From: Rickettsiales bacterium
GTDB lineage: Bacteria > Pseudomonadota > Alphaproteobacteria > Rs-D84
Reading direction: 5' to 3'
Length of the DNA stretch: 48,539 nt
Assembly (NCBI GenBank): GCA_031262525.1
Contig: JAISHM010000013.1
Coordinates: forward strand, 1-48,539
A model generated the notes under the pieces. It was not told where the DNA came from, ran no database searches, and saw only the letters and a list, made by a program, of their open reading frames with translations. The position numbers and the translations under genes were made by a program. Shown piece after piece: positions 1 to 48,539 of the stretch. The stretch's first letter is position 1. Each line of letters starts with the position of its first letter.

Positions 1-63
1 ATATTTCCATAAATAAAATTTTCCTTTATTTATATAAGTTCTTACACTAGATAAATACAAGCA

Positions 64-273
64 TTATTCAACAATCTCCCAATGACTGCCGTTTGCAGAG
101 CCTTTGCGAGAAAGAATCCTGTTAGTTTTTAATGCTCGGACGTTCTTTTCCATGCCTACAATAGTTGATTCTGCCAATTCGGGTATAGTTGTAAAAAGAT
201 TATCTTTAATAAGTTCAATTATTTTCCCCTTACTTTTTCCCTTACTTTCCACCTTACCATCATCAATTTTCAA
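64..273 (-). CDS. small winged-helix DNA-binding protein, possibly the C-terminal remnant of a larger regulator
   Basis: 69-aa ORF ending ...IPELAESTIVGMEKNVRALKTNRILSRKGSANGSHWEIVE. This resembles the C-terminal wHTH of divergent-AAA-type putative regulators. No ATPase part lies upstream in frame. Confidence 0.4.
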   Translation of the reverse strand: MKIDDGKVESKGKSKGKIIELIKDNLFTTIPELAESTIVGMEKNVRALKTNRILSRKGSANGSHWEIVE

Positions 274-314
274 CTTTTCCGCATTCCGGCTGACGGTGAT
301 TTCTTTATCAATAA

Positions 315-550
315 AAAACTACCCCAATGACTACTCTAAAAACTACCCTAACCTCACCCCCCAAATACCACCCAAATCCCCCCCAAAAAAAACTACCCAG
401 GAAACTACCTAGAAAACTACCTAGAAAACTACCCAGAAAAAGTGCAAAAGTATCAGAAACTACATCAACAACTACCCTAACAACACCCAGAAAACGCCCA
501 GAAAAGTACCAGTAAAATACCAGATAGTACCAGAAAAAGTACCAGAAAAC
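315..550. repeat. iteron-like direct repeat array
   Basis: AACTACC occurs at 317, 341, 391, 403, 415, 427 and 470, with variant AACTACA at 458. Three copies are in a strict 12-bp period (AGAAAACTACCT). TACCAG occurs at 507, 518, 528 and 540 (about 11-bp period). CCCAGAAAA occurs four times. The plus strand is strongly G-depleted. Confidence 0.75.
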
Positions 551-734
551 TAGTATGAAAATCTTTGAACTAGTAAGAAACGATAAAATTCGCCACGCAA
601 CACACATATCAAATTTATTTTATGTATCATACATCAGTATGGAAATTTCCACATACCTTGATAATACGAGATTTTTCAATAATATTTTATATGCCCACTG
701 AAAAAAGATGGGTTAAAAAATAAAGGAGCAAAAA

Positions 735-974
735 ATGCAAGATGTAAACAAATTAAACACACTATTGGGACAAGATGATTACCTAACGGAAAAACAATTG
801 GCAGAATTGTGGGGTATAAAACGCAATACCATACAAAAATGGCGCACGAACGGAACCGGTCCTGAATTTATAAAAAGGGTTGGGCACATTGTCTATCGCA
901 AGGACGCAATAGCAGAGTTTGAAAAGAATCAAACCTATCAATCCACTTATGCGTATAGAGCAGGACGGATGTAA
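735..974 (+). CDS. AlpA/excisionase-family helix-turn-helix protein
   Basis: 79 aa. YLTEKQLAELWGIKRNTIQKWRTNGTGPEFIKRVGHIVYRKDAIAEF matches the MerR-like HTH_17/AlpA pattern (L..W....T...W...G..P..........Y....I..W/F). An AAAGGAG RBS lies 6 nt upstream. Confidence 0.75.
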   Translation: MQDVNKLNTLLGQDDYLTEKQLAELWGIKRNTIQKWRTNGTGPEFIKRVGHIVYRKDAIAEFEKNQTYQSTYAYRAGRM

Positions 975-976
975 AT

Positions 977-1004
977 AAATCGCTACATGATATGTAGCGA
1001 TTTT
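977..1004 (+). terminator. intrinsic terminator after the AlpA-like gene
   Basis: Perfect 12-bp stem AAATCGCTACAT / ATGTAGCGATTT with a GAT loop, followed by a T-rich tail. Confidence 0.6.
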
Positions 1005-1096
1005 ATATCTATTTTTCTGAAATTCACTACATAAATAAGAGTTGAAAATTTGCACCAAATCCGGCTATAATTACAGAAAATAAAAAGGGTTCTTAA

Positions 1097-1933
1097 ATGA
1101 CACAATCCACCAGTATTAAACTTTTTGAAGACAAAAACATTCGCACCCTGTGGGACGATATTGCAGAAAAATGGTATTTTTCTGTGCATGATGTTATTGC
1201 AATATTGACAGAACAGCCCGATTATAAAAGGGTTCGCAATTATTGGAAATGGTTGCGTAATAAATTAAAGAAAGAAGGTAGTGAACTGGGTAGTAATACT
1301 ACCCACTTGAAAATGGTCGCACCAAACGGGAAATTGCATCCGACCGACACAATGGATACGGCACAGGTTTTACGCCTTGTACAATCAATCCCATCGCCAA
1401 AGGCAGAACCATTCAAACTGTGGTTGGCAAAGGTTGGCAGCGACCGCATAGATGAAATGGCTGACCCAGAACTGGCAATCACCCGTGCGCTGGAATATTA
1501 TGCAAAGAAAGGTTATTCGCTGGATTGGATAAACCAGCGGTTGAAAACGATAGAAGTTCGCAAACAACTGACCGATTCTTGGGATAAAGGTGGAATTAAA
1601 AAAGGTTTAGAATATGCCTTGCTGACCGATGAACTTTATTCTGGTTGGGCGGGTATGAACGCACGCGAGTATAAAAGGTTGAAAGGTTTAACAAAAGAAA
1701 ATCTGCGCGATAATATGAGCAATTTGGAACTGGTTCTGAATATGCTGGCAGAGGCAACCACTACCGAAATCGCCAAGAAAGAAAATCCGCATGGTTTGAA
1801 CGAAAACATGAAAGTCGCACGCAAGGGTGCAAACATCGCCGGCGATGCGCGTAAGAAAATAGAAAAAGAAACTGGCGCACCAGTTTTAACCGGCCGCAAT
1901 GCAAAAGAATTAAAATTCGTGGGGAAGAAATGA
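1097..1933 (+). CDS. Bro-N / RhuM / DinD-like (DNA-damage-inducible protein D family) protein
   Basis: 278 aa. N-terminal Bro-N-like segment IRTLWDDIAEKWYFSVHDVIAILT. Conserved core SIPSPKAEPFKLWLAKVGSDRIDEMADPELA ... REYKRLKGLTKENLRDNMSNLELVLNMLAE is typical of the RhuM/DinD family. Confidence 0.75.
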   Translation: MTQSTSIKLFEDKNIRTLWDDIAEKWYFSVHDVIAILTEQPDYKRVRNYWKWLRNKLKKEGSELGSNTTHLKMVAPNGKLHPTDTMDTAQVLRLVQSIPSPKAEPFKLWLAKVGSDRIDEMADPELAITRALEYYAKKGYSLDWINQRLKTIEVRKQLTDSWDKGGIKKGLEYALLTDELYSGWAGMNAREYKRLKGLTKENLRDNMSNLELVLNMLAEATTTEIAKKENPHGLNENMKVARKGANIAGDARKKIEKETGAPVLTGRNAKELKFVGKK

Positions 1934-2691
1934 AACTGGATAACCCGCTAAAAACATATTACATCGCGTATTTTGATATTTTAGGTTATAAGTTAGAGGT
2001 CAAGAAACAAGAAGTATCCTTTTTTATTAAAATGATTGCAGCAATGATTGCTTTTCATTCTGGTATTTCAACAATGTATAAAATTGATGAAAAAGCAGTT
2101 AAAAATAATATTATAAATTCGTTAGATTCCATAATAAAATATAATTTATTTTCTGATAACTTCATTTTATATGTACCAATTTCTGAAAATAATAGAGAAA
2201 ATACTTATAATTTACATAAACTTTTGGACGCTTGTTTAAATACGCAATGCCATTTTTGTAGATTGGGTTTAAAACTGCGTGGGGGAATAACAATTGGAAA
2301 TATGTTTGCAAATAAAGAAATAGTATTTGGTTCTGGTCTAATAAAATCCGTTGCTCTTGAAGAACAAGCAGAGTTTCCAATAATAATTATTGATAAAGAT
2401 ATACAAAAACATTGTCAATTAGAAATACCAATAATAACATTGTGCAATAAAAAGTTTTTAAATTACTTGGAATATTATAGACGCCGGTATTTAAACCCTA
2501 AAACAAAAAGGGATAAAGATGCTTTGGGTAATTTTTTACAAAAACATAAAGAGTTAATAAATTCAATAAAAACTACTAAAAATATATTTGATTGGAAATC
2601 AAATAAAAAATTAAAACGCAAAAAAAATTTTCTAATAAATTATCATAATGATTTCTGTAAAAAACATAATTTTTCAGATTATATCTTTTAG
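1930..2691 (+). CDS. hypothetical protein with class III nucleotidyl-cyclase/GGDEF-like palm motifs
   Basis: 253 aa, very AT-rich, start overlaps the upstream stop (ATGA). YYIAYFDILGYK resembles the FaDivGFT metal-Asp strand. LFSDNFILYVP resembles the GDa.ma.f strand. LKLRGGITIGNMF...VFGSGLIKSVALEEQA resembles the RiGihtG....G..vn.AsRle segment. Confidence 0.45.
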   Translation: MKLDNPLKTYYIAYFDILGYKLEVKKQEVSFFIKMIAAMIAFHSGISTMYKIDEKAVKNNIINSLDSIIKYNLFSDNFILYVPISENNRENTYNLHKLLDACLNTQCHFCRLGLKLRGGITIGNMFANKEIVFGSGLIKSVALEEQAEFPIIIIDKDIQKHCQLEIPIITLCNKKFLNYLEYYRRRYLNPKTKRDKDALGNFLQKHKELINSIKTTKNIFDWKSNKKLKRKKNFLINYHNDFCKKHNFSDYIF

Positions 2692-3950
2692 ATTTTCGCC
2701 CCGTACTTATCCCAATTTTTAGTACTGGTGCGGAGGTTGGCTTTCTTCGCAATTCGCTCTGCGATTTTATCAGATACTTCAATTCCTTTTACATTATTGA
2801 TATGTGTATATCGCTGCGTTGTGGCGATTGCACTATGCCCAAGAACACTTCCAATAACGGATAAATTTTCTTCCATCATAGAGCCGGTGGTTGCGAACGA
2901 ATGTCGCAAATCGTGAATACGGATATTTTCCAATTTTGCATGGTCGGTTATAAACTTCCAATGTCTGAATAATTCCGTAAATGGTTTGTTTTTACAGCGT
3001 GGAAACACTGGCGCGGTGTCACCAGTTTTATTACGCAACGCATCGCGCAAAATTTCCAGCGCACGTTTGCCAATCGGGATTGACTTTGCACCTGTTTTAC
3101 TATCTTTTAATCGCAAAATAGAATTATCAAAATCTACTTCGTCCCATGTCAATTGTTTTGCTTCGGAACTTCGGCAACCAGTGAAAGCGATAAATTCCAG
3201 CGCATCAAATCCAACTGGATTCATAATGTTTAATTGCTTGCCATAATTCAGCGCGTCAAAAAATCTTGCGTATTCGTCGTCGCTCATAACTCTATCTCGG
3301 CCTTGTAGGCGGAATTTACGAACAAGGCGGACGGGGTTAGTATTTAGGGTTCTGTATTCCTGTTTTTCGCACCAGTTCAAGAAATACGATATGAACATCA
3401 CGCATTGATTAGCAACGGCCTTGTGATTTTCACCAACAACCTCCATCATCTTTTCAAGATGGCGTATTGATAAATCATTTATCGGAATATTGCCAAACAT
3501 TGGTATTACATACTTGCGCGCCATCTGAAATTCTTTCTGACTGGTGCTGTGCTTTTTCATAACTTTGGAATGTTCATTCAGATATTTTTCCATAATATCT
3601 TTCAACGGAATCTTTTTATCATTTTCTTGCGCCAGTTGCATAACCCTTTGCTGGCGTTCAATAAATGGGTCAATTCCTTCCAATATTTCGCCACGATGTT
3701 TAATTGCAAGCGCGCGTGCGGCGGGCGCAGATATTTCCGGATATACGCCCAATTTCAAATTCCGCTCTTTACGAATATGTCCACCACGCAAGATATAGTG
3801 CAGATAAAATACTGCGCGCTTTGTATTAGCCGAATACCGCAGATGGAATCCAGGAACTTCTGTATCCGTAATTTGCATATCATGCGGAATTGTTTTAATC
3901 CGCGCCATATAATCTGTTGTAAGTTTTTGTTTTATGTATTCGCATTTCAT
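2688..3950 (-). CDS. int: tyrosine recombinase, P4-type phage integrase
   Basis: N-terminal DUF4102-like VPGFHLRYSANTKRAVFYLHY...LKLGVYPEISAPAARALA. Catalytic region has TGCRSSEAKQLTWDEVD, HDLRHSFAT and LGHSAIATTQRYTH. The ATG at 3950 is preferred over the ORF start at 4007 because of an AAAGGTGG RBS. Confidence 0.9.
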   Translation of the reverse strand: MKCEYIKQKLTTDYMARIKTIPHDMQITDTEVPGFHLRYSANTKRAVFYLHYILRGGHIRKERNLKLGVYPEISAPAARALAIKHRGEILEGIDPFIERQQRVMQLAQENDKKIPLKDIMEKYLNEHSKVMKKHSTSQKEFQMARKYVIPMFGNIPINDLSIRHLEKMMEVVGENHKAVANQCVMFISYFLNWCEKQEYRTLNTNPVRLVRKFRLQGRDRVMSDDEYARFFDALNYGKQLNIMNPVGFDALEFIAFTGCRSSEAKQLTWDEVDFDNSILRLKDSKTGAKSIPIGKRALEILRDALRNKTGDTAPVFPRCKNKPFTELFRHWKFITDHAKLENIRIHDLRHSFATTGSMMEENLSVIGSVLGHSAIATTQRYTHINNVKGIEVSDKIAERIAKKANLRTSTKNWDKYGAKI

Positions 3951-4047
3951 AATAACCACCTTTGTATAGCCCGCGGAATTGTTAGGATTCCAGCGGGCGA
4001 TTGCCATTCATAGGAACATAAAATAGAGAAGTCCAGCGATAAGTTTT

Positions 4048-4257
4048 TTAATTATACGATTGGCGATTTTTATCGCACCAATCCTGAACATCAGACAGAC
4101 GATATCGCACAAGGCGGCCAACTTTTACATACGCCGGACCCATGCCATCGCAACGATACATTCGCAAAGTGTTTGCAGAGAATTGTAAAAGTTTTGCAAC
4201 CTCTATCGTGGTCAGATATGTTTCGTTTGGTGCAGTTGTTATATTTTGTGTTTGCAT
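4048..4257 (-). CDS. AlpA/excisionase-family helix-turn-helix protein, upstream of and co-oriented with the integrase
   Basis: YLTTIEVAKLLQFSANTLRMYRCDGMGPAYVKVGRLVRYRLSDVQDW. The ATG at 4257 is preceded by AAAGGAG. Confidence 0.75.
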   Translation of the reverse strand: MQTQNITTAPNETYLTTIEVAKLLQFSANTLRMYRCDGMGPAYVKVGRLVRYRLSDVQDWCDKNRQSYN

Positions 4258-4825
4258 TTTTAACTCCTTTGGATTACAAGGTAATCCTAGCAACGCCGCG
4301 CGCAGACTTCATTTCATAAAGATTTAGAAAAATACAAAGGTAAATAACAGGAATTATCTGAATTTCAGAATGTTCATAAAATGGTAGTTTTATTTAACAA
4401 AATGTTTATGGAAATTACGGAATAAAATCATAAAAATTGCACATATAAAAGTCTGAAAATTGGGGACATACAACCGAAAAAAGCGTAATTATGTATGATA
4501 CATTGTGCACATATACGATACATAATTCCGACACGATTTTTGACAGGCGATACAAAAACACCCACAAACCATACCTTGTCCGCGGGTGTTATTTTTTAGT
4601 ATTGTATTTTTTTATTACGCGACAAACTTGTCTGGGGTGGACTGGCATTGCCCCTTGACGCCCCGCATTGTCTATATTCCACTTTTATTGTCTTTGTATC
4701 ATAATGTCTGTAATTGTCTGGCATTGTCTGCTTCGAGGCGACATATAGCAGACATAGAATTTAGACACAAAGCGGAATCCGAGTATATGAAAACGAGCCG
4801 TAGGCGAAGTTTGAATAACTAACGA

Positions 4826-4858
4826 GGATACGCGCAGACACGAAGTGGCGAGCGACCT
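4826..4858 (+). repeat. direct repeat copy 1 (candidate att-type junction)
   Basis: GGATACGCGCAGACACGAAGTGGCGAGCGACCTAT matches 9626-9659 (GGATACGCGCAGACATAAAGTGGCGAGCGACATAT) with 3 mismatches. Confidence 0.7.
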
Positions 4859-4950
4859 ATACGGCGTAAGTTTATGTCTTTCAATATAAATCTGGGTATA
4901 ATTGACTGGTAAAATTATAGTTTTTATTTTATAATAATATAAATAATTGT

Positions 4951-4974
4951 AATTATGGCGAATTCGCCATAATT
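4951..4974. promoter_or_regulatory. perfect 24-bp palindrome, candidate operator 22 bp upstream of the KilA-N gene
   Basis: AATTATGGCGAATTCGCCATAATT is its own reverse complement. It sits between an AT-rich promoter-like region and the ATG at 4996. Confidence 0.5.
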
Positions 4975-4995
4975 AAAATACATCGGATAATCAAT

Positions 4996-5802
4996 ATGTC
5001 AAAAATGAATGTTTTAGGAACAGAAATTTCAGTTATGCGCGTAAATGATAATGACTATGTATCATTGACCGATATGATGAAGGCAAAAGACGGATATGTT
5101 CTAATTTCTCATTGGTTGCGCAATCGCAATACTGTTGAATTTCTTGGTGTATGGGAAACATTAAATAATCCGAATTTTAATTATACCGAATTCGGTATAA
5201 TTAGAAGTCAAGCAGGGCTAAATAGTTATATGCCCAGTGTCAAAGATTGGACTGAAAAAATTAATGGCATTGGTATAATTTCCAAGGCTGGACGTTACGG
5301 TGGTACTTATGCGCATATTGACATTGCACTTGAATTCGGTATGTGGATTTCACCCGAGTTTAAAGTTTATCTTATTCGTGAATTCAAGCGATTGAAAGAT
5401 ATTGAATCTAAACAACTTGGGTGGGATATTCGCCGAAATTTAACAAAATTAAATTATCGGATTCACACTGACGCAATTAAAACAAATATAATTCCACGGG
5501 CGATTACTGCGGCACAGGCGAATTTTATCTACGCAAGCGAGGCTGATATTTTGAATGTTGCGTTATTCGGTATGACGGCAGCAGAATGGCGTAAAGCAAA
5601 CCCGAAACTGGACGGAAATATTCGTGATTATGCCGATGTTGCACAATTGGTATGTATGGCAAATATGGAATCATTGAACGCACATTTGATAGATGAAAAA
5701 ATTCCGCAAAATGAAAGAATTATTGCATTAAACAAAACCGCCATATCACAAATGAAAATTTTAACTGATGAATATGGTGTGAAAAGATTGGAGAAGAAAT
5801 AA
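4996..5802 (+). CDS. KilA-N domain protein
   Basis: 268 aa. NDYVSLTDMMKAKDG...HWLRNRNTVEFLGVWE...GRYGGTYAHIDIALEFGMWISPEFKVYLIREFKRLK is the typical KilA-N pattern. Confidence 0.8.
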   Translation: MSKMNVLGTEISVMRVNDNDYVSLTDMMKAKDGYVLISHWLRNRNTVEFLGVWETLNNPNFNYTEFGIIRSQAGLNSYMPSVKDWTEKINGIGIISKAGRYGGTYAHIDIALEFGMWISPEFKVYLIREFKRLKDIESKQLGWDIRRNLTKLNYRIHTDAIKTNIIPRAITAAQANFIYASEADILNVALFGMTAAEWRKANPKLDGNIRDYADVAQLVCMANMESLNAHLIDEKIPQNERIIALNKTAISQMKILTDEYGVKRLEKK

Positions 5803-6647
5803 TGAGTTTATGTGTAACGGCTGGTTTCAAAGGTGTGGATATAGACGCTTTGGCGTGCGTTATTGCATATGCAGAACTAAAAAACTGTGATGCTTGGTTA
5901 ATCGACAATTTTGATGCGACAATACCGAATTCGATTAAAAACAAACATTTTAATTTTTATCGCGAAAAACCCAAAAATGCAGATTCTTTTGTTATTACTG
6001 ATGTGTCTAACCCAAATTTTTTATCCCCGCAAATACCGCAAGAACAAATTATTGAAATATATGACCATCATTTTGGATTTGAATCTTTTTGGAATAATGG
6101 TTCGCGTCATGTTCAAATAGAATCAGTTGGCGCGTGCGCTACAATGATTTATGAATTATTTGAAAAAAGTGAAAAAATCCCAAGCCCAGAAATTGCGAAC
6201 TTACTTTATACAGCGATATTGTCAAACACCTTAAATTTTCATGCTGTTATGACCACAGAGCGGGATAAGACGGCATTTAATAAATTAAAAAGATTTATAA
6301 ATTTGCCTAAAAATTATGAGCAACTTTATTATCAGGAAACAAGTGCAATTGTTTTTCAAAATCCAGAACTTGCGATTGAAAAAGATATGCATATTTACAG
6401 CGATGGTACAAAAATAGCACAATTGGAACTTTTTGAACCTAAAAATATACTTAATAAACTGGAACCGATTGAAAACGGATTTATCGCTGTGCAGGCAATC
6501 GGGAAAAATAAAACATATGTAAAAACTGACGATATAAAATTAAAAGCAAAATTAGAACAAATAGGATTTGCATTTAATTTTGATATTGGGGTTTCTGTTA
6601 GAATTATGCAGCGCAAAGAAATTGTAAAATTGTTAGGTATAAGATAG
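5802..6647 (+). CDS. DHH-family phosphoesterase
   Basis: 281 aa. Motif I GVDIDALACVIAYAEL, DHH motif IIEIYDHHFG, and GACATMIYELF. The start shares one base with the KilA-N stop (TAATG). Confidence 0.7.
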   Translation: MSLCVTAGFKGVDIDALACVIAYAELKNCDAWLIDNFDATIPNSIKNKHFNFYREKPKNADSFVITDVSNPNFLSPQIPQEQIIEIYDHHFGFESFWNNGSRHVQIESVGACATMIYELFEKSEKIPSPEIANLLYTAILSNTLNFHAVMTTERDKTAFNKLKRFINLPKNYEQLYYQETSAIVFQNPELAIEKDMHIYSDGTKIAQLELFEPKNILNKLEPIENGFIAVQAIGKNKTYVKTDDIKLKAKLEQIGFAFNFDIGVSVRIMQRKEIVKLLGIR

Positions 6648-6704
6648 CAAAATCAAAAAAAAAGACATATTCTAGACACAGAATGAACGGATAAAAATAA
6701 AATC

Positions 6705-6740
6705 ACCCGCAAGGCTATATTTTTTGCGGGTTTCATTTTT
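6705..6740 (+). terminator. intrinsic terminator after the DHH gene
   Basis: Stem ACCCGCAA (6705-6712) / TTGCGGGT (6724-6731), followed by TTCATTTTTT. Confidence 0.6.
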
Positions 6741-6793
6741 TGCTTAAAATAATTTTTTATAGTAATAATGATTATTTATTGTATAATCGTATC

Positions 6794-7684
6794 ATGTTCA
6801 ATTCACAAAAATCTTTTGCCAGATTTATCAATAAAATAAAACCGTTTGGTGCGCATTGTGGTGTTTGTATAATTGATACCGACACTGGCGAACGATTGAA
6901 CTTTAACGAAAATAAATTTATTTATCCAGCCAGCACTTATAAAATTTTTATCGGGGCAGAGGTTATGCGCCAAGTTGAAATCAGCAAATTAAAATTATCA
7001 CAAAAGATAAAAATCAAAGCGCCGAACACAATTGATAAGGAATCACGATTTTATTATGTAGATTATAAATTTCCGACTTTAACAGTTGATGACGAATGGA
7101 CAATTGATGACTTGTTAAAAGTAATGCTGGGACGTAGTGATAATATGGCATCTAATGTTTTAATTGATGTGGTCGGGCGTGAAAATATATCAAAAAATAT
7201 AATAAATAAAAATTGTTGGTTCGGCAGTGATGTTACGCGAAAATTCCTGAACCGAATTTATGAAAATAAAAAATACAAATATGCGGATATATCGGTCACA
7301 TGTGTAAAACATTTGGCAGAATTTATACAAAAATTGGATAATAATGAATTGGCGGGCGCGACACAATTGCGAGAATATATGACACCTGGAAAATTTGTTC
7401 CAGAATCAGAAAAAGTTGGTCGGCGCGCACCAAAATATCATCTGACGAATATCCAGTATAGAAAATCAGGATTTATTGAAATTCTAACTGGTGGTGGGAT
7501 TGTTGGTTTTTTACGAAAAATTCGTAATCGTGGAATAATTCGGTATCAGTCTGAGGCGGCACTGATCAAAATTGGCACACATCGTTATGCAGTCGGAATT
7601 GTCAGCCAATATAGAACATGGCACAAAAACAAATACTTTGAATTCAGTGAAATTAGCGAGTTGTTGAAAAATAAAAATTCTTGA
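6794..7684 (+). CDS. class A beta-lactamase-like serine hydrolase with no signal peptide
   Basis: SxxK (PASTYKIF), SDN (GRSDNMASN) and KSG (YRKSGFIE) motifs in the correct order. The N-terminus MFNSQKSFARFINK is not hydrophobic. TATAAT at 6782-6787 lies 6 nt before the ATG and no SD is visible. The ORF track starts at an upstream TTG (6740). Confidence 0.6.
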   Translation: MFNSQKSFARFINKIKPFGAHCGVCIIDTDTGERLNFNENKFIYPASTYKIFIGAEVMRQVEISKLKLSQKIKIKAPNTIDKESRFYYVDYKFPTLTVDDEWTIDDLLKVMLGRSDNMASNVLIDVVGRENISKNIINKNCWFGSDVTRKFLNRIYENKKYKYADISVTCVKHLAEFIQKLDNNELAGATQLREYMTPGKFVPESEKVGRRAPKYHLTNIQYRKSGFIEILTGGGIVGFLRKIRNRGIIRYQSEAALIKIGTHRYAVGIVSQYRTWHKNKYFEFSEISELLKNKNS

Positions 7685-7709
7685 CCTTGCGTCGCTTATA
7701 TTGTATAAT
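7681..7709 (+). promoter_or_regulatory. sigma70-type promoter for the ATPase gene
   Basis: TTGACC (7681-7686), a 17-nt spacer, then TATAAT (7704-7709). Confidence 0.6.
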
Positions 7710-7750
7710 GTGGAATATAAACCCATATTATACAAGCAAAGGTGCGTAAA

Positions 7751-8971
7751 ATGGCACATCTTAACAGAACTATGAATCCAGTTATTGAAAAGGCATCAAA
7801 GGGATTTCGTGTTATCCTGCTGACTGGTCAGCGTCAAGTCGGAAAATCTACAATGTTGCGCGATATATCGCGTGGCACACCGCGTAAATATGTGTCTTTG
7901 GATGATTTAACCAACCGGACATTGGCGCAAAATGACCCAGAATTATTTTTATTACAAAACCCGCCACCTGTTATTATTGATGAAGTGCAATATGCGCCAA
8001 ACTTGTTCACGTATATCAAAATATATGCGGATGAAAACCCGACAAAAAAGGGTGCATTTTGGCTGACGGGTTCGCAAAAATATCGTTTAATGGCGGGTGT
8101 TCAAGAATCTTTGGCGGGGCGCATTGGGATTTATGATTTAATGGGGCTGTCATATCGCGAAAAAATCAAGAAACCCTTTTCTGGGAAACCTTTTATGCCG
8201 ACTATGGGTAAATCAACCGATATTGAAAAATTAACGCCATTGAATCTGTATAAACAAATTTGGATGGGCAGTATGCCAGAATTGGTGGTTGATAAAAATA
8301 TAGACCGCGACCGCTTTTATTCTTCGTATGTTCAATCATATATTGAACGTGATGTAAAGGATTTTTATAACATTGAAAAACCTATCCAATTTTTTCAATT
8401 TTTATCTGTCGTTGCTGCCCAAACGGGACAATTGTTAAACTATACATCTATTGCACGTGATGTTGGAATTGATGTAAAAACCGCGCAAACATGGATGGGA
8501 ATTTTAGAACAATCGGGCATAATATATCTGTTGCGTCCATATTCACCGAACATTACAAGTCGTATAATCAAAACGCCAAAGATGTATTTTTTAGACACGG
8601 GTTTGGCGGCATATTTGACCAAATGGCCAAATGCCGAAACTTTGATGAATGGCGCGATGGCAGGCGCCATACTGGAAACATACGCAGTTGGTGAAATATT
8701 GAAATCTTATTTTCATAATGGTAAAGAGCCGAGTCTGTGGTTATATCGTGACAAAAATCAAAATGAAATTGATGTTGTGATTGAAGAGTCAGGCACATTA
8801 TATCCGATTGAAATTAAAAAAACGGCAAATCCTGGACTGGGTGATTACAGCACTTTCAAAGAATTGAATAAATTACAGAAAAAAGTTGGGTTAGGCGCGG
8901 TGCTGTGTATGAAACCAGAACGGATACCATTATCCCGCGAAGTCGTATCAATCCCAATTTGGGAAATATAG
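7751..8971 (+). CDS. AAA ATPase (AAA_14 + DUF4143, COG1373-like) with a C-terminal PD-(D/E)xK-like motif
   Basis: Walker A LLTGQRQVGKST and Walker B VIIDEVQY. The C-terminus has EIDVVIEE...LYPIEIKK. The ATG at 7751 has an AAAGG RBS. The ORF track starts at a GTG (7742). Confidence 0.85.
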   Translation: MAHLNRTMNPVIEKASKGFRVILLTGQRQVGKSTMLRDISRGTPRKYVSLDDLTNRTLAQNDPELFLLQNPPPVIIDEVQYAPNLFTYIKIYADENPTKKGAFWLTGSQKYRLMAGVQESLAGRIGIYDLMGLSYREKIKKPFSGKPFMPTMGKSTDIEKLTPLNLYKQIWMGSMPELVVDKNIDRDRFYSSYVQSYIERDVKDFYNIEKPIQFFQFLSVVAAQTGQLLNYTSIARDVGIDVKTAQTWMGILEQSGIIYLLRPYSPNITSRIIKTPKMYFLDTGLAAYLTKWPNAETLMNGAMAGAILETYAVGEILKSYFHNGKEPSLWLYRDKNQNEIDVVIEESGTLYPIEIKKTANPGLGDYSTFKELNKLQKKVGLGAVLCMKPERIPLSREVVSIPIWEI

Positions 8972-8978
8972 ATCATAA

Positions 8979-9530
8979 ATGATAAACACGAATAATTTTA
9001 CATCTGAATATTCGCACGAAAATCGCACAGAGTTTCGTGATGGAAAATTACATTTAATTATGGATTGCACAGGTTTTATTGCGTGGAAATTGGGGCAAGA
9101 AAAACATCTGCATGCTTTGGTTGAAATTCGTAAAATAATCCGTGATTATGGGTTTATAAAAACAAACAGATTTTTTGCACAAGATTTTGAGAAATTATTT
9201 GAAAATCGTAATTCATTAAAATATTGGAAATTTATTTCTGTCAGCGAATTAAAAACAAACGATATATCTGTTATTCTTTTTCCCGATAAAAATGGTCATG
9301 CAATGATTGTTGATAAAATTATTTCTAAAACATTTGATAAAATTATATTACGAATATTGGATTCTACGAAATATTCACATAAAAATGATACCCGTGAAAA
9401 CAATACAACAGGTATCGGATTTGGAGAGATTGTTTTATTAGGAGAAAATGGATTTTATAATAAATACGATTCTGGTAATGAATTGCCGATACGCGATGCA
9501 AAGATATTTTTTATTAGGGCATTGAAATAA
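8979..9530 (+). CDS. hypothetical protein with a papain-fold (NlpC/P60-like) Cys/His signature
   Basis: 183 aa, starting 8 nt after the ATPase gene. DCTGFIAW (candidate nucleophile Cys) and NGHAMIVDK (candidate His) are in NlpC/P60-like order. Confidence 0.4.
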   Translation: MINTNNFTSEYSHENRTEFRDGKLHLIMDCTGFIAWKLGQEKHLHALVEIRKIIRDYGFIKTNRFFAQDFEKLFENRNSLKYWKFISVSELKTNDISVILFPDKNGHAMIVDKIISKTFDKIILRILDSTKYSHKNDTRENNTTGIGFGEIVLLGENGFYNKYDSGNELPIRDAKIFFIRALK

Positions 9531-9625
9531 GCAACTATCATTGCAATACAGCATAAAATGTGCGTTTTTGTAATCGGTTGTATCATAAATCCTGCGAATT
9601 CTTATGTCAGCAAGAACAAGAACAT

Positions 9626-9659
9626 GGATACGCGCAGACATAAAGTGGCGAGCGACATA
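9626..9659 (+). repeat. direct repeat copy 2 (candidate island junction)
   Basis: See copy 1. It is followed by CAGACATA, a word also present at 4749-4756. Confidence 0.7.
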
Positions 9660-9753
9660 TTACAGACATAAAGATAAAAATTAAATCAAAAATCCCGCAA
9701 AACTTAACAATTCCGCGGGTTTCGGATTTTACTTAAAATAATTTTTTATTTAC

Positions 9754-10317
9754 TTATTTTTTCCACTCGGATTTTAATTTACCAAAGATATTTATATCAG
9801 CGGGGATTTTATTTGCGCTGTGTCCGCCCTGGCGCATAATTCCGTCCAGATTATACCCCAATCTTTGTGCCACCGCCGCGCTTTTTACATTTTCTGTTTC
9901 ATTCCGAATAATAATCCGATGAATTTCATATTCATCATTTCCAAATAATTCGTTTTCCAGTATTTTAACCGCGCGCGTCATAATACCACGACCATAAAAA
10001 TTCGAATCTATCCAGTATCCAATTTCTCCCTCGTTAAACCTGGGCATTCTTTCACGGACTTTTACCAAGCCCACCGAACCACAGAATTTACCATCAACAA
10101 AAATCCAATAATGCGGTTTTTTATTTTTCTCCAGACCATACAAATACACAAATTCATCTCCCGCGTTTTGCATACCATCAACCCAAGGCAACCATTTTTC
10201 TAATTTTGCACGATTGCGTTCAATCACATCAAAAATCATTTCGGCATTTGCGAAAGTTGCAGGAATTCGTCGCAGTTCTATATTTCCATCCGATAATTTT
10301 TCTGGTAATTCTTTCAT
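9754..10317 (-). CDS. GNAT N-acetyltransferase (RimJ/RimL-like)
   Basis: 187 aa. IELRRIPATFANAEMIFDVIERNRAKLEKWLPWV and ...GRGIMTRAVKILENELF fit the acetyl-CoA binding pattern. The start lies 4 nt after the ileS stop. Confidence 0.8.
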   Translation of the reverse strand: MKELPEKLSDGNIELRRIPATFANAEMIFDVIERNRAKLEKWLPWVDGMQNAGDEFVYLYGLEKNKKPHYWIFVDGKFCGSVGLVKVRERMPRFNEGEIGYWIDSNFYGRGIMTRAVKILENELFGNDEYEIHRIIIRNETENVKSAAVAQRLGYNLDGIMRQGGHSANKIPADINIFGKLKSEWKK

Positions 10318-10320
10318 TTT

Positions 10321-13300
10321 TTATACCCTTGTAATTGTTATTCCGAATTTATGATTTTCTATTTCTGTTGTATATTCCGGCGCGTCCGTTGTTGCCCACT
10401 CTGTTGCCAGTGTATCCGCCATAATCCGCGCGCGATGTGCATCCAGCGCAACCAACATCTCCGCATCCCCAGCAATCGCCAATTTTATTCTGTCAGATAC
10501 ATCCAAACCCGCCGCTTTACGCGAATCCTGAATAAAACGCAATGCATCATTTGCCAGCCCTTCGGCGGATAATTCTGGTGTGATATTTGTATCCAACACA
10601 ACAACCGCGGTATTATCCGGCAATGCCGCACCCGTTACATCATCACGAACATTCAAGCGCACCTCGAACTCGTCCGGTAACAATCCAAAGTCGTCTGGGT
10701 TAAAGCCTGGTTGCTTGCTGGCCGTTATTATTTCTTTTAATTTTGCACCCAGACGCGACCCAATTTTTGGCGTGATTAAATACACAAACAAATCTGCGTA
10801 TTTTTGCATATCGGCATCCGTATCAACATTTTTAGTGTTTAATTCTTCCCGAACAATACCCCAAAATTCTGGTCCCAGTTGATTGATAGTATTATTTAAT
10901 ACGATAGTTATTTTATTTATTGGCAACCGATTACGCAATTTATATTTTTCGCGCAATTGTTTTCCAACAGACACAACCTTTTGTATTTGTCGCATATTTA
11001 ACAACAAGAAGCCATCGTTATTATCATTTGCCATTGGGAACTTTTCCAGATGCACACTATCTGCGCCTGTTAAATTTTTGTAAATATAATCGGCTATGAA
11101 CGGCGCAAATGGCGACAACAATTTACAAAACTGGGTCAGCACAAAATACAAAGTATCAAATGCGCCCTGCTCTTCATCCCAAAAACGCGAACGATTCAGA
11201 CGAATATACCAATTGTTCAGAATATCCAAAAATTTTACAAACGCTTTTACCGCGATATCAGGCTGGTAATTATTTAACGCATCTGTGGTTGTTTTTGTTA
11301 AATCATTTAATTCTGCCGCAATATATTTATCCAGGATATTATTACTGACACTGATATTAGCAGTGATATTTCCCGCATTCGCATAAAGCGTAAAGAAATG
11401 ATACGCGTTCCATAATGGGGTTAAAATAGATTTTGTTGTTTCCGCGAAAACCTTACCTTCTTTATCAACCGACACGGGTTCGGCCTTCATAAAATTACTG
11501 CCCAGAATAAATAGGCGTATCGCGTCTGCACCACATTGTTCAATTTGTTTATCAGGCACTACATAATTTTTTAATGATTTAGAAAACTTCTTTTTGTTTT
11601 CATCAACAATCATACCATTGGCGGATACCACGCGAAACGCAGGTTTATCAAAAATAGCCGTTGATAAAACCATCAGTGCATAAAACCAACCACGTGTTTG
11701 GTCTTGACCCTCGATAATATAATCCGCTGGAAAGTTCGCGGGCAATCCATCATCCGTGTATGGATTAAATCCAATTGACGCCCACGGCATAGAGCCACTT
11801 TCAACCCAGCAATCCAAAATATCCGGAATACGCGTCCAACCATCTTTTGTCAGCGCATCCAATGTCGGACGATGCAGGTCGGTTATATCTGTGTCAAAAA
11901 ACTCATTTAACTCTGCCACAGAACCAAAGATTTTATATTCGCCGTTCCGTTCCCAAATTGGCAGCGGCGTTCCCCAAAAACGATTTCTCGAAATCGCCCA
12001 AGGACGCGCGTTTTCAATCCACTTTGCAAAGCGTTCGCCCGCACTGGTCCAATTTACTTTTGCGTTATTCGCCAATAATTTATCGCGGAATTTTGGCACA
12101 TCTATAAACCAAGAATCCGTCGCACGCTGTATCAGTTTTTGCTTTGACCGGTCGCCAAAAGGATAATTGTGTTTATATTGTTCGCGCTTTACCAAATGCC
12201 CATTTGATTTCAACCATTCAATAATTTTTGGATTTGCTTCAAAGATATTTTCCCCCGCCCAATCGCGCACTGATTCATCAAAATTTCCATAATTATCAAC
12301 ATTTAATATAACTGGAAAATGTGGGTCAGAATTTTTCACCGCCCAAAAATCTTCCGCACCAAATGCGGGCGCAATATGAACAATCCCTGTCCCAGAATCG
12401 TCTGCAACATAATCCGCCGCAATAACCGAATATAATTTTTCATCCACATAATAATCAAAAATTGGCGTATATTTTAATCCAACCAATGTATCACCCAAAA
12501 TCGTTTCAACCCGTTCCATATCAGCAAATTGTTTTTCATACGCTGATAAACGACTTTCTGCGACTATGTAATCTTTGCCATCTGTATCGCGCATCACTGC
12601 ATATTTCATTTTTGGATTTACCGCCAGCGCACTATTCGCAGGTAATGTCCATGGCGTTGTCGTCCATGCCAACACGCGACGCCCGTCCAACAACTGGAAC
12701 CATACGGTTACGGCATCATCAGTTATGTCGCGGTAATCTTGGGAAGCCTCGCTATTAGAGACGATTGTCCCATTGACCCAATCAAACCAATTAACCGAGT
12801 AGTCTTTGTATAAATACCCATCCCCAAAAAGTTTCGCCAGTGTTCCAATTACACATTCCATATAACGGGTGTCCATTGTGCGATAGCCATAATCAGTGCC
12901 ACCATCAACCCAACGCCCCATACGTTCAATAAAAGACAACCACTCGTTGGTATAGGTCGTAACATCAACGCGACACATATCACAAAACGCGTCCATACCA
13001 GATTCTGCAACAATTGTTTTTGCCTGTTTCCCAGCCGCTTTTTCAACTGAATTTTCCGCCGGCAACCCGTGACAATCCCAACCAAGTTCGCGCACAACAT
13101 GACGCCCATTCATTGTATGAAAACGCGACACCATATCCTTGACCACAGACACCCCCAAATGCCCCCAGTGTGGCAACCCATTCGCAAAGGGGGGGCCATC
13201 ATAAAATGAGAATGGTGCGCCGTCCCGGGTCGCATTTAATGACCGATAAAAAGTATCGTTCGCGCGCCAAAACTCTAACATTTCATGTTCCAACGCTGTA

Positions 13301-13335
13301 AAATCAGGTTTTGTTGTTGTCGGTTTATAACTCAT
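10321..13335 (-). CDS. ileS: isoleucine--tRNA ligase, type 2 (eukaryote-like)
   Basis: HIGH-type PFANGLPHWGHLG, KMSKS-type KKFSKSLKN, and the type-2 N-terminus MSYKPTT..PDFTALEHEMLEFW. The ATG at 13335 has an AAGGG RBS. The ORF track extension to 13398 runs through a terminator hairpin. Confidence 0.95.
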   Translation of the reverse strand: MSYKPTTTKPDFTALEHEMLEFWRANDTFYRSLNATRDGAPFSFYDGPPFANGLPHWGHLGVSVVKDMVSRFHTMNGRHVVRELGWDCHGLPAENSVEKAAGKQAKTIVAESGMDAFCDMCRVDVTTYTNEWLSFIERMGRWVDGGTDYGYRTMDTRYMECVIGTLAKLFGDGYLYKDYSVNWFDWVNGTIVSNSEASQDYRDITDDAVTVWFQLLDGRRVLAWTTTPWTLPANSALAVNPKMKYAVMRDTDGKDYIVAESRLSAYEKQFADMERVETILGDTLVGLKYTPIFDYYVDEKLYSVIAADYVADDSGTGIVHIAPAFGAEDFWAVKNSDPHFPVILNVDNYGNFDESVRDWAGENIFEANPKIIEWLKSNGHLVKREQYKHNYPFGDRSKQKLIQRATDSWFIDVPKFRDKLLANNAKVNWTSAGERFAKWIENARPWAISRNRFWGTPLPIWERNGEYKIFGSVAELNEFFDTDITDLHRPTLDALTKDGWTRIPDILDCWVESGSMPWASIGFNPYTDDGLPANFPADYIIEGQDQTRGWFYALMVLSTAIFDKPAFRVVSANGMIVDENKKKFSKSLKNYVVPDKQIEQCGADAIRLFILGSNFMKAEPVSVDKEGKVFAETTKSILTPLWNAYHFFTLYANAGNITANISVSNNILDKYIAAELNDLTKTTTDALNNYQPDIAVKAFVKFLDILNNWYIRLNRSRFWDEEQGAFDTLYFVLTQFCKLLSPFAPFIADYIYKNLTGADSVHLEKFPMANDNNDGFLLLNMRQIQKVVSVGKQLREKYKLRNRLPINKITIVLNNTINQLGPEFWGIVREELNTKNVDTDADMQKYADLFVYLITPKIGSRLGAKLKEIITASKQPGFNPDDFGLLPDEFEVRLNVRDDVTGAALPDNTAVVVLDTNITPELSAEGLANDALRFIQDSRKAAGLDVSDRIKLAIAGDAEMLVALDAHRARIMADTLATEWATTDAPEYTTEIENHKFGITITRV

Positions 13336-13356
13336 TTTTTTACCCTTGTTTGATAT

Positions 13357-13377
13357 AAAAAAAGGGGCGTGCGCCCC
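13357..13377 (-). terminator. intrinsic terminator/attenuator in the ileS leader
   Basis: Minus strand reads GGGGC-GCAC-GCCCC followed by TTTTTTT, 22 nt upstream of the ileS ATG. Confidence 0.5.
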
Positions 13378-13408
13378 AGCAATAACGCCAAAGCGCATTA
13401 CCAGTTTT

Positions 13409-13438
13409 TTATATAATAATTATGTTATTTGTTTTCAT
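13409..13438 (-). CDS. candidate Ile-rich leader peptide MKTNNIIII
   Basis: Minus strand reads ATG AAA ACA AAT AAC ATA ATT ATT ATA TAA. It lies between a promoter-like site and the terminator in front of ileS. Confidence 0.4.
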   Translation of the reverse strand: MKTNNIIII

Positions 13439-13447
13439 ATCGCGTGT

Positions 13448-13476
13448 ATTTTATCCCGCGTCGGATAAAAAGTCAA
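13448..13476 (-). promoter_or_regulatory. sigma70-type promoter for the ileS leader
   Basis: Minus strand reads TTGACT (13476-13471), a 17-nt spacer, then TAAAAT (13453-13448). The leader ATG lies about 10 nt downstream. Confidence 0.45.
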
Positions 13477-13495
13477 TTAAATTATAAATAAAAAA

Positions 13496-13513
13496 ATCGG
13501 GGCGAACCCCGAT
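13496..13513 (-). terminator. bidirectional intrinsic terminator after csp
   Basis: ATCGGGG-CGAA-CCCCGAT flanked by an A-run and a T-run. Confidence 0.7.
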
Positions 13514-13517
13514 TTTT

Positions 13518-13865
13518 TTATTTATTACCCCAGAATTTCCAGCCTGGCTTTTTATCGCCATCACCACCTTGTCTGCGGTCGCCGCGCCGTTCGCCATCAA
13601 AAGAATTACGACGTTCGCGGAATTTTTTCGCGGATTCTTCATCGCGTTTAATCAGTTTTAATGTTGTAACTGACAATTTACCATTACGAACTTCTTCGTC
13701 AAATTCAACAATATCATTTTCGTTCAAGAAACGAATATCCGCTGCCTTTAACGCCGAAGAATGAACAAAAACATCATCTGTGTTGCCCGATTCATTTGCA
13801 GTATCCGGGGAAACAAACCCAAAACACTTTTTACCATTATACCATTTTACTTTACCTTGACGCAT
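13518..13865 (-). CDS. cold-shock domain protein with a basic Arg/Gly/Asp-rich C-terminal tail
   Basis: MRQGKVKWYNGKKCFGFVSPD...DVFVHSSAL carries CSD RNP1/RNP2-like motifs. The tail is RERRNSFDGERRGDRRQGGDGDKKPGWKFWGNK. The ATG at 13865 has an AAAGG RBS. Confidence 0.85.
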   Translation of the reverse strand: MRQGKVKWYNGKKCFGFVSPDTANESGNTDDVFVHSSALKAADIRFLNENDIVEFDEEVRNGKLSVTTLKLIKRDEESAKKFRERRNSFDGERRGDRRQGGDGDKKPGWKFWGNK

Positions 13866-14003
13866 ATTTTTAACCTTTGTTATGCTTGTTGGTGATTTGA
13901 CATCTGCCAAACCTGACCAGATTATGGACGAAGAATTATCATAAAGCAAGGAAATAAAATTCGGACTTGATTTTATTCATTTGATGTGTATAATTGCCGC
14001 GTT

Positions 14004-14079
14004 GCCGGATTAGCTCAGCTGGTAGAGCATCTGATTTGTAATCAGAGGGTCGTTGGTTCAAGTCCGACATCCGGCACCA
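14004..14079 (+). tRNA. tRNA-Thr (anticodon UGU)
   Basis: 76-nt cloverleaf. Acceptor GCCGGAT/ATCCGGC, anticodon arm TCTGA-TTTGTAA-TCAGA, T loop TTCAAGT, encoded CCA. Confidence 0.9.
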
Positions 14080-14116
14080 TTTCTATATTTATTTTATAAC
14101 CCAAGGGAAAGAACCT

Positions 14117-15352
14117 ATGTATATTTTGGCATTAAATTGTGGCAGCAGTTCATTAAAATATTCGGTATATGATGTGGATTCCGCGTCTGTGTTGGTCAGT
14201 GGTTTGGTGGAAAAAGTCGGCAGTGAAAACTCGTTTTTAACCCAAAAATATCCAGATGGAACGAAACAACGCAAAGATGTCGCAATGAGAAATCACGATG
14301 ATGCCCTGACCGAGGTTATAAATATGTTGCGTGATGCGTCCATAGATTTAACCCAGATTCAGGGGGTCGGTCATCGCGTGGTTTTGGGCGGCGAAAAATT
14401 CAAATCCAGTGTTGAAATAAATGATGAGGTTATAAAAACTATTGACGAGTTGTCCGCAATTGTGCCATTGCATAACCCAGCGGGCTTGGCGGGGATTATT
14501 GCGGCAAAACAATTATTACCAATGGCGACCCAGGTTGCGGTCTTTGACACAGCGTTCTTTTCCACGATGCCGGATTATGCGTATCGCTATGCTGTGCCGA
14601 ATGCGTGGTATAAAGAACTGGGGGTGCGTAAATACGGGTTCCATGGGACATCGCATTTATATGTATCAAAGCGCGCGGCAAAAATGTTGGGTAAAGACGC
14701 ACCGAATTTAATTACTATGCACATTGGCAGTGGGGCGTCTGCGGCGGCAATTCGCGGGGGCGTTGCGGTTGATACTTCGTTGGGAATGACGCCATTATCA
14801 GGTTTAACAATGGGAACACGTCCAGGGGATATTGACCCAGGTGTGATTATTTATGTGCAACAGCAGTTGGGTCTGTCTGCGGATATGGTGCAAAAAATTC
14901 TGAACAAAGAATCGGGGCATTTGGGACTGACCGAATGTTTTGCAGACCGCCGCGACCTGGAAGAAAATCGTTCAACAAATCCAGATTGCCAATTAGCCCT
15001 GGATATCGAGGCAAATAACGCAAAAAAATACATTGGTGCGTACCTGGCGGAATTGGGACACACGGACGCGATTGTCTTTACAGCGGGCGTTGGTGAAAAC
15101 GATGACTATCTGCGTGAAAAGATTTGCAGTGGATTGGAAGAATTGGGTATAAAACTGGATGCTGATAAAAATGCGGCGGGCCTGGCGCGTAAAAACGCGG
15201 GAGAGGTTGAAATTTCCACCGATGACAGCCGCGTAAAAATCTTGATGATTCCAACCAACGAAGAACAGGTTATTATCGAAGATACAATTGCAATTATGAA
15301 CGGGTCATATAATCCCGACCATATGAAAATGGAATATAGTTTCGCGAAATAA
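14117..15352 (+). CDS. ackA: acetate kinase
   Basis: MYILALNCGSSSLKYSVYD, HRVVLGGEKF, GFHGTSH and the IPTNEE motif. No pta gene is adjacent. Confidence 0.92.
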   Translation: MYILALNCGSSSLKYSVYDVDSASVLVSGLVEKVGSENSFLTQKYPDGTKQRKDVAMRNHDDALTEVINMLRDASIDLTQIQGVGHRVVLGGEKFKSSVEINDEVIKTIDELSAIVPLHNPAGLAGIIAAKQLLPMATQVAVFDTAFFSTMPDYAYRYAVPNAWYKELGVRKYGFHGTSHLYVSKRAAKMLGKDAPNLITMHIGSGASAAAIRGGVAVDTSLGMTPLSGLTMGTRPGDIDPGVIIYVQQQLGLSADMVQKILNKESGHLGLTECFADRRDLEENRSTNPDCQLALDIEANNAKKYIGAYLAELGHTDAIVFTAGVGENDDYLREKICSGLEELGIKLDADKNAAGLARKNAGEVEISTDDSRVKILMIPTNEEQVIIEDTIAIMNGSYNPDHMKMEYSFAK

Positions 15353-15353
15353 T

Positions 15354-16283
15354 ATGTCAGACGATAGTGATAGTATATATTACCAGCAATACCAGGAAAA
15401 GGTAGATTTAACGCCTGATGTGCGTTTATGGGTATGTTTTGCAAATTTAGAAAAACCAGTCCGCGGAACAATTATAAATATACACGGTTTATTCGGCAGC
15501 CCGCTGGAACAGCGTCAAACAAATTTAATTGAACCACTGACCAAGCGCGGTTTTAATGTTGTATCACTGGAAACAATTCCGTTATCTTTGACGGCGGATT
15601 ATCATACAGATAAAAAAACTTATCTGGATATATTTCATAAAAGTTTGCGTGCCGGATTTTATTTTATATCGCAAAATTCGCGTTTATTTAACGTTCCACA
15701 TAAATTTATAAACGCACATTCAATAGCGTGTCGTGCCCTGGTAAATTTAATGTATGATGACAATCGCAACAAATTTGATTCATATAAAACAATTATTCTG
15801 AACAATCCTTATTTTGTTCCAACTAACGATTTATTAGAAAGCAGCAAGACCAACAAATGGGATAGAATAAAAAATATACGGTCAAATTTTTCATCGAAAA
15901 TTATGGGAACAGAATATAATTATAAAATATGTGCGAATGGGCTTTTGATTCCGCCAGCGGATAAAAAATTGCAAAATAAAACGCCAGAACAACTGGCCGA
16001 CGCGGTGATTAAAAACATATCAAACATTTATCCAAAACATCAAATTGTTGTTATCCAGGGGACTGGCGATGATAAGACATTAAAAATGAATATGAAAATA
16101 CTGCCCAAAAAAAATAAACAGATAAAAATTAAAACAATAAAAAAAGCAGACCATAATTTTTCTAATACATTACAACCACATCTGAAAAAAATTTTACCAC
16201 TGATAGACGATATTGACAGGGATAGTAAACCGGCAATAGAACAAATTATTGCGAAAATTTTGTATCGTGGGAAAAACAAATAA
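15354..16283 (+). CDS. alpha/beta-hydrolase-fold protein (putative)
   Basis: INIHGLFGS (oxyanion region), an atypical nucleophile elbow NAHSIAC, and late VIQGTGDD and KKADHNF as candidate Asp and His. AT-rich. Confidence 0.5.
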   Translation: MSDDSDSIYYQQYQEKVDLTPDVRLWVCFANLEKPVRGTIINIHGLFGSPLEQRQTNLIEPLTKRGFNVVSLETIPLSLTADYHTDKKTYLDIFHKSLRAGFYFISQNSRLFNVPHKFINAHSIACRALVNLMYDDNRNKFDSYKTIILNNPYFVPTNDLLESSKTNKWDRIKNIRSNFSSKIMGTEYNYKICANGLLIPPADKKLQNKTPEQLADAVIKNISNIYPKHQIVVIQGTGDDKTLKMNMKILPKKNKQIKIKTIKKADHNFSNTLQPHLKKILPLIDDIDRDSKPAIEQIIAKILYRGKNK

Positions 16284-16284
16284 A

Positions 16285-17559
16285 CTAATCTGACGATAAT
16301 AATTCGCCAGACTTTATATATTCCGGTGAATTTTTTTGTAATTTTTTTTGCGCGCTGCGTGCATATTTTTTTGTATTTTTTTTATCCCCGATTAAATGAT
16401 AGTATTCCGCGCGCGCCCAGTCGCTGCGTGCATCATCGCCATACGCCAAAACCAAAACCCAATACGCCAGTGGGGTTGGCTGGGTCAAAATAGCGGTGCG
16501 CGCCAGTTCCATTGCACGTGTAATGTCGTCGGATTTTTTTCGTTCGGTTAAAACCAATGCCAGCGCGGTCTGAATCTGGGGTGCATCTTTTATCAGTTTT
16601 AATGATTTTTCATACGCGGCCACGCTGTCATCATAGTGTCCAAACTGATATTCAATATCGCCCAGTAATTCATAAAAATATGGATTGTTTTTATGCCGCG
16701 AAATCAGCGTTTTTGTGCCTGTTTCCGCGTCCGTCAAATTTCCACTGCGCATTTGTCGAATTGCGTGTGCATACAGCGCGGCGTCCGATTTATCCGAATT
16801 CGGATATTTTGATAGAACCATATCGTTTGTTCCCATGTACCCAATCAGTTTTGCGCGAATCATTTCATAATTTTCATCGGATTTTATTTTTCTATTTGCG
16901 GATTTTCCAATTTTTTCACGCGCGTTTTGCAAACGCGCCGCAGTTTGCGGATGACCAGAGTTCATTGGGTTCATTCGCGTCTCGGTATGTTCCATCATTT
17001 CATTCATTTGTTCCAGGACAACGATAAGAGAATTTGGATTCAGCCCCGCTTTATTTAATAAATTTATTGCGGCATCATCTGCCAGGCGCTCTTCATCACG
17101 CGAAAACGCCATCAGCGATTGCGATGCAACTGACCCCGCGCCCATCATAACGCCTGCGCCCGCCATTGGATTAGCAACCATTAAACCCACCCCCAACGCC
17201 TGCATAATCAGGGAACGCGTCATTTCGCGTTCTTTTTGCGCGGATAATTGTGTAATATGTCCGCCGATTAAATGACCCAATTCGTGCGCGACAACCGCCT
17301 GCAACGCGGCGGAAGATTTAATCTGGGTCAGCAGGCCCGTATAAATAAAAACATCATCGCCACCCGATACAAAGGCATTAAAATCATCAGATGCAATGAT
17401 ATGAATTTTCAGACGACCATCTGGGATATCCGCTGCACGCGCAACGGGCGTCAATAACCTAGCCAAACAATTTTCAATTTCTGTATCGCGGATTTCGGTT
17501 GCGGCAAACACTGGCACGCAAAAAATTATAAACAAAAAAATCAACAACATTCTTCTCAT
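16285..17559 (-). CDS. M48-family Zn metalloprotease with a C-terminal TPR region (BepA/YfgC-like)
   Basis: HELGHLIGGH (HExxH). Signal peptide MRRMLLIFLFIIFCVPVFA from the ATG at 17559. TPR-like C-terminal half. Confidence 0.8.
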   Translation of the reverse strand: MRRMLLIFLFIIFCVPVFAATEIRDTEIENCLARLLTPVARAADIPDGRLKIHIIASDDFNAFVSGGDDVFIYTGLLTQIKSSAALQAVVAHELGHLIGGHITQLSAQKEREMTRSLIMQALGVGLMVANPMAGAGVMMGAGSVASQSLMAFSRDEERLADDAAINLLNKAGLNPNSLIVVLEQMNEMMEHTETRMNPMNSGHPQTAARLQNAREKIGKSANRKIKSDENYEMIRAKLIGYMGTNDMVLSKYPNSDKSDAALYAHAIRQMRSGNLTDAETGTKTLISRHKNNPYFYELLGDIEYQFGHYDDSVAAYEKSLKLIKDAPQIQTALALVLTERKKSDDITRAMELARTAILTQPTPLAYWVLVLAYGDDARSDWARAEYYHLIGDKKNTKKYARSAQKKLQKNSPEYIKSGELLSSD

Positions 17560-17644
17560 ACCACTAACTTTACAAAAAAATCCCCGAACGGCGCAAGGGC
17601 GATTTTTTGTTGAACTTTGCCGTAAAATATTGTAGATTATCGGT

Positions 17645-18190
17645 ATGAGACAGATAAACGAGCAACAGGAAAAATGGATTTCCGCGATGCTGTCCTTTCG
17701 CGACGGCACGATGGTTTTGCCCGGTATTTTTTGGAAAGATATAAAACAAAACCAAATATACCCGACATTTACCGAAGAAAACGCAGTATCGGTTGTATTA
17801 AAACAAATGAATAAAAATCCAAACTTTTGGAAATATCTGATAAATAATTATAGCGAATATAATTCTTTTTCATTGGCACATAAATACAATAATATGCTGG
17901 TTTCTGCGGCCGAAAACGAAGTTGCAATAAAATGGGATATTCAGAAAATAATAACCCATTCAAAAAAAGATTCTAAATATTATTACGACATAAAACCATT
18001 ATTCGAAGTTATCACCAGAATATGTGATAAAAATCTATCATGTTTTAATGACAAAGATTCTGAATATAATTATCGCAATGATATTATTGAGTATATGTTT
18101 AATAAATATCCAGATAAACTAAATTCATTAAATTCGCAAACTCAGTTTGGACCGATTGGGGCTTTTTTTAATAAAAATGACGGACGCTGA
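17645..18190 (+). CDS. hypothetical protein
   Basis: 181-aa AT-rich ORF with no motif I recognise, followed by a strong terminator. Confidence 0.45.
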   Translation: MRQINEQQEKWISAMLSFRDGTMVLPGIFWKDIKQNQIYPTFTEENAVSVVLKQMNKNPNFWKYLINNYSEYNSFSLAHKYNNMLVSAAENEVAIKWDIQKIITHSKKDSKYYYDIKPLFEVITRICDKNLSCFNDKDSEYNYRNDIIEYMFNKYPDKLNSLNSQTQFGPIGAFFNKNDGR

Positions 18191-18194
18191 TAAT

Positions 18195-18219
18195 AAAATG
18201 TGGGCATTGCCCACATTTT
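18195..18219. terminator. bidirectional intrinsic terminator between the hypothetical gene and clpB
   Basis: AAAATGTGGGCA-T-TGCCCACATTTT, a 12-bp stem that overlaps the clpB stop codon. Confidence 0.65.
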
Positions 18220-20275
18220 ATTTTATCACCAGTTCTTTTCCCACGACATCTATATCAACAACACCGCCGTCCGAAATTTCACCAGACAGGATTTTATCGG
18301 CGATGGGGTCCTCGACTGCGGACATTATAAATCGGCGAAGCGGGCGTGCGCCATACGCCATATCAAGCCCATTCATTCCCAGCCACTCTATCGCCTTGTT
18401 CGAAATATGTAATTCTATACGATGATTATCTTGCAGCAGCCGCGCCAATCGGTCTGTTTGGATTTTTACAATCGCCGGCATTTGCGCCGCAGTCAGGGCG
18501 TTGAAATATACAAACTCATCGATACGATTTATAAATTCTGGCGTAAATCGTCTTTTAACTGCGACCGAATCTTTCAGATTGCTGGTCATCACGATGATGG
18601 TATTAGAAAAATTCACAATATGCCCCTGACCATCGGTTAAACGCCCATCGTCCAAAATTTGCAAGAATAATTTCAAGACATCTGGATGCGCCTTTTCAAT
18701 TTCATCAAATAAAATAACCTGATATGGACGGCGACGCACCGATTCGGTCAGTGTTCCGCCAGCCTCATACCCGACATACCCGGGGGGACTGCCGATTAAA
18801 CGAGACACGCTGTGTGGTTCCATATATTCGGACATATCTATGCGTGTCATCGCTGTATCATCATCAAACAATTGTTCGGTCAATGCCTTTACCAATTCTG
18901 TTTTACCAACCCCCGTTGGCCCCAAAAACATAAAAGAACCATCAGGACGCCGCGGGTCCGACAAACCCGCACGACTGCGGCGCACCGCACGTGCAACAAC
19001 ACCCACCGCGTCATCTTGTCCGACAACGCGTTTTTTTAATTCTGATTCCAAATTTAATAATCTGGATTTTTCGTCCCCTGTCATTTTTTCCGCCGGCACA
19101 CCAGTCCAGCGACTGACCACCGCGGCAATGTGTTCCACTAATACTGTTTTGTATTCTTTTTCGGTGCGCGCAGATTCAATTTGTTTTTCAATTTCTGGAA
19201 TTTTCCCGTATTGCAATGCGGACGCTTTTTCAAAGTTCCCCGCACGAGTGGCAGATGCAACCTCTGCCTTGGCCGCGTCCAATGCGGCCATTGCGTCGGA
19301 CAGCCCACGCATTTTGCTTTGTTCCGACTGCCATTCCCGTGTTAAATTTTCCGATTCAGCGTTTGCGTCCGCAATCAGTTTTTCCAGGTCGGACAATCGT
19401 TTTTTGCTGTCCGCGTCTTTTTCTTTTTTCAGCGCCTGTTGTTCAATTTTTAACTGCATTAAACGGCGGTCAATTTCGTCCAGTTTTTCTGGTTTTGACG
19501 ATACTTCTATACGCACACGGGCGGCGGCCTCGTCCATCAGGTCAATTGCCTTGTCTGGTAAAAACCGGTCTGTGATATATCTGTCCGACAGACGAACAGC
19601 CGATACAATCGCCCCGTCAGAAATACGAACGCCGTGGTGCGCTTCGTATTTTTCTTTTAATCCGCGCAGGATTGAAATTGTATCGTCCACAGACGGCTCG
19701 TCCACAAAAACAGGCTGGAAACGCCGCGCCAGTGCGGGGTCTTTTTCAATATATTGCCGATATTCGTCCAGAGTTGTCGCGCCCATCGCGTGCAATTCCC
19801 CACGCGCCAACATTGGTTTCATCAAGTTTCCGGCGTCCATTGAACCCTCTCCCTTGCCGGCGCCGACCATTGTATGCAACTCGTCAATAAACAGGATTAT
19901 TGCGCCATTGGCGTCTTTTACCCCTTTCAGAACAGCCTTTAACCTATCTTCAAACTGACCACGGAACATTGCGCCCGCCATCAACGCCCCCATATCCAGG
20001 GATAATAATTTTTTGTTTAATAAACTTTCCGGGACATCGCCTGCGATTATGCGATTCGCCAACCCCTCTACGATTGCGGTTTTTCCAACCCCTGGTTGCC
20101 CGATTAAAACAGGATTATTTTTTGTGCGTCGGGATAAAACCTGAATCGTGCGACGAATTTCTTCGTCACGTCCAATCACAGGGTCCAATTTCCCATCCGC
20201 GGATAACTGGGTAAAATCCGTTGTGTATTTTTCCAAAGCCTGCACTGGCGTTTCTTTTATATCATCTGGATTCAT
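18218..20275 (-). CDS. clpB: ClpB disaggregase lacking the N-terminal domain
   Basis: Two AAA modules ([18 protein letters not shown]) with a coiled-coil middle domain. The protein starts [42 protein letters not shown], which aligns to about residue 150 of E. coli ClpB. The ATG at 20275 has an AAAGGAG RBS. Confidence 0.9.
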
Positions 20276-20401
20276 CTTATAAACTCCTTTAATTGCAACG
20301 CTACGACGCATCCTTGTGACGCACACATCAGCTTGTCGCTAATAACGCTCCTCGCTGTGTGTTTATTCACTCGGATTCATCTTATTTAACCTTTTTTTTA
20401 G

Positions 20402-20431
20402 ATATATAGTTATTTTTACTTGACTTTCAAG
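20402..20431 (-). promoter_or_regulatory. RpoH (sigma32)-type heat-shock promoter for clpB
   Basis: Minus strand reads CTTGAAA, an 18-nt gap from CTTG, then CTATATAT. This fits the alphaproteobacterial CTTG-N16-18-CYTATNT pattern. Confidence 0.4.
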
Positions 20432-20448
20432 CGATAATAGTTTAATTT
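20420..20448 (+). promoter_or_regulatory. sigma70-type promoter for rpmB
   Basis: TTGACT (20420-20425), a 17-nt spacer, then TAATTT (20443-20448). It overlaps the divergent clpB promoter. Confidence 0.4.
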
Positions 20449-20475
20449 ATCCCCCAGTCAATAAAGGATTTTATC

Positions 20476-20850
20476 ATGCCAAGAGTATGTTCAGTTACAG
20501 GAAAAAAAACACAGGTCGGAATGAATGTTTCACATTCTAACCGCCGCACAAAACGCACATTTCTACCAAACTTACAGAAAATGCGCTTTCACAGCGATAT
20601 TTTGGGCCGCGACTTTTTGTTGCGGATTTCCACAAACGGATTACGCACTTTGACCAAACATGGTGGGTTGGATGCGTATGTTATGTCAAAACCTATTTCC
20701 CGCTTGTCCGATGATATGGCGGCTGTGAAAAAGGCAATTGACAAGAAAACCGCAAAAATTGAAAAGCCAGCGATTGTAAAAAAAACAGCGCACAAACCAA
20801 ACATCAGTGCGCGCTTGGCGAAAAAAGTCGCGGCAAAAAAAGCGAAATAA
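20476..20850 (+). CDS. rpmB: 50S ribosomal protein L28 with a Lys/Ala-rich C-terminal extension
   Basis: MPRVCSVTGKKTQVGMNVSHSNRRTKRTFLPNLQ. Tail is ...AKKVAAKKAK. Confidence 0.9.
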   Translation: MPRVCSVTGKKTQVGMNVSHSNRRTKRTFLPNLQKMRFHSDILGRDFLLRISTNGLRTLTKHGGLDAYVMSKPISRLSDDMAAVKKAIDKKTAKIEKPAIVKKTAHKPNISARLAKKVAAKKAK

Positions 20851-20865
20851 AATTCGCAAAGTTCT

Positions 20866-20950
20866 GGCCTTGTGGCGGAATTGGTAGACGCGCTTGACTC
20901 AAAATCAAGTTCCGCAAGGAGTGTCGGTTCGATTCCGACCAAGGCCACCA
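20866..20950 (+). tRNA. tRNA-Leu (anticodon CAA)
   Basis: 85-nt type II tRNA. Acceptor GGCCTTG/CAAGGCC, anticodon arm CTTGA-CTCAAAA-TCAAG, long variable arm, T arm GTCGG-TTCGATT-CCGAC, encoded CCA. Confidence 0.9.
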
Positions 20951-20985
20951 TCTTTTGTTAAAACTTTGGATGGAAATCCAAAAAT

Positions 20986-21008
20986 AAAACGACCCATCGG
21001 GTCGTTTT
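20986..21008. terminator. bidirectional intrinsic terminator (tRNA-Leu / pduO)
   Basis: AAAACGACCC-ATC-GGGTCGTTTT. A second small hairpin TTTGGAT-GGAA-ATCCAAA precedes it. Confidence 0.7.
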
Positions 21009-21026
21009 ATTTTTGCTTTGTTTTTT

Positions 21027-21569
21027 TTATCCAACCGCCGCAACAATTTTATCATTTGTTGCCAATTCATCATCAAATAAACTTGGCTCGGTCTGCACTC
21101 TCTCGAAACCCTTTACAAACAGGTAATCACTCAATCTGTTCAAGTATTGTTGAATGGGTTGTAAATTCATTCCATATTTTTCGTCCAGCGCGGCATTCCG
21201 TTCCATTTCTATAAATTCTACAACACGCCGTTCCGCCCGCCGGCATATCGCCCGCGCCAAACCAATATATCCACGCGAATTTACAAAAAACGGCGGTATT
21301 GAATTATTATGTGTCGTTATATAATCTTCCAATTGCCAAATTTGTTGCGCCACGCGCCGCTCGTCTAATGTCTTATAATACAAACAACCCATCAGTTCCG
21401 ATAAAAAAGTCTGAATCCCATCAAATTTATCACCACAGGTCCCCAGCGCACACGACAATTCATCCATTTCACCCATAATCCAAATCACAGGGTGCGTCTT
21501 GCTGGCAATCCTGTCTGGATTTAATTGGGTCATTCCAAAATCGCCCTTTTTTGTCGTAATTGTCGCCAT
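21027..21569 (-). CDS. pduO: ATP:cob(I)alamin adenosyltransferase, PduO type
   Basis: TTKKGDFGMTQL...KTHPVIWIMGEMDELSCALG and LNRLSDYLF match the PduO/MMAB family pattern. Confidence 0.8.
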   Translation of the reverse strand: MATITTKKGDFGMTQLNPDRIASKTHPVIWIMGEMDELSCALGTCGDKFDGIQTFLSELMGCLYYKTLDERRVAQQIWQLEDYITTHNNSIPPFFVNSRGYIGLARAICRRAERRVVEFIEMERNAALDEKYGMNLQPIQQYLNRLSDYLFVKGFERVQTEPSLFDDELATNDKIVAAVG

Positions 21570-21603
21570 CTTACTCTCCCTGTTTTGCGCGCATTAATCA
21601 ACA

Positions 21604-23469
21604 TTAAACCAATTCACATCCACCCGCACTGCACGCCGCTTCTTGACCGAAATTTACAAAGTTTTTTTCTTCGGTTATTTCATCCAGATGAAATTCGTAA
21701 TGTTTATCCGCAAACGCTTTGTAAACATCTTCGTTTGTGTCTTCAAACGGCGCCTGTTCGTAATTCGCATCTGAATAAGGCAATAACGAAATCCCCGTAT
21801 AATTATCCCGATTTGCCCACATCCATTCGCGAACCTCGTCCCATTCGTGATTTTTAATACTGCATGTGCATGACACATTGTTATAATTTTCCCCACGGAT
21901 ATGACCCGGCTTTATCCAATGTTCAAACAGATATTTTACCCGTTCCAAAAATTCTATCGCCGTTTCATTGCGACGCGTCACAGCCCCCTCGGGTGCGCGG
22001 ATTACCAATGAAATCACACTCTCTTTATCCGGCTTTCTGGATTCGTCTTCCATCAATTCTGGGAAGTTTTTCATCATATATTCATAAATCGGTTCAATCT
22101 TGTTCATACGAATCCGACGAATATAATGCTTGGCATGCCAGGGATGAATACCACTGGATGTTCCCAACACCAAACTGCCCGTGCCGTCCGGCTTGATAGT
22201 AGTCTGTCGGTCCGCAGTTTTTATTCCAATCGCCCCCGCAATGTCGGCATTAGCCTGTTTTACACTGGCCGCAGCCTGCTCGAAATTCAGGGTTGTTAAA
22301 TCAGGATGCGACGCAATTCCCGTCATTGACACCCCAATCAACGCCATATCATCAGCATTCTTTTTCCACTTTGGGTCTATATACTTAAAGTCTGTATAGG
22401 CCGCCTGTAATGTTCCCAAAACTGATGCATAATATGCCCGCTCGTCAAAGTCTTTTTGCGACTCAACCGTGCCCAAATTTATAGATGTCAAATTACAAAA
22501 ACCCATTGACGGCATTGAAATTTCACAGCACGGATTCACCAGCCAATCATTTGCATTACTCCATACAATCCCCGGTTCGCCCCAGCCGCTTTTCTCACAC
22601 TGGTCAAAAATTTTATCAAAGTCCGCGCGCGTTGTTGTTTGCCGGTCAAACTGAACCGAATTATTTGCCAATGCGCGTTGCGGATTTTCATTCCACCATT
22701 GCCCCTCTTTCGCATGCAACATTAAATCATCGTCTTTATCAAATAAACACAACATACTGCTGCGTCGCACGCCGCCAGACAGCACCGCGTCCGCAATAAA
22801 ACAACATATATCATAACAATCCAAACTGGTCAAACGCGATTCACCCGCCGAAATTTTCCGGTCCAATAACGCCGAAATTTTTCCCAAAGATTCACGCAAT
22901 AAATCCGGTCCAGGCGCAGAACACATTGACGATTTAATCAGTGCCCCCTTTGGACGAATGCGCGAAAAATCAAATTCTATATCACATCCAATAGTAAAAT
23001 AAGCATTTAATAAACTGCGCACGCAATCTGCCCAACCCTCTATCGAATCATCAGGGGTAAATACAATTTTACCACCATTTTTTTCCTTTAATTCTGGTAA
23101 TTTTTCAATAAAGTTCCGACGCACAGAAAAACCAACCCCACAACCACACAACAACAAATAAAACAAATCAGAAAACGCCGACAACGAATCTATGCCAATC
23201 GCAGAACAATTATACATACGCGCATTATTCCGCTTTATCCCGTCCCCACCAAACTGCATACTGCGCATAGACGGCAAAATCTTTTTTTCCATAACCAGTT
23301 CATACGCGCGATTTATCGCATCAGCAACCTGGGGGAATTTTTCCAAATGCATCGCACGATTTCGCAATATGGTTTCTTCCCAAGTCTCGCGCCGTTTTTT
23401 ATCCGGCATATAACGGGAATACTTCATATAATATGTCAGGTCAGATAATAATTTCAGTGATTCGTTCAT
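21604..23469 (-). CDS. nrdJ: adenosylcobalamin-dependent (class II) ribonucleotide reductase
   Basis: 621 aa. The N-terminus YYMKYSRY...RRETWEETI is of the RTPR-like type. The active-site region reads NPCCEISMPSMGFCNLTSINL. The C-terminal redox Cys pair is CSAGGCELV. Confidence 0.85.
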   Translation of the reverse strand: MNESLKLLSDLTYYMKYSRYMPDKKRRETWEETILRNRAMHLEKFPQVADAINRAYELVMEKKILPSMRSMQFGGDGIKRNNARMYNCSAIGIDSLSAFSDLFYLLLCGCGVGFSVRRNFIEKLPELKEKNGGKIVFTPDDSIEGWADCVRSLLNAYFTIGCDIEFDFSRIRPKGALIKSSMCSAPGPDLLRESLGKISALLDRKISAGESRLTSLDCYDICCFIADAVLSGGVRRSSMLCLFDKDDDLMLHAKEGQWWNENPQRALANNSVQFDRQTTTRADFDKIFDQCEKSGWGEPGIVWSNANDWLVNPCCEISMPSMGFCNLTSINLGTVESQKDFDERAYYASVLGTLQAAYTDFKYIDPKWKKNADDMALIGVSMTGIASHPDLTTLNFEQAAASVKQANADIAGAIGIKTADRQTTIKPDGTGSLVLGTSSGIHPWHAKHYIRRIRMNKIEPIYEYMMKNFPELMEDESRKPDKESVISLVIRAPEGAVTRRNETAIEFLERVKYLFEHWIKPGHIRGENYNNVSCTCSIKNHEWDEVREWMWANRDNYTGISLLPYSDANYEQAPFEDTNEDVYKAFADKHYEFHLDEITEEKNFVNFGQEAACSAGGCELV

Positions 23470-23532
23470 AATTTGTGCCTTTATTCCTATTGTTTCTGCC
23501 GAATCTGCGCCCCTCTCCGAATCACAAAAAAA

Positions 23533-23579
23533 TCAGCATATAGTGGTTATTTTGTCCTTTTATACACAATATATAGTAT
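23533..23579 (-). promoter_or_regulatory. candidate tandem NrdR boxes upstream of nrdJ
   Basis: ACACAATATATAGTAT (23564-23579) matches the NrdR box acaCwAtATaTwGtgt at about 14 of 16 positions. A weaker box TCAGCATATAGTGGTT (23533-23548) has its centre 31 bp away. Confidence 0.4.
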
Positions 23580-23871
23580 TTTTGTGTTTTTTAGTAAAAT
23601 TTTTTTCTTGTTTTTTTACATTTATCACTTGACCTGTTGTAATGGCTCTTTTTCAATGTTTTTCATAGCCCGATTCGTGGCCGATGACCTGTGGTCTGGG
23701 GTATGGGGTCTATGGTCCGATGATTTTTATTTTATTTATCTATTACCCTTGTTTAAACATAAAGATTACGAATAAATACCAACGACCCCAGCCCCCAGAC
23801 CTTATTTTTTACTTGCTTTTGGTATAAAAAAGTGTATTATTGCATAAAGTTTTTAACAAAAAGGACAAAAT

Positions 23872-24174
23872 ATGGCAGATATTTATGCAATATTTCAGAC
23901 TGGCGGAAAACAATATCGCGTCAAATCCGGCGACACAATTCGTGTTGAAAAACTGGCTGGGGATGGGAAAATTGAATTTGACCAGGTTCTGATGGTTGGG
24001 GATAAAATTGGCAACCCGTTTGTGGCTGGTGTGATGGTTTCGGCGGAAATAGTTTCCCAGGAACGCGCGGATAAAATTTTGGTATTCAAGAAAAAACGGC
24101 GTCATAACTATCGCCGGACAAAGGGTCATCGTCAAAACATCACGGTCTTGAAAATCACAGGAATAAAGGGGTAA
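23872..24174 (+). CDS. rplU: 50S ribosomal protein L21
   Basis: MADIYAIFQTGGKQYRVKSGDTIRVEKL. Confidence 0.95.
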   Translation: MADIYAIFQTGGKQYRVKSGDTIRVEKLAGDGKIEFDQVLMVGDKIGNPFVAGVMVSAEIVSQERADKILVFKKKRRHNYRRTKGHRQNITVLKITGIKG

Positions 24175-24177
24175 GTT

Positions 24178-24438
24178 ATGGCACACAAAAAAGCAGGTTC
24201 GGCGTCATCAAACGGGCGCGACAGCGCGGGGCGTCGTCTGGGGATTAAAAAAGGCGGCGGACAAAAAGTTATCGCGGGCAATATCATTATCAGACAACGC
24301 GGGACACAATTCCACCCTGGGGAAAATGTTGGAATGGGCAAAGACCATACAATTTTTTCCAAAATAGAGGGCAAGGTCGTGTTCAAGCGCGGAATCAAAG
24401 ACAGAAAAACAATTTCCGTCTTACCAGACGCAAAATAA
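24178..24438 (+). CDS. rpmA: 50S ribosomal protein L27
   Basis: [52 protein letters not shown]. Confidence 0.95.
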
Positions 24439-24440
24439 AA

Positions 24441-24469
24441 ATCGGGGCATCGCCCCGATTTTTTTTTTA
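24441..24469 (+). terminator. intrinsic terminator after rpmA
   Basis: ATCGGGGC-ATC-GCCCCGAT followed by T10. Confidence 0.8.
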
Positions 24470-24540
24470 CTACAAAATATATTGACAATTATATAAAATT
24501 TATTATACTATTATTATAATATAAAAAAGAGAATAAAAAA

Positions 24541-25245
24541 ATGAACACCTATTACAGAGAGCGCGCAATACAAAATCAAACAAATACTGATTTTGGTGTA
24601 ACAACCGCTAACCTTGAAACAAAAACACTCAAAGACTGGTTTATTCATCAGATGCGCGATTCGTTCAGTATTCTTGGGCAAACCCACAGTGTCAACGGAA
24701 AAAAACAAATTATATCCACAGAATATGCGAATTTATTTGCAGATAATATGCAACCAAATGCGGAATTAACCTCTTGGATGACTTTATTTGCCCAATATAT
24801 GGTATTACAAAAACAAGCCACTGATTATTTGCCTGGGTTGGCCACCCCGAACATCAACGATTTAATGCAACAAATAACAAACCAAAGCAGCCCAGCCACC
24901 GAAAGATTCCTATACTGGTTCGATTTTCCAATAGATTTTTTAAGACAACCAGGCATCGCCAAATATATCCAAAATATAAAACGTGATATAAAAGATACAA
25001 TACACACATTTACGTCAAACAATATTAAATATCCAGATGTAAAATTGGGTTATCGTGAATATTTTTTTGTTCCAAATTTTACAGAAATTTATTGCACGAC
25101 AAACAACAAACAATCTATAAAATTATCAGACACCCTGATTTGCATAGCGGACAAGACAAAAAAAATACCAACCAGATATTATTCTTTGATGATGTGCCAA
25201 AAATTACCTGAAACAATTTTCATCAAATCTAATAATGGAAAATAA
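24541..25245 (+). CDS. hypothetical protein
   Basis: 234-aa ORF with no recognisable motif. TTGACA at 24482 lies upstream. Confidence 0.45.
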   Translation: MNTYYRERAIQNQTNTDFGVTTANLETKTLKDWFIHQMRDSFSILGQTHSVNGKKQIISTEYANLFADNMQPNAELTSWMTLFAQYMVLQKQATDYLPGLATPNINDLMQQITNQSSPATERFLYWFDFPIDFLRQPGIAKYIQNIKRDIKDTIHTFTSNNIKYPDVKLGYREYFFVPNFTEIYCTTNNKQSIKLSDTLICIADKTKKIPTRYYSLMMCQKLPETIFIKSNNGK

Positions 25246-25249
25246 AAAA

Positions 25250-25435
25250 TCAGTGAAAACGGATACCCCATAGCGACATCAAAGAAAGTTTCTGTTTTTT
25301 ATTAAATTCTTCTGTGACACCAGATAAATCTTTTGCGATTGCCCGGTCCAGTGCATAACTTTCGTCTTTTGATAAAAATTTTATTTTTCCTTCTTCATAC
25401 AACTTTTTCAAGGTTTCTGCGATTCTGCTTTGCAT
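25250..25435 (-). CDS. hypothetical small protein
   Basis: 61-aa ORF tightly packed downstream of the DUF1653 gene (2-nt gap). Confidence 0.35.
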   Translation of the reverse strand: MQSRIAETLKKLYEEGKIKFLSKDESYALDRAIAKDLSGVTEEFNKKQKLSLMSLWGIRFH

Positions 25436-25437
25436 AA

Positions 25438-25659
25438 TTATAACACCTCTGTAAATCTGGGGATTTTTTGACCATTTATTTCAACCATTTCATTCCATAT
25501 ACTGACGGGACGAACCCATGTTTGACCATAGGGAAATTCCCCTTCATATAATGCTTGATACACAACTAAATCGGATAAATCCTCGCTATGTTTTGCCAGC
25601 GCAATAACTTTGTATTTATTGCCCTTGTAATGCTGATATATTTTTCCGACCTGTATCAT
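25438..25659 (-). CDS. DUF1653-family protein
   Basis: YQHYKGNKYKVIALAKHSEDLSDLVVYQALY...WVRPVSIWNEMVEINGQKIPRF matches the DUF1653 pattern. Confidence 0.7.
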   Translation of the reverse strand: MIQVGKIYQHYKGNKYKVIALAKHSEDLSDLVVYQALYEGEFPYGQTWVRPVSIWNEMVEINGQKIPRFTEVL

Positions 25660-25667
25660 TGTTTATT

Positions 25668-26555
25668 CTAACTCTCCCGCGTAATCATATAATCCATCAT
25701 TTCTTTTAGTGTATTGGCCCGCGGTCCAAAAATATCCAGCGCTCGTTTCGCGTCCGCCGCATATTTTGCCGCATATTCGCGCGCCCGTTCCAGACCATAC
25801 AATGAAATATATGTTGCCTTACCCGCGGCGTCATCCTTGTTCAAGGTTTTTCCAACCTTATCCGGATTTCCAACCACATCCAAAATATCATCTGTAATTT
25901 GGAAACACAATCCCATCGCATCTGTAAATTGTTGCAACGCCGTATATTCCGCCGCGCTGACACCGCCAAGTGTCGCCCCAAACAAAGTGCAAGCGTTGAA
26001 CATACAGCCTGTTTTTAGAGACTGAATTGCATTCACCTCTGGCGCGGTTTGGAACTTACCTTTTTCCGCCGCCGTATCCATCCATTCCCCCAGCAACATT
26101 CCATTCGTCATCTCTGACAAAATATGCATCAGTTTCATTCTGATATTCACATCTTTGGATATTTTCGTATCGCTGACCAATGTCATATACGCGTGATTTA
26201 ATAAATAATCCCCACCCAAAATTGCATCACATTCACCAAATTTTGCCCATGCAGATGGCCGCCCACGCCGAATTTTATCGTTGTCAATGCATGGCAAGTC
26301 ATCGTGAATCAGTGAAAAATTATGAACCATTTCAATACACGCACCCGCGCGCAAAGCGCTGCGCGTATCCACGCCAAACAATGCCGCCGTTTCCACACAT
26401 AAAAACGCCCGCAATCTTTTCCCAGCGTCCAGCGCGGCATAACGCCCGACATTCGCCGGCGCACCATCCCAATCCGCCCGCGCAGGCGCCAACATTTCAC
26501 CCAGCACTTTATTTACATCAGCCGCGACCTGCGCTAATCTTTCTTGAAACGACAT
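25668..26555 (-). CDS. ispA: polyprenyl (farnesyl/geranylgeranyl) diphosphate synthase
   Basis: First DDxxD-type motif LIHDDLPCIDNDKIRRG and second motif FQITDDILD. Confidence 0.85.
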   Translation of the reverse strand: MSFQERLAQVAADVNKVLGEMLAPARADWDGAPANVGRYAALDAGKRLRAFLCVETAALFGVDTRSALRAGACIEMVHNFSLIHDDLPCIDNDKIRRGRPSAWAKFGECDAILGGDYLLNHAYMTLVSDTKISKDVNIRMKLMHILSEMTNGMLLGEWMDTAAEKGKFQTAPEVNAIQSLKTGCMFNACTLFGATLGGVSAAEYTALQQFTDAMGLCFQITDDILDVVGNPDKVGKTLNKDDAAGKATYISLYGLERAREYAAKYAADAKRALDIFGPRANTLKEMMDYMITRES

Positions 26556-26575
26556 TTTTTATCCTTTTATAAAAA

Positions 26576-27628
26576 TTATCCAAACACCCGCACCAAATCA
26601 TTCCACATTGTTAAAACAAACAATCCCAAAATTAAAACCCAGCCAAACATTATAACCAAATTCATCGCCCTGCCCTGTAATTTACGACGGATTACAGCCT
26701 CGACCGCCAGAATCAATAAGTATCCCCCGTCCAGCACCGGCAAAGGCAGTAAGTTCACAACCGCCAAATTCACACTTATCAACGCGATAATTGACAAGAA
26801 CGCAAAAATCCCCGCCGATAACGCCGCACCACTATACTGCGCAATCGTAATAAAACTGCCCAGTTGTTTTGATGACCGCTCGCCCGTAATTATCTGCTTT
26901 AACACCACGACCAAGGTTTTACTTTGCACCCATGTTTCGCGCGCCCCAGAATACATCGCCATTACAATATTTTTCCGCTGCATCTGGGTTTTTGTTCCGT
27001 CCGCAATCAGCCCCCATGTTTTATCAGGCGCAATTTTCACAGATAATAAATTATTCCCACGCATTAAAACAACATCTGATGTTTTATTCCCTGCCAACTC
27101 CTTGGCCAAGATAATTTCCGACCAATTTGTAATTTTATCCCCGTCTATTTCAACCACAACATCCTCGGCACGAACGCCCGCGTTATATGCCGGACTGCCC
27201 TGAATCACCTGGGCCACCACAGGTAATTGAACACTGCGCGATTGTGTTGCGAACATCGCCGAATAAATCATCCATGCCAGTAAAAAATTCATCGCTACAC
27301 CAGATGCAATTATTATTGCCTGTTTCCACGCCGGCACCGACAAATAATGACCTTTCTTTTTTGCCTTGCTCAACGCCGCGAATTTTTTGCGGTCAAACAT
27401 ATCTTCCTGGCCATAGATAGAACAATACCCCCCCAGCGGCAAACATGCAATTTTCCAAATCGTTCCGCGCCTGTCCGTCCATTTCACAATCGCCGGTCCA
27501 AACCCAACCGAAAACACATCAACACGAACACCCGCCCAACGCGCCGCCAAAAAGTGTCCCAATTCATGCACAAACACCACAATCCCCAGGACAACCAACA
27601 ATGCAACAATCATCAAAATCGTATTCAT
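26576..27628 (-). CDS. rseP: RIP zinc metalloprotease RseP (M50)
   Basis: HELGHFLAARWAGV, a PDZ-like middle part, and NLLPLPVLDGG. Confidence 0.9.
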   Translation of the reverse strand: MNTILMIVALLVVLGIVVFVHELGHFLAARWAGVRVDVFSVGFGPAIVKWTDRRGTIWKIACLPLGGYCSIYGQEDMFDRKKFAALSKAKKKGHYLSVPAWKQAIIIASGVAMNFLLAWMIYSAMFATQSRSVQLPVVAQVIQGSPAYNAGVRAEDVVVEIDGDKITNWSEIILAKELAGNKTSDVVLMRGNNLLSVKIAPDKTWGLIADGTKTQMQRKNIVMAMYSGARETWVQSKTLVVVLKQIITGERSSKQLGSFITIAQYSGAALSAGIFAFLSIIALISVNLAVVNLLPLPVLDGGYLLILAVEAVIRRKLQGRAMNLVIMFGWVLILGLFVLTMWNDLVRVFG

Positions 27629-27652
27629 TTATTTTTTCCTTACTCTATCTTT

Positions 27653-28282
27653 TTACATTATAATCAACCACATAAGCGGCAGAACAAAAATCCAGCCATC
27701 AAATCTGTCCAAAAATCCGCCAACCCCTGGCAACCAATTTCCATAATCTTTGCCCCCAAATTTCCGTTTCAGCGCGCTGGTCGCCAAATCCCCATACTGG
27801 GACAATAACGACACCGAAATTCCAATCCACAGCAATTGCGGTAAAAACGCACCTGTGCCAACGACCCCATACATAATCGCCGCAAAAGTCCCGCAAATAA
27901 TTCCAGCAATTTGTCCCGACCAAGTTTTTTTCGGCGACACACTTTCCCACATTTTATCGCCCCCAAACAATTTTCCAAAAAACCAAGCGCCCGTATCCGC
28001 ACCAACAATCGCCAACAACAGCAACAACATTACCCATGGGCGCGCGCCTACAAAATATGCCGACGCAACCACAACCAACATCCACAACAACATTATTATA
28101 CGCGATGGCAAAGTATTTTTTTTCTTTGATTTTACAAATAACACCTCGCCCAGCATCAGGACCGCCACCGCAACAGCCGCCCACCTTACCGTTGGCAATC
28201 CAAAGTATTCCCCGACAACCGCGCCCGCGCCAAACAACAACAACGCCGCTGATGTTAAAACTCTTTTTAATGTATCTGACAT
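27653..28282 (-). CDS. cdsA: phosphatidate cytidylyltransferase (short form)
   Basis: Polytopic membrane protein with SALKRKFGGKDYGNWLPGVGGFLDRFD, which matches the CdsA signature. The ATG at 28282 (MSDTLKR) is preferred over the ORF start at 28360. Confidence 0.8.
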   Translation of the reverse strand: MSDTLKRVLTSAALLLFGAGAVVGEYFGLPTVRWAAVAVAVLMLGEVLFVKSKKKNTLPSRIIMLLWMLVVVASAYFVGARPWVMLLLLLAIVGADTGAWFFGKLFGGDKMWESVSPKKTWSGQIAGIICGTFAAIMYGVVGTGAFLPQLLWIGISVSLLSQYGDLATSALKRKFGGKDYGNWLPGVGGFLDRFDGWIFVLPLMWLIIM

Positions 28283-28307
28283 TTTTATTCCTTTTCTTTT
28301 TTGTTTT

Positions 28308-29021
28308 TTATTTTCCAAAATTCCGTTTTCGCGCGTCGTATTCACACAACATTTTATCAAAATCGCGATTATTTAATGCTGGCCAATGTTTTGGATAAAA
28401 CAGCAATTCTGCATACGCCATTTTCCATAACATAAAATTAGATATTCTTTGTTCACGCCCCGAACGCACCACCAGGTCAATCGGCAGCAATTCCCCGCTG
28501 TCAGTAAAATCATTAAAGTCGTCATCACCACCCAACAATTCACCATTTTTTATTGCCACGTTTGCCGCGCGAACAATTTCATCCGTTCCGCCGTAATCCA
28601 GCGCCAAAACGATTGTCCCCGCCGTATTTTCCGCCGTCTGTTTTTCAATTTTCGCCAATAGTTTTTTTACCGCGCCTGAAAATCGGTCACGTCGCCCAAT
28701 AATTTTTACACGGATATTTTTTTCATTTGCGCGGTCCGCATGTTGTCCCAATTCTGTTTCCAATAATTTCATCAGATATTCAACCTCTGCCGCGGGGCGA
28801 TTCCAATTTTCGGTTGAAAATAAAAAGTAAGAAATTGTATTCACACCACGCGAAATAAAATACTCGGCCGTTTTATCAACAATTTCCGCACCAATTTTAT
28901 ATCCCGCCACCGCCGGCAATCCGCGCGCGCGCGCCCAACGCCGATTCCCATCACAAATAAAAGCGATATGACCAGGAACTTTTTTTTGCTCTTTTTTTCT
29001 GAATAATCTGGTTAAAAACAT
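28308..29021 (-). CDS. uppS: undecaprenyl diphosphate synthase
   Basis: HIAFICDGNRRWA, FSTENWNRP and the RISNFMLWKMAYAEL motif. Confidence 0.92.
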   Translation of the reverse strand: MFLTRLFRKKEQKKVPGHIAFICDGNRRWARARGLPAVAGYKIGAEIVDKTAEYFISRGVNTISYFLFSTENWNRPAAEVEYLMKLLETELGQHADRANEKNIRVKIIGRRDRFSGAVKKLLAKIEKQTAENTAGTIVLALDYGGTDEIVRAANVAIKNGELLGGDDDFNDFTDSGELLPIDLVVRSGREQRISNFMLWKMAYAELLFYPKHWPALNNRDFDKMLCEYDARKRNFGK

Positions 29022-29125
29022 TTTTTATTATCCTTTTGATTTCTGATTTTATAGATTAAAATTAAAAAACACAAGCGCTTTTAATACTTGAAACGCAACT
29101 AATAAATTGCTATGGTAGTGCCACT

Positions 29126-31429
29126 ATGAAAAGAATCATTTATTATTTTTGTTTTATATTTATATTCGTAATTGGTACCGCTGATGCGGTCGTTATTTCA
29201 CGCATAGATGTTTCGGGGAATCGCCGTATGGACGCGGAATCTGTGCGATTGTTGAGTGGCGTAAAATCAGGTCAAAATATAACGAACACAGACGCAAACG
29301 ACATTGCAAAAAAGTTGCAACAATCGGGATATTTTTCGTCTGTTTCTGCAACTATCGCTGGGGATACCTTGAAAATTTCCGTGGTTGAATCCGCCGTTAT
29401 TGACCAGATTACGATAGAGGGGAACGACGAAATTTCCACTGACGACCTGAAAAAAGAAATCCGATTAAAACCACGCGAAACATTTGACCCAACCATAATT
29501 GGCGCGGATGTATCGCGAATTTTAACCCTGTATCAACGCAAGGGTTTCTTTGGAACGCGCGTAAATCCACAAAAAATAGATGCGGGCAACGGGCGCATAA
29601 ATGTTGTCTATGAAATTACCGAGGGGCATCCAACATACATCAAAGATATAAAATTCAAGGGCAACAAACATTTTTCATCTCGGACTTTGCGTGGTGAAAT
29701 TATGTCGCGCGAACATGCGTGGTGGAAATTTATGGCGTCCTTTGATGTATATGACGAAGACCGAATTCAATACGATGCACAATTGCTGCGTCAATTTTAT
29801 ATGCGTTCTGGTTATGCCGATGTAATGGTTCGTGTATTAAATGGTTCTTTTTCTGCGAATCGGGAATACTATTCGGTTGTGTTCGGTGTTGATGAGGGCG
29901 CACGCTATGAATTTGGCAAAATAAAAATTACAAATCCTTTTTCAGATGTTGATACCGATGATTTATATGATTCAATAAAATTTAATTCTGGGGATATTTA
30001 TAACACAGATAAAATAGATGAAAGTATTATCGCAATGCGCGGAATTATTGCAGAAGCTGGATATTCATTTATAAACATTGACCCGATGGTTACAAAAAAC
30101 GACCGCACGCGCACAATTGACCTGGACTTTCGGGTTATAAAAACAAACAGAATTTATTTAGATTCTATAAATATCTTGGGAAATGTGCGGACATTTGATT
30201 CGGTTGTTGAACACCAGATGGGGGTTCGCGCGGGCGACCCATTTTCCTTGCAAAATATTGAAACAGGACGACAAAGAATGATGCGTTCGCAATACTATAA
30301 AGATGTCCAGATGGTGCCAACGCGTGTGGCTGGGACGGACCTGATGAATTTAGATGTAAAAATTACAGAACAACCGACGGGGGAATTATCAGGCGGAATT
30401 GGTTGGTCCAGTCTGAATGGTTTTATGATTGACGCAGGCATTACCGAAAATAATTTTATGGGGCGCGGTCAGATTGTGCAATTAAAGGGCTCTATTGCGC
30501 AATACACACGTCAAGTTTTGGCATCTTTTACCGAACCTTATATGTTCGGGCGCGAGTTATCGGGTGGTGTTGATATAAATTACACAATGTATAATTACGG
30601 CAGTTTGGGTGGATACGGATATGACCGGGATAGTGTATCTGTTGCGGGTCGTATGGGTTGGCGGCTGACCGACCACTGGACCCAGGGGATTCGGCTGGCG
30701 GCGATGTTTGACCAAAACTATGACTTGAATTCGGCAGATGGGTGGAAGCGCGCGGATTTATATTCATTCGGCACCAGTTTCAAGTATCATAATTTGGATA
30801 CTGATTTTAAGCAAAATACTCATACCGGTGTGGTTGCGAATTTAGGCGCGACATATACGGGATTTGGCATCAGCACCGAAGAATTTATGCGATATAACGC
30901 TGATATTACGGGGTTGGTAAATTTCTTGGATAATCGGTGGCAACTGCGTTCATCGTTAGAGTTTGGTATGATTCAGACAATGAATGATGATGACTATATC
31001 AGTCGTGTTTATCGTTATTTCCTGGGCGGGGAAAGTTTCCGTGGATTTGATATTGCTGGGGTTGGTTCGCGCAATTGGGCGTATCGTAATTATGCACTGG
31101 GCGGTATGTGGAAGGCGAATGGTTCAACACAATTAAACTTTCCTATATTTATCCCTGATGAGTATCAGGTAAAGGGTTTTATATTTGCAGACTATGGAAT
31201 TTTGGGAAAGCCTCCGTCCCGCGAAAACGAATTTACATTGGAATATCCAAAGGGAACATTTAATACAAGACCGAATTTAATTGACGCGGACCTGCGGACC
31301 AGTGTTGGCGTTGGTGTGTATTGGAATACACCAATGGGACCGATGAACTTTTCATGGGGTTGGCCGCTGCGTCTGAATGAATATGACCGCGAACAAAGAT
31401 TTTTATTATCGTTCGAGACCCAGTTTTAA
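29126..31429 (+). CDS. bamA: outer membrane protein assembly factor BamA
   Basis: 767 aa with a signal peptide and repeated POTRA-like units (I..I.V.GN). The C-terminal barrel ends ...FLLSFETQF. Confidence 0.92.
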   Translation: MKRIIYYFCFIFIFVIGTADAVVISRIDVSGNRRMDAESVRLLSGVKSGQNITNTDANDIAKKLQQSGYFSSVSATIAGDTLKISVVESAVIDQITIEGNDEISTDDLKKEIRLKPRETFDPTIIGADVSRILTLYQRKGFFGTRVNPQKIDAGNGRINVVYEITEGHPTYIKDIKFKGNKHFSSRTLRGEIMSREHAWWKFMASFDVYDEDRIQYDAQLLRQFYMRSGYADVMVRVLNGSFSANREYYSVVFGVDEGARYEFGKIKITNPFSDVDTDDLYDSIKFNSGDIYNTDKIDESIIAMRGIIAEAGYSFINIDPMVTKNDRTRTIDLDFRVIKTNRIYLDSINILGNVRTFDSVVEHQMGVRAGDPFSLQNIETGRQRMMRSQYYKDVQMVPTRVAGTDLMNLDVKITEQPTGELSGGIGWSSLNGFMIDAGITENNFMGRGQIVQLKGSIAQYTRQVLASFTEPYMFGRELSGGVDINYTMYNYGSLGGYGYDRDSVSVAGRMGWRLTDHWTQGIRLAAMFDQNYDLNSADGWKRADLYSFGTSFKYHNLDTDFKQNTHTGVVANLGATYTGFGISTEEFMRYNADITGLVNFLDNRWQLRSSLEFGMIQTMNDDDYISRVYRYFLGGESFRGFDIAGVGSRNWAYRNYALGGMWKANGSTQLNFPIFIPDEYQVKGFIFADYGILGKPPSRENEFTLEYPKGTFNTRPNLIDADLRTSVGVGVYWNTPMGPMNFSWGWPLRLNEYDREQRFLLSFETQF

Positions 31430-31432
31430 TAC

Positions 31433-31462
31433 TTGACGCGTGCTATAAAAATTCTCTATAAT
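31433..31462 (+). promoter_or_regulatory. sigma70-type promoter for the lipoprotein operon
   Basis: TTGACG (31433-31438), an 18-nt spacer, then TATAAT (31457-31462). An AAAGGAGG RBS precedes the TTG start at 31488. Confidence 0.55.
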
Positions 31463-31487
31463 TTCATAGAAAAGAAAGGAGGAAAGG

Positions 31488-31634
31488 TTGAAAAAACTTT
31501 TACTTGGGCTGGTGGTAATTTTTGCATTGGCGGGCTGTGGTCAGATTTATGACCGCGAACCAGTTGGCGTTGGATATGACAATAATGAATTAAAGTTGTC
31601 GCCTTGTGCCTGTATGATGGTTTATCGGGCATAA
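31488..31634 (+). CDS. small lipoprotein, VirB7-like (not in the ORF track, TTG start)
   Basis: LKKLLLGLVVIFALAGCGQIYDREPVGVGYDNNELKLSPCACMMVYRA has a lipobox LAGC. The K.SPCA motif is, as I recall, shared by ComB7/LvhB7-type VirB7 lipoproteins. A strong RBS is present. Confidence 0.5.
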   Translation: MKKLLLGLVVIFALAGCGQIYDREPVGVGYDNNELKLSPCACMMVYRA

Positions 31635-31652
31635 TACCGCACGGGTTATGTA

Positions 31653-32162
31653 ATGAATTTTCCAGCGGATTATAATGTAAAAATGTTCAGTGGGACGCGC
31701 TATTTGGCATTGGCGCGATTGTTTGCGATTATATCTTTGGTTTTATTTTTACTGATTACTGCATTGACGATTGGGACATATTTTTTATCACGAACCCGTG
31801 GGATAACGCCAGTTTTAATATCTGTATCAAACGATGGGGCGACATGGTCGGCGGTATTACAATCTGACCAGGATAAAATAACAATTCCGGCATGGCGCGC
31901 AATGACCGAATCGGTTTTATTAAATGACCTGGATACGCGGGCACGGGACCAAGATTGGGACATTACTCGCGCCAGTATTCGTATCACTCCGGTTGGAATA
32001 GCAGGGGAAACTGATGGGTTGTGGCAAATAACATTTCGCGCACGTGTAAAAAACATTCCGATGAATATCATTGCGTATTCTCATATAACACGCGCGGACA
32101 GCGCGCACGCAGAAACACTGGGGTATTATGTTGATACATTTAACGCGTATCCGGGGGAATAG
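31653..32162 (+). CDS. bitopic membrane protein, VirB8-like (NTF2-like periplasmic domain)
   Basis: 169 aa with one TM segment (LALARLFAIISLVLFLLITALTIGTYF). The C-terminal TLGYYVDTFNAY resembles the NPLGFQV..Y end of VirB8. Confidence 0.35.
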   Translation: MNFPADYNVKMFSGTRYLALARLFAIISLVLFLLITALTIGTYFLSRTRGITPVLISVSNDGATWSAVLQSDQDKITIPAWRAMTESVLLNDLDTRARDQDWDITRASIRITPVGIAGETDGLWQITFRARVKNIPMNIIAYSHITRADSAHAETLGYYVDTFNAYPGE

Positions 32163-32167
32163 AATTT

Positions 32168-32821
32168 ATGCGAATAATTGTTGAATTTTTTATGGGTTTA
32201 ATGTTGTTGGGTTGCTCTGTTGGTATGGCGATTATAGGGGGGCAATTTTTTAATACCAGCGAACAAATCTCCGTGAATGCTGTTATATTACAGCCGGGGG
32301 ATTTATCCCGCGATAGACTGCCCACGCCTGTTTCATTGGATAAAATTGACGATGATTTTATCCGCGAAAATTTGATTAAAAAATTTGTTTATGAATACTT
32401 TTATGCGGTCCCGGATACAGAAAATATAACACAAAGAATGCGGGGTGATGGGACACTGGCGCGAATGTGTAATTCCGAAGTTTTTTCACAATGGCTCAAA
32501 AATACTGCGCCAAAAATCCAAGAATTATCATCTGGTAATATCTTGCGACACATTCATATAAATTCTGTATCGCTGCCAGCGGATAGTATTTACTATGTTA
32601 TAGATTATGACATTGAAACATTCAGTGCGTCAAATGATGTCTTGCGTGCGCCGTATGTTATGCGCAATAATATAATGACATTAAACATTTCGTATGAACA
32701 TGGAATTATTGAAAAATTTGCAAATGGGACAGAGTTTGATGTTAAACAATATCTGGAAAATGGTGGCGACCCTGCAAACATTTTCAAGTTTCGTGTGAAT
32801 GAGGTCAGAATTAACGAATGA
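32168..32821 (+). CDS. membrane-anchored VirB8-like protein
   Basis: 217 aa with an N-terminal TM segment. DDDFIRENLIKKFVYEYFYAV parallels the VirB8 ...kyfv..YV..RE.Y segment. Also present are SEVFSQW, INSVSL...YYVIDYDI, LNISYEH and GDPANIFKFRVNEVRINE. Confidence 0.45.
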   Translation: MRIIVEFFMGLMLLGCSVGMAIIGGQFFNTSEQISVNAVILQPGDLSRDRLPTPVSLDKIDDDFIRENLIKKFVYEYFYAVPDTENITQRMRGDGTLARMCNSEVFSQWLKNTAPKIQELSSGNILRHIHINSVSLPADSIYYVIDYDIETFSASNDVLRAPYVMRNNIMTLNISYEHGIIEKFANGTEFDVKQYLENGGDPANIFKFRVNEVRINE

Positions 32822-33642
32822 TAAAAAATTGGAAAAAACTTTTTATCGTATGTACTTTGGTTGGCGTCTGTTTTTGCGTGCCGGCATTTGCCGAAGAAAC
32901 CGACCCATTTATAATAAATGCGGCGCTGGGCGCGGACGCGGCGTTACCCAATGCGACCATATCCACCGCGAAAGAAATAGAATTTAACACAACTCCGCTG
33001 ATGTTAAACGGGGGCGCATCTTTTTACGATGTTACAGATTTTGATATTGCGGGGGTGTATGTCGGAATGCCGTTTGAAGATGTCCAGACTTTGTTTTTTG
33101 AAAATGCGTCCTTGTATGAACCGCGCGAGAAAAATTCTATAACTTATACGATGACGACCGAGTGGCGATATAACCTGGACTATGAATGTCGCGAACAAGG
33201 AATTATTATTCCAGATGAACTGGAAAAATGTATTTTATCTGCTGCGCGGACGCAGGGGCTGTTATATCCATCAGAATTACATCTGGTTCGGACCGAGACG
33301 GGGGAAACGATTGACCTGTATTTTACCAGCAATGCGACCGACAATGTTGTTTGGCGCGTTGTATATCAAAATGATGTAAATGAATTACCGGGGGATGCGG
33401 AAAAATTTGCGGCACAACGTGATAATAAGATTATGGTATTCTGGCAGGGTGTGGTTGAAAAATTTGGTAACCCAAACAGCGGGAACGACAAATGGATTTC
33501 CAGCGACAATGCCTTTGACCCAATGATGACGGCGTATTATGGAATGTTGGATTTGGTGAATCAGGGTTTGGCGGCGGCGGACGCGACAAAAAATATAAAC
33601 GATGCACGGGAAAATTTTCGGGCAAAACCTTATGCTTTTTAA
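32818..33642 (+). CDS. secreted hypothetical protein
   Basis: 274 aa with signal peptide LFIVCTLVGVCFCVPAFA. The start overlaps the upstream stop (ATGA). Confidence 0.5.
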   Translation: MIKNWKKLFIVCTLVGVCFCVPAFAEETDPFIINAALGADAALPNATISTAKEIEFNTTPLMLNGGASFYDVTDFDIAGVYVGMPFEDVQTLFFENASLYEPREKNSITYTMTTEWRYNLDYECREQGIIIPDELEKCILSAARTQGLLYPSELHLVRTETGETIDLYFTSNATDNVVWRVVYQNDVNELPGDAEKFAAQRDNKIMVFWQGVVEKFGNPNSGNDKWISSDNAFDPMMTAYYGMLDLVNQGLAAADATKNINDARENFRAKPYAF

Positions 33643-33985
33643 GAATAGTTATTATTGGGGTTTATGGGCGGAATTTATTGCGCGAATATTTTTGCGTTTT
33701 CGCGGATTTAGAATTGTAAAATCACGATACATTACGGGGAAATTTACGCGGCGCGCAGAAATAGATATAATTGCACGGCGGGGTAATCTGGTCGTTTTCA
33801 TAGAGGTTAAAAATCGCCCCAGTGTATCTGCGGCGTTTGATGCAATCACAATAAATCAGAGGGCGCGTCTGCGCCGTGCAGCGACAACATGGATTGCGCG
33901 CAATGGATGGCGTGGGGACGCGCGCTTTGATGTGATTGTTGTAATTCGTGGCTGGCGTGTAAAATGGTTTAGGAATGCGATATAA
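33632..33985 (+). CDS. yraN: YraN-family (UPF0102) endonuclease-like protein
   Basis: WGLWAEFIARIFLRFRGFRIV...EIDIIARRGNLVVFIEVKNR...RFDVIVV. The ATG at 33632 overlaps the end of the upstream gene. Confidence 0.8.
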   Translation: MLFKNSYYWGLWAEFIARIFLRFRGFRIVKSRYITGKFTRRAEIDIIARRGNLVVFIEVKNRPSVSAAFDAITINQRARLRRAATTWIARNGWRGDARFDVIVVIRGWRVKWFRNAI

Positions 33986-34091
33986 AAAAACCTGAATTTA
34001 TTCCCATACTAAATCAAAAAATTTGTGATATAATATCGTTGTTCTGTAAAAAGCAGTTCATAAAAAACACAATCTGATAAAGGAGAGGATT

Positions 34092-34268
34092 ATGAAAAAA
34101 ATTTTAATGCTGGGGTTATTGGCGATTACATTGGCGGCGTGCGGTTCTCTGCGTTCCACAAATGAAACCTATTATGCAACATTCTTTGGTATTTCCATTG
34201 AAAGCCTGGTCTATGGCGATGGCTTGATTGTTGATAAAGTTGCAAAATTCAACAGCCCACTGAAATAA
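34092..34268 (+). CDS. small lipoprotein (58 aa, not in the ORF track)
   Basis: MKKILMLGLLAITLAACGSLRS... has a lipobox LAAC. There is an AGGAGAGG RBS and an extended -10 (TGTGATATAAT) upstream. Confidence 0.6.
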   Translation: MKKILMLGLLAITLAACGSLRSTNETYYATFFGISIESLVYGDGLIVDKVAKFNSPLK

Positions 34269-34283
34269 TTTATTTTAGTGTGT

Positions 34284-34314
34284 AAAAAACCGCGGGAAAC
34301 CCCGCGGTTTTTTA
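34284..34314. terminator. bidirectional intrinsic terminator
   Basis: A6-CCGCGGG-AAAC-CCCGCGG-T6. Confidence 0.75.
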
Positions 34315-35106
34315 TTTATGATTTTCATTATTTATTATACGTCTGGGATTATTCGGGTGATTGGCTAAATCAAAATACAATTTTTTGGCGCTGTCCGATA
34401 AATGACTAAAAAAATCTGATTTTATATCAAATTTTTTCAGGTTTTTCGCTTTTCTGTGCCGAAAGGACACATCCAATAGATAATCAACGATATGCTTTGT
34501 AATATGGATTCTCTGCATAAATAAGTCTGGGTCCATACTGGATTCAAACATACGAAATTCCAGCGTTCGCGTATTGCTTTTTTGTTTTATTTGTATAACG
34601 TCACCACCAACGCCATGCCGAAATATACTTTTATCTAAACTAAGTTGTCGGAAACCGATTGTATCCAAAATATCACAAAAGCCTAACATTGCGTGAGAAC
34701 AAGTATAATAATCCCACCAGATGGATAAATTGTCGTTTAATTTAATTAAAAACGGATATATAAATTTTACAACATAATCAAATCCTTTGGTCAAAGAATA
34801 ATGGATATGCATACCCGCGGTTTCATCAGGAAAAAGATTATATTTTTGCAAATCGATAAATAAATTGGCAATTTGTGATTTATTATTATTCAATTCGTTA
34901 AATGATAATGGTTTTAATTGTATTTCCCGACCATCGTCTGAACCGATACCAATAGAAGTATCCGACACTATACATTCAATCATATTATATTTTTCGCATA
35001 ATTTATTTTGCAATTCTTTGGAATGTTCATAAATAGATTTATCACGGGATAAATATCCCGCAAATTCCAATTCCACACCAAAAAGTTCTGTTGCACCTTT
35101 TTTCAT
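34312..35106 (-). CDS. putative amidoligase (glutamine-synthetase-like Amidoligase_2 family)
   Basis: The N-terminal FGVELEF motif is typical of this family. AT-rich, in a phage context. Confidence 0.55.
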   Translation of the reverse strand: MKKGATELFGVELEFAGYLSRDKSIYEHSKELQNKLCEKYNMIECIVSDTSIGIGSDDGREIQLKPLSFNELNNNKSQIANLFIDLQKYNLFPDETAGMHIHYSLTKGFDYVVKFIYPFLIKLNDNLSIWWDYYTCSHAMLGFCDILDTIGFRQLSLDKSIFRHGVGGDVIQIKQKSNTRTLEFRMFESSMDPDLFMQRIHITKHIVDYLLDVSFRHRKAKNLKKFDIKSDFFSHLSDSAKKLYFDLANHPNNPRRIINNENHK

Positions 35107-35144
35107 TACAAAAATAATTATACAAATATATAATAATTTGTCAA

Positions 35145-35390
35145 TTATTTTATAACTGCGGTTTTTATCAGGGATAAATCTTCCTTTATCCCATCTATTT
35201 TTAATTGCAATTGCCCGATTCCTGATTCCAAAATTGTGGTCCTGTTTTCCAGCGATGTAATTCGCGCGTCTGATTTTTTAATCTCGTCAATGGCGCTGGC
35301 TTGTTGCGCAACCCACCAGATTACACCACCGACAAAGACAATTAAAAACCACGAATGGCGCAACGCGCCCAGCATCCCATCCTTATCCAT
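35145..35390 (-). CDS. small membrane protein with a coiled-coil tail
   Basis: One TM segment (WFLIVFVGGVIWWVA) followed by a heptad-like segment ITSLENRTTILESGIGQLQLKIDGIKEDL. Confidence 0.45.
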   Translation of the reverse strand: MDKDGMLGALRHSWFLIVFVGGVIWWVAQQASAIDEIKKSDARITSLENRTTILESGIGQLQLKIDGIKEDLSLIKTAVIK

Positions 35391-35589
35391 TTTGTCCCCT
35401 CTTTATCATATTTTCAATTTGATGGACCAGTGCACGGTTTGCCTCTAACCCGCGCAACTGGGCGTCCGATGCGTCCGCCCCCAGAAATCTTTCAATTGTA
35501 ATTTCACGCAGGTGTTCCAGAACCACGGCACCAGCCGAGGTTCCAAAACAACGTGCATAATTTTTCTCGGTTTCTTTTATATTTTTCAT
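35383..35589 (-). CDS. Bbp19-like phage protein
   Basis: 68 aa. FGTSAGAVVLEHLREITIERFLG...LRGLEANRALVHQIENMI resembles the Bbp19 family. The start overlaps the portal stop. Confidence 0.5.
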   Translation of the reverse strand: MKNIKETEKNYARCFGTSAGAVVLEHLREITIERFLGADASDAQLRGLEANRALVHQIENMIKRGQNG

Positions 35590-36812
35590 TATAAATTTTC
35601 CTCATTTATTTTTGCAATCGGCGCGACATAGCGCAGGGTTATATCCCCATGCAAAGATACATTTTCTATCAAGCCACGACGGGACAAGATATTTAATCCG
35701 CGCTCGCACAATGGGCGTATAAACTCATTCATCAGGCGACCGTATGTCGCGCCCAGCACACGCATCATATCCGCATTGCGCGCCAAAATTTCGGTCGCGG
35801 TCATCTCTTTGTCAGAAATCATTTGCAACCTATCCGCCATCAGGGTATGTAAAATTCGCGTCCGCAAATCCGATAAAACAATTTGCGAAACATCAAAATC
35901 CGCCCCTGATTTCAATGGGGTCAGTCCCGATGAACCAACTGCCTTTGGAATAATCGCGCCCGGGGTTAAATTTATATTTGATAAATTTATTACTCCGTCG
36001 TCGTCGGCCTGCCAGATTCCGCTGACCGAAATTGTCGCGTTTTTCAGAACCAGTTCTACAACCTTATTCGCGGTTTTAATATCGGGTAAGGCCCGCAGAA
36101 CTGGACTGCGCCCATACATTTCGCCACTGGCCACCGACCAACGGAAAATAATATAAGGATTCGTTTCAAAGATACCATTTGCAACAATGTTATTTTCAAT
36201 ATCGCCGCCGCAATCTATCCATGCAACAAAATCATTTCCAATCAAGGATTGCACCAAATGCAACGGGGTAAATGGGTTGTCTTTTAACGACGCGCGTATA
36301 TTCGCGGGCGGCGTCCATATTGGATACTTTTCCATAATTTCAATCGCCGGCATAACAGATGTATGAAAAATAGCGCCGTTTGTAATTGCGATATCACGCA
36401 TTGGAATCGCGGTAAAAGAAAAGGCGCTGTCCGCGCCAATTGGATTTTCCGACATAAATAAACACGCCGTCCCCAAAACCACCAAATCCAGATAACACTG
36501 ATGAATCGCGGTGTAAAAATCCGAATTATTCAGATGTGCGCGCAGTGCAAGCGTCGCCAACGCGGCAGTGTCTGCGGGCAATAATGGATTTTCAGGCTCC
36601 AAATTTATCCACGCGGATTCTGGTGGGGTCAGCAAAGAATACATTGACGCCGCCAGATTTTCCGCCGCGTCCCCCGCGGTTGAATCAAATAAATTTGCGC
36701 AGTCGTCATCCGCCGTGGGCAGGGTAAATTTCTGACACGCGTCCCAACGCGATTCCCAAACCGCGCGCGCATCCAATGCTTTTTTATAAAGTTGTAAAAG
36801 ATTTTTATTCAT
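35589..36812 (-). CDS. phage head-to-tail connector (portal) protein, podovirus type
   Basis: 407 aa. LYKKALDARAVWESRWDACQKFTLP...LFDSTAGDAAENLAASMYSLLTPPESAW fits the Head-tail_con pattern. Confidence 0.65.
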   Translation of the reverse strand: MNKNLLQLYKKALDARAVWESRWDACQKFTLPTADDDCANLFDSTAGDAAENLAASMYSLLTPPESAWINLEPENPLLPADTAALATLALRAHLNNSDFYTAIHQCYLDLVVLGTACLFMSENPIGADSAFSFTAIPMRDIAITNGAIFHTSVMPAIEIMEKYPIWTPPANIRASLKDNPFTPLHLVQSLIGNDFVAWIDCGGDIENNIVANGIFETNPYIIFRWSVASGEMYGRSPVLRALPDIKTANKVVELVLKNATISVSGIWQADDDGVINLSNINLTPGAIIPKAVGSSGLTPLKSGADFDVSQIVLSDLRTRILHTLMADRLQMISDKEMTATEILARNADMMRVLGATYGRLMNEFIRPLCERGLNILSRRGLIENVSLHGDITLRYVAPIAKINEENL

Positions 36813-36841
36813 ACTTTTTCCTTTTTGTTTGTGATTTTTTG

Positions 36842-37672
36842 TTAAACATTAAATTCTGTCTTTGCCTGGACGGGGCGAAAAAATTGACCAGTGGCACGCA
36901 ATGCCGTCGGCGCACACCGCAACGCGCCTGCAACCGCATCCAATCCATCATCATGCCCACCCACCGACATTGGTGACCAACCCAGCATTTCCGACAACAA
37001 TGGCGTTCCGCGAACCCGCTCGTGCACCCACAATCGTCCCGTGGTCAGCAATGGTTCAATCGCGTCCAGAATTCGCGCCTCTTTACGCGTATGATTTACA
37101 ACGCGGTTTATCACAACCCCCTGCCCCAGTTTAGTCGCCGTATCGCGCATAATTTCTGGCAAAGCGTTTCCCATACCATTGACCTCTATCCCAATCACCC
37201 GCGCACCATGCACCCGCATAAAGTCCAAAACATTTTCGCACTGGGTCGCCAATGGATGTGCATCATTTTCATCAACCGATAAATATCGCACATCGTGAAT
37301 AAATGCACGCCTGTTTTTATTATCAGTGTAAAGCATTACGCAAACGCTGTTGTCATTACCATATCGCCCAGATGATGGGTCCCAATAACAGGCATAGCCA
37401 GTTATAATCCCCACTCCGTCCAATTTCGCAGTGCGCGCATCAAATTCACCATCGTAAAAAATAAGCGCCCCTGGGTCCAGGCGCGCCCGTTCTGACGCAA
37501 TATAATCCAGCATCATTTGTGATGAAAAGTGTCGCGCGCCAACGCTGTCCCGCAACGCGTCTATTTTTTCCAACGGAAAGACCGCGGGCCACGCCGATTC
37601 TCCCACCGAATTTATAATTGGCAGACGAAACAAGGCATAGCCTCGCAAAAATGATTCAGCTGATTCGTTCAT
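36842..37672 (-). pseudogene. terminase large subunit, C-terminal nuclease domain only (5'-truncated)
   Basis: 276 aa with RNase-H-like nuclease motifs (YACYWDPSSGRYGNDNSVCVML ... KEARILDAIEPLLTTGRLWV ... GGHDDGLDAVAGAL). No Walker A/B ATPase part is present. dnaB begins 97 bp upstream. Confidence 0.65.
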
Positions 37673-37768
37673 AATTTACAATTTAGAATATTGGAATTAA
37701 AAAATGCGCCACACGGCGCCCTTATTTTTTGTTGAAACTATTATATCAAATTTTGCAGAAAAAGTCAA

Positions 37769-39316
37769 TCAGAAATTATCTGGGATTTCAGAAACATCAG
37801 GCGCAGCGCCACGCATAACCGCCGGGTTTTCCCCATAATCCATATCATCATCCATTGCGAACCCGTCCAAATCTTCGAACAAGGAATAATCCCCGCTGAA
37901 TTTCGTCCGTATTGTGTCAGGTTTTCCATGACGATTTTTACCAATAATTAAATCCGCCTTGCCACGCGCAGCCTCTAACCTTTTGCGCCAATTTTCCGCC
38001 TTGTTAGTTGTGAATTGTTCGCTATGGTCGCCAGTATTTTCCGATGGGTCACGTCCTTGCAAATAATACTCTTCCCGATAGGTAAACATAACAATGTCCG
38101 CGTCCTGTTCAATAGAACCCGACTCGCGAAGGTCCGATAACAACGGACGCTTATCATCGCGCATTTCCACAGCGCGCGAAAGTTGCGACAATGCGATTAC
38201 CGGCGCATCCAACTCTTTCGCCAACATTTTCAGTCCCCGTGTGATTTCAGATATTTCATTCACACGGTTATCGTTTTTACGCAACGAACTCGACTGCATC
38301 AGTTGTAAATAGTCAATTACTATCAGTGCAATCCCACCATATTTGCGCGCAATTCGCCGCGCGCGCGCGCGCATTCCCGCAACACCAATCCCAGGCGTAT
38401 CGTCAATCAGTAATGGAACACTGGACAACGCGTCGCTGTATTGAGATAACCGCAAAAATTCTTGGTCATTTAATGACCCATTGCGCATAGAACCCGCCGG
38501 AATTTTTGCCTGGGACGACAACACGCGCGCCGCCAACTGGGACGCAGACATTTCCAGCGAGAAAAACACCACAGCGCCCGTAAATTTTTTATTCGCACGT
38601 CCCGACAAAATCGCATTCGCCGCATTAAACGCGATATTCAACGCAACGGTTGTCTTTCCCATTGCCGGTCGTCCCGCAATAATTACCAAATCCGATTTAT
38701 GCAATCCACTGATAGACTTATCCAAATCACGCAATCCCGTGGTCAAACCCGATAATTTTCCATCAGCCTTATACGCGATTTCCGCCTCTTCCAGCGCGGT
38801 CCGCAACGCAGCGTCCAACGATGTTGCACCGCGTTCCACGTTCCCCGTCGCCGACAGGTCAAATAATTTCTGTTCTGCTGCCTCTATCTGTTTATCGGCT
38901 GGGTTATCCATATCTTCTATAAATGCGCCATCAACTATATCCTGACCGACGCTAATCAGTTGCCGACGCAATGCATTGTCATAAACAATCTTTGCATAAC
39001 TTTCTACATTATAAACAGATGTGCCCGCCGCCGCCAATTCAGATAAATACTCGGTCCCGCCAACCGATTCCAACACACCCTGTTGTTCCAGATAATTTTT
39101 CGCAGTAATTACATCAAACGGGATACCCGCCGCAAATTGTTTTTCCGCCAAACGAAAAATTTCCGTATGCGCAGGATGTGAAAAATGCGACGCAGATAAA
39201 AAGTCAGAAACTTTTTCCAGCGCGCGATTATTCATCAAAACCGCCGCCAGAACGGCCTGTTCGGCCTCTAAATTAGTTGGTAAAGTTTTTTGATTAAATT
39301 CCATTGCGATAAACAT
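37769..39316 (-). CDS. dnaB: replicative DNA helicase DnaB
   Basis: NLEAEQAVLAAVL, Walker A GRPAMGKTT, and IVIDYLQLM. There is an insertion before GKNRHG and an acidic C-terminal extension. An alternative ATG lies at 39304. Confidence 0.92.
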   Translation of the reverse strand: MFIAMEFNQKTLPTNLEAEQAVLAAVLMNNRALEKVSDFLSASHFSHPAHTEIFRLAEKQFAAGIPFDVITAKNYLEQQGVLESVGGTEYLSELAAAGTSVYNVESYAKIVYDNALRRQLISVGQDIVDGAFIEDMDNPADKQIEAAEQKLFDLSATGNVERGATSLDAALRTALEEAEIAYKADGKLSGLTTGLRDLDKSISGLHKSDLVIIAGRPAMGKTTVALNIAFNAANAILSGRANKKFTGAVVFFSLEMSASQLAARVLSSQAKIPAGSMRNGSLNDQEFLRLSQYSDALSSVPLLIDDTPGIGVAGMRARARRIARKYGGIALIVIDYLQLMQSSSLRKNDNRVNEISEITRGLKMLAKELDAPVIALSQLSRAVEMRDDKRPLLSDLRESGSIEQDADIVMFTYREEYYLQGRDPSENTGDHSEQFTTNKAENWRKRLEAARGKADLIIGKNRHGKPDTIRTKFSGDYSLFEDLDGFAMDDDMDYGENPAVMRGAAPDVSEIPDNF

Positions 39317-39417
39317 ACAACAAGAATTTTATTTTTCAATCTTTTTTTCTTGCAATTGTCATAAAAAATGACTACCCTTTTTGTCAAGCGAACCAAAATA
39401 AATAAAGAGGTTATAAA

Positions 39418-40434
39418 ATGGCATGGGAAGAAATCTGTTTTCCAAATAATTTACGAAATTTGCGTCTGTCGCGTGGAATAAAAATGACCGAGGTTGCAAA
39501 GAAAACCGGTGTATCCCTGTCCGCAATGAGCAAAGTTGAAAAAGGTGTCCGCAGATTAAAACAAAATCAAATTCTGAAAGTGTGTGATATCTTGCAATGT
39601 AAATTATCAGATATATTTATCAAGGATACAGACGACAAGGCCGAAGAATGGAATGCCGAAATTCGCCGTCGCCTTACCGAAAACGAAGGCTCGGGGCTAA
39701 AAATTTTTGGCGCTGGGATTCACGCGCTGCGTCGCGCAATAAAAAAGACTATTGCGAATGCGGCACACGATGCAAATATGACTTTGTCTGTGTATCATAA
39801 AATTGAAACCGGTCAGCGCGAGATATTTGAAAATGAATTGGAACCATTGGCGCGTGCGTTGGGTCACAGCGTGGAAAGTATGTTCCAAACAATTGCTGAT
39901 TTATATAACGCTGGGAAACTGGATAAACAAATTGACCGGTCTGTATCGCGCGTACGTAATGCGTTGCGTGCAGATATTGTTGAAAAAGGCGCGGATATTG
40001 CTGGAAAACTTTACGGCGCTGATGTTTATGCGGCGGTGCGTAAAAATATGGTCCCTGTTTATGGGCACACATCGGGTAAGCATATCAACTTTATAAAGTC
40101 CGACGAGAAAATGTTACAAATAAAAAATCCAAAAGAATCGGGCGATGTTTATGCTGTCCCGGCGCCAGTGGGTCGTTTGGGGCAGTTTATGCCGAAAAAC
40201 GCGTATCTGTTTGCAGACGCTTCACAGATACCGGTGGCGGGCGATTTGGCGGTATTACTAGATGCCGATTACGCAACGATAAAACCAGATTCATTGAACA
40301 AGGCCCAGGTGGTAATGCTGGATACAGACCAAAATGGGAACTTAGTCGGGCGTATGGCGGATCCGGATGAAACAATCACAATAAAAAATCCGCGTGGTAA
40401 ATTACACAAAATTATTCAGATTGTCATAGATTAA
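39418..40434 (+). CDS. XRE-family regulator with two HTH domains and an S24/LexA-like C-terminal domain lacking the catalytic Ser
   Basis: HTH1 is LRNLRLSRGIKMTEVAKKTGVSLSAMSKVEKG. HTH2 is ALRRAIKKTIANAAHDANMTLSVYHKIETG. The C-terminal GQFMPKN...AGDLAVLLD stands in place of GDSM.P...GD.v.vd. Confidence 0.6.
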   Translation: MAWEEICFPNNLRNLRLSRGIKMTEVAKKTGVSLSAMSKVEKGVRRLKQNQILKVCDILQCKLSDIFIKDTDDKAEEWNAEIRRRLTENEGSGLKIFGAGIHALRRAIKKTIANAAHDANMTLSVYHKIETGQREIFENELEPLARALGHSVESMFQTIADLYNAGKLDKQIDRSVSRVRNALRADIVEKGADIAGKLYGADVYAAVRKNMVPVYGHTSGKHINFIKSDEKMLQIKNPKESGDVYAVPAPVGRLGQFMPKNAYLFADASQIPVAGDLAVLLDADYATIKPDSLNKAQVVMLDTDQNGNLVGRMADPDETITIKNPRGKLHKIIQIVID

Positions 40435-40445
40435 AAAGGGACAAA

Positions 40446-41099
40446 GTGAGAGAGAATAAACCTATTACAGAAAAAACATCTATTACGGCGCAACGATTGT
40501 TGAACCTGTATCGCCAGGCGCATACAATTGACGGCGGTTGGGCGGTTGTGAATAATATATTTGTTCGCGATGCGAATGCGGGGGTTATTGCTGAACTGAT
40601 TAAACTGCCTAATGGTAATAAGTTATCAGAACACATTAAAAATTTACGCGATGGGAAAACCCCAATGAATGGGATAGAGCGTGAGTTGATGCCATACGGA
40701 GGTATGATGGATTTACGCCTGCGCGTGGAACAAATTTCTGATTCGGATTTACAAACTTTGTCAGAAGCATTGTCGGAATTTCAATCTGACCCAGAACATA
40801 TAAACCAAATTCGCGCATTACCTTTTGTCCAATCGTTTGGGGACAAATGGATTGTAGGGGTCCGTGCTGCATTGACTGGTCGCGATGATTTATTGGAACA
40901 ATGGAATCATGTTGCAACTGCGGCGCGCGCGTATGAGTTATGGAATCACGCGTATGCGATAATGACACCACCTATTTCAGAGCGGGCGCGCGCCCAGATA
41001 CAGGCCGAATTATCAGAGTTTGAAACTTATCTACCGATGTTTGGTGAAGACGGGGAAAAACTACTGGTAAAATTACGCACATTTATCAGCAGTATGTAA
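40446..41099 (+). CDS. hypothetical protein (GTG start)
   Basis: 217-aa ORF starting 11 nt after the regulator gene. No motif recognised. Confidence 0.45.
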   Translation: MRENKPITEKTSITAQRLLNLYRQAHTIDGGWAVVNNIFVRDANAGVIAELIKLPNGNKLSEHIKNLRDGKTPMNGIERELMPYGGMMDLRLRVEQISDSDLQTLSEALSEFQSDPEHINQIRALPFVQSFGDKWIVGVRAALTGRDDLLEQWNHVATAARAYELWNHAYAIMTPPISERARAQIQAELSEFETYLPMFGEDGEKLLVKLRTFISSM

Positions 41100-41285
41100 A
41101 GCGAAAAATAAATGATAACGACTCTTTAATTCCGCGCGTAAAAAACATTATCCACCACAATCCATCCACGCCGATTCCGATTTCTCCAAAATCTACGCTC
41201 AACCGATTGAATCTGTCGAGCTATCCACCTGAGCTGAGATTACGATTTTTACGGATTGAATTTCCAAACTTATATGTGTAATAAT

Positions 41286-41705
41286 ATGAGTATGAAACAA
41301 GCCATTATTGTTTTATTGTTTTTACTTTCAACAAATTGTTATGCAAGTAATGATTGCAGTATTTATGCATACTTGCAGAACTTTTCAGAAAATATCGCAA
41401 CCATTCAAACTAAACGATACATTATTCGTATAGATGAAATGCAAAATGGCGATTTACGATATGTGTCTTGGAAAAATAAAACCATAACAGATGAACCAGA
41501 TTTAATTTTATACGATGGCGTATATGAACATGAGGGGAGTTGGCCCAATGTTTCGTATACTTTCCGTAAAGATGATTATACATATAAGATATATAGAAAT
41601 GGGGTGCAGGACGAATTTGACAATCCTTATAAATATAATTTAATAATTTATCGAGGAACACATAGAATAATGAATTATGGCGGCAATGATTATAAATGTA
41701 ATTAG
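41286..41705 (+). CDS. small secreted protein
   Basis: Signal peptide MSMKQAIIVLLFLLSTNCYA. AT-rich. The 3' end overlaps the convergent lysozyme-fusion gene by 4 nt. Confidence 0.5.
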   Translation: MSMKQAIIVLLFLLSTNCYASNDCSIYAYLQNFSENIATIQTKRYIIRIDEMQNGDLRYVSWKNKTITDEPDLILYDGVYEHEGSWPNVSYTFRKDDYTYKIYRNGVQDEFDNPYKYNLIIYRGTHRIMNYGGNDYKCN

Positions 41706-42772
41706 TTCCTATCATTAAATAGATTCCATTCAGCATCTCTGCGATTATTCAATCCTCTAGATACAGAGCCACCAGATTTATTCCATGCTTTCCAAGCAGA
41801 TTCTATTGTAGGATATTTAGTGCTAGAAAAATTTGAGTCATTTAAATATTGTAAAAGAGTTGAATTTTCAAAAGCATTTGGACCAATATTATATGCCAAC
41901 GCAACAAGAGCATCAAATTGAGACTGGGTAAGTTCCGCTTTTACATCAGATTTTACAATATTCTCAAATCTCGCGACATCTTGTGCTAATAATCTTTCCG
42001 CATGCTTTTCAGTAATACCATTACTAAACTTTTCACCAGGTTTTAATAAATGTCCATACCCAATGGTTGCTCCCTTTGGTAAATTATTTTTATCACTGAC
42101 AGGTTTTCCAGTTTTATCATCATAAATCACATGTTTGCCATTTTCTGTAACTTTGCCTTCTTTCTGTTTTAGAAAGTTCAATCCTTTTTTACTTATATGA
42201 TGTGGTTTGTCTTTTGTATTTTCATCTTCATCATAAGGTTCTGTCCAACATCTACAATTTGGATGTGGTAAATCTGGTATTTCGTCCTCTGTAAAAATCT
42301 GTCCTGCTAAATCTGCACATTCATCACAGGCATCGTCTTCGGCACACCATATATATTTTGAATGGTATTCGTCATTAAATTCATCAGTTTCCGGTGCTTC
42401 CCAAGAATAAATATCTATATTTTCGGTTCTTATATTTCCATTTTCATCTATAACTTTGATTATTTCTGTGTCAATTTCTGGCTCTGTATTTATTATAACG
42501 CCATCGGGCAAATCTTCATTAACTTCATCAAGCCATTCATCGATAGCATCCATTACCTCATCATTATTATCTTCAATCTCATCACAAATTTTTCTAAAAG
42601 TTGCTTCATCTACAACATCTGAATCAATAGTTTTTCCAGATGCGTCATACTGAGCCGCACCATGATATCTAGCATTAAAATAATTCCCAACTTGTTTTGA
42701 TGTAAAAGAATCTTTAATCGCATATCCAGCAGATTTCATCAATTTCTCAATACCTTTTAATAATTTAGCCAT
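41702..42772 (-). CDS. fusion protein: phage MuF/SPP1-gp7-like minor head domain + GH24 lysozyme
   Basis: PDLPHPNCRCWTEPY is the MuF-like HpnCRC motif. The C-terminal half LKQKEGKV...DDKTGKPV...ATIGYGHLL...SQFDALVALAYNIG is a T4/lambda-type lysozyme pattern. The ATG at 42772 has an AAAGGA RBS. Confidence 0.7.
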   Translation of the reverse strand: MAKLLKGIEKLMKSAGYAIKDSFTSKQVGNYFNARYHGAAQYDASGKTIDSDVVDEATFRKICDEIEDNNDEVMDAIDEWLDEVNEDLPDGVIINTEPEIDTEIIKVIDENGNIRTENIDIYSWEAPETDEFNDEYHSKYIWCAEDDACDECADLAGQIFTEDEIPDLPHPNCRCWTEPYDEDENTKDKPHHISKKGLNFLKQKEGKVTENGKHVIYDDKTGKPVSDKNNLPKGATIGYGHLLKPGEKFSNGITEKHAERLLAQDVARFENIVKSDVKAELTQSQFDALVALAYNIGPNAFENSTLLQYLNDSNFSSTKYPTIESAWKAWNKSGGSVSRGLNNRRDAEWNLFNDRN

Positions 42773-42907
42773 AATTTTTCCTTTGGTTTTGATAAATAAA
42801 AAAGCCGTGCGAAATGCACAGCGGTTATAAAAAAAACGGCGGATAAAATCCACCTTGTTTAATAAAATTATTATATCAGAAAATATGTTAAAAATCAATA
42901 AGAATCT

Positions 42908-42983
42908 TGGCGTGCCCGACAGAACTCGAACCTATAATCTATACTTTAGAAGAGTATTGCCATATCCGTTAGGCCACGGGCAC
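42908..42983 (-). tRNA. tRNA-Arg (anticodon UCU)
   Basis: 76-nt cloverleaf on the minus strand. Acceptor GTGCCCG/CGGGCAC, anticodon arm ATACT-CTTCTAA-AGTAT, T loop TTCGAGT, encoded CCA. Confidence 0.85.
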
Positions 42984-43140
42984 ATTAAAAACTTTTTTCA
43001 AAATTGAATGCCGATAAAAAACTCCGATGCGCGCAACTTTTCTATATAGCAGGCGATGTAGCACATATGTAGCAATAGAACCCCAACAGCGCCCAACTTC
43101 TCGTGCCACACCCCAACTCTATCCTGCCTTTCAACGTTTT

Positions 43141-44010
43141 TTATATTGGTTGTTCAATTCCTTGATTGAAATCTTTTTGTATATTATCCATTTCCCAAGT
43201 TTTGTTTATTTTAGTATTTATAGAATTAAATATTTTTATATGAAATTTCCGCTCTTTATATATTTTACGACTTGTATTAAAAATAAGAGCAAAATATCTT
43301 GAAACGAATAATAATTCTAAATCTACCATATTTTTTACATCTTTTGGATTTGCAGGTTTGTGTCGTTTTAACGCCTGAATTACAGATTGATTTGGTGTAG
43401 CAAATTGAAGCGATACATTAGAGTGATTATTACGTGCTATTGTTCCTATAAAATATTTTATTTTATTAAATGGTTTTTTGTGGCTAGCTAACAAATCAAC
43501 ATCTCTAATTATATATGTCAAAATACGTGCATACTTTTTATCTTCTTTTGATAATGTAGTATAAGATTTATCAAGGTTTAATTCTTGGTCAACAAGTTCC
43601 TTCTCGGTTTTTATATAATTTTGTACAATAATGGGATCATCAGAGCTATGGTGTAGAATAGGAATTGTTATAAGCGGATTTATAATTCCGACATTATGCA
43701 ATATCTTAACACTCGTTACACCGTGTGGTATTTTATTTAACTCTGTTCCTGTTTCTATGAAACGACCAATGTCATGATATAAAAATATGATCTTTCCTAA
43801 TTCTAATAATTTGTCTTTATTTAAATATTCTAATTCTGAATCACTAGAATTTTTTATTATTTTTATACCATATTTCTTAGCGCGAAGACAATGCCATTTA
43901 TTATATTTATAACCCCTGATAAGTTTGTGCTTATCTGCAAATTTGAAAGCATGTATAATTGCCTTATGATAAATACGAAAAAAATTCCAAAGCGCTATGT
44001 AATTTTTCAT
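43141..44010 (-). CDS. HD-domain phosphohydrolase
   Basis: 289 aa with H...LYHDIGRF (the HD dyad), IPHGVTS, ILHHSSD and IIRDVD. Confidence 0.75.
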   Translation of the reverse strand: MKNYIALWNFFRIYHKAIIHAFKFADKHKLIRGYKYNKWHCLRAKKYGIKIIKNSSDSELEYLNKDKLLELGKIIFLYHDIGRFIETGTELNKIPHGVTSVKILHNVGIINPLITIPILHHSSDDPIIVQNYIKTEKELVDQELNLDKSYTTLSKEDKKYARILTYIIRDVDLLASHKKPFNKIKYFIGTIARNNHSNVSLQFATPNQSVIQALKRHKPANPKDVKNMVDLELLFVSRYFALIFNTSRKIYKERKFHIKIFNSINTKINKTWEMDNIQKDFNQGIEQPI

Positions 44011-44351
44011 TGATTATTACGTATAATAATATGGTTAAACCATTTCTCTTGAAAAGAGATTTGTTTTTCTATGGTATCATTGTCAATACTTACGCCATCT
44101 GGCACAACAATAAGTTTGTCATCGTTATCATTTGTTCGATGAATTACAGCAATACAACGTCCTGTAAATTCATTAAGCGGAACTCTCACTCCAAGAACAT
44201 ATACATCAAGTTCTTCACCATCACCAGATATGGTATTTGGAATAAAACCGTAATTGGTTTCATATATATAACCCCATTTAGGATGTTTTGTACCAAGCGG
44301 TCTATCCATTTTTACTTTTACGATTTTTCCTATATAATTTTCTGTTATCAT
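44007..44351 (-). CDS. inorganic pyrophosphatase-family (family I-like) small protein
   Basis: VKMDRPLGTKHPKWGYIYETNYGFIPNTISGDGEELDVYVLG is a near match to the D-x-D-P-x-D-V PPase signature (DGEELDV). The ATG at 44351 has a GGAG RBS. The stop overlaps the HD gene start. Confidence 0.65.
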   Translation of the reverse strand: MITENYIGKIVKVKMDRPLGTKHPKWGYIYETNYGFIPNTISGDGEELDVYVLGVRVPLNEFTGRCIAVIHRTNDNDDKLIVVPDGVSIDNDTIEKQISFQEKWFNHIIIRNNQ

Positions 44352-44413
44352 CTTTATAACTCCAACATGATTATTATAACATATTGTATAGTGTTTGTTG
44401 TAAACAAAATTTA

Positions 44414-44441
44414 TTGACATATAAAAAATTGGTGTTATTAT
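44414..44441 (+). promoter_or_regulatory. promoter of the radical SAM operon (extended -10, apparently leaderless)
   Basis: TTGACA (44414-44419), a 16-nt spacer ending in TGT, then TATTAT (44436-44441). The ATG at 44451 lies 9 nt downstream and no SD is visible. Confidence 0.5.
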
Positions 44442-44450
44442 ATTTCCGAT

Positions 44451-46040
44451 ATGGTATATTTTATAAAAAACAATAATTTTATAATTCTAACAACTCCGTC
44501 CCCAAAAACGCATCGAACCGCGGAAGAAAATCTTGGGCTGGGGTATCTCGCCGCGATTTTAAGAAATAATGGTTATAATGTAAAAATTATAGATGGGTGG
44601 TTATCTGGTATGACACCATTTGCACTTGCTGAAAACCTCCTACAAGAACAAACTCCTTTATTCATCGGATTTTCTGCATACCAATCAAATATAGCGCAAG
44701 CAATTGAAACTTTATCTATTATAAAAAAGTCCAAAAATATACCATGTATTGTGGGCGGGTTTGGTCCAACTTTTGCACCAGAACAATTTTTGCAAAACGG
44801 ATTTGATTTTGTAATTCGTGGCGAAGCAGAAGAATCCATTTTGGATTTAGCAAATTATTTCAATATAGAAAGTGACTTATCAAAAATTTCTGGATTGTCA
44901 TACATACAGAATGATAAAATTATAAATAATCCAATAACACCAATAACAATTCAGTTAAATGATTTGCCATATCCCGCACGTGATACGATGCATATGGCGA
45001 TGCAACGCAGAACACCCGTTCATTTATCAACGGCGCGTGGCTGTTCCGGCAGTTGTGCTTTTTGCAGTATTGCATCATTTTTTAGGTTATCAAAAACTTG
45101 CAAATGGCGAGGAGAAGATATTTCGCGAATAATTTCAGAATTGAAATATCTTGAAAATATGGGTGTTAAACACATTAAAATCATAGACGATTCTTTCATA
45201 GATGGCACCCGCAATGAAAATTGGTGTAAAGAATTTGCAGAACAAATCAGAGCAAACAATATAAACATTCATTTCCGTGGTTCTATTCGTGCCGATAAAG
45301 TATCGCCAGATATAATTAAAAACCTTAAAGAATCGGGATTTTTCTCGTTTTCTTGTGGCATAGAAAATTTTGCGACAACTGCATTAAAACGAATGAGCAA
45401 ATCCGCATCTGTTAAGCAGAATAATTATGCACTGAATATTTTTCGCGATAATGATATTTACGTCCAGGCAGGACAGATATTATTTGACCCATATACTACC
45501 ATGTCAGAATTATGGGAAAATTATCATTATATGCAACATTATGATTGGATTATCAGCAAAGGTATTTTTACAGAAATGTTTGCGGCATCTGGCACGCCTT
45601 TTCAGAACAAAATAAGCAAACAAAATGCGTCAGTATCAAAAAATACAAATCTTGGAAATTATTCTTATAAAATTCAAGATAAACAGGCGCAGCAAGTATA
45701 TAATGCTTTGAAATTGTGGCATACCAGCAATATGCGATTATATGACAAAGCAATTGACCCATTGACATCACCAAAAGCATTAACCCCAGATGAAATGAAA
45801 TTATTTTATAATGAATATATGAAAATACATCATAAAGATTTGGAAGTTATGCGAAGTATTTTAGATATAGTTGAGTATGCAGGCAATAATACAGAAGTTA
45901 TGCAATGCGTATCAGATGCACTTGAAAATAGTAAAATTATGTTTGGTCAAATAGAAAGTAATATAGATAACGCATATAAAAAATGTGGCATTATTTATGA
46001 TGCTTGTGTCAATCCTTTTATAAAAGTGGGGCAAAGATGA
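44451..46040 (+). CDS. cobalamin-binding (class B) radical SAM enzyme
   Basis: N-terminal B12-binding Rossmann pattern (NLGLGYLAAILRNNGYNVKIIDGW ... FIGFSAY ... PCIVGGFGPTF ... DFVIRGEAEESILDL). The CxxxCxxC cluster is ARGCSGSCAFCS. Confidence 0.85.
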   Translation: MVYFIKNNNFIILTTPSPKTHRTAEENLGLGYLAAILRNNGYNVKIIDGWLSGMTPFALAENLLQEQTPLFIGFSAYQSNIAQAIETLSIIKKSKNIPCIVGGFGPTFAPEQFLQNGFDFVIRGEAEESILDLANYFNIESDLSKISGLSYIQNDKIINNPITPITIQLNDLPYPARDTMHMAMQRRTPVHLSTARGCSGSCAFCSIASFFRLSKTCKWRGEDISRIISELKYLENMGVKHIKIIDDSFIDGTRNENWCKEFAEQIRANNINIHFRGSIRADKVSPDIIKNLKESGFFSFSCGIENFATTALKRMSKSASVKQNNYALNIFRDNDIYVQAGQILFDPYTTMSELWENYHYMQHYDWIISKGIFTEMFAASGTPFQNKISKQNASVSKNTNLGNYSYKIQDKQAQQVYNALKLWHTSNMRLYDKAIDPLTSPKALTPDEMKLFYNEYMKIHHKDLEVMRSILDIVEYAGNNTEVMQCVSDALENSKIMFGQIESNIDNAYKKCGIIYDACVNPFIKVGQR

Positions 46041-47230
46041 CTTATAATCCATCAGAACATTATATAAAACGTGGTCCGACAAATGAATTTGGGAATGCAC
46101 CAGAAACGCCGTCAAAAATTCGAAATGTCGGTTGGACACTTGGAAATTATTGTCCGCATAAATGTAAACATTGTTATTCGGCATCTGCACGGGCTCGTGG
46201 CGCAAATATGACAATAGAAATAATAGACAGAATAATTGAACAACTCTCAGAGAATAATATAGAAACGGTAAATCTTGGCGGTAATGAACCAATTTTTACA
46301 AATGGAACAAATCCAAACGATTCTTTGCTTCCATATATCATTGAAAAATTATCAGAAAAATATATAGATGTTGGGATTACAACAAGTGGCGACACATTGC
46401 TTTATTTATATAAAAATAAGTATGATATTTTCTATAAAATAAATGATTTTGATATCAGTTTGGACTCGCCATTCAAAGATGAGCATAACAAAAATCGCGG
46501 TGATGATTTATATGATGATGCATTGAAATGCCTAGAAATATGTAAGCAGGAAAATAAACCGCACAGCATAATTATGACGGGTATGAATTGGAATTTTACA
46601 GAACGACATTTAACAGAATTGATGAGATTGTGTAAAGAATATGATGCATTCATCAGAATAAATACTATGAAACCGATGACTTCTGTTCAAATGAAACAAA
46701 CTATGCCGTATCAACAATTTTATGACGGATTTAATTTTCTTATGCAAAATTGCTATACAATTGAAAATGGGGAAACAATTTTGCGTGATTTATCAGACAC
46801 GCAAAATACTAAAAGATGTCCGTGTGGAATATCCAGTTTTCGTATTCATTCTATAACACCAGATGGTAAAATTTTTGTATCGCCTTGTGTTTATATGCAT
46901 GACTATAAATCGTCTTTGGATTTACTGACCAATGATTTATCAGATATTATAAATTCTGATGAATTCAAAGTTTTCAGACAAAGAAATGCAAATCCACAAA
47001 TGATAAAAGGTTGTGAAAATTGTGATAAGGCAAATATCTGTGGCGGTGGTTGCGCCGCACGCGCATATTTGCATAATGCAATAAATACAGGCGAAAAGTC
47101 GTTTTTATGTAAAGACCCGTATTGCCCCAAAGATTATAATTCTGATAAGATAAAAACACTGTATCAAGATTCAGAAAACAGATTGGTTCATATGGATTAT
47201 CTGTGTACTTGGATAGGAAAAGTAAAATGA
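46037..47230 (+). CDS. radical SAM enzyme with a C-terminal SPASM domain
   Basis: CxxxCxxC (GNYCPHKCKHCYS). The SPASM cysteines are CPCGISSF...GKIFVSPC and GCENCDKANICGGGCAARAY. The ATG at 46037 overlaps the upstream stop (ATGA). Confidence 0.85.
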   Translation: MTYNPSEHYIKRGPTNEFGNAPETPSKIRNVGWTLGNYCPHKCKHCYSASARARGANMTIEIIDRIIEQLSENNIETVNLGGNEPIFTNGTNPNDSLLPYIIEKLSEKYIDVGITTSGDTLLYLYKNKYDIFYKINDFDISLDSPFKDEHNKNRGDDLYDDALKCLEICKQENKPHSIIMTGMNWNFTERHLTELMRLCKEYDAFIRINTMKPMTSVQMKQTMPYQQFYDGFNFLMQNCYTIENGETILRDLSDTQNTKRCPCGISSFRIHSITPDGKIFVSPCVYMHDYKSSLDLLTNDLSDIINSDEFKVFRQRNANPQMIKGCENCDKANICGGGCAARAYLHNAINTGEKSFLCKDPYCPKDYNSDKIKTLYQDSENRLVHMDYLCTWIGKVK

Positions 47231-48168
47231 TAGATTACCATTTGCATTATACTGGTTCGTTGCCACATTCGTATGTATTTCATAATTTGACGATACAAAA
47301 ACCAGAATTTTTAGTAAACAATAATATAAATTCTGCTGCTGATTTATCTGTATGGATTAACCGTCAATTTAGTAAAAATTATATTCAAAACAGAGTTGTT
47401 TTTAACAAGATTTATGAATTATTCCAATCTGTTTCTAAACCCAAAGACGAGGCGTCCATTGTTGATACATATAAAAATGGAACTTATGAAATTGCAAACT
47501 GTGTTGCAAACAATGGTATAAAGAAATATGCAATTGTTGCGGGACCTACAACCGAAATAAAGACAACAATTGACCGATATGTTGGTATAATTCATGGTTT
47601 TAAAAAATCCGAAATAAAATACGCGAATATTTTTGGAAAAATTATAATAACTTTTATTCATGGTAATGACGGTAAATTCAAGAACCTATCCGATAAACTA
47701 TTGTGCGATATTTTTGATTGTATTAAAAACGGAACTTTCGCGAACAGAATATTTGGTTTTGATATATCGGGTTATGAATATCCAGATAAAGAATTATTAT
47801 CTGATAATATAAATCTTATAAAAAAAATCATAAATATAAATGATAAATTCGGATTAAATCTTGATATCGGATTACATGCTGGGGAAATTATAACCACCAC
47901 ACAAGATGACAGAAATTATGATGATTATTTTACAGAACTATCAAAATTAAATATAAATACAATTCGTCATGGGACATATTTATGGCATAATAACAAACGC
48001 AATATTTTGCAAAAATTTGCGGGGCGGACAACATTTGATTTATCGTCAAAATCCAGCGTGTTGCTTACACCCGCAAAAACAATACCATTAAATTTATTTA
48101 ATGAACTGGGCATAGATTACAGATTGGGACGTGATGACCCATCAATTCTTAATAATTGGCAAAGATAA
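47227..48168 (+). CDS. adenosine/AMP-deaminase-family metallohydrolase
   Basis: All four family motifs are in order: DYHLHYTGSL (HxH), FGFDISGYE, GLHAGE, IRHGTYL, then GRDDPS. The ATG at 47227 overlaps the upstream stop (ATGA). Confidence 0.75.
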   Translation: MIDYHLHYTGSLPHSYVFHNLTIQKPEFLVNNNINSAADLSVWINRQFSKNYIQNRVVFNKIYELFQSVSKPKDEASIVDTYKNGTYEIANCVANNGIKKYAIVAGPTTEIKTTIDRYVGIIHGFKKSEIKYANIFGKIIITFIHGNDGKFKNLSDKLLCDIFDCIKNGTFANRIFGFDISGYEYPDKELLSDNINLIKKIININDKFGLNLDIGLHAGEIITTTQDDRNYDDYFTELSKLNINTIRHGTYLWHNNKRNILQKFAGRTTFDLSSKSSVLLTPAKTIPLNLFNELGIDYRLGRDDPSILNNWQR

Positions 48169-48169
48169 T

Positions 48170-48539
48170 CTATCTCTTATGCTGAATAATTTCGGATATT
48201 ACAAATTCTGATACATCTTGTTTTGTCATATTTGTAGTATCCAAAATCAACAAACCTTCGCGTTTTGCAATCTGGCGTAATTTCTGATTGAACGGAATTT
48301 GAAATTCTGGTCTTTCCCATGGGGAGCGCTTATCTTTTGTGCGTTCAACCATTCTTTGTTCGCGCTTTTCGTCCGATACATCAAGTAAAATGCCAAAATC
48401 TGGTTTTGATAATCCAGAATAATTTACATGTGTTTCCGAACGCAGCGCGGATTCATTCACATTATTTAAATTGTCCAAAGTATAATTAAAAGCCTCTGTC
48501 GAATACAGATATCGTTCTAAAAATACATTCTTGCCAGAA
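48170..48539 (-). CDS. thymidylate/deoxynucleotide-kinase-like P-loop kinase (5' part beyond the window)
   Basis: The frame is open to the window edge. ...GKNVFLERYLYSTEAF (the DRY..S..AY region) and KPDFGILLDVSDEKREQRM (the PD..i.LD...e....R region) are present. The P-loop itself is not inside the window. Confidence 0.55.
   Translation of the reverse strand, partial: SGKNVFLERYLYSTEAFNYTLDNLNNVNESALRSETHVNYSGLSKPDFGILLDVSDEKREQRMVERTKDKRSPWERPEFQIPFNQKLRQIAKREGLLILDTTNMTKQDVSEFVISEIIQHKR

What the first reader, a model, noticed from the sequence alone, without database searches (positions are those of the whole stretch)
43141..48539. Compact nucleotide-tailoring cluster: HD + PPase-like / B12-radical SAM + SPASM-radical SAM + adenosine-deaminase-like / dNMP-kinase-like, with no precursor peptide
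Six tightly packed genes form three units:
- HD phosphohydrolase and a pyrophosphatase-like gene, overlapping on the minus strand.
- A divergent, translationally coupled trio on the plus strand (ATGA overlaps at 46037 and 47227): a cobalamin-binding radical SAM, a SPASM radical SAM and an adenosine-deaminase-family hydrolase with all metal and catalytic motifs intact.
- A convergent TMP/dNMP-kinase-like gene running off the window.

Four of the six products are enzyme types that act on nucleoside phosphates. There is no room for a small precursor ORF between the genes, so a RiPP role is unlikely.

The only well-known pairing of an HD phosphohydrolase with a B12-dependent radical SAM is OxsA/OxsB. 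That pair ring-contracts 2'-deoxyadenosine phosphates to the antiviral oxetanocin A. Twitch/SPASM enzymes such as BtrN oxidise sugar hydroxyls. Prokaryotic viperins, which make chain-terminator nucleotides, are often flanked by nucleotide kinases.

My inference is that this is an undescribed pathway making a modified purine nucleoside or nucleotide, either as an antiviral or antimetabolite or for nucleic-acid hypermodification. The kinase, PPase and HD enzymes would set the phosphorylation state or provide self-protection. The host also encodes a PduO adenosyltransferase and a B12-dependent RNR (21027-23469), so cobalamin is available. The region is visibly more AT-rich than the core genes and abuts tRNA-Arg, which is consistent with horizontal acquisition.
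Basis: partly seen in the sequence, partly recalled or inferred. Interest (0 to 1): 0.85.

Follow-up and report, generated by a model that had tools for sequence, protein, structure and literature searches.

The report
Uncharacterised two-radical-SAM nucleotide-tailoring island
A horizontally acquired gene island pairs a vitamin-B12-dependent radical enzyme, whose nearest solved relative makes the antiviral nucleoside oxetanocin, with a second radical enzyme and nucleotide kinases, phosphatases and a deaminase, and it most likely makes a still-unknown nucleotide analogue.

Summary
The six genes are real and tightly packed as described. The island is compositionally foreign: 31% GC against 40% for the rest of the window.

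In 84 related loci from at least six phyla, the conserved core is not the six-gene set. It is the cobalamin radical SAM (rSAM), present in 84/84 loci, plus the SPASM rSAM (77/84) and a truncated pyrophosphatase-like protein (51/84). Around this core sit interchangeable nucleotide and nucleoside enzymes. No conserved small ORF was found, so a peptide-maturase (RiPP) role is unlikely.

By sequence profile (E 1e-31) and by predicted fold (TM 0.76), the nearest solved structure to the B12 enzyme is OxsB. But it is only 19-27% identical, lacks OxsB's N-terminal domain, and scores equally against the BchE model. It is a distinct, uncharacterised family.

The HD protein belongs to a rare HD family and is not OxsA-like. 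It recurs with the system in only one other contig.

A closer precedent than OxsA/OxsB is AlsA/AlsB, two radical SAM enzymes that together make albucidin from dAMP.

Alphaproteobacterial relatives sit beside different tRNA genes, and some flanks carry Abi or MADS defence genes.

This is a new variant of nucleoside-analogue-making radical SAM systems. Product and role are unproven.

The parts
42908..42983 (-). tRNA-Arg(TCT), left border of the island
   Evidence: ARAGORN. Relatives of the cluster lie next to tRNA-Val, tRNA-Ser(gga), tRNA-Ser(tga) and tRNA-Glu.
43141..44010 (-). HD-superfamily phosphohydrolase of a rare family (289 aa). It is a lineage-specific accessory, not part of the conserved core.
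   Evidence: - Pfam HD 15.5 bits, below cut-off.
- The family alignment has invariant H40, H79, D80, H96 and H121, and 7 of 8 members hit PF01966.
- Only 8 relatives among 1.84 billion representatives.
- No OxsA/YfbR similarity.
- The closest homologue lies in L092, in the order Hsp70-like > PPase-like > HD > Tmk.
44007..44351 (-). Truncated family-I pyrophosphatase-like protein (about 114 aa; the ORF is open up to 44420). It is the third core component.
   Evidence: - PF00719 40.4 bits over profile positions 33-102 of 153.
- Solved PPases hit at 2.8e-7.
- Present in 51 of 84 loci at 44-63% identity.
- Start inferred from orthologues and a GGAG motif.
44414..44441 (+). Best sigma-70-like promoter match of the region (TTGACA-16-TG-TATTAT), ending 10 nt before the B12-rSAM ATG.
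   Evidence: Consensus scan, 11 of 12 matches. This is a match only; the number of such sites in the region is not above the shuffled expectation.
44451..46040 (+). Cobalamin-binding radical SAM enzyme (529 aa), distantly OxsB-like. Core component.
   Evidence: - Pfam B12-binding + Radical_SAM.
- Invariant C198-x3-C202-x2-C205.
- 658 homologues.
- Profile against PDB: OxsB 1.1e-31.
- AF2 model pLDDT 88, with Foldseek top hit OxsB at TM 0.76.
46037..47230 (+). SPASM-domain radical SAM enzyme (397 aa), translationally coupled to the B12 enzyme. Core component.
   Evidence: - Pfam Radical_SAM, Fer4_12 and SPASM.
- Invariant C40, C44, C47 plus SPASM cysteines C327, C330, C336, C340 and others.
- Adjacent to the B12 enzyme in 77 of 84 loci.
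- No close solved structure.
47227..48168 (+). Adenosine-deaminase-family metallohydrolase (313 aa). Accessory of the alphaproteobacterial lineage.
   Evidence: - Alignment A2 shows the invariant residues.
- PDB ADA hits, best to Plasmodium ADA.
- Orthologues hit PF00962.
- Present in 11 of 84 loci.
48170..48539 (-). dTMP-kinase-family (d)NMP kinase, C-terminal 122 aa only. The gene runs off the window.
   Evidence: - PF02223 31.4 bits and TIGR00041 34 bits.
- Full-length orthologues of about 202-226 aa carry a P-loop in L002-L012.
- A Tmk-like cluster is present in 29 loci.

Best explanation
**What it is.** This is a mobile, tRNA-flanked island encoding an uncharacterised radical pathway that tailors a (deoxy)nucleotide, most likely an adenine one.

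**Proposed mechanism (inferred).**
[quoted passage not shown] Together they carry out two successive radical steps on the sugar of a nucleoside phosphate. The precedent is AlsB (ring contraction) plus AlsA (one-carbon removal), which turn dAMP into albucidin phosphate.
- A truncated pyrophosphatase-like protein is the third core member. Here it is joined by an HD phosphohydrolase (NUDIX or histidine phosphatase in other lineages) and a Tmk-family kinase. These would set the phosphorylation state of substrate and product.
- The adenosine-deaminase-like enzyme would either convert the adenine analogue to its hypoxanthine form or detoxify it, or it would remove 5'-deoxyadenosine, the inhibitory by-product of the two radical enzymes.
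- The product is most likely kept inside the cell as a phosphorylated chain-terminating or polymerase-poisoning analogue used in conflict with phages (viperin-like logic). In some other lineages the same core looks re-used to make an exported nucleoside antibiotic.

**Shown:** gene content, conservation of the core, the nucleotide-enzyme neighbourhood, fold similarity to OxsB, intact catalytic motifs, horizontal acquisition.

**Inferred:** substrate, chemistry, product and biological role.
For: **Core conservation**
- B12-rSAM is in 84/84 loci, SPASM-rSAM in 77/84 and PPase-like in 51/84.
- The scan of 185,579 species genomes found 137 stretches encoding a relative. The loci kept come from Alphaproteobacteria, Clostridia, Bacilli/Mollicutes, Actinomycetes, CPR bacteria and an archaeon.

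**Accessory genes differ by lineage but stay within nucleotide metabolism**
- Tmk-like, guanylate-kinase-like, HprK-like and APH-like kinases.
- NUDIX and histidine phosphatase.
- MTAP-like phosphorylase and nucleoside deoxyribosyltransferase-like protein.
- ADA-like deaminase or DadD/MtaD-like amidohydrolase.

**Similarity to OxsB**
- OxsB is the best solved match by profile (1.1e-31, next hit 7e-18).
- It is also the best by fold (TM 0.76 against 0.62 or less for TsrM, CysS, TokK, MgmA and AprD4).
- Precedents: OxsA/OxsB and AlsA/AlsB (PMC7074753, PMC13331322).

**No peptide substrate**
- No conserved small ORF was found.

**Mobility**
- Low GC.
- Different tRNA neighbours in relatives.
- An integrase and AbiE next to the cluster in L002.
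- The core occurs on plasmids.

**Conflict context**
- Weak similarity of the B12-rSAM and the kinase to the two components of PADLOC candidate PDC-M51, and of a related locus's kinase (L045) to viperin-associated kinase VakA. PDC systems are untested candidates (bioRxiv 10.1101/2024.01.29.577857).
- AbiD, AbiE, MADS and AriA-like genes occur among the variable flanks.
- HelD, an RNA-polymerase-rescue motor, sits next to the core in 25 of 49 full loci, in two different gene orders.

**Cofactor supply**
- Cobalamin-using genes are present in the host.
Against: - No biochemical data exist for any member.
- The B12 enzyme is only 19-27% identical to OxsB-clade proteins, lacks OxsB domain I, and scores as well against the BchE model (120 bits). 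OxsB-type chemistry is therefore not implied.
- The partner rSAM next to a closer OxsB homologue (L090) is unrelated to the SPASM enzyme here.
- Bradyrhizobium and some actinomycete loci carry the rSAM pair without recognisable nucleotide enzymes.
- The deaminase, phosphorylase and amidohydrolase genes could simply be 5'-deoxyadenosine disposal and say nothing about the substrate.
- The defence context was not tested against a base rate, and PADLOC models include generic domains.
- Some loci look like classical biosynthetic clusters: MFS exporter, AMP-binding enzyme, APH-like phosphotransferase.
- The right-hand end of the island is missing from the window.
Confidence: 0.6

Rival explanations
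1. The core makes a secreted nucleoside antibiotic or antimetabolite for competition between microbes, as with oxetanocin and albucidin. The phosphohydrolases strip phosphates before export. The kinase and deaminase protect the producer.
For: - Enterococcus plasmid pM190262 carries B12-rSAM + rSAM + PPase-like + a large AMP-binding protein + an MFS transporter.
- The S. clavuligerus plasmid and Nocardia loci carry an APH-like phosphotransferase and adenylating enzymes.
- Phosphatases are common partners: PPase-like, NUDIX, histidine phosphatase, HD.
- OxsA plays exactly this role (PMC13331322).
Against: - No exporter is seen in the window or in the conserved gene sets of the Alphaproteobacteria, Clostridia or Bacilli architectures.
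- Up to three P-loop kinases per locus argue for a phosphorylated end product.
- The organisms are mostly small-genome gut bacteria.
- Part of the window's island is unseen.
Confidence: 0.22
2. The pathway serves ordinary metabolism: cofactor or quinone biosynthesis, or salvage. The adenosine-type enzymes process an adenosyl adduct or 5'-deoxyadenosine, as in the futalosine route to menaquinone, or as in cobamide lower-ligand synthesis.
For: - The B12 enzyme scores about equally against BchE, BzaD and other non-nucleotide B12-rSAM models.
- The amidohydrolase partner scores against aminofutalosine and 5'-deoxyadenosine deaminase models, and the phosphorylase against MTAP models.
- The best solved ADA matches are Plasmodium enzymes. 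From my own knowledge, these also accept 5'-methylthioadenosine.
Against: - Distribution is patchy: 137 matching stretches in a scan of 185,579 species genomes.
- The island is foreign in GC and adjacent to a tRNA, and the core is carried on plasmids.
- All NCBIfam hits are far below cut-off.
- Kinases of the dNMP type, HelD and NUDIX do not fit a cofactor pathway.
Confidence: 0.1
3. The genes hypermodify the host's own DNA or RNA through the nucleotide pool. Kinases bring a modified dNMP to the triphosphate, and the HD, NUDIX and PPase enzymes deplete the canonical counterpart, as in phage Z-genome or hydroxymethyl-pyrimidine systems.
For: - The combination of a Tmk-like kinase with HD, NUDIX and PPase-type NTP hydrolases resembles phage pool-editing modules. 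This comparison rests on my own knowledge of the PurZ/DatZ/MazZ system.
- A helicase-family protein is frequently adjacent.
Against: - The family was not found in 2.9 million viral contigs, and only one weak partial hit (23% identity) appeared in 50,697 phage records.
- No polymerase, transglycosylase or DNA-binding modification enzyme is in the conserved sets.
- The helicase is HelD, an RNA-polymerase recycling factor, not a DNA-modification component.
Confidence: 0.06
4. The two radical SAM enzymes are a RiPP or protein maturase pair, and the nucleotide enzymes are unrelated neighbours.
For: The SPASM enzyme's best (sub-threshold) NCBIfam hits are peptide maturases such as MftC and CbpB, and the B12 enzyme also hits RiPP methyltransferase models weakly.
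Against: - No small ORF is conserved across more than 5 closely related loci within 6.5 kb of the core.
- No protease, leader-binding (RRE) protein or ABC exporter is in the conserved sets.
- Nucleotide enzymes recur in four different gene orders.
- All maturase hits lie far below family cut-offs (66 bits against 265).
Confidence: 0.03

Closest known systems
AlsA/AlsB (AlbA/AlbB), albucidin biosynthesis in Streptomyces albus subsp. chlorinus
   Same: - A cobalamin-dependent rSAM and a second rSAM are encoded side by side. Together they are necessary and sufficient to remodel the sugar of a nucleotide, dAMP (PMC7074753, PMC13331322).
- A thymidylate kinase gene lies nearby in the alb region (PMC7074753, Table 1).
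- There is no peptide substrate.
   Different: - AlsB is reported to have OxsB's four domains. The window enzyme lacks the N-terminal domain and is only 22% identical to an actinomycete OxsB-like protein.
- Gene order differs: alb runs rSAM then B12, while here it is B12 then SPASM.
- The alb operon has a ribonucleotide reductase and no PPase-like gene.
- AlsA and AlsB sequences could not be obtained, so the direct comparison was not done.
OxsA/OxsB, oxetanocin A biosynthesis in Bacillus megaterium
   Same: - OxsB is the nearest solved structure by profile and by fold.
- The window, like the oxs cluster, has an HD phosphohydrolase gene beside the B12-rSAM.
- Genuine OxsB-like loci in metagenomes also carry NUDIX genes, as do the alphaproteobacterial relatives of the window.
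   Different: - Identity is 19-27%, there is no domain I, and the BchE model scores equally.
- The HD protein here is not YfbR/OxsA-like and is absent from almost all related loci.
- A SPASM rSAM and a PPase-like protein are obligatory partners here and absent from the oxs cluster.
Prokaryotic viperins (pVips) with associated nucleotide kinases
   Same: The logic is the same: an rSAM enzyme acting on a nucleotide, flanked by Tmk-like kinases, in mobile or defence contexts. The SPASM enzyme and a related locus's kinase (L045) give weak hits to the pVip and VakA models.
   Different: The hits cover only the generic rSAM core (34-39 bits). pVips are single, cobalamin-independent enzymes without a SPASM domain. 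Here two rSAMs and cobalamin are involved.
PADLOC candidate system PDC-M51 (B12-type rSAM + kinase; untested, found by guilt-by-embedding)
   Same: Both its components have a homologue in the window: PDC-M51A 4.5e-12 and PDC-M51B 1.8e-7. The candidate list was derived from genes embedded in BREX, DISARM or type I RM systems (bioRxiv 10.1101/2024.01.29.577857).
   Different: - Scores are low (43 and 29 bits) and cover only part of a 420-position model.
- PDC-M51 has two components, with no SPASM rSAM or PPase-like protein.
- It has never been tested experimentally.

Membership tests
OxsB/AlsB-type cobalamin radical SAM (oxetane nucleoside synthases) | Rossmann-type B12-binding domain followed by a radical SAM core with CX3CX2C | tested here: met
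   PF02310 64 bits and PF04055 48 bits. C198, C202 and C205 are invariant in 14 homologues.
OxsB/AlsB-type cobalamin radical SAM (oxetane nucleoside synthases) | Overall fold closest to OxsB, including the C-terminal helical domain | tested here: met
   AF2 model pLDDT 88. Foldseek top hit 5UL4, E 1.3e-25, TM 0.76; other B12-rSAMs score 0.62 or less. Profile hit 1.1e-31.
OxsB/AlsB-type cobalamin radical SAM (oxetane nucleoside synthases) | Four-domain architecture with the N-terminal domain I (OxsB 744 aa; AlsB reported to have the same four domains) | tested here: not met
   The protein is 529 aa. Its alignment to OxsB starts at OxsB residue 137 and query residue 27. The B12 domain begins at about residue 10.
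OxsB/AlsB-type cobalamin radical SAM (oxetane nucleoside synthases) | Orthologue-level sequence similarity and specific affinity to the OxsB clade over other B12-rSAM families | tested here: not met
   26% identity to P0122 and 22% to P0124. The NCBIfam BchE model scores 120 bits, similar to OxsB. Closer OxsB homologues exist in other gene contexts.
OxsB/AlsB-type cobalamin radical SAM (oxetane nucleoside synthases) | Cognate partner: a YfbR-like HD phosphohydrolase (OxsA) or the AlsA radical SAM | tested here: inconclusive
   An HD gene is adjacent, but it is not YfbR/OxsA-like and is not conserved. A second rSAM is always adjacent, but it is unrelated to the rSAM next to an OxsB-clade gene in L090.
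OxsB/AlsB-type cobalamin radical SAM (oxetane nucleoside synthases) | Ring contraction of 2'-deoxyadenosine phosphates | not testable with these tools
   Needs anaerobic enzyme assays.
SPASM-domain radical SAM enzymes | CX3CX2C cluster plus a C-terminal cysteine-rich SPASM domain (CX2CX5CX3C and flanking cysteines) | tested here: met
   PF13186 28.5 bits (cut-off 21.5) and TIGR04085 37 bits (cut-off 27). C40, C44, C47, C262, C264, C285, C327, C330, C336, C340 and C364 are invariant.
RiPP maturase systems | A conserved precursor peptide gene near the maturase | tested here: not met
   Clustering 754 intergenic small ORFs from 76 loci gave no family present in more than 5 closely related loci. 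Window intergenic gaps are 0-99 nt.
Adenosine/AMP deaminase family (PF00962) | Metal ligands HxH, H of HAGE and D of DD/DN; catalytic E and H | tested here: met
   H5, H7, H217, E220, H248 and D303 are invariant in 8 orthologues. Profile hits 27 solved structures, almost all adenosine/AMP deaminases, best 7.5e-12. The window protein alone has no Pfam hit, but orthologue L004 hits PF00962 at 49.8 bits (cut-off 27).
Family I inorganic pyrophosphatase (PF00719) | Full-length (~170 aa) OB-fold with the complete set of acidic and basic active-site residues | tested here: inconclusive
   Scores 40.4 bits (cut-off 23.5) but covers only profile positions 33-102 of 153. The protein is about 114 aa. The DGEELD and DxDDK acidic motifs are conserved, and the C-terminal third of the fold is missing. 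Substrate unknown.
HD-domain phosphohydrolase superfamily (PF01966) | H...HD...H...D metal-binding pattern in an all-helical fold | tested here: met
   H40, H79, D80, H96 and H121 are invariant, and the RDxD motif is present in the seven full-length members. 7 of 8 family members hit PF01966, best 2.4e-12. The model is all-helical. The window protein alone is below the Pfam cut-off, and no significant structural neighbour was found.
dTMP kinase family (PF02223) | P-loop, LID and nucleotide-binding regions over ~200 aa | tested here: inconclusive
   Only the C-terminal 122 aa are in the window (31.4 bits, cut-off 27). Orthologues at 49-66% identity are 202-226 aa and start with a GxxxxGKT P-loop. 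The phosphate acceptor is unknown.
Prokaryotic viperin (pVip) | Viperin-type rSAM with the C-terminal NTP-binding extension; produces ddhNTP | tested here: not met
   Only 34 bits to the PADLOC pVip models, over the generic rSAM core (residues 32-229). The protein has a SPASM domain instead.
PADLOC PDC-M51 candidate defence system | Both component HMMs matched at family level | tested here: inconclusive
   Both are matched, but weakly: 43.5 and 29.1 bits in the window, and 49 and 30 bits in a Clostridia relative. These are homologous enzyme types, probably not the same family.

The most novel reading that the evidence does not exclude
The B12-rSAM + SPASM-rSAM + PPase-like core is a widespread cobalamin-dependent counterpart of viperin. 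It would convert a cellular adenine (deoxy)nucleotide into a sugar-remodelled analogue, possibly oxetane or another strained ring. Island-encoded kinases would raise this to the triphosphate, which would poison phage polymerases. Host enzymes would be protected by the HD, NUDIX or PPase hydrolases, by deamination and, in Firmicutes, by a dedicated HelD that frees stalled RNA polymerase. This would be a new family of natural antiviral nucleotides and a new immune mechanism.
Probability: 0.3. Interest if true: 0.9.

Novelty: new variant of a known kind. Interest (0 to 1): 0.72.

Why it matters
- According to PMC7074753 and PMC13331322, oxetanocin A and albucidin are the only two known natural oxetane nucleosides, and both come from OxsB-type cobalamin radical SAM enzymes.
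- This family is their nearest uncharacterised structural relative. It always comes with a second radical enzyme, and it is present in over a hundred species, including human and animal gut bacteria.
- If it acts on nucleotides as the neighbourhood indicates, it should yield new radical sugar chemistry and a new natural nucleoside or nucleotide analogue. Such compounds are a proven source of antiviral and anticancer drugs.
- It may also be a cobalamin-dependent parallel to viperin immunity.
- The recurrent HelD partner offers a testable link between nucleotide analogues and rescue of stalled RNA polymerase.

Tried and rejected
1. **Extending the contig.** The B12 protein is found only on the window's own contig and on a 3.9-kb contig that ends inside the SPASM gene. 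The rest of the kinase and anything beyond stay unseen.
2. **Phage origin.** There is no relative in IMG/VR, and only one weak partial hit in GenBank phages. Rejected.
3. **Obtaining AlsA/AlsB.** The two Liu-lab papers are not held. A search with an OxsB fragment found OxsB-clade proteins, but none could be tied to the albucidin producer. The Actinomadura homologue is not on record for context.
4. **OxsA likeness of the HD protein.** Tested by phmmer, pairwise BLAST against an OxsA-like HD from L088, a family profile against PDB and a fold search. All were negative beyond superfamily level.
5. **HD homologues by word-indexed search.** None were found. The exhaustive search found only 8.
6. **PADLOC membership.** Only weak hits.
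7. **Literature.** Searches for PDC-M51, for combinations of rSAM, deaminase, kinase and defence, and for oxetanocin with defence found no description of this system. Ophion, an rSAM defence system, is unrelated in architecture.
8. **Precursor peptide.** None found.
9. **Promoter and terminator scan.** Not above the shuffled expectation. Only the single 11-of-12 site is reported, as a match.

Full report
**Observation**

The six ORFs are present as described. The three ATGA start/stop overlaps (44007-44010 on the minus strand, 46037-40, 47227-30) and the one-base convergent junction at 48168/48170 were read directly.

Pfam and NCBIfam confirm the following:
- a B12-binding + radical SAM protein (44451-46040);
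- a radical SAM + SPASM protein (46037-47230);
- a partial family-I pyrophosphatase match (44007-44420 ORF);
- the C-terminal half of a dTMP-kinase-family protein that runs off the window.

Two calls needed family-level support.
- **ADA-like protein.** It has no Pfam hit of its own. Its orthologues hit PF00962, a profile of eight orthologues hits solved adenosine deaminases at 7.5e-12, and H5, H7, H217, E220, H248 and D303 are invariant.
- **HD protein.** It scores below threshold alone. It belongs to a small family with an invariant H..HD..H..H pattern, and 7 of 8 members hit PF01966.

The PPase-like gene probably starts at 44351. Orthologues are 112-117 aa and GGAG lies 8 nt upstream. That leaves a 99-nt divergent control region holding the best promoter-like match in the area.

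The island is 31.2% GC against 40.2% for the rest. No equally long stretch of the rest is as low, and GC3 is 17-30% against 39-48%. tRNA-Arg(TCT) lies at 42908-42983. Beyond it are phage-type genes: a T7-like portal, a terminase fragment, DnaB, an HTH regulator and a lysozyme. The class II RNR-like gene and the PduO-type adenosyltransferase at 21027-23469 are confirmed.

**Is the gene set conserved?**

The B12 enzyme has 658 homologues at E ≤ 1e-10, at 43-67% identity among the 120 listed. A scan of one genome per species found 137 stretches encoding a relative. Eighty were fetched, from Alphaproteobacteria (gut 'Candidatus Enterousia'), Clostridia, Bacilli/Mollicutes, Actinomycetes, Saccharibacteria, Moranbacteria and a Woesearchaeote.

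tblastn of the six window proteins against all 84 loci held at that point (L001-L084) gave these counts:

| Protein | Loci with a match |
|---|---|
| B12-rSAM | 84 |
| SPASM-rSAM | 77 (mostly absent where the contig is cut) |
| PPase-like | 51 (44-63% identity) |
| ADA-like | 11 |
| Tmk | 9 (29 loci by clustering) |
| HD | 2 (L001, which repeats part of the window, and a decayed 64-aa remnant in L004) |

So the conserved unit is the rSAM pair plus the small PPase-like protein, not the six genes.

Four gene orders recur:
- **A, Alphaproteobacteria, closest to the window:** NUDIX > B12 > SPASM > ADA-like > Tmk (opposite strand) > Hsp70/YegD-like.
- **B, Clostridia:** histidine phosphatase > SPASM > B12 > methyltransferase > unknown > Tmk-like > second kinase-like; then, on the opposite strand, guanylate-kinase-like and PPase-like; then HelD.
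- **C, Bacilli/Mollicutes:** LysR > divergent rSAM > MTAP-like phosphorylase > deoxyribosyltransferase-like > HprK-like > B12 > PPase-like > HelD.
- **D:** HprK-like > B12 > SPASM > PPase-like > DadD/MtaD-like amidohydrolase.

Among 49 loci with at least 4 kb on each side, 48 have the second rSAM, 38 a kinase, 38 a phosphohydrolase, 32 an adenine-nucleoside-type enzyme and 25 HelD. Five loci have the pair alone: Bradyrhizobium, a Pseudonocardiaceae MAG and Paenibacillus. No small ORF is conserved near the core.

**What are the core enzymes?**

No NCBIfam model comes near its cut-off for either rSAM, so neither belongs to a curated family.

*B12 enzyme*
- The family profile's best solved match is OxsB (1.1e-31; next 7e-18).
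- An AlphaFold model (pLDDT 88) matches OxsB best: TM 0.76 against 0.62 or less for TsrM, CysS, TokK, MgmA and AprD4.
- Identity is only 19-27%, and OxsB's N-terminal domain is missing.
- The BchE model scores as well as OxsB.
- Closer OxsB relatives exist elsewhere with their own partners: a YfbR-like HD + NUDIX, a pentapeptide-repeat protein, or a different rSAM.
- I therefore file it as a distinct family with an OxsB-like fold.

*SPASM enzyme*
- It has a full cysteine complement.
- No close solved relative was found.
- It is unrelated to the rSAM beside an OxsB-clade gene in L090.

*PPase-like protein*
- It keeps the acidic metal-binding motifs but lacks the C-terminal third of the fold.
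- Its substrate may not be pyrophosphate.

**The HD gene**

It has no homologue in a word-indexed search of 5.8 billion proteins, and only eight in an exhaustive search of 1.84 billion representatives. It shows no similarity to OxsA/YfbR-type proteins by sequence, profile or fold.

Its closest relative (47%) lies in the operon Hsp70-like > PPase-like > HD > Tmk-like (L092). It is therefore a real but rare accessory of this system. A more distant relative sits between an unannotated 475-aa gene (it reads like a GT4-type glycosyltransferase; no family search was run) and an ADA-like gene, a few genes from an AAA_15 + RloB pair.

**Known precedents**

- OxsB with OxsA converts dATP, dADP or dAMP towards oxetanocin A.
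- AlsB with a second rSAM, AlsA, converts dAMP to albucidin phosphate. Those two genes are necessary and sufficient, and a thymidylate kinase gene lies nearby (PMC7074753; PMC13331322).
- The AlsA/AlsB pair is the closest functional precedent for 'B12-rSAM + second rSAM acting on a nucleotide'. Membership could not be tested because the sequences were not obtainable.
- PADLOC lists an untested two-gene candidate, PDC-M51. Both its components match the window's B12-rSAM and kinase only weakly. PDC systems were derived by guilt-by-embedding (bioRxiv 10.1101/2024.01.29.577857).

**Mobility and context**

- Alphaproteobacterial relatives lie beside different tRNA genes (Val, Ser-gga, Ser-tga, Glu), which argues for repeated insertion.
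- L002 has an integrase, AbiEii and DUF4917 next to the cluster.
- Among 150 variable flanking proteins, several hit AbiD, AbiE, MADS, AriA and candidate defence models. No base rate was measured.
- The core also occurs on an Enterococcus conjugative plasmid with an AMP-binding protein and an MFS transporter, and on a Streptomyces clavuligerus plasmid with an APH-like phosphotransferase.
- It was not found in viral collections.

**Mechanism proposed**

Shown:
- a mobile island with an OxsB-fold cobalamin rSAM coupled to a SPASM rSAM and a PPase-like protein;
- surrounding nucleotide kinases, phosphohydrolases and adenine-nucleoside enzymes;
- intact catalytic motifs;
- cobalamin-using genes in the host.

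Inferred:
- the two rSAMs perform successive radical steps on the sugar of an adenine (deoxy)nucleotide;
- kinases and hydrolases set the phosphorylation state;
- the ADA-like enzyme tailors or detoxifies the product, or removes 5'-deoxyadenosine;
- the product acts as a polymerase-directed analogue.

The recurrent HelD partner fits protection of host RNA polymerase from a chain terminator. I favour an intracellular antiviral role for the window's version: several kinases, no exporter, island context. An exported antibiotic is the main rival. Ordinary metabolism, nucleic-acid hypermodification and RiPP maturation are less likely, for the reasons given under the rival explanations.

**Verdict**

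The 'nucleotide-tailoring, horizontally acquired, no peptide' reading holds and is strengthened. The HD/OxsA pairing and the six-gene unit do not hold.
- The system is uncharacterised and is best described as a new variant of the nucleoside-analogue-making radical SAM systems.

Noticed in passing
L064:9999-12176 and 24 other related loci (e.g. L018, L043, L069): A HelD-type RNA-polymerase recycling motor (NF041464, 392 bits) lies next to the B12-rSAM/PPase-like genes in 25 of 49 full loci, in two different gene orders. Some loci have a second copy upstream. It could be a self-resistance factor against a transcription-blocking product.
   Followed up: partly
L004:7248-7324, L006:5511-5601, L007:6929-7018, L009:7302-7393, L011:5086-5160; window 42908-42983: The alphaproteobacterial versions of the cluster sit 0.2-2.5 kb from tRNA genes of different identity (Val, Ser-gga, Ser-tga, Glu, Arg). 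This suggests repeated tRNA-targeted insertion.
   Followed up: partly
window 35589-42898: Phage-type genes lie on the other side of tRNA-Arg: a T7-like head-tail connector (275 bits), a terminase RNaseH-like fragment, a DnaB helicase, a double-HTH regulator, and a 398-aa protein with a C-terminal phage lysozyme domain. The lysozyme gene has very low GC3 (0.18), like the island.
   Followed up: partly
L004:11767-11958: A decayed remnant of the HD gene (45% identity over ~64 aa, not called as a gene) lies between the ADA-like and PPase-like genes of the closest complete relative. The HD gene has therefore been lost there.
   Followed up: yes
L093:6570-9855 (also L094, L095): A distant relative of the HD protein (29% by phmmer, 28% by BLAST) lies between an unannotated 475-aa gene and an ADA-family gene, a few genes from an AAA_15 + RloB pair. 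The 475-aa protein reads like a GT4-type glycosyltransferase, but no family search was run. HD + ADA-like may form a module of its own without radical SAM enzymes.
   Followed up: no
L088:378-3634 and L089: Gut-metagenome contigs carry a genuine OxsB-like gene (43% identical to OxsB over the 364-residue fragment searched) preceded by a YfbR/OxsA-like HD gene split into two ORFs, with NUDIX genes after it. Another OxsB-like gene (P0125) sits near a pentapeptide-repeat protein. From my own knowledge, this resembles the resistance gene of the oxetanocin cluster. Oxetanocin-type clusters may be more widespread than the two known producers.
   Followed up: no
window 44414-44451: The best sigma-70-like match of the region (TTGACA-16-TG-TATTAT) ends only 10 nt before the B12-rSAM ATG. 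No Shine-Dalgarno motif lies between them, so the operon may be translated from a leaderless or near-leaderless mRNA.
   Followed up: no
L007:12378-13664 and 12 other loci; L092:1526-2854: A 425-446-aa Hsp70/YegD-like ATPase with no substrate-binding domain accompanies the core in Alphaproteobacteria, a Gammaproteobacterium, Magnetococcales, Hoeflea, a Saccharibacterium and an archaeon. It probably lies just beyond the window's right end. Its role is unexplained; a cofactor-activating ATPase is one idea.
   Followed up: no
window 21027-23469: The host carries a monomeric class II (adenosylcobalamin) ribonucleoside-triphosphate-reductase-like gene (1L1L, 3.4e-28) next to a PduO/MMAB-type corrinoid adenosyltransferase. 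The albucidin operon contains a gene of the same reductase type (albC), but here it is 20 kb away and has host-like GC3 (0.43).
   Followed up: partly
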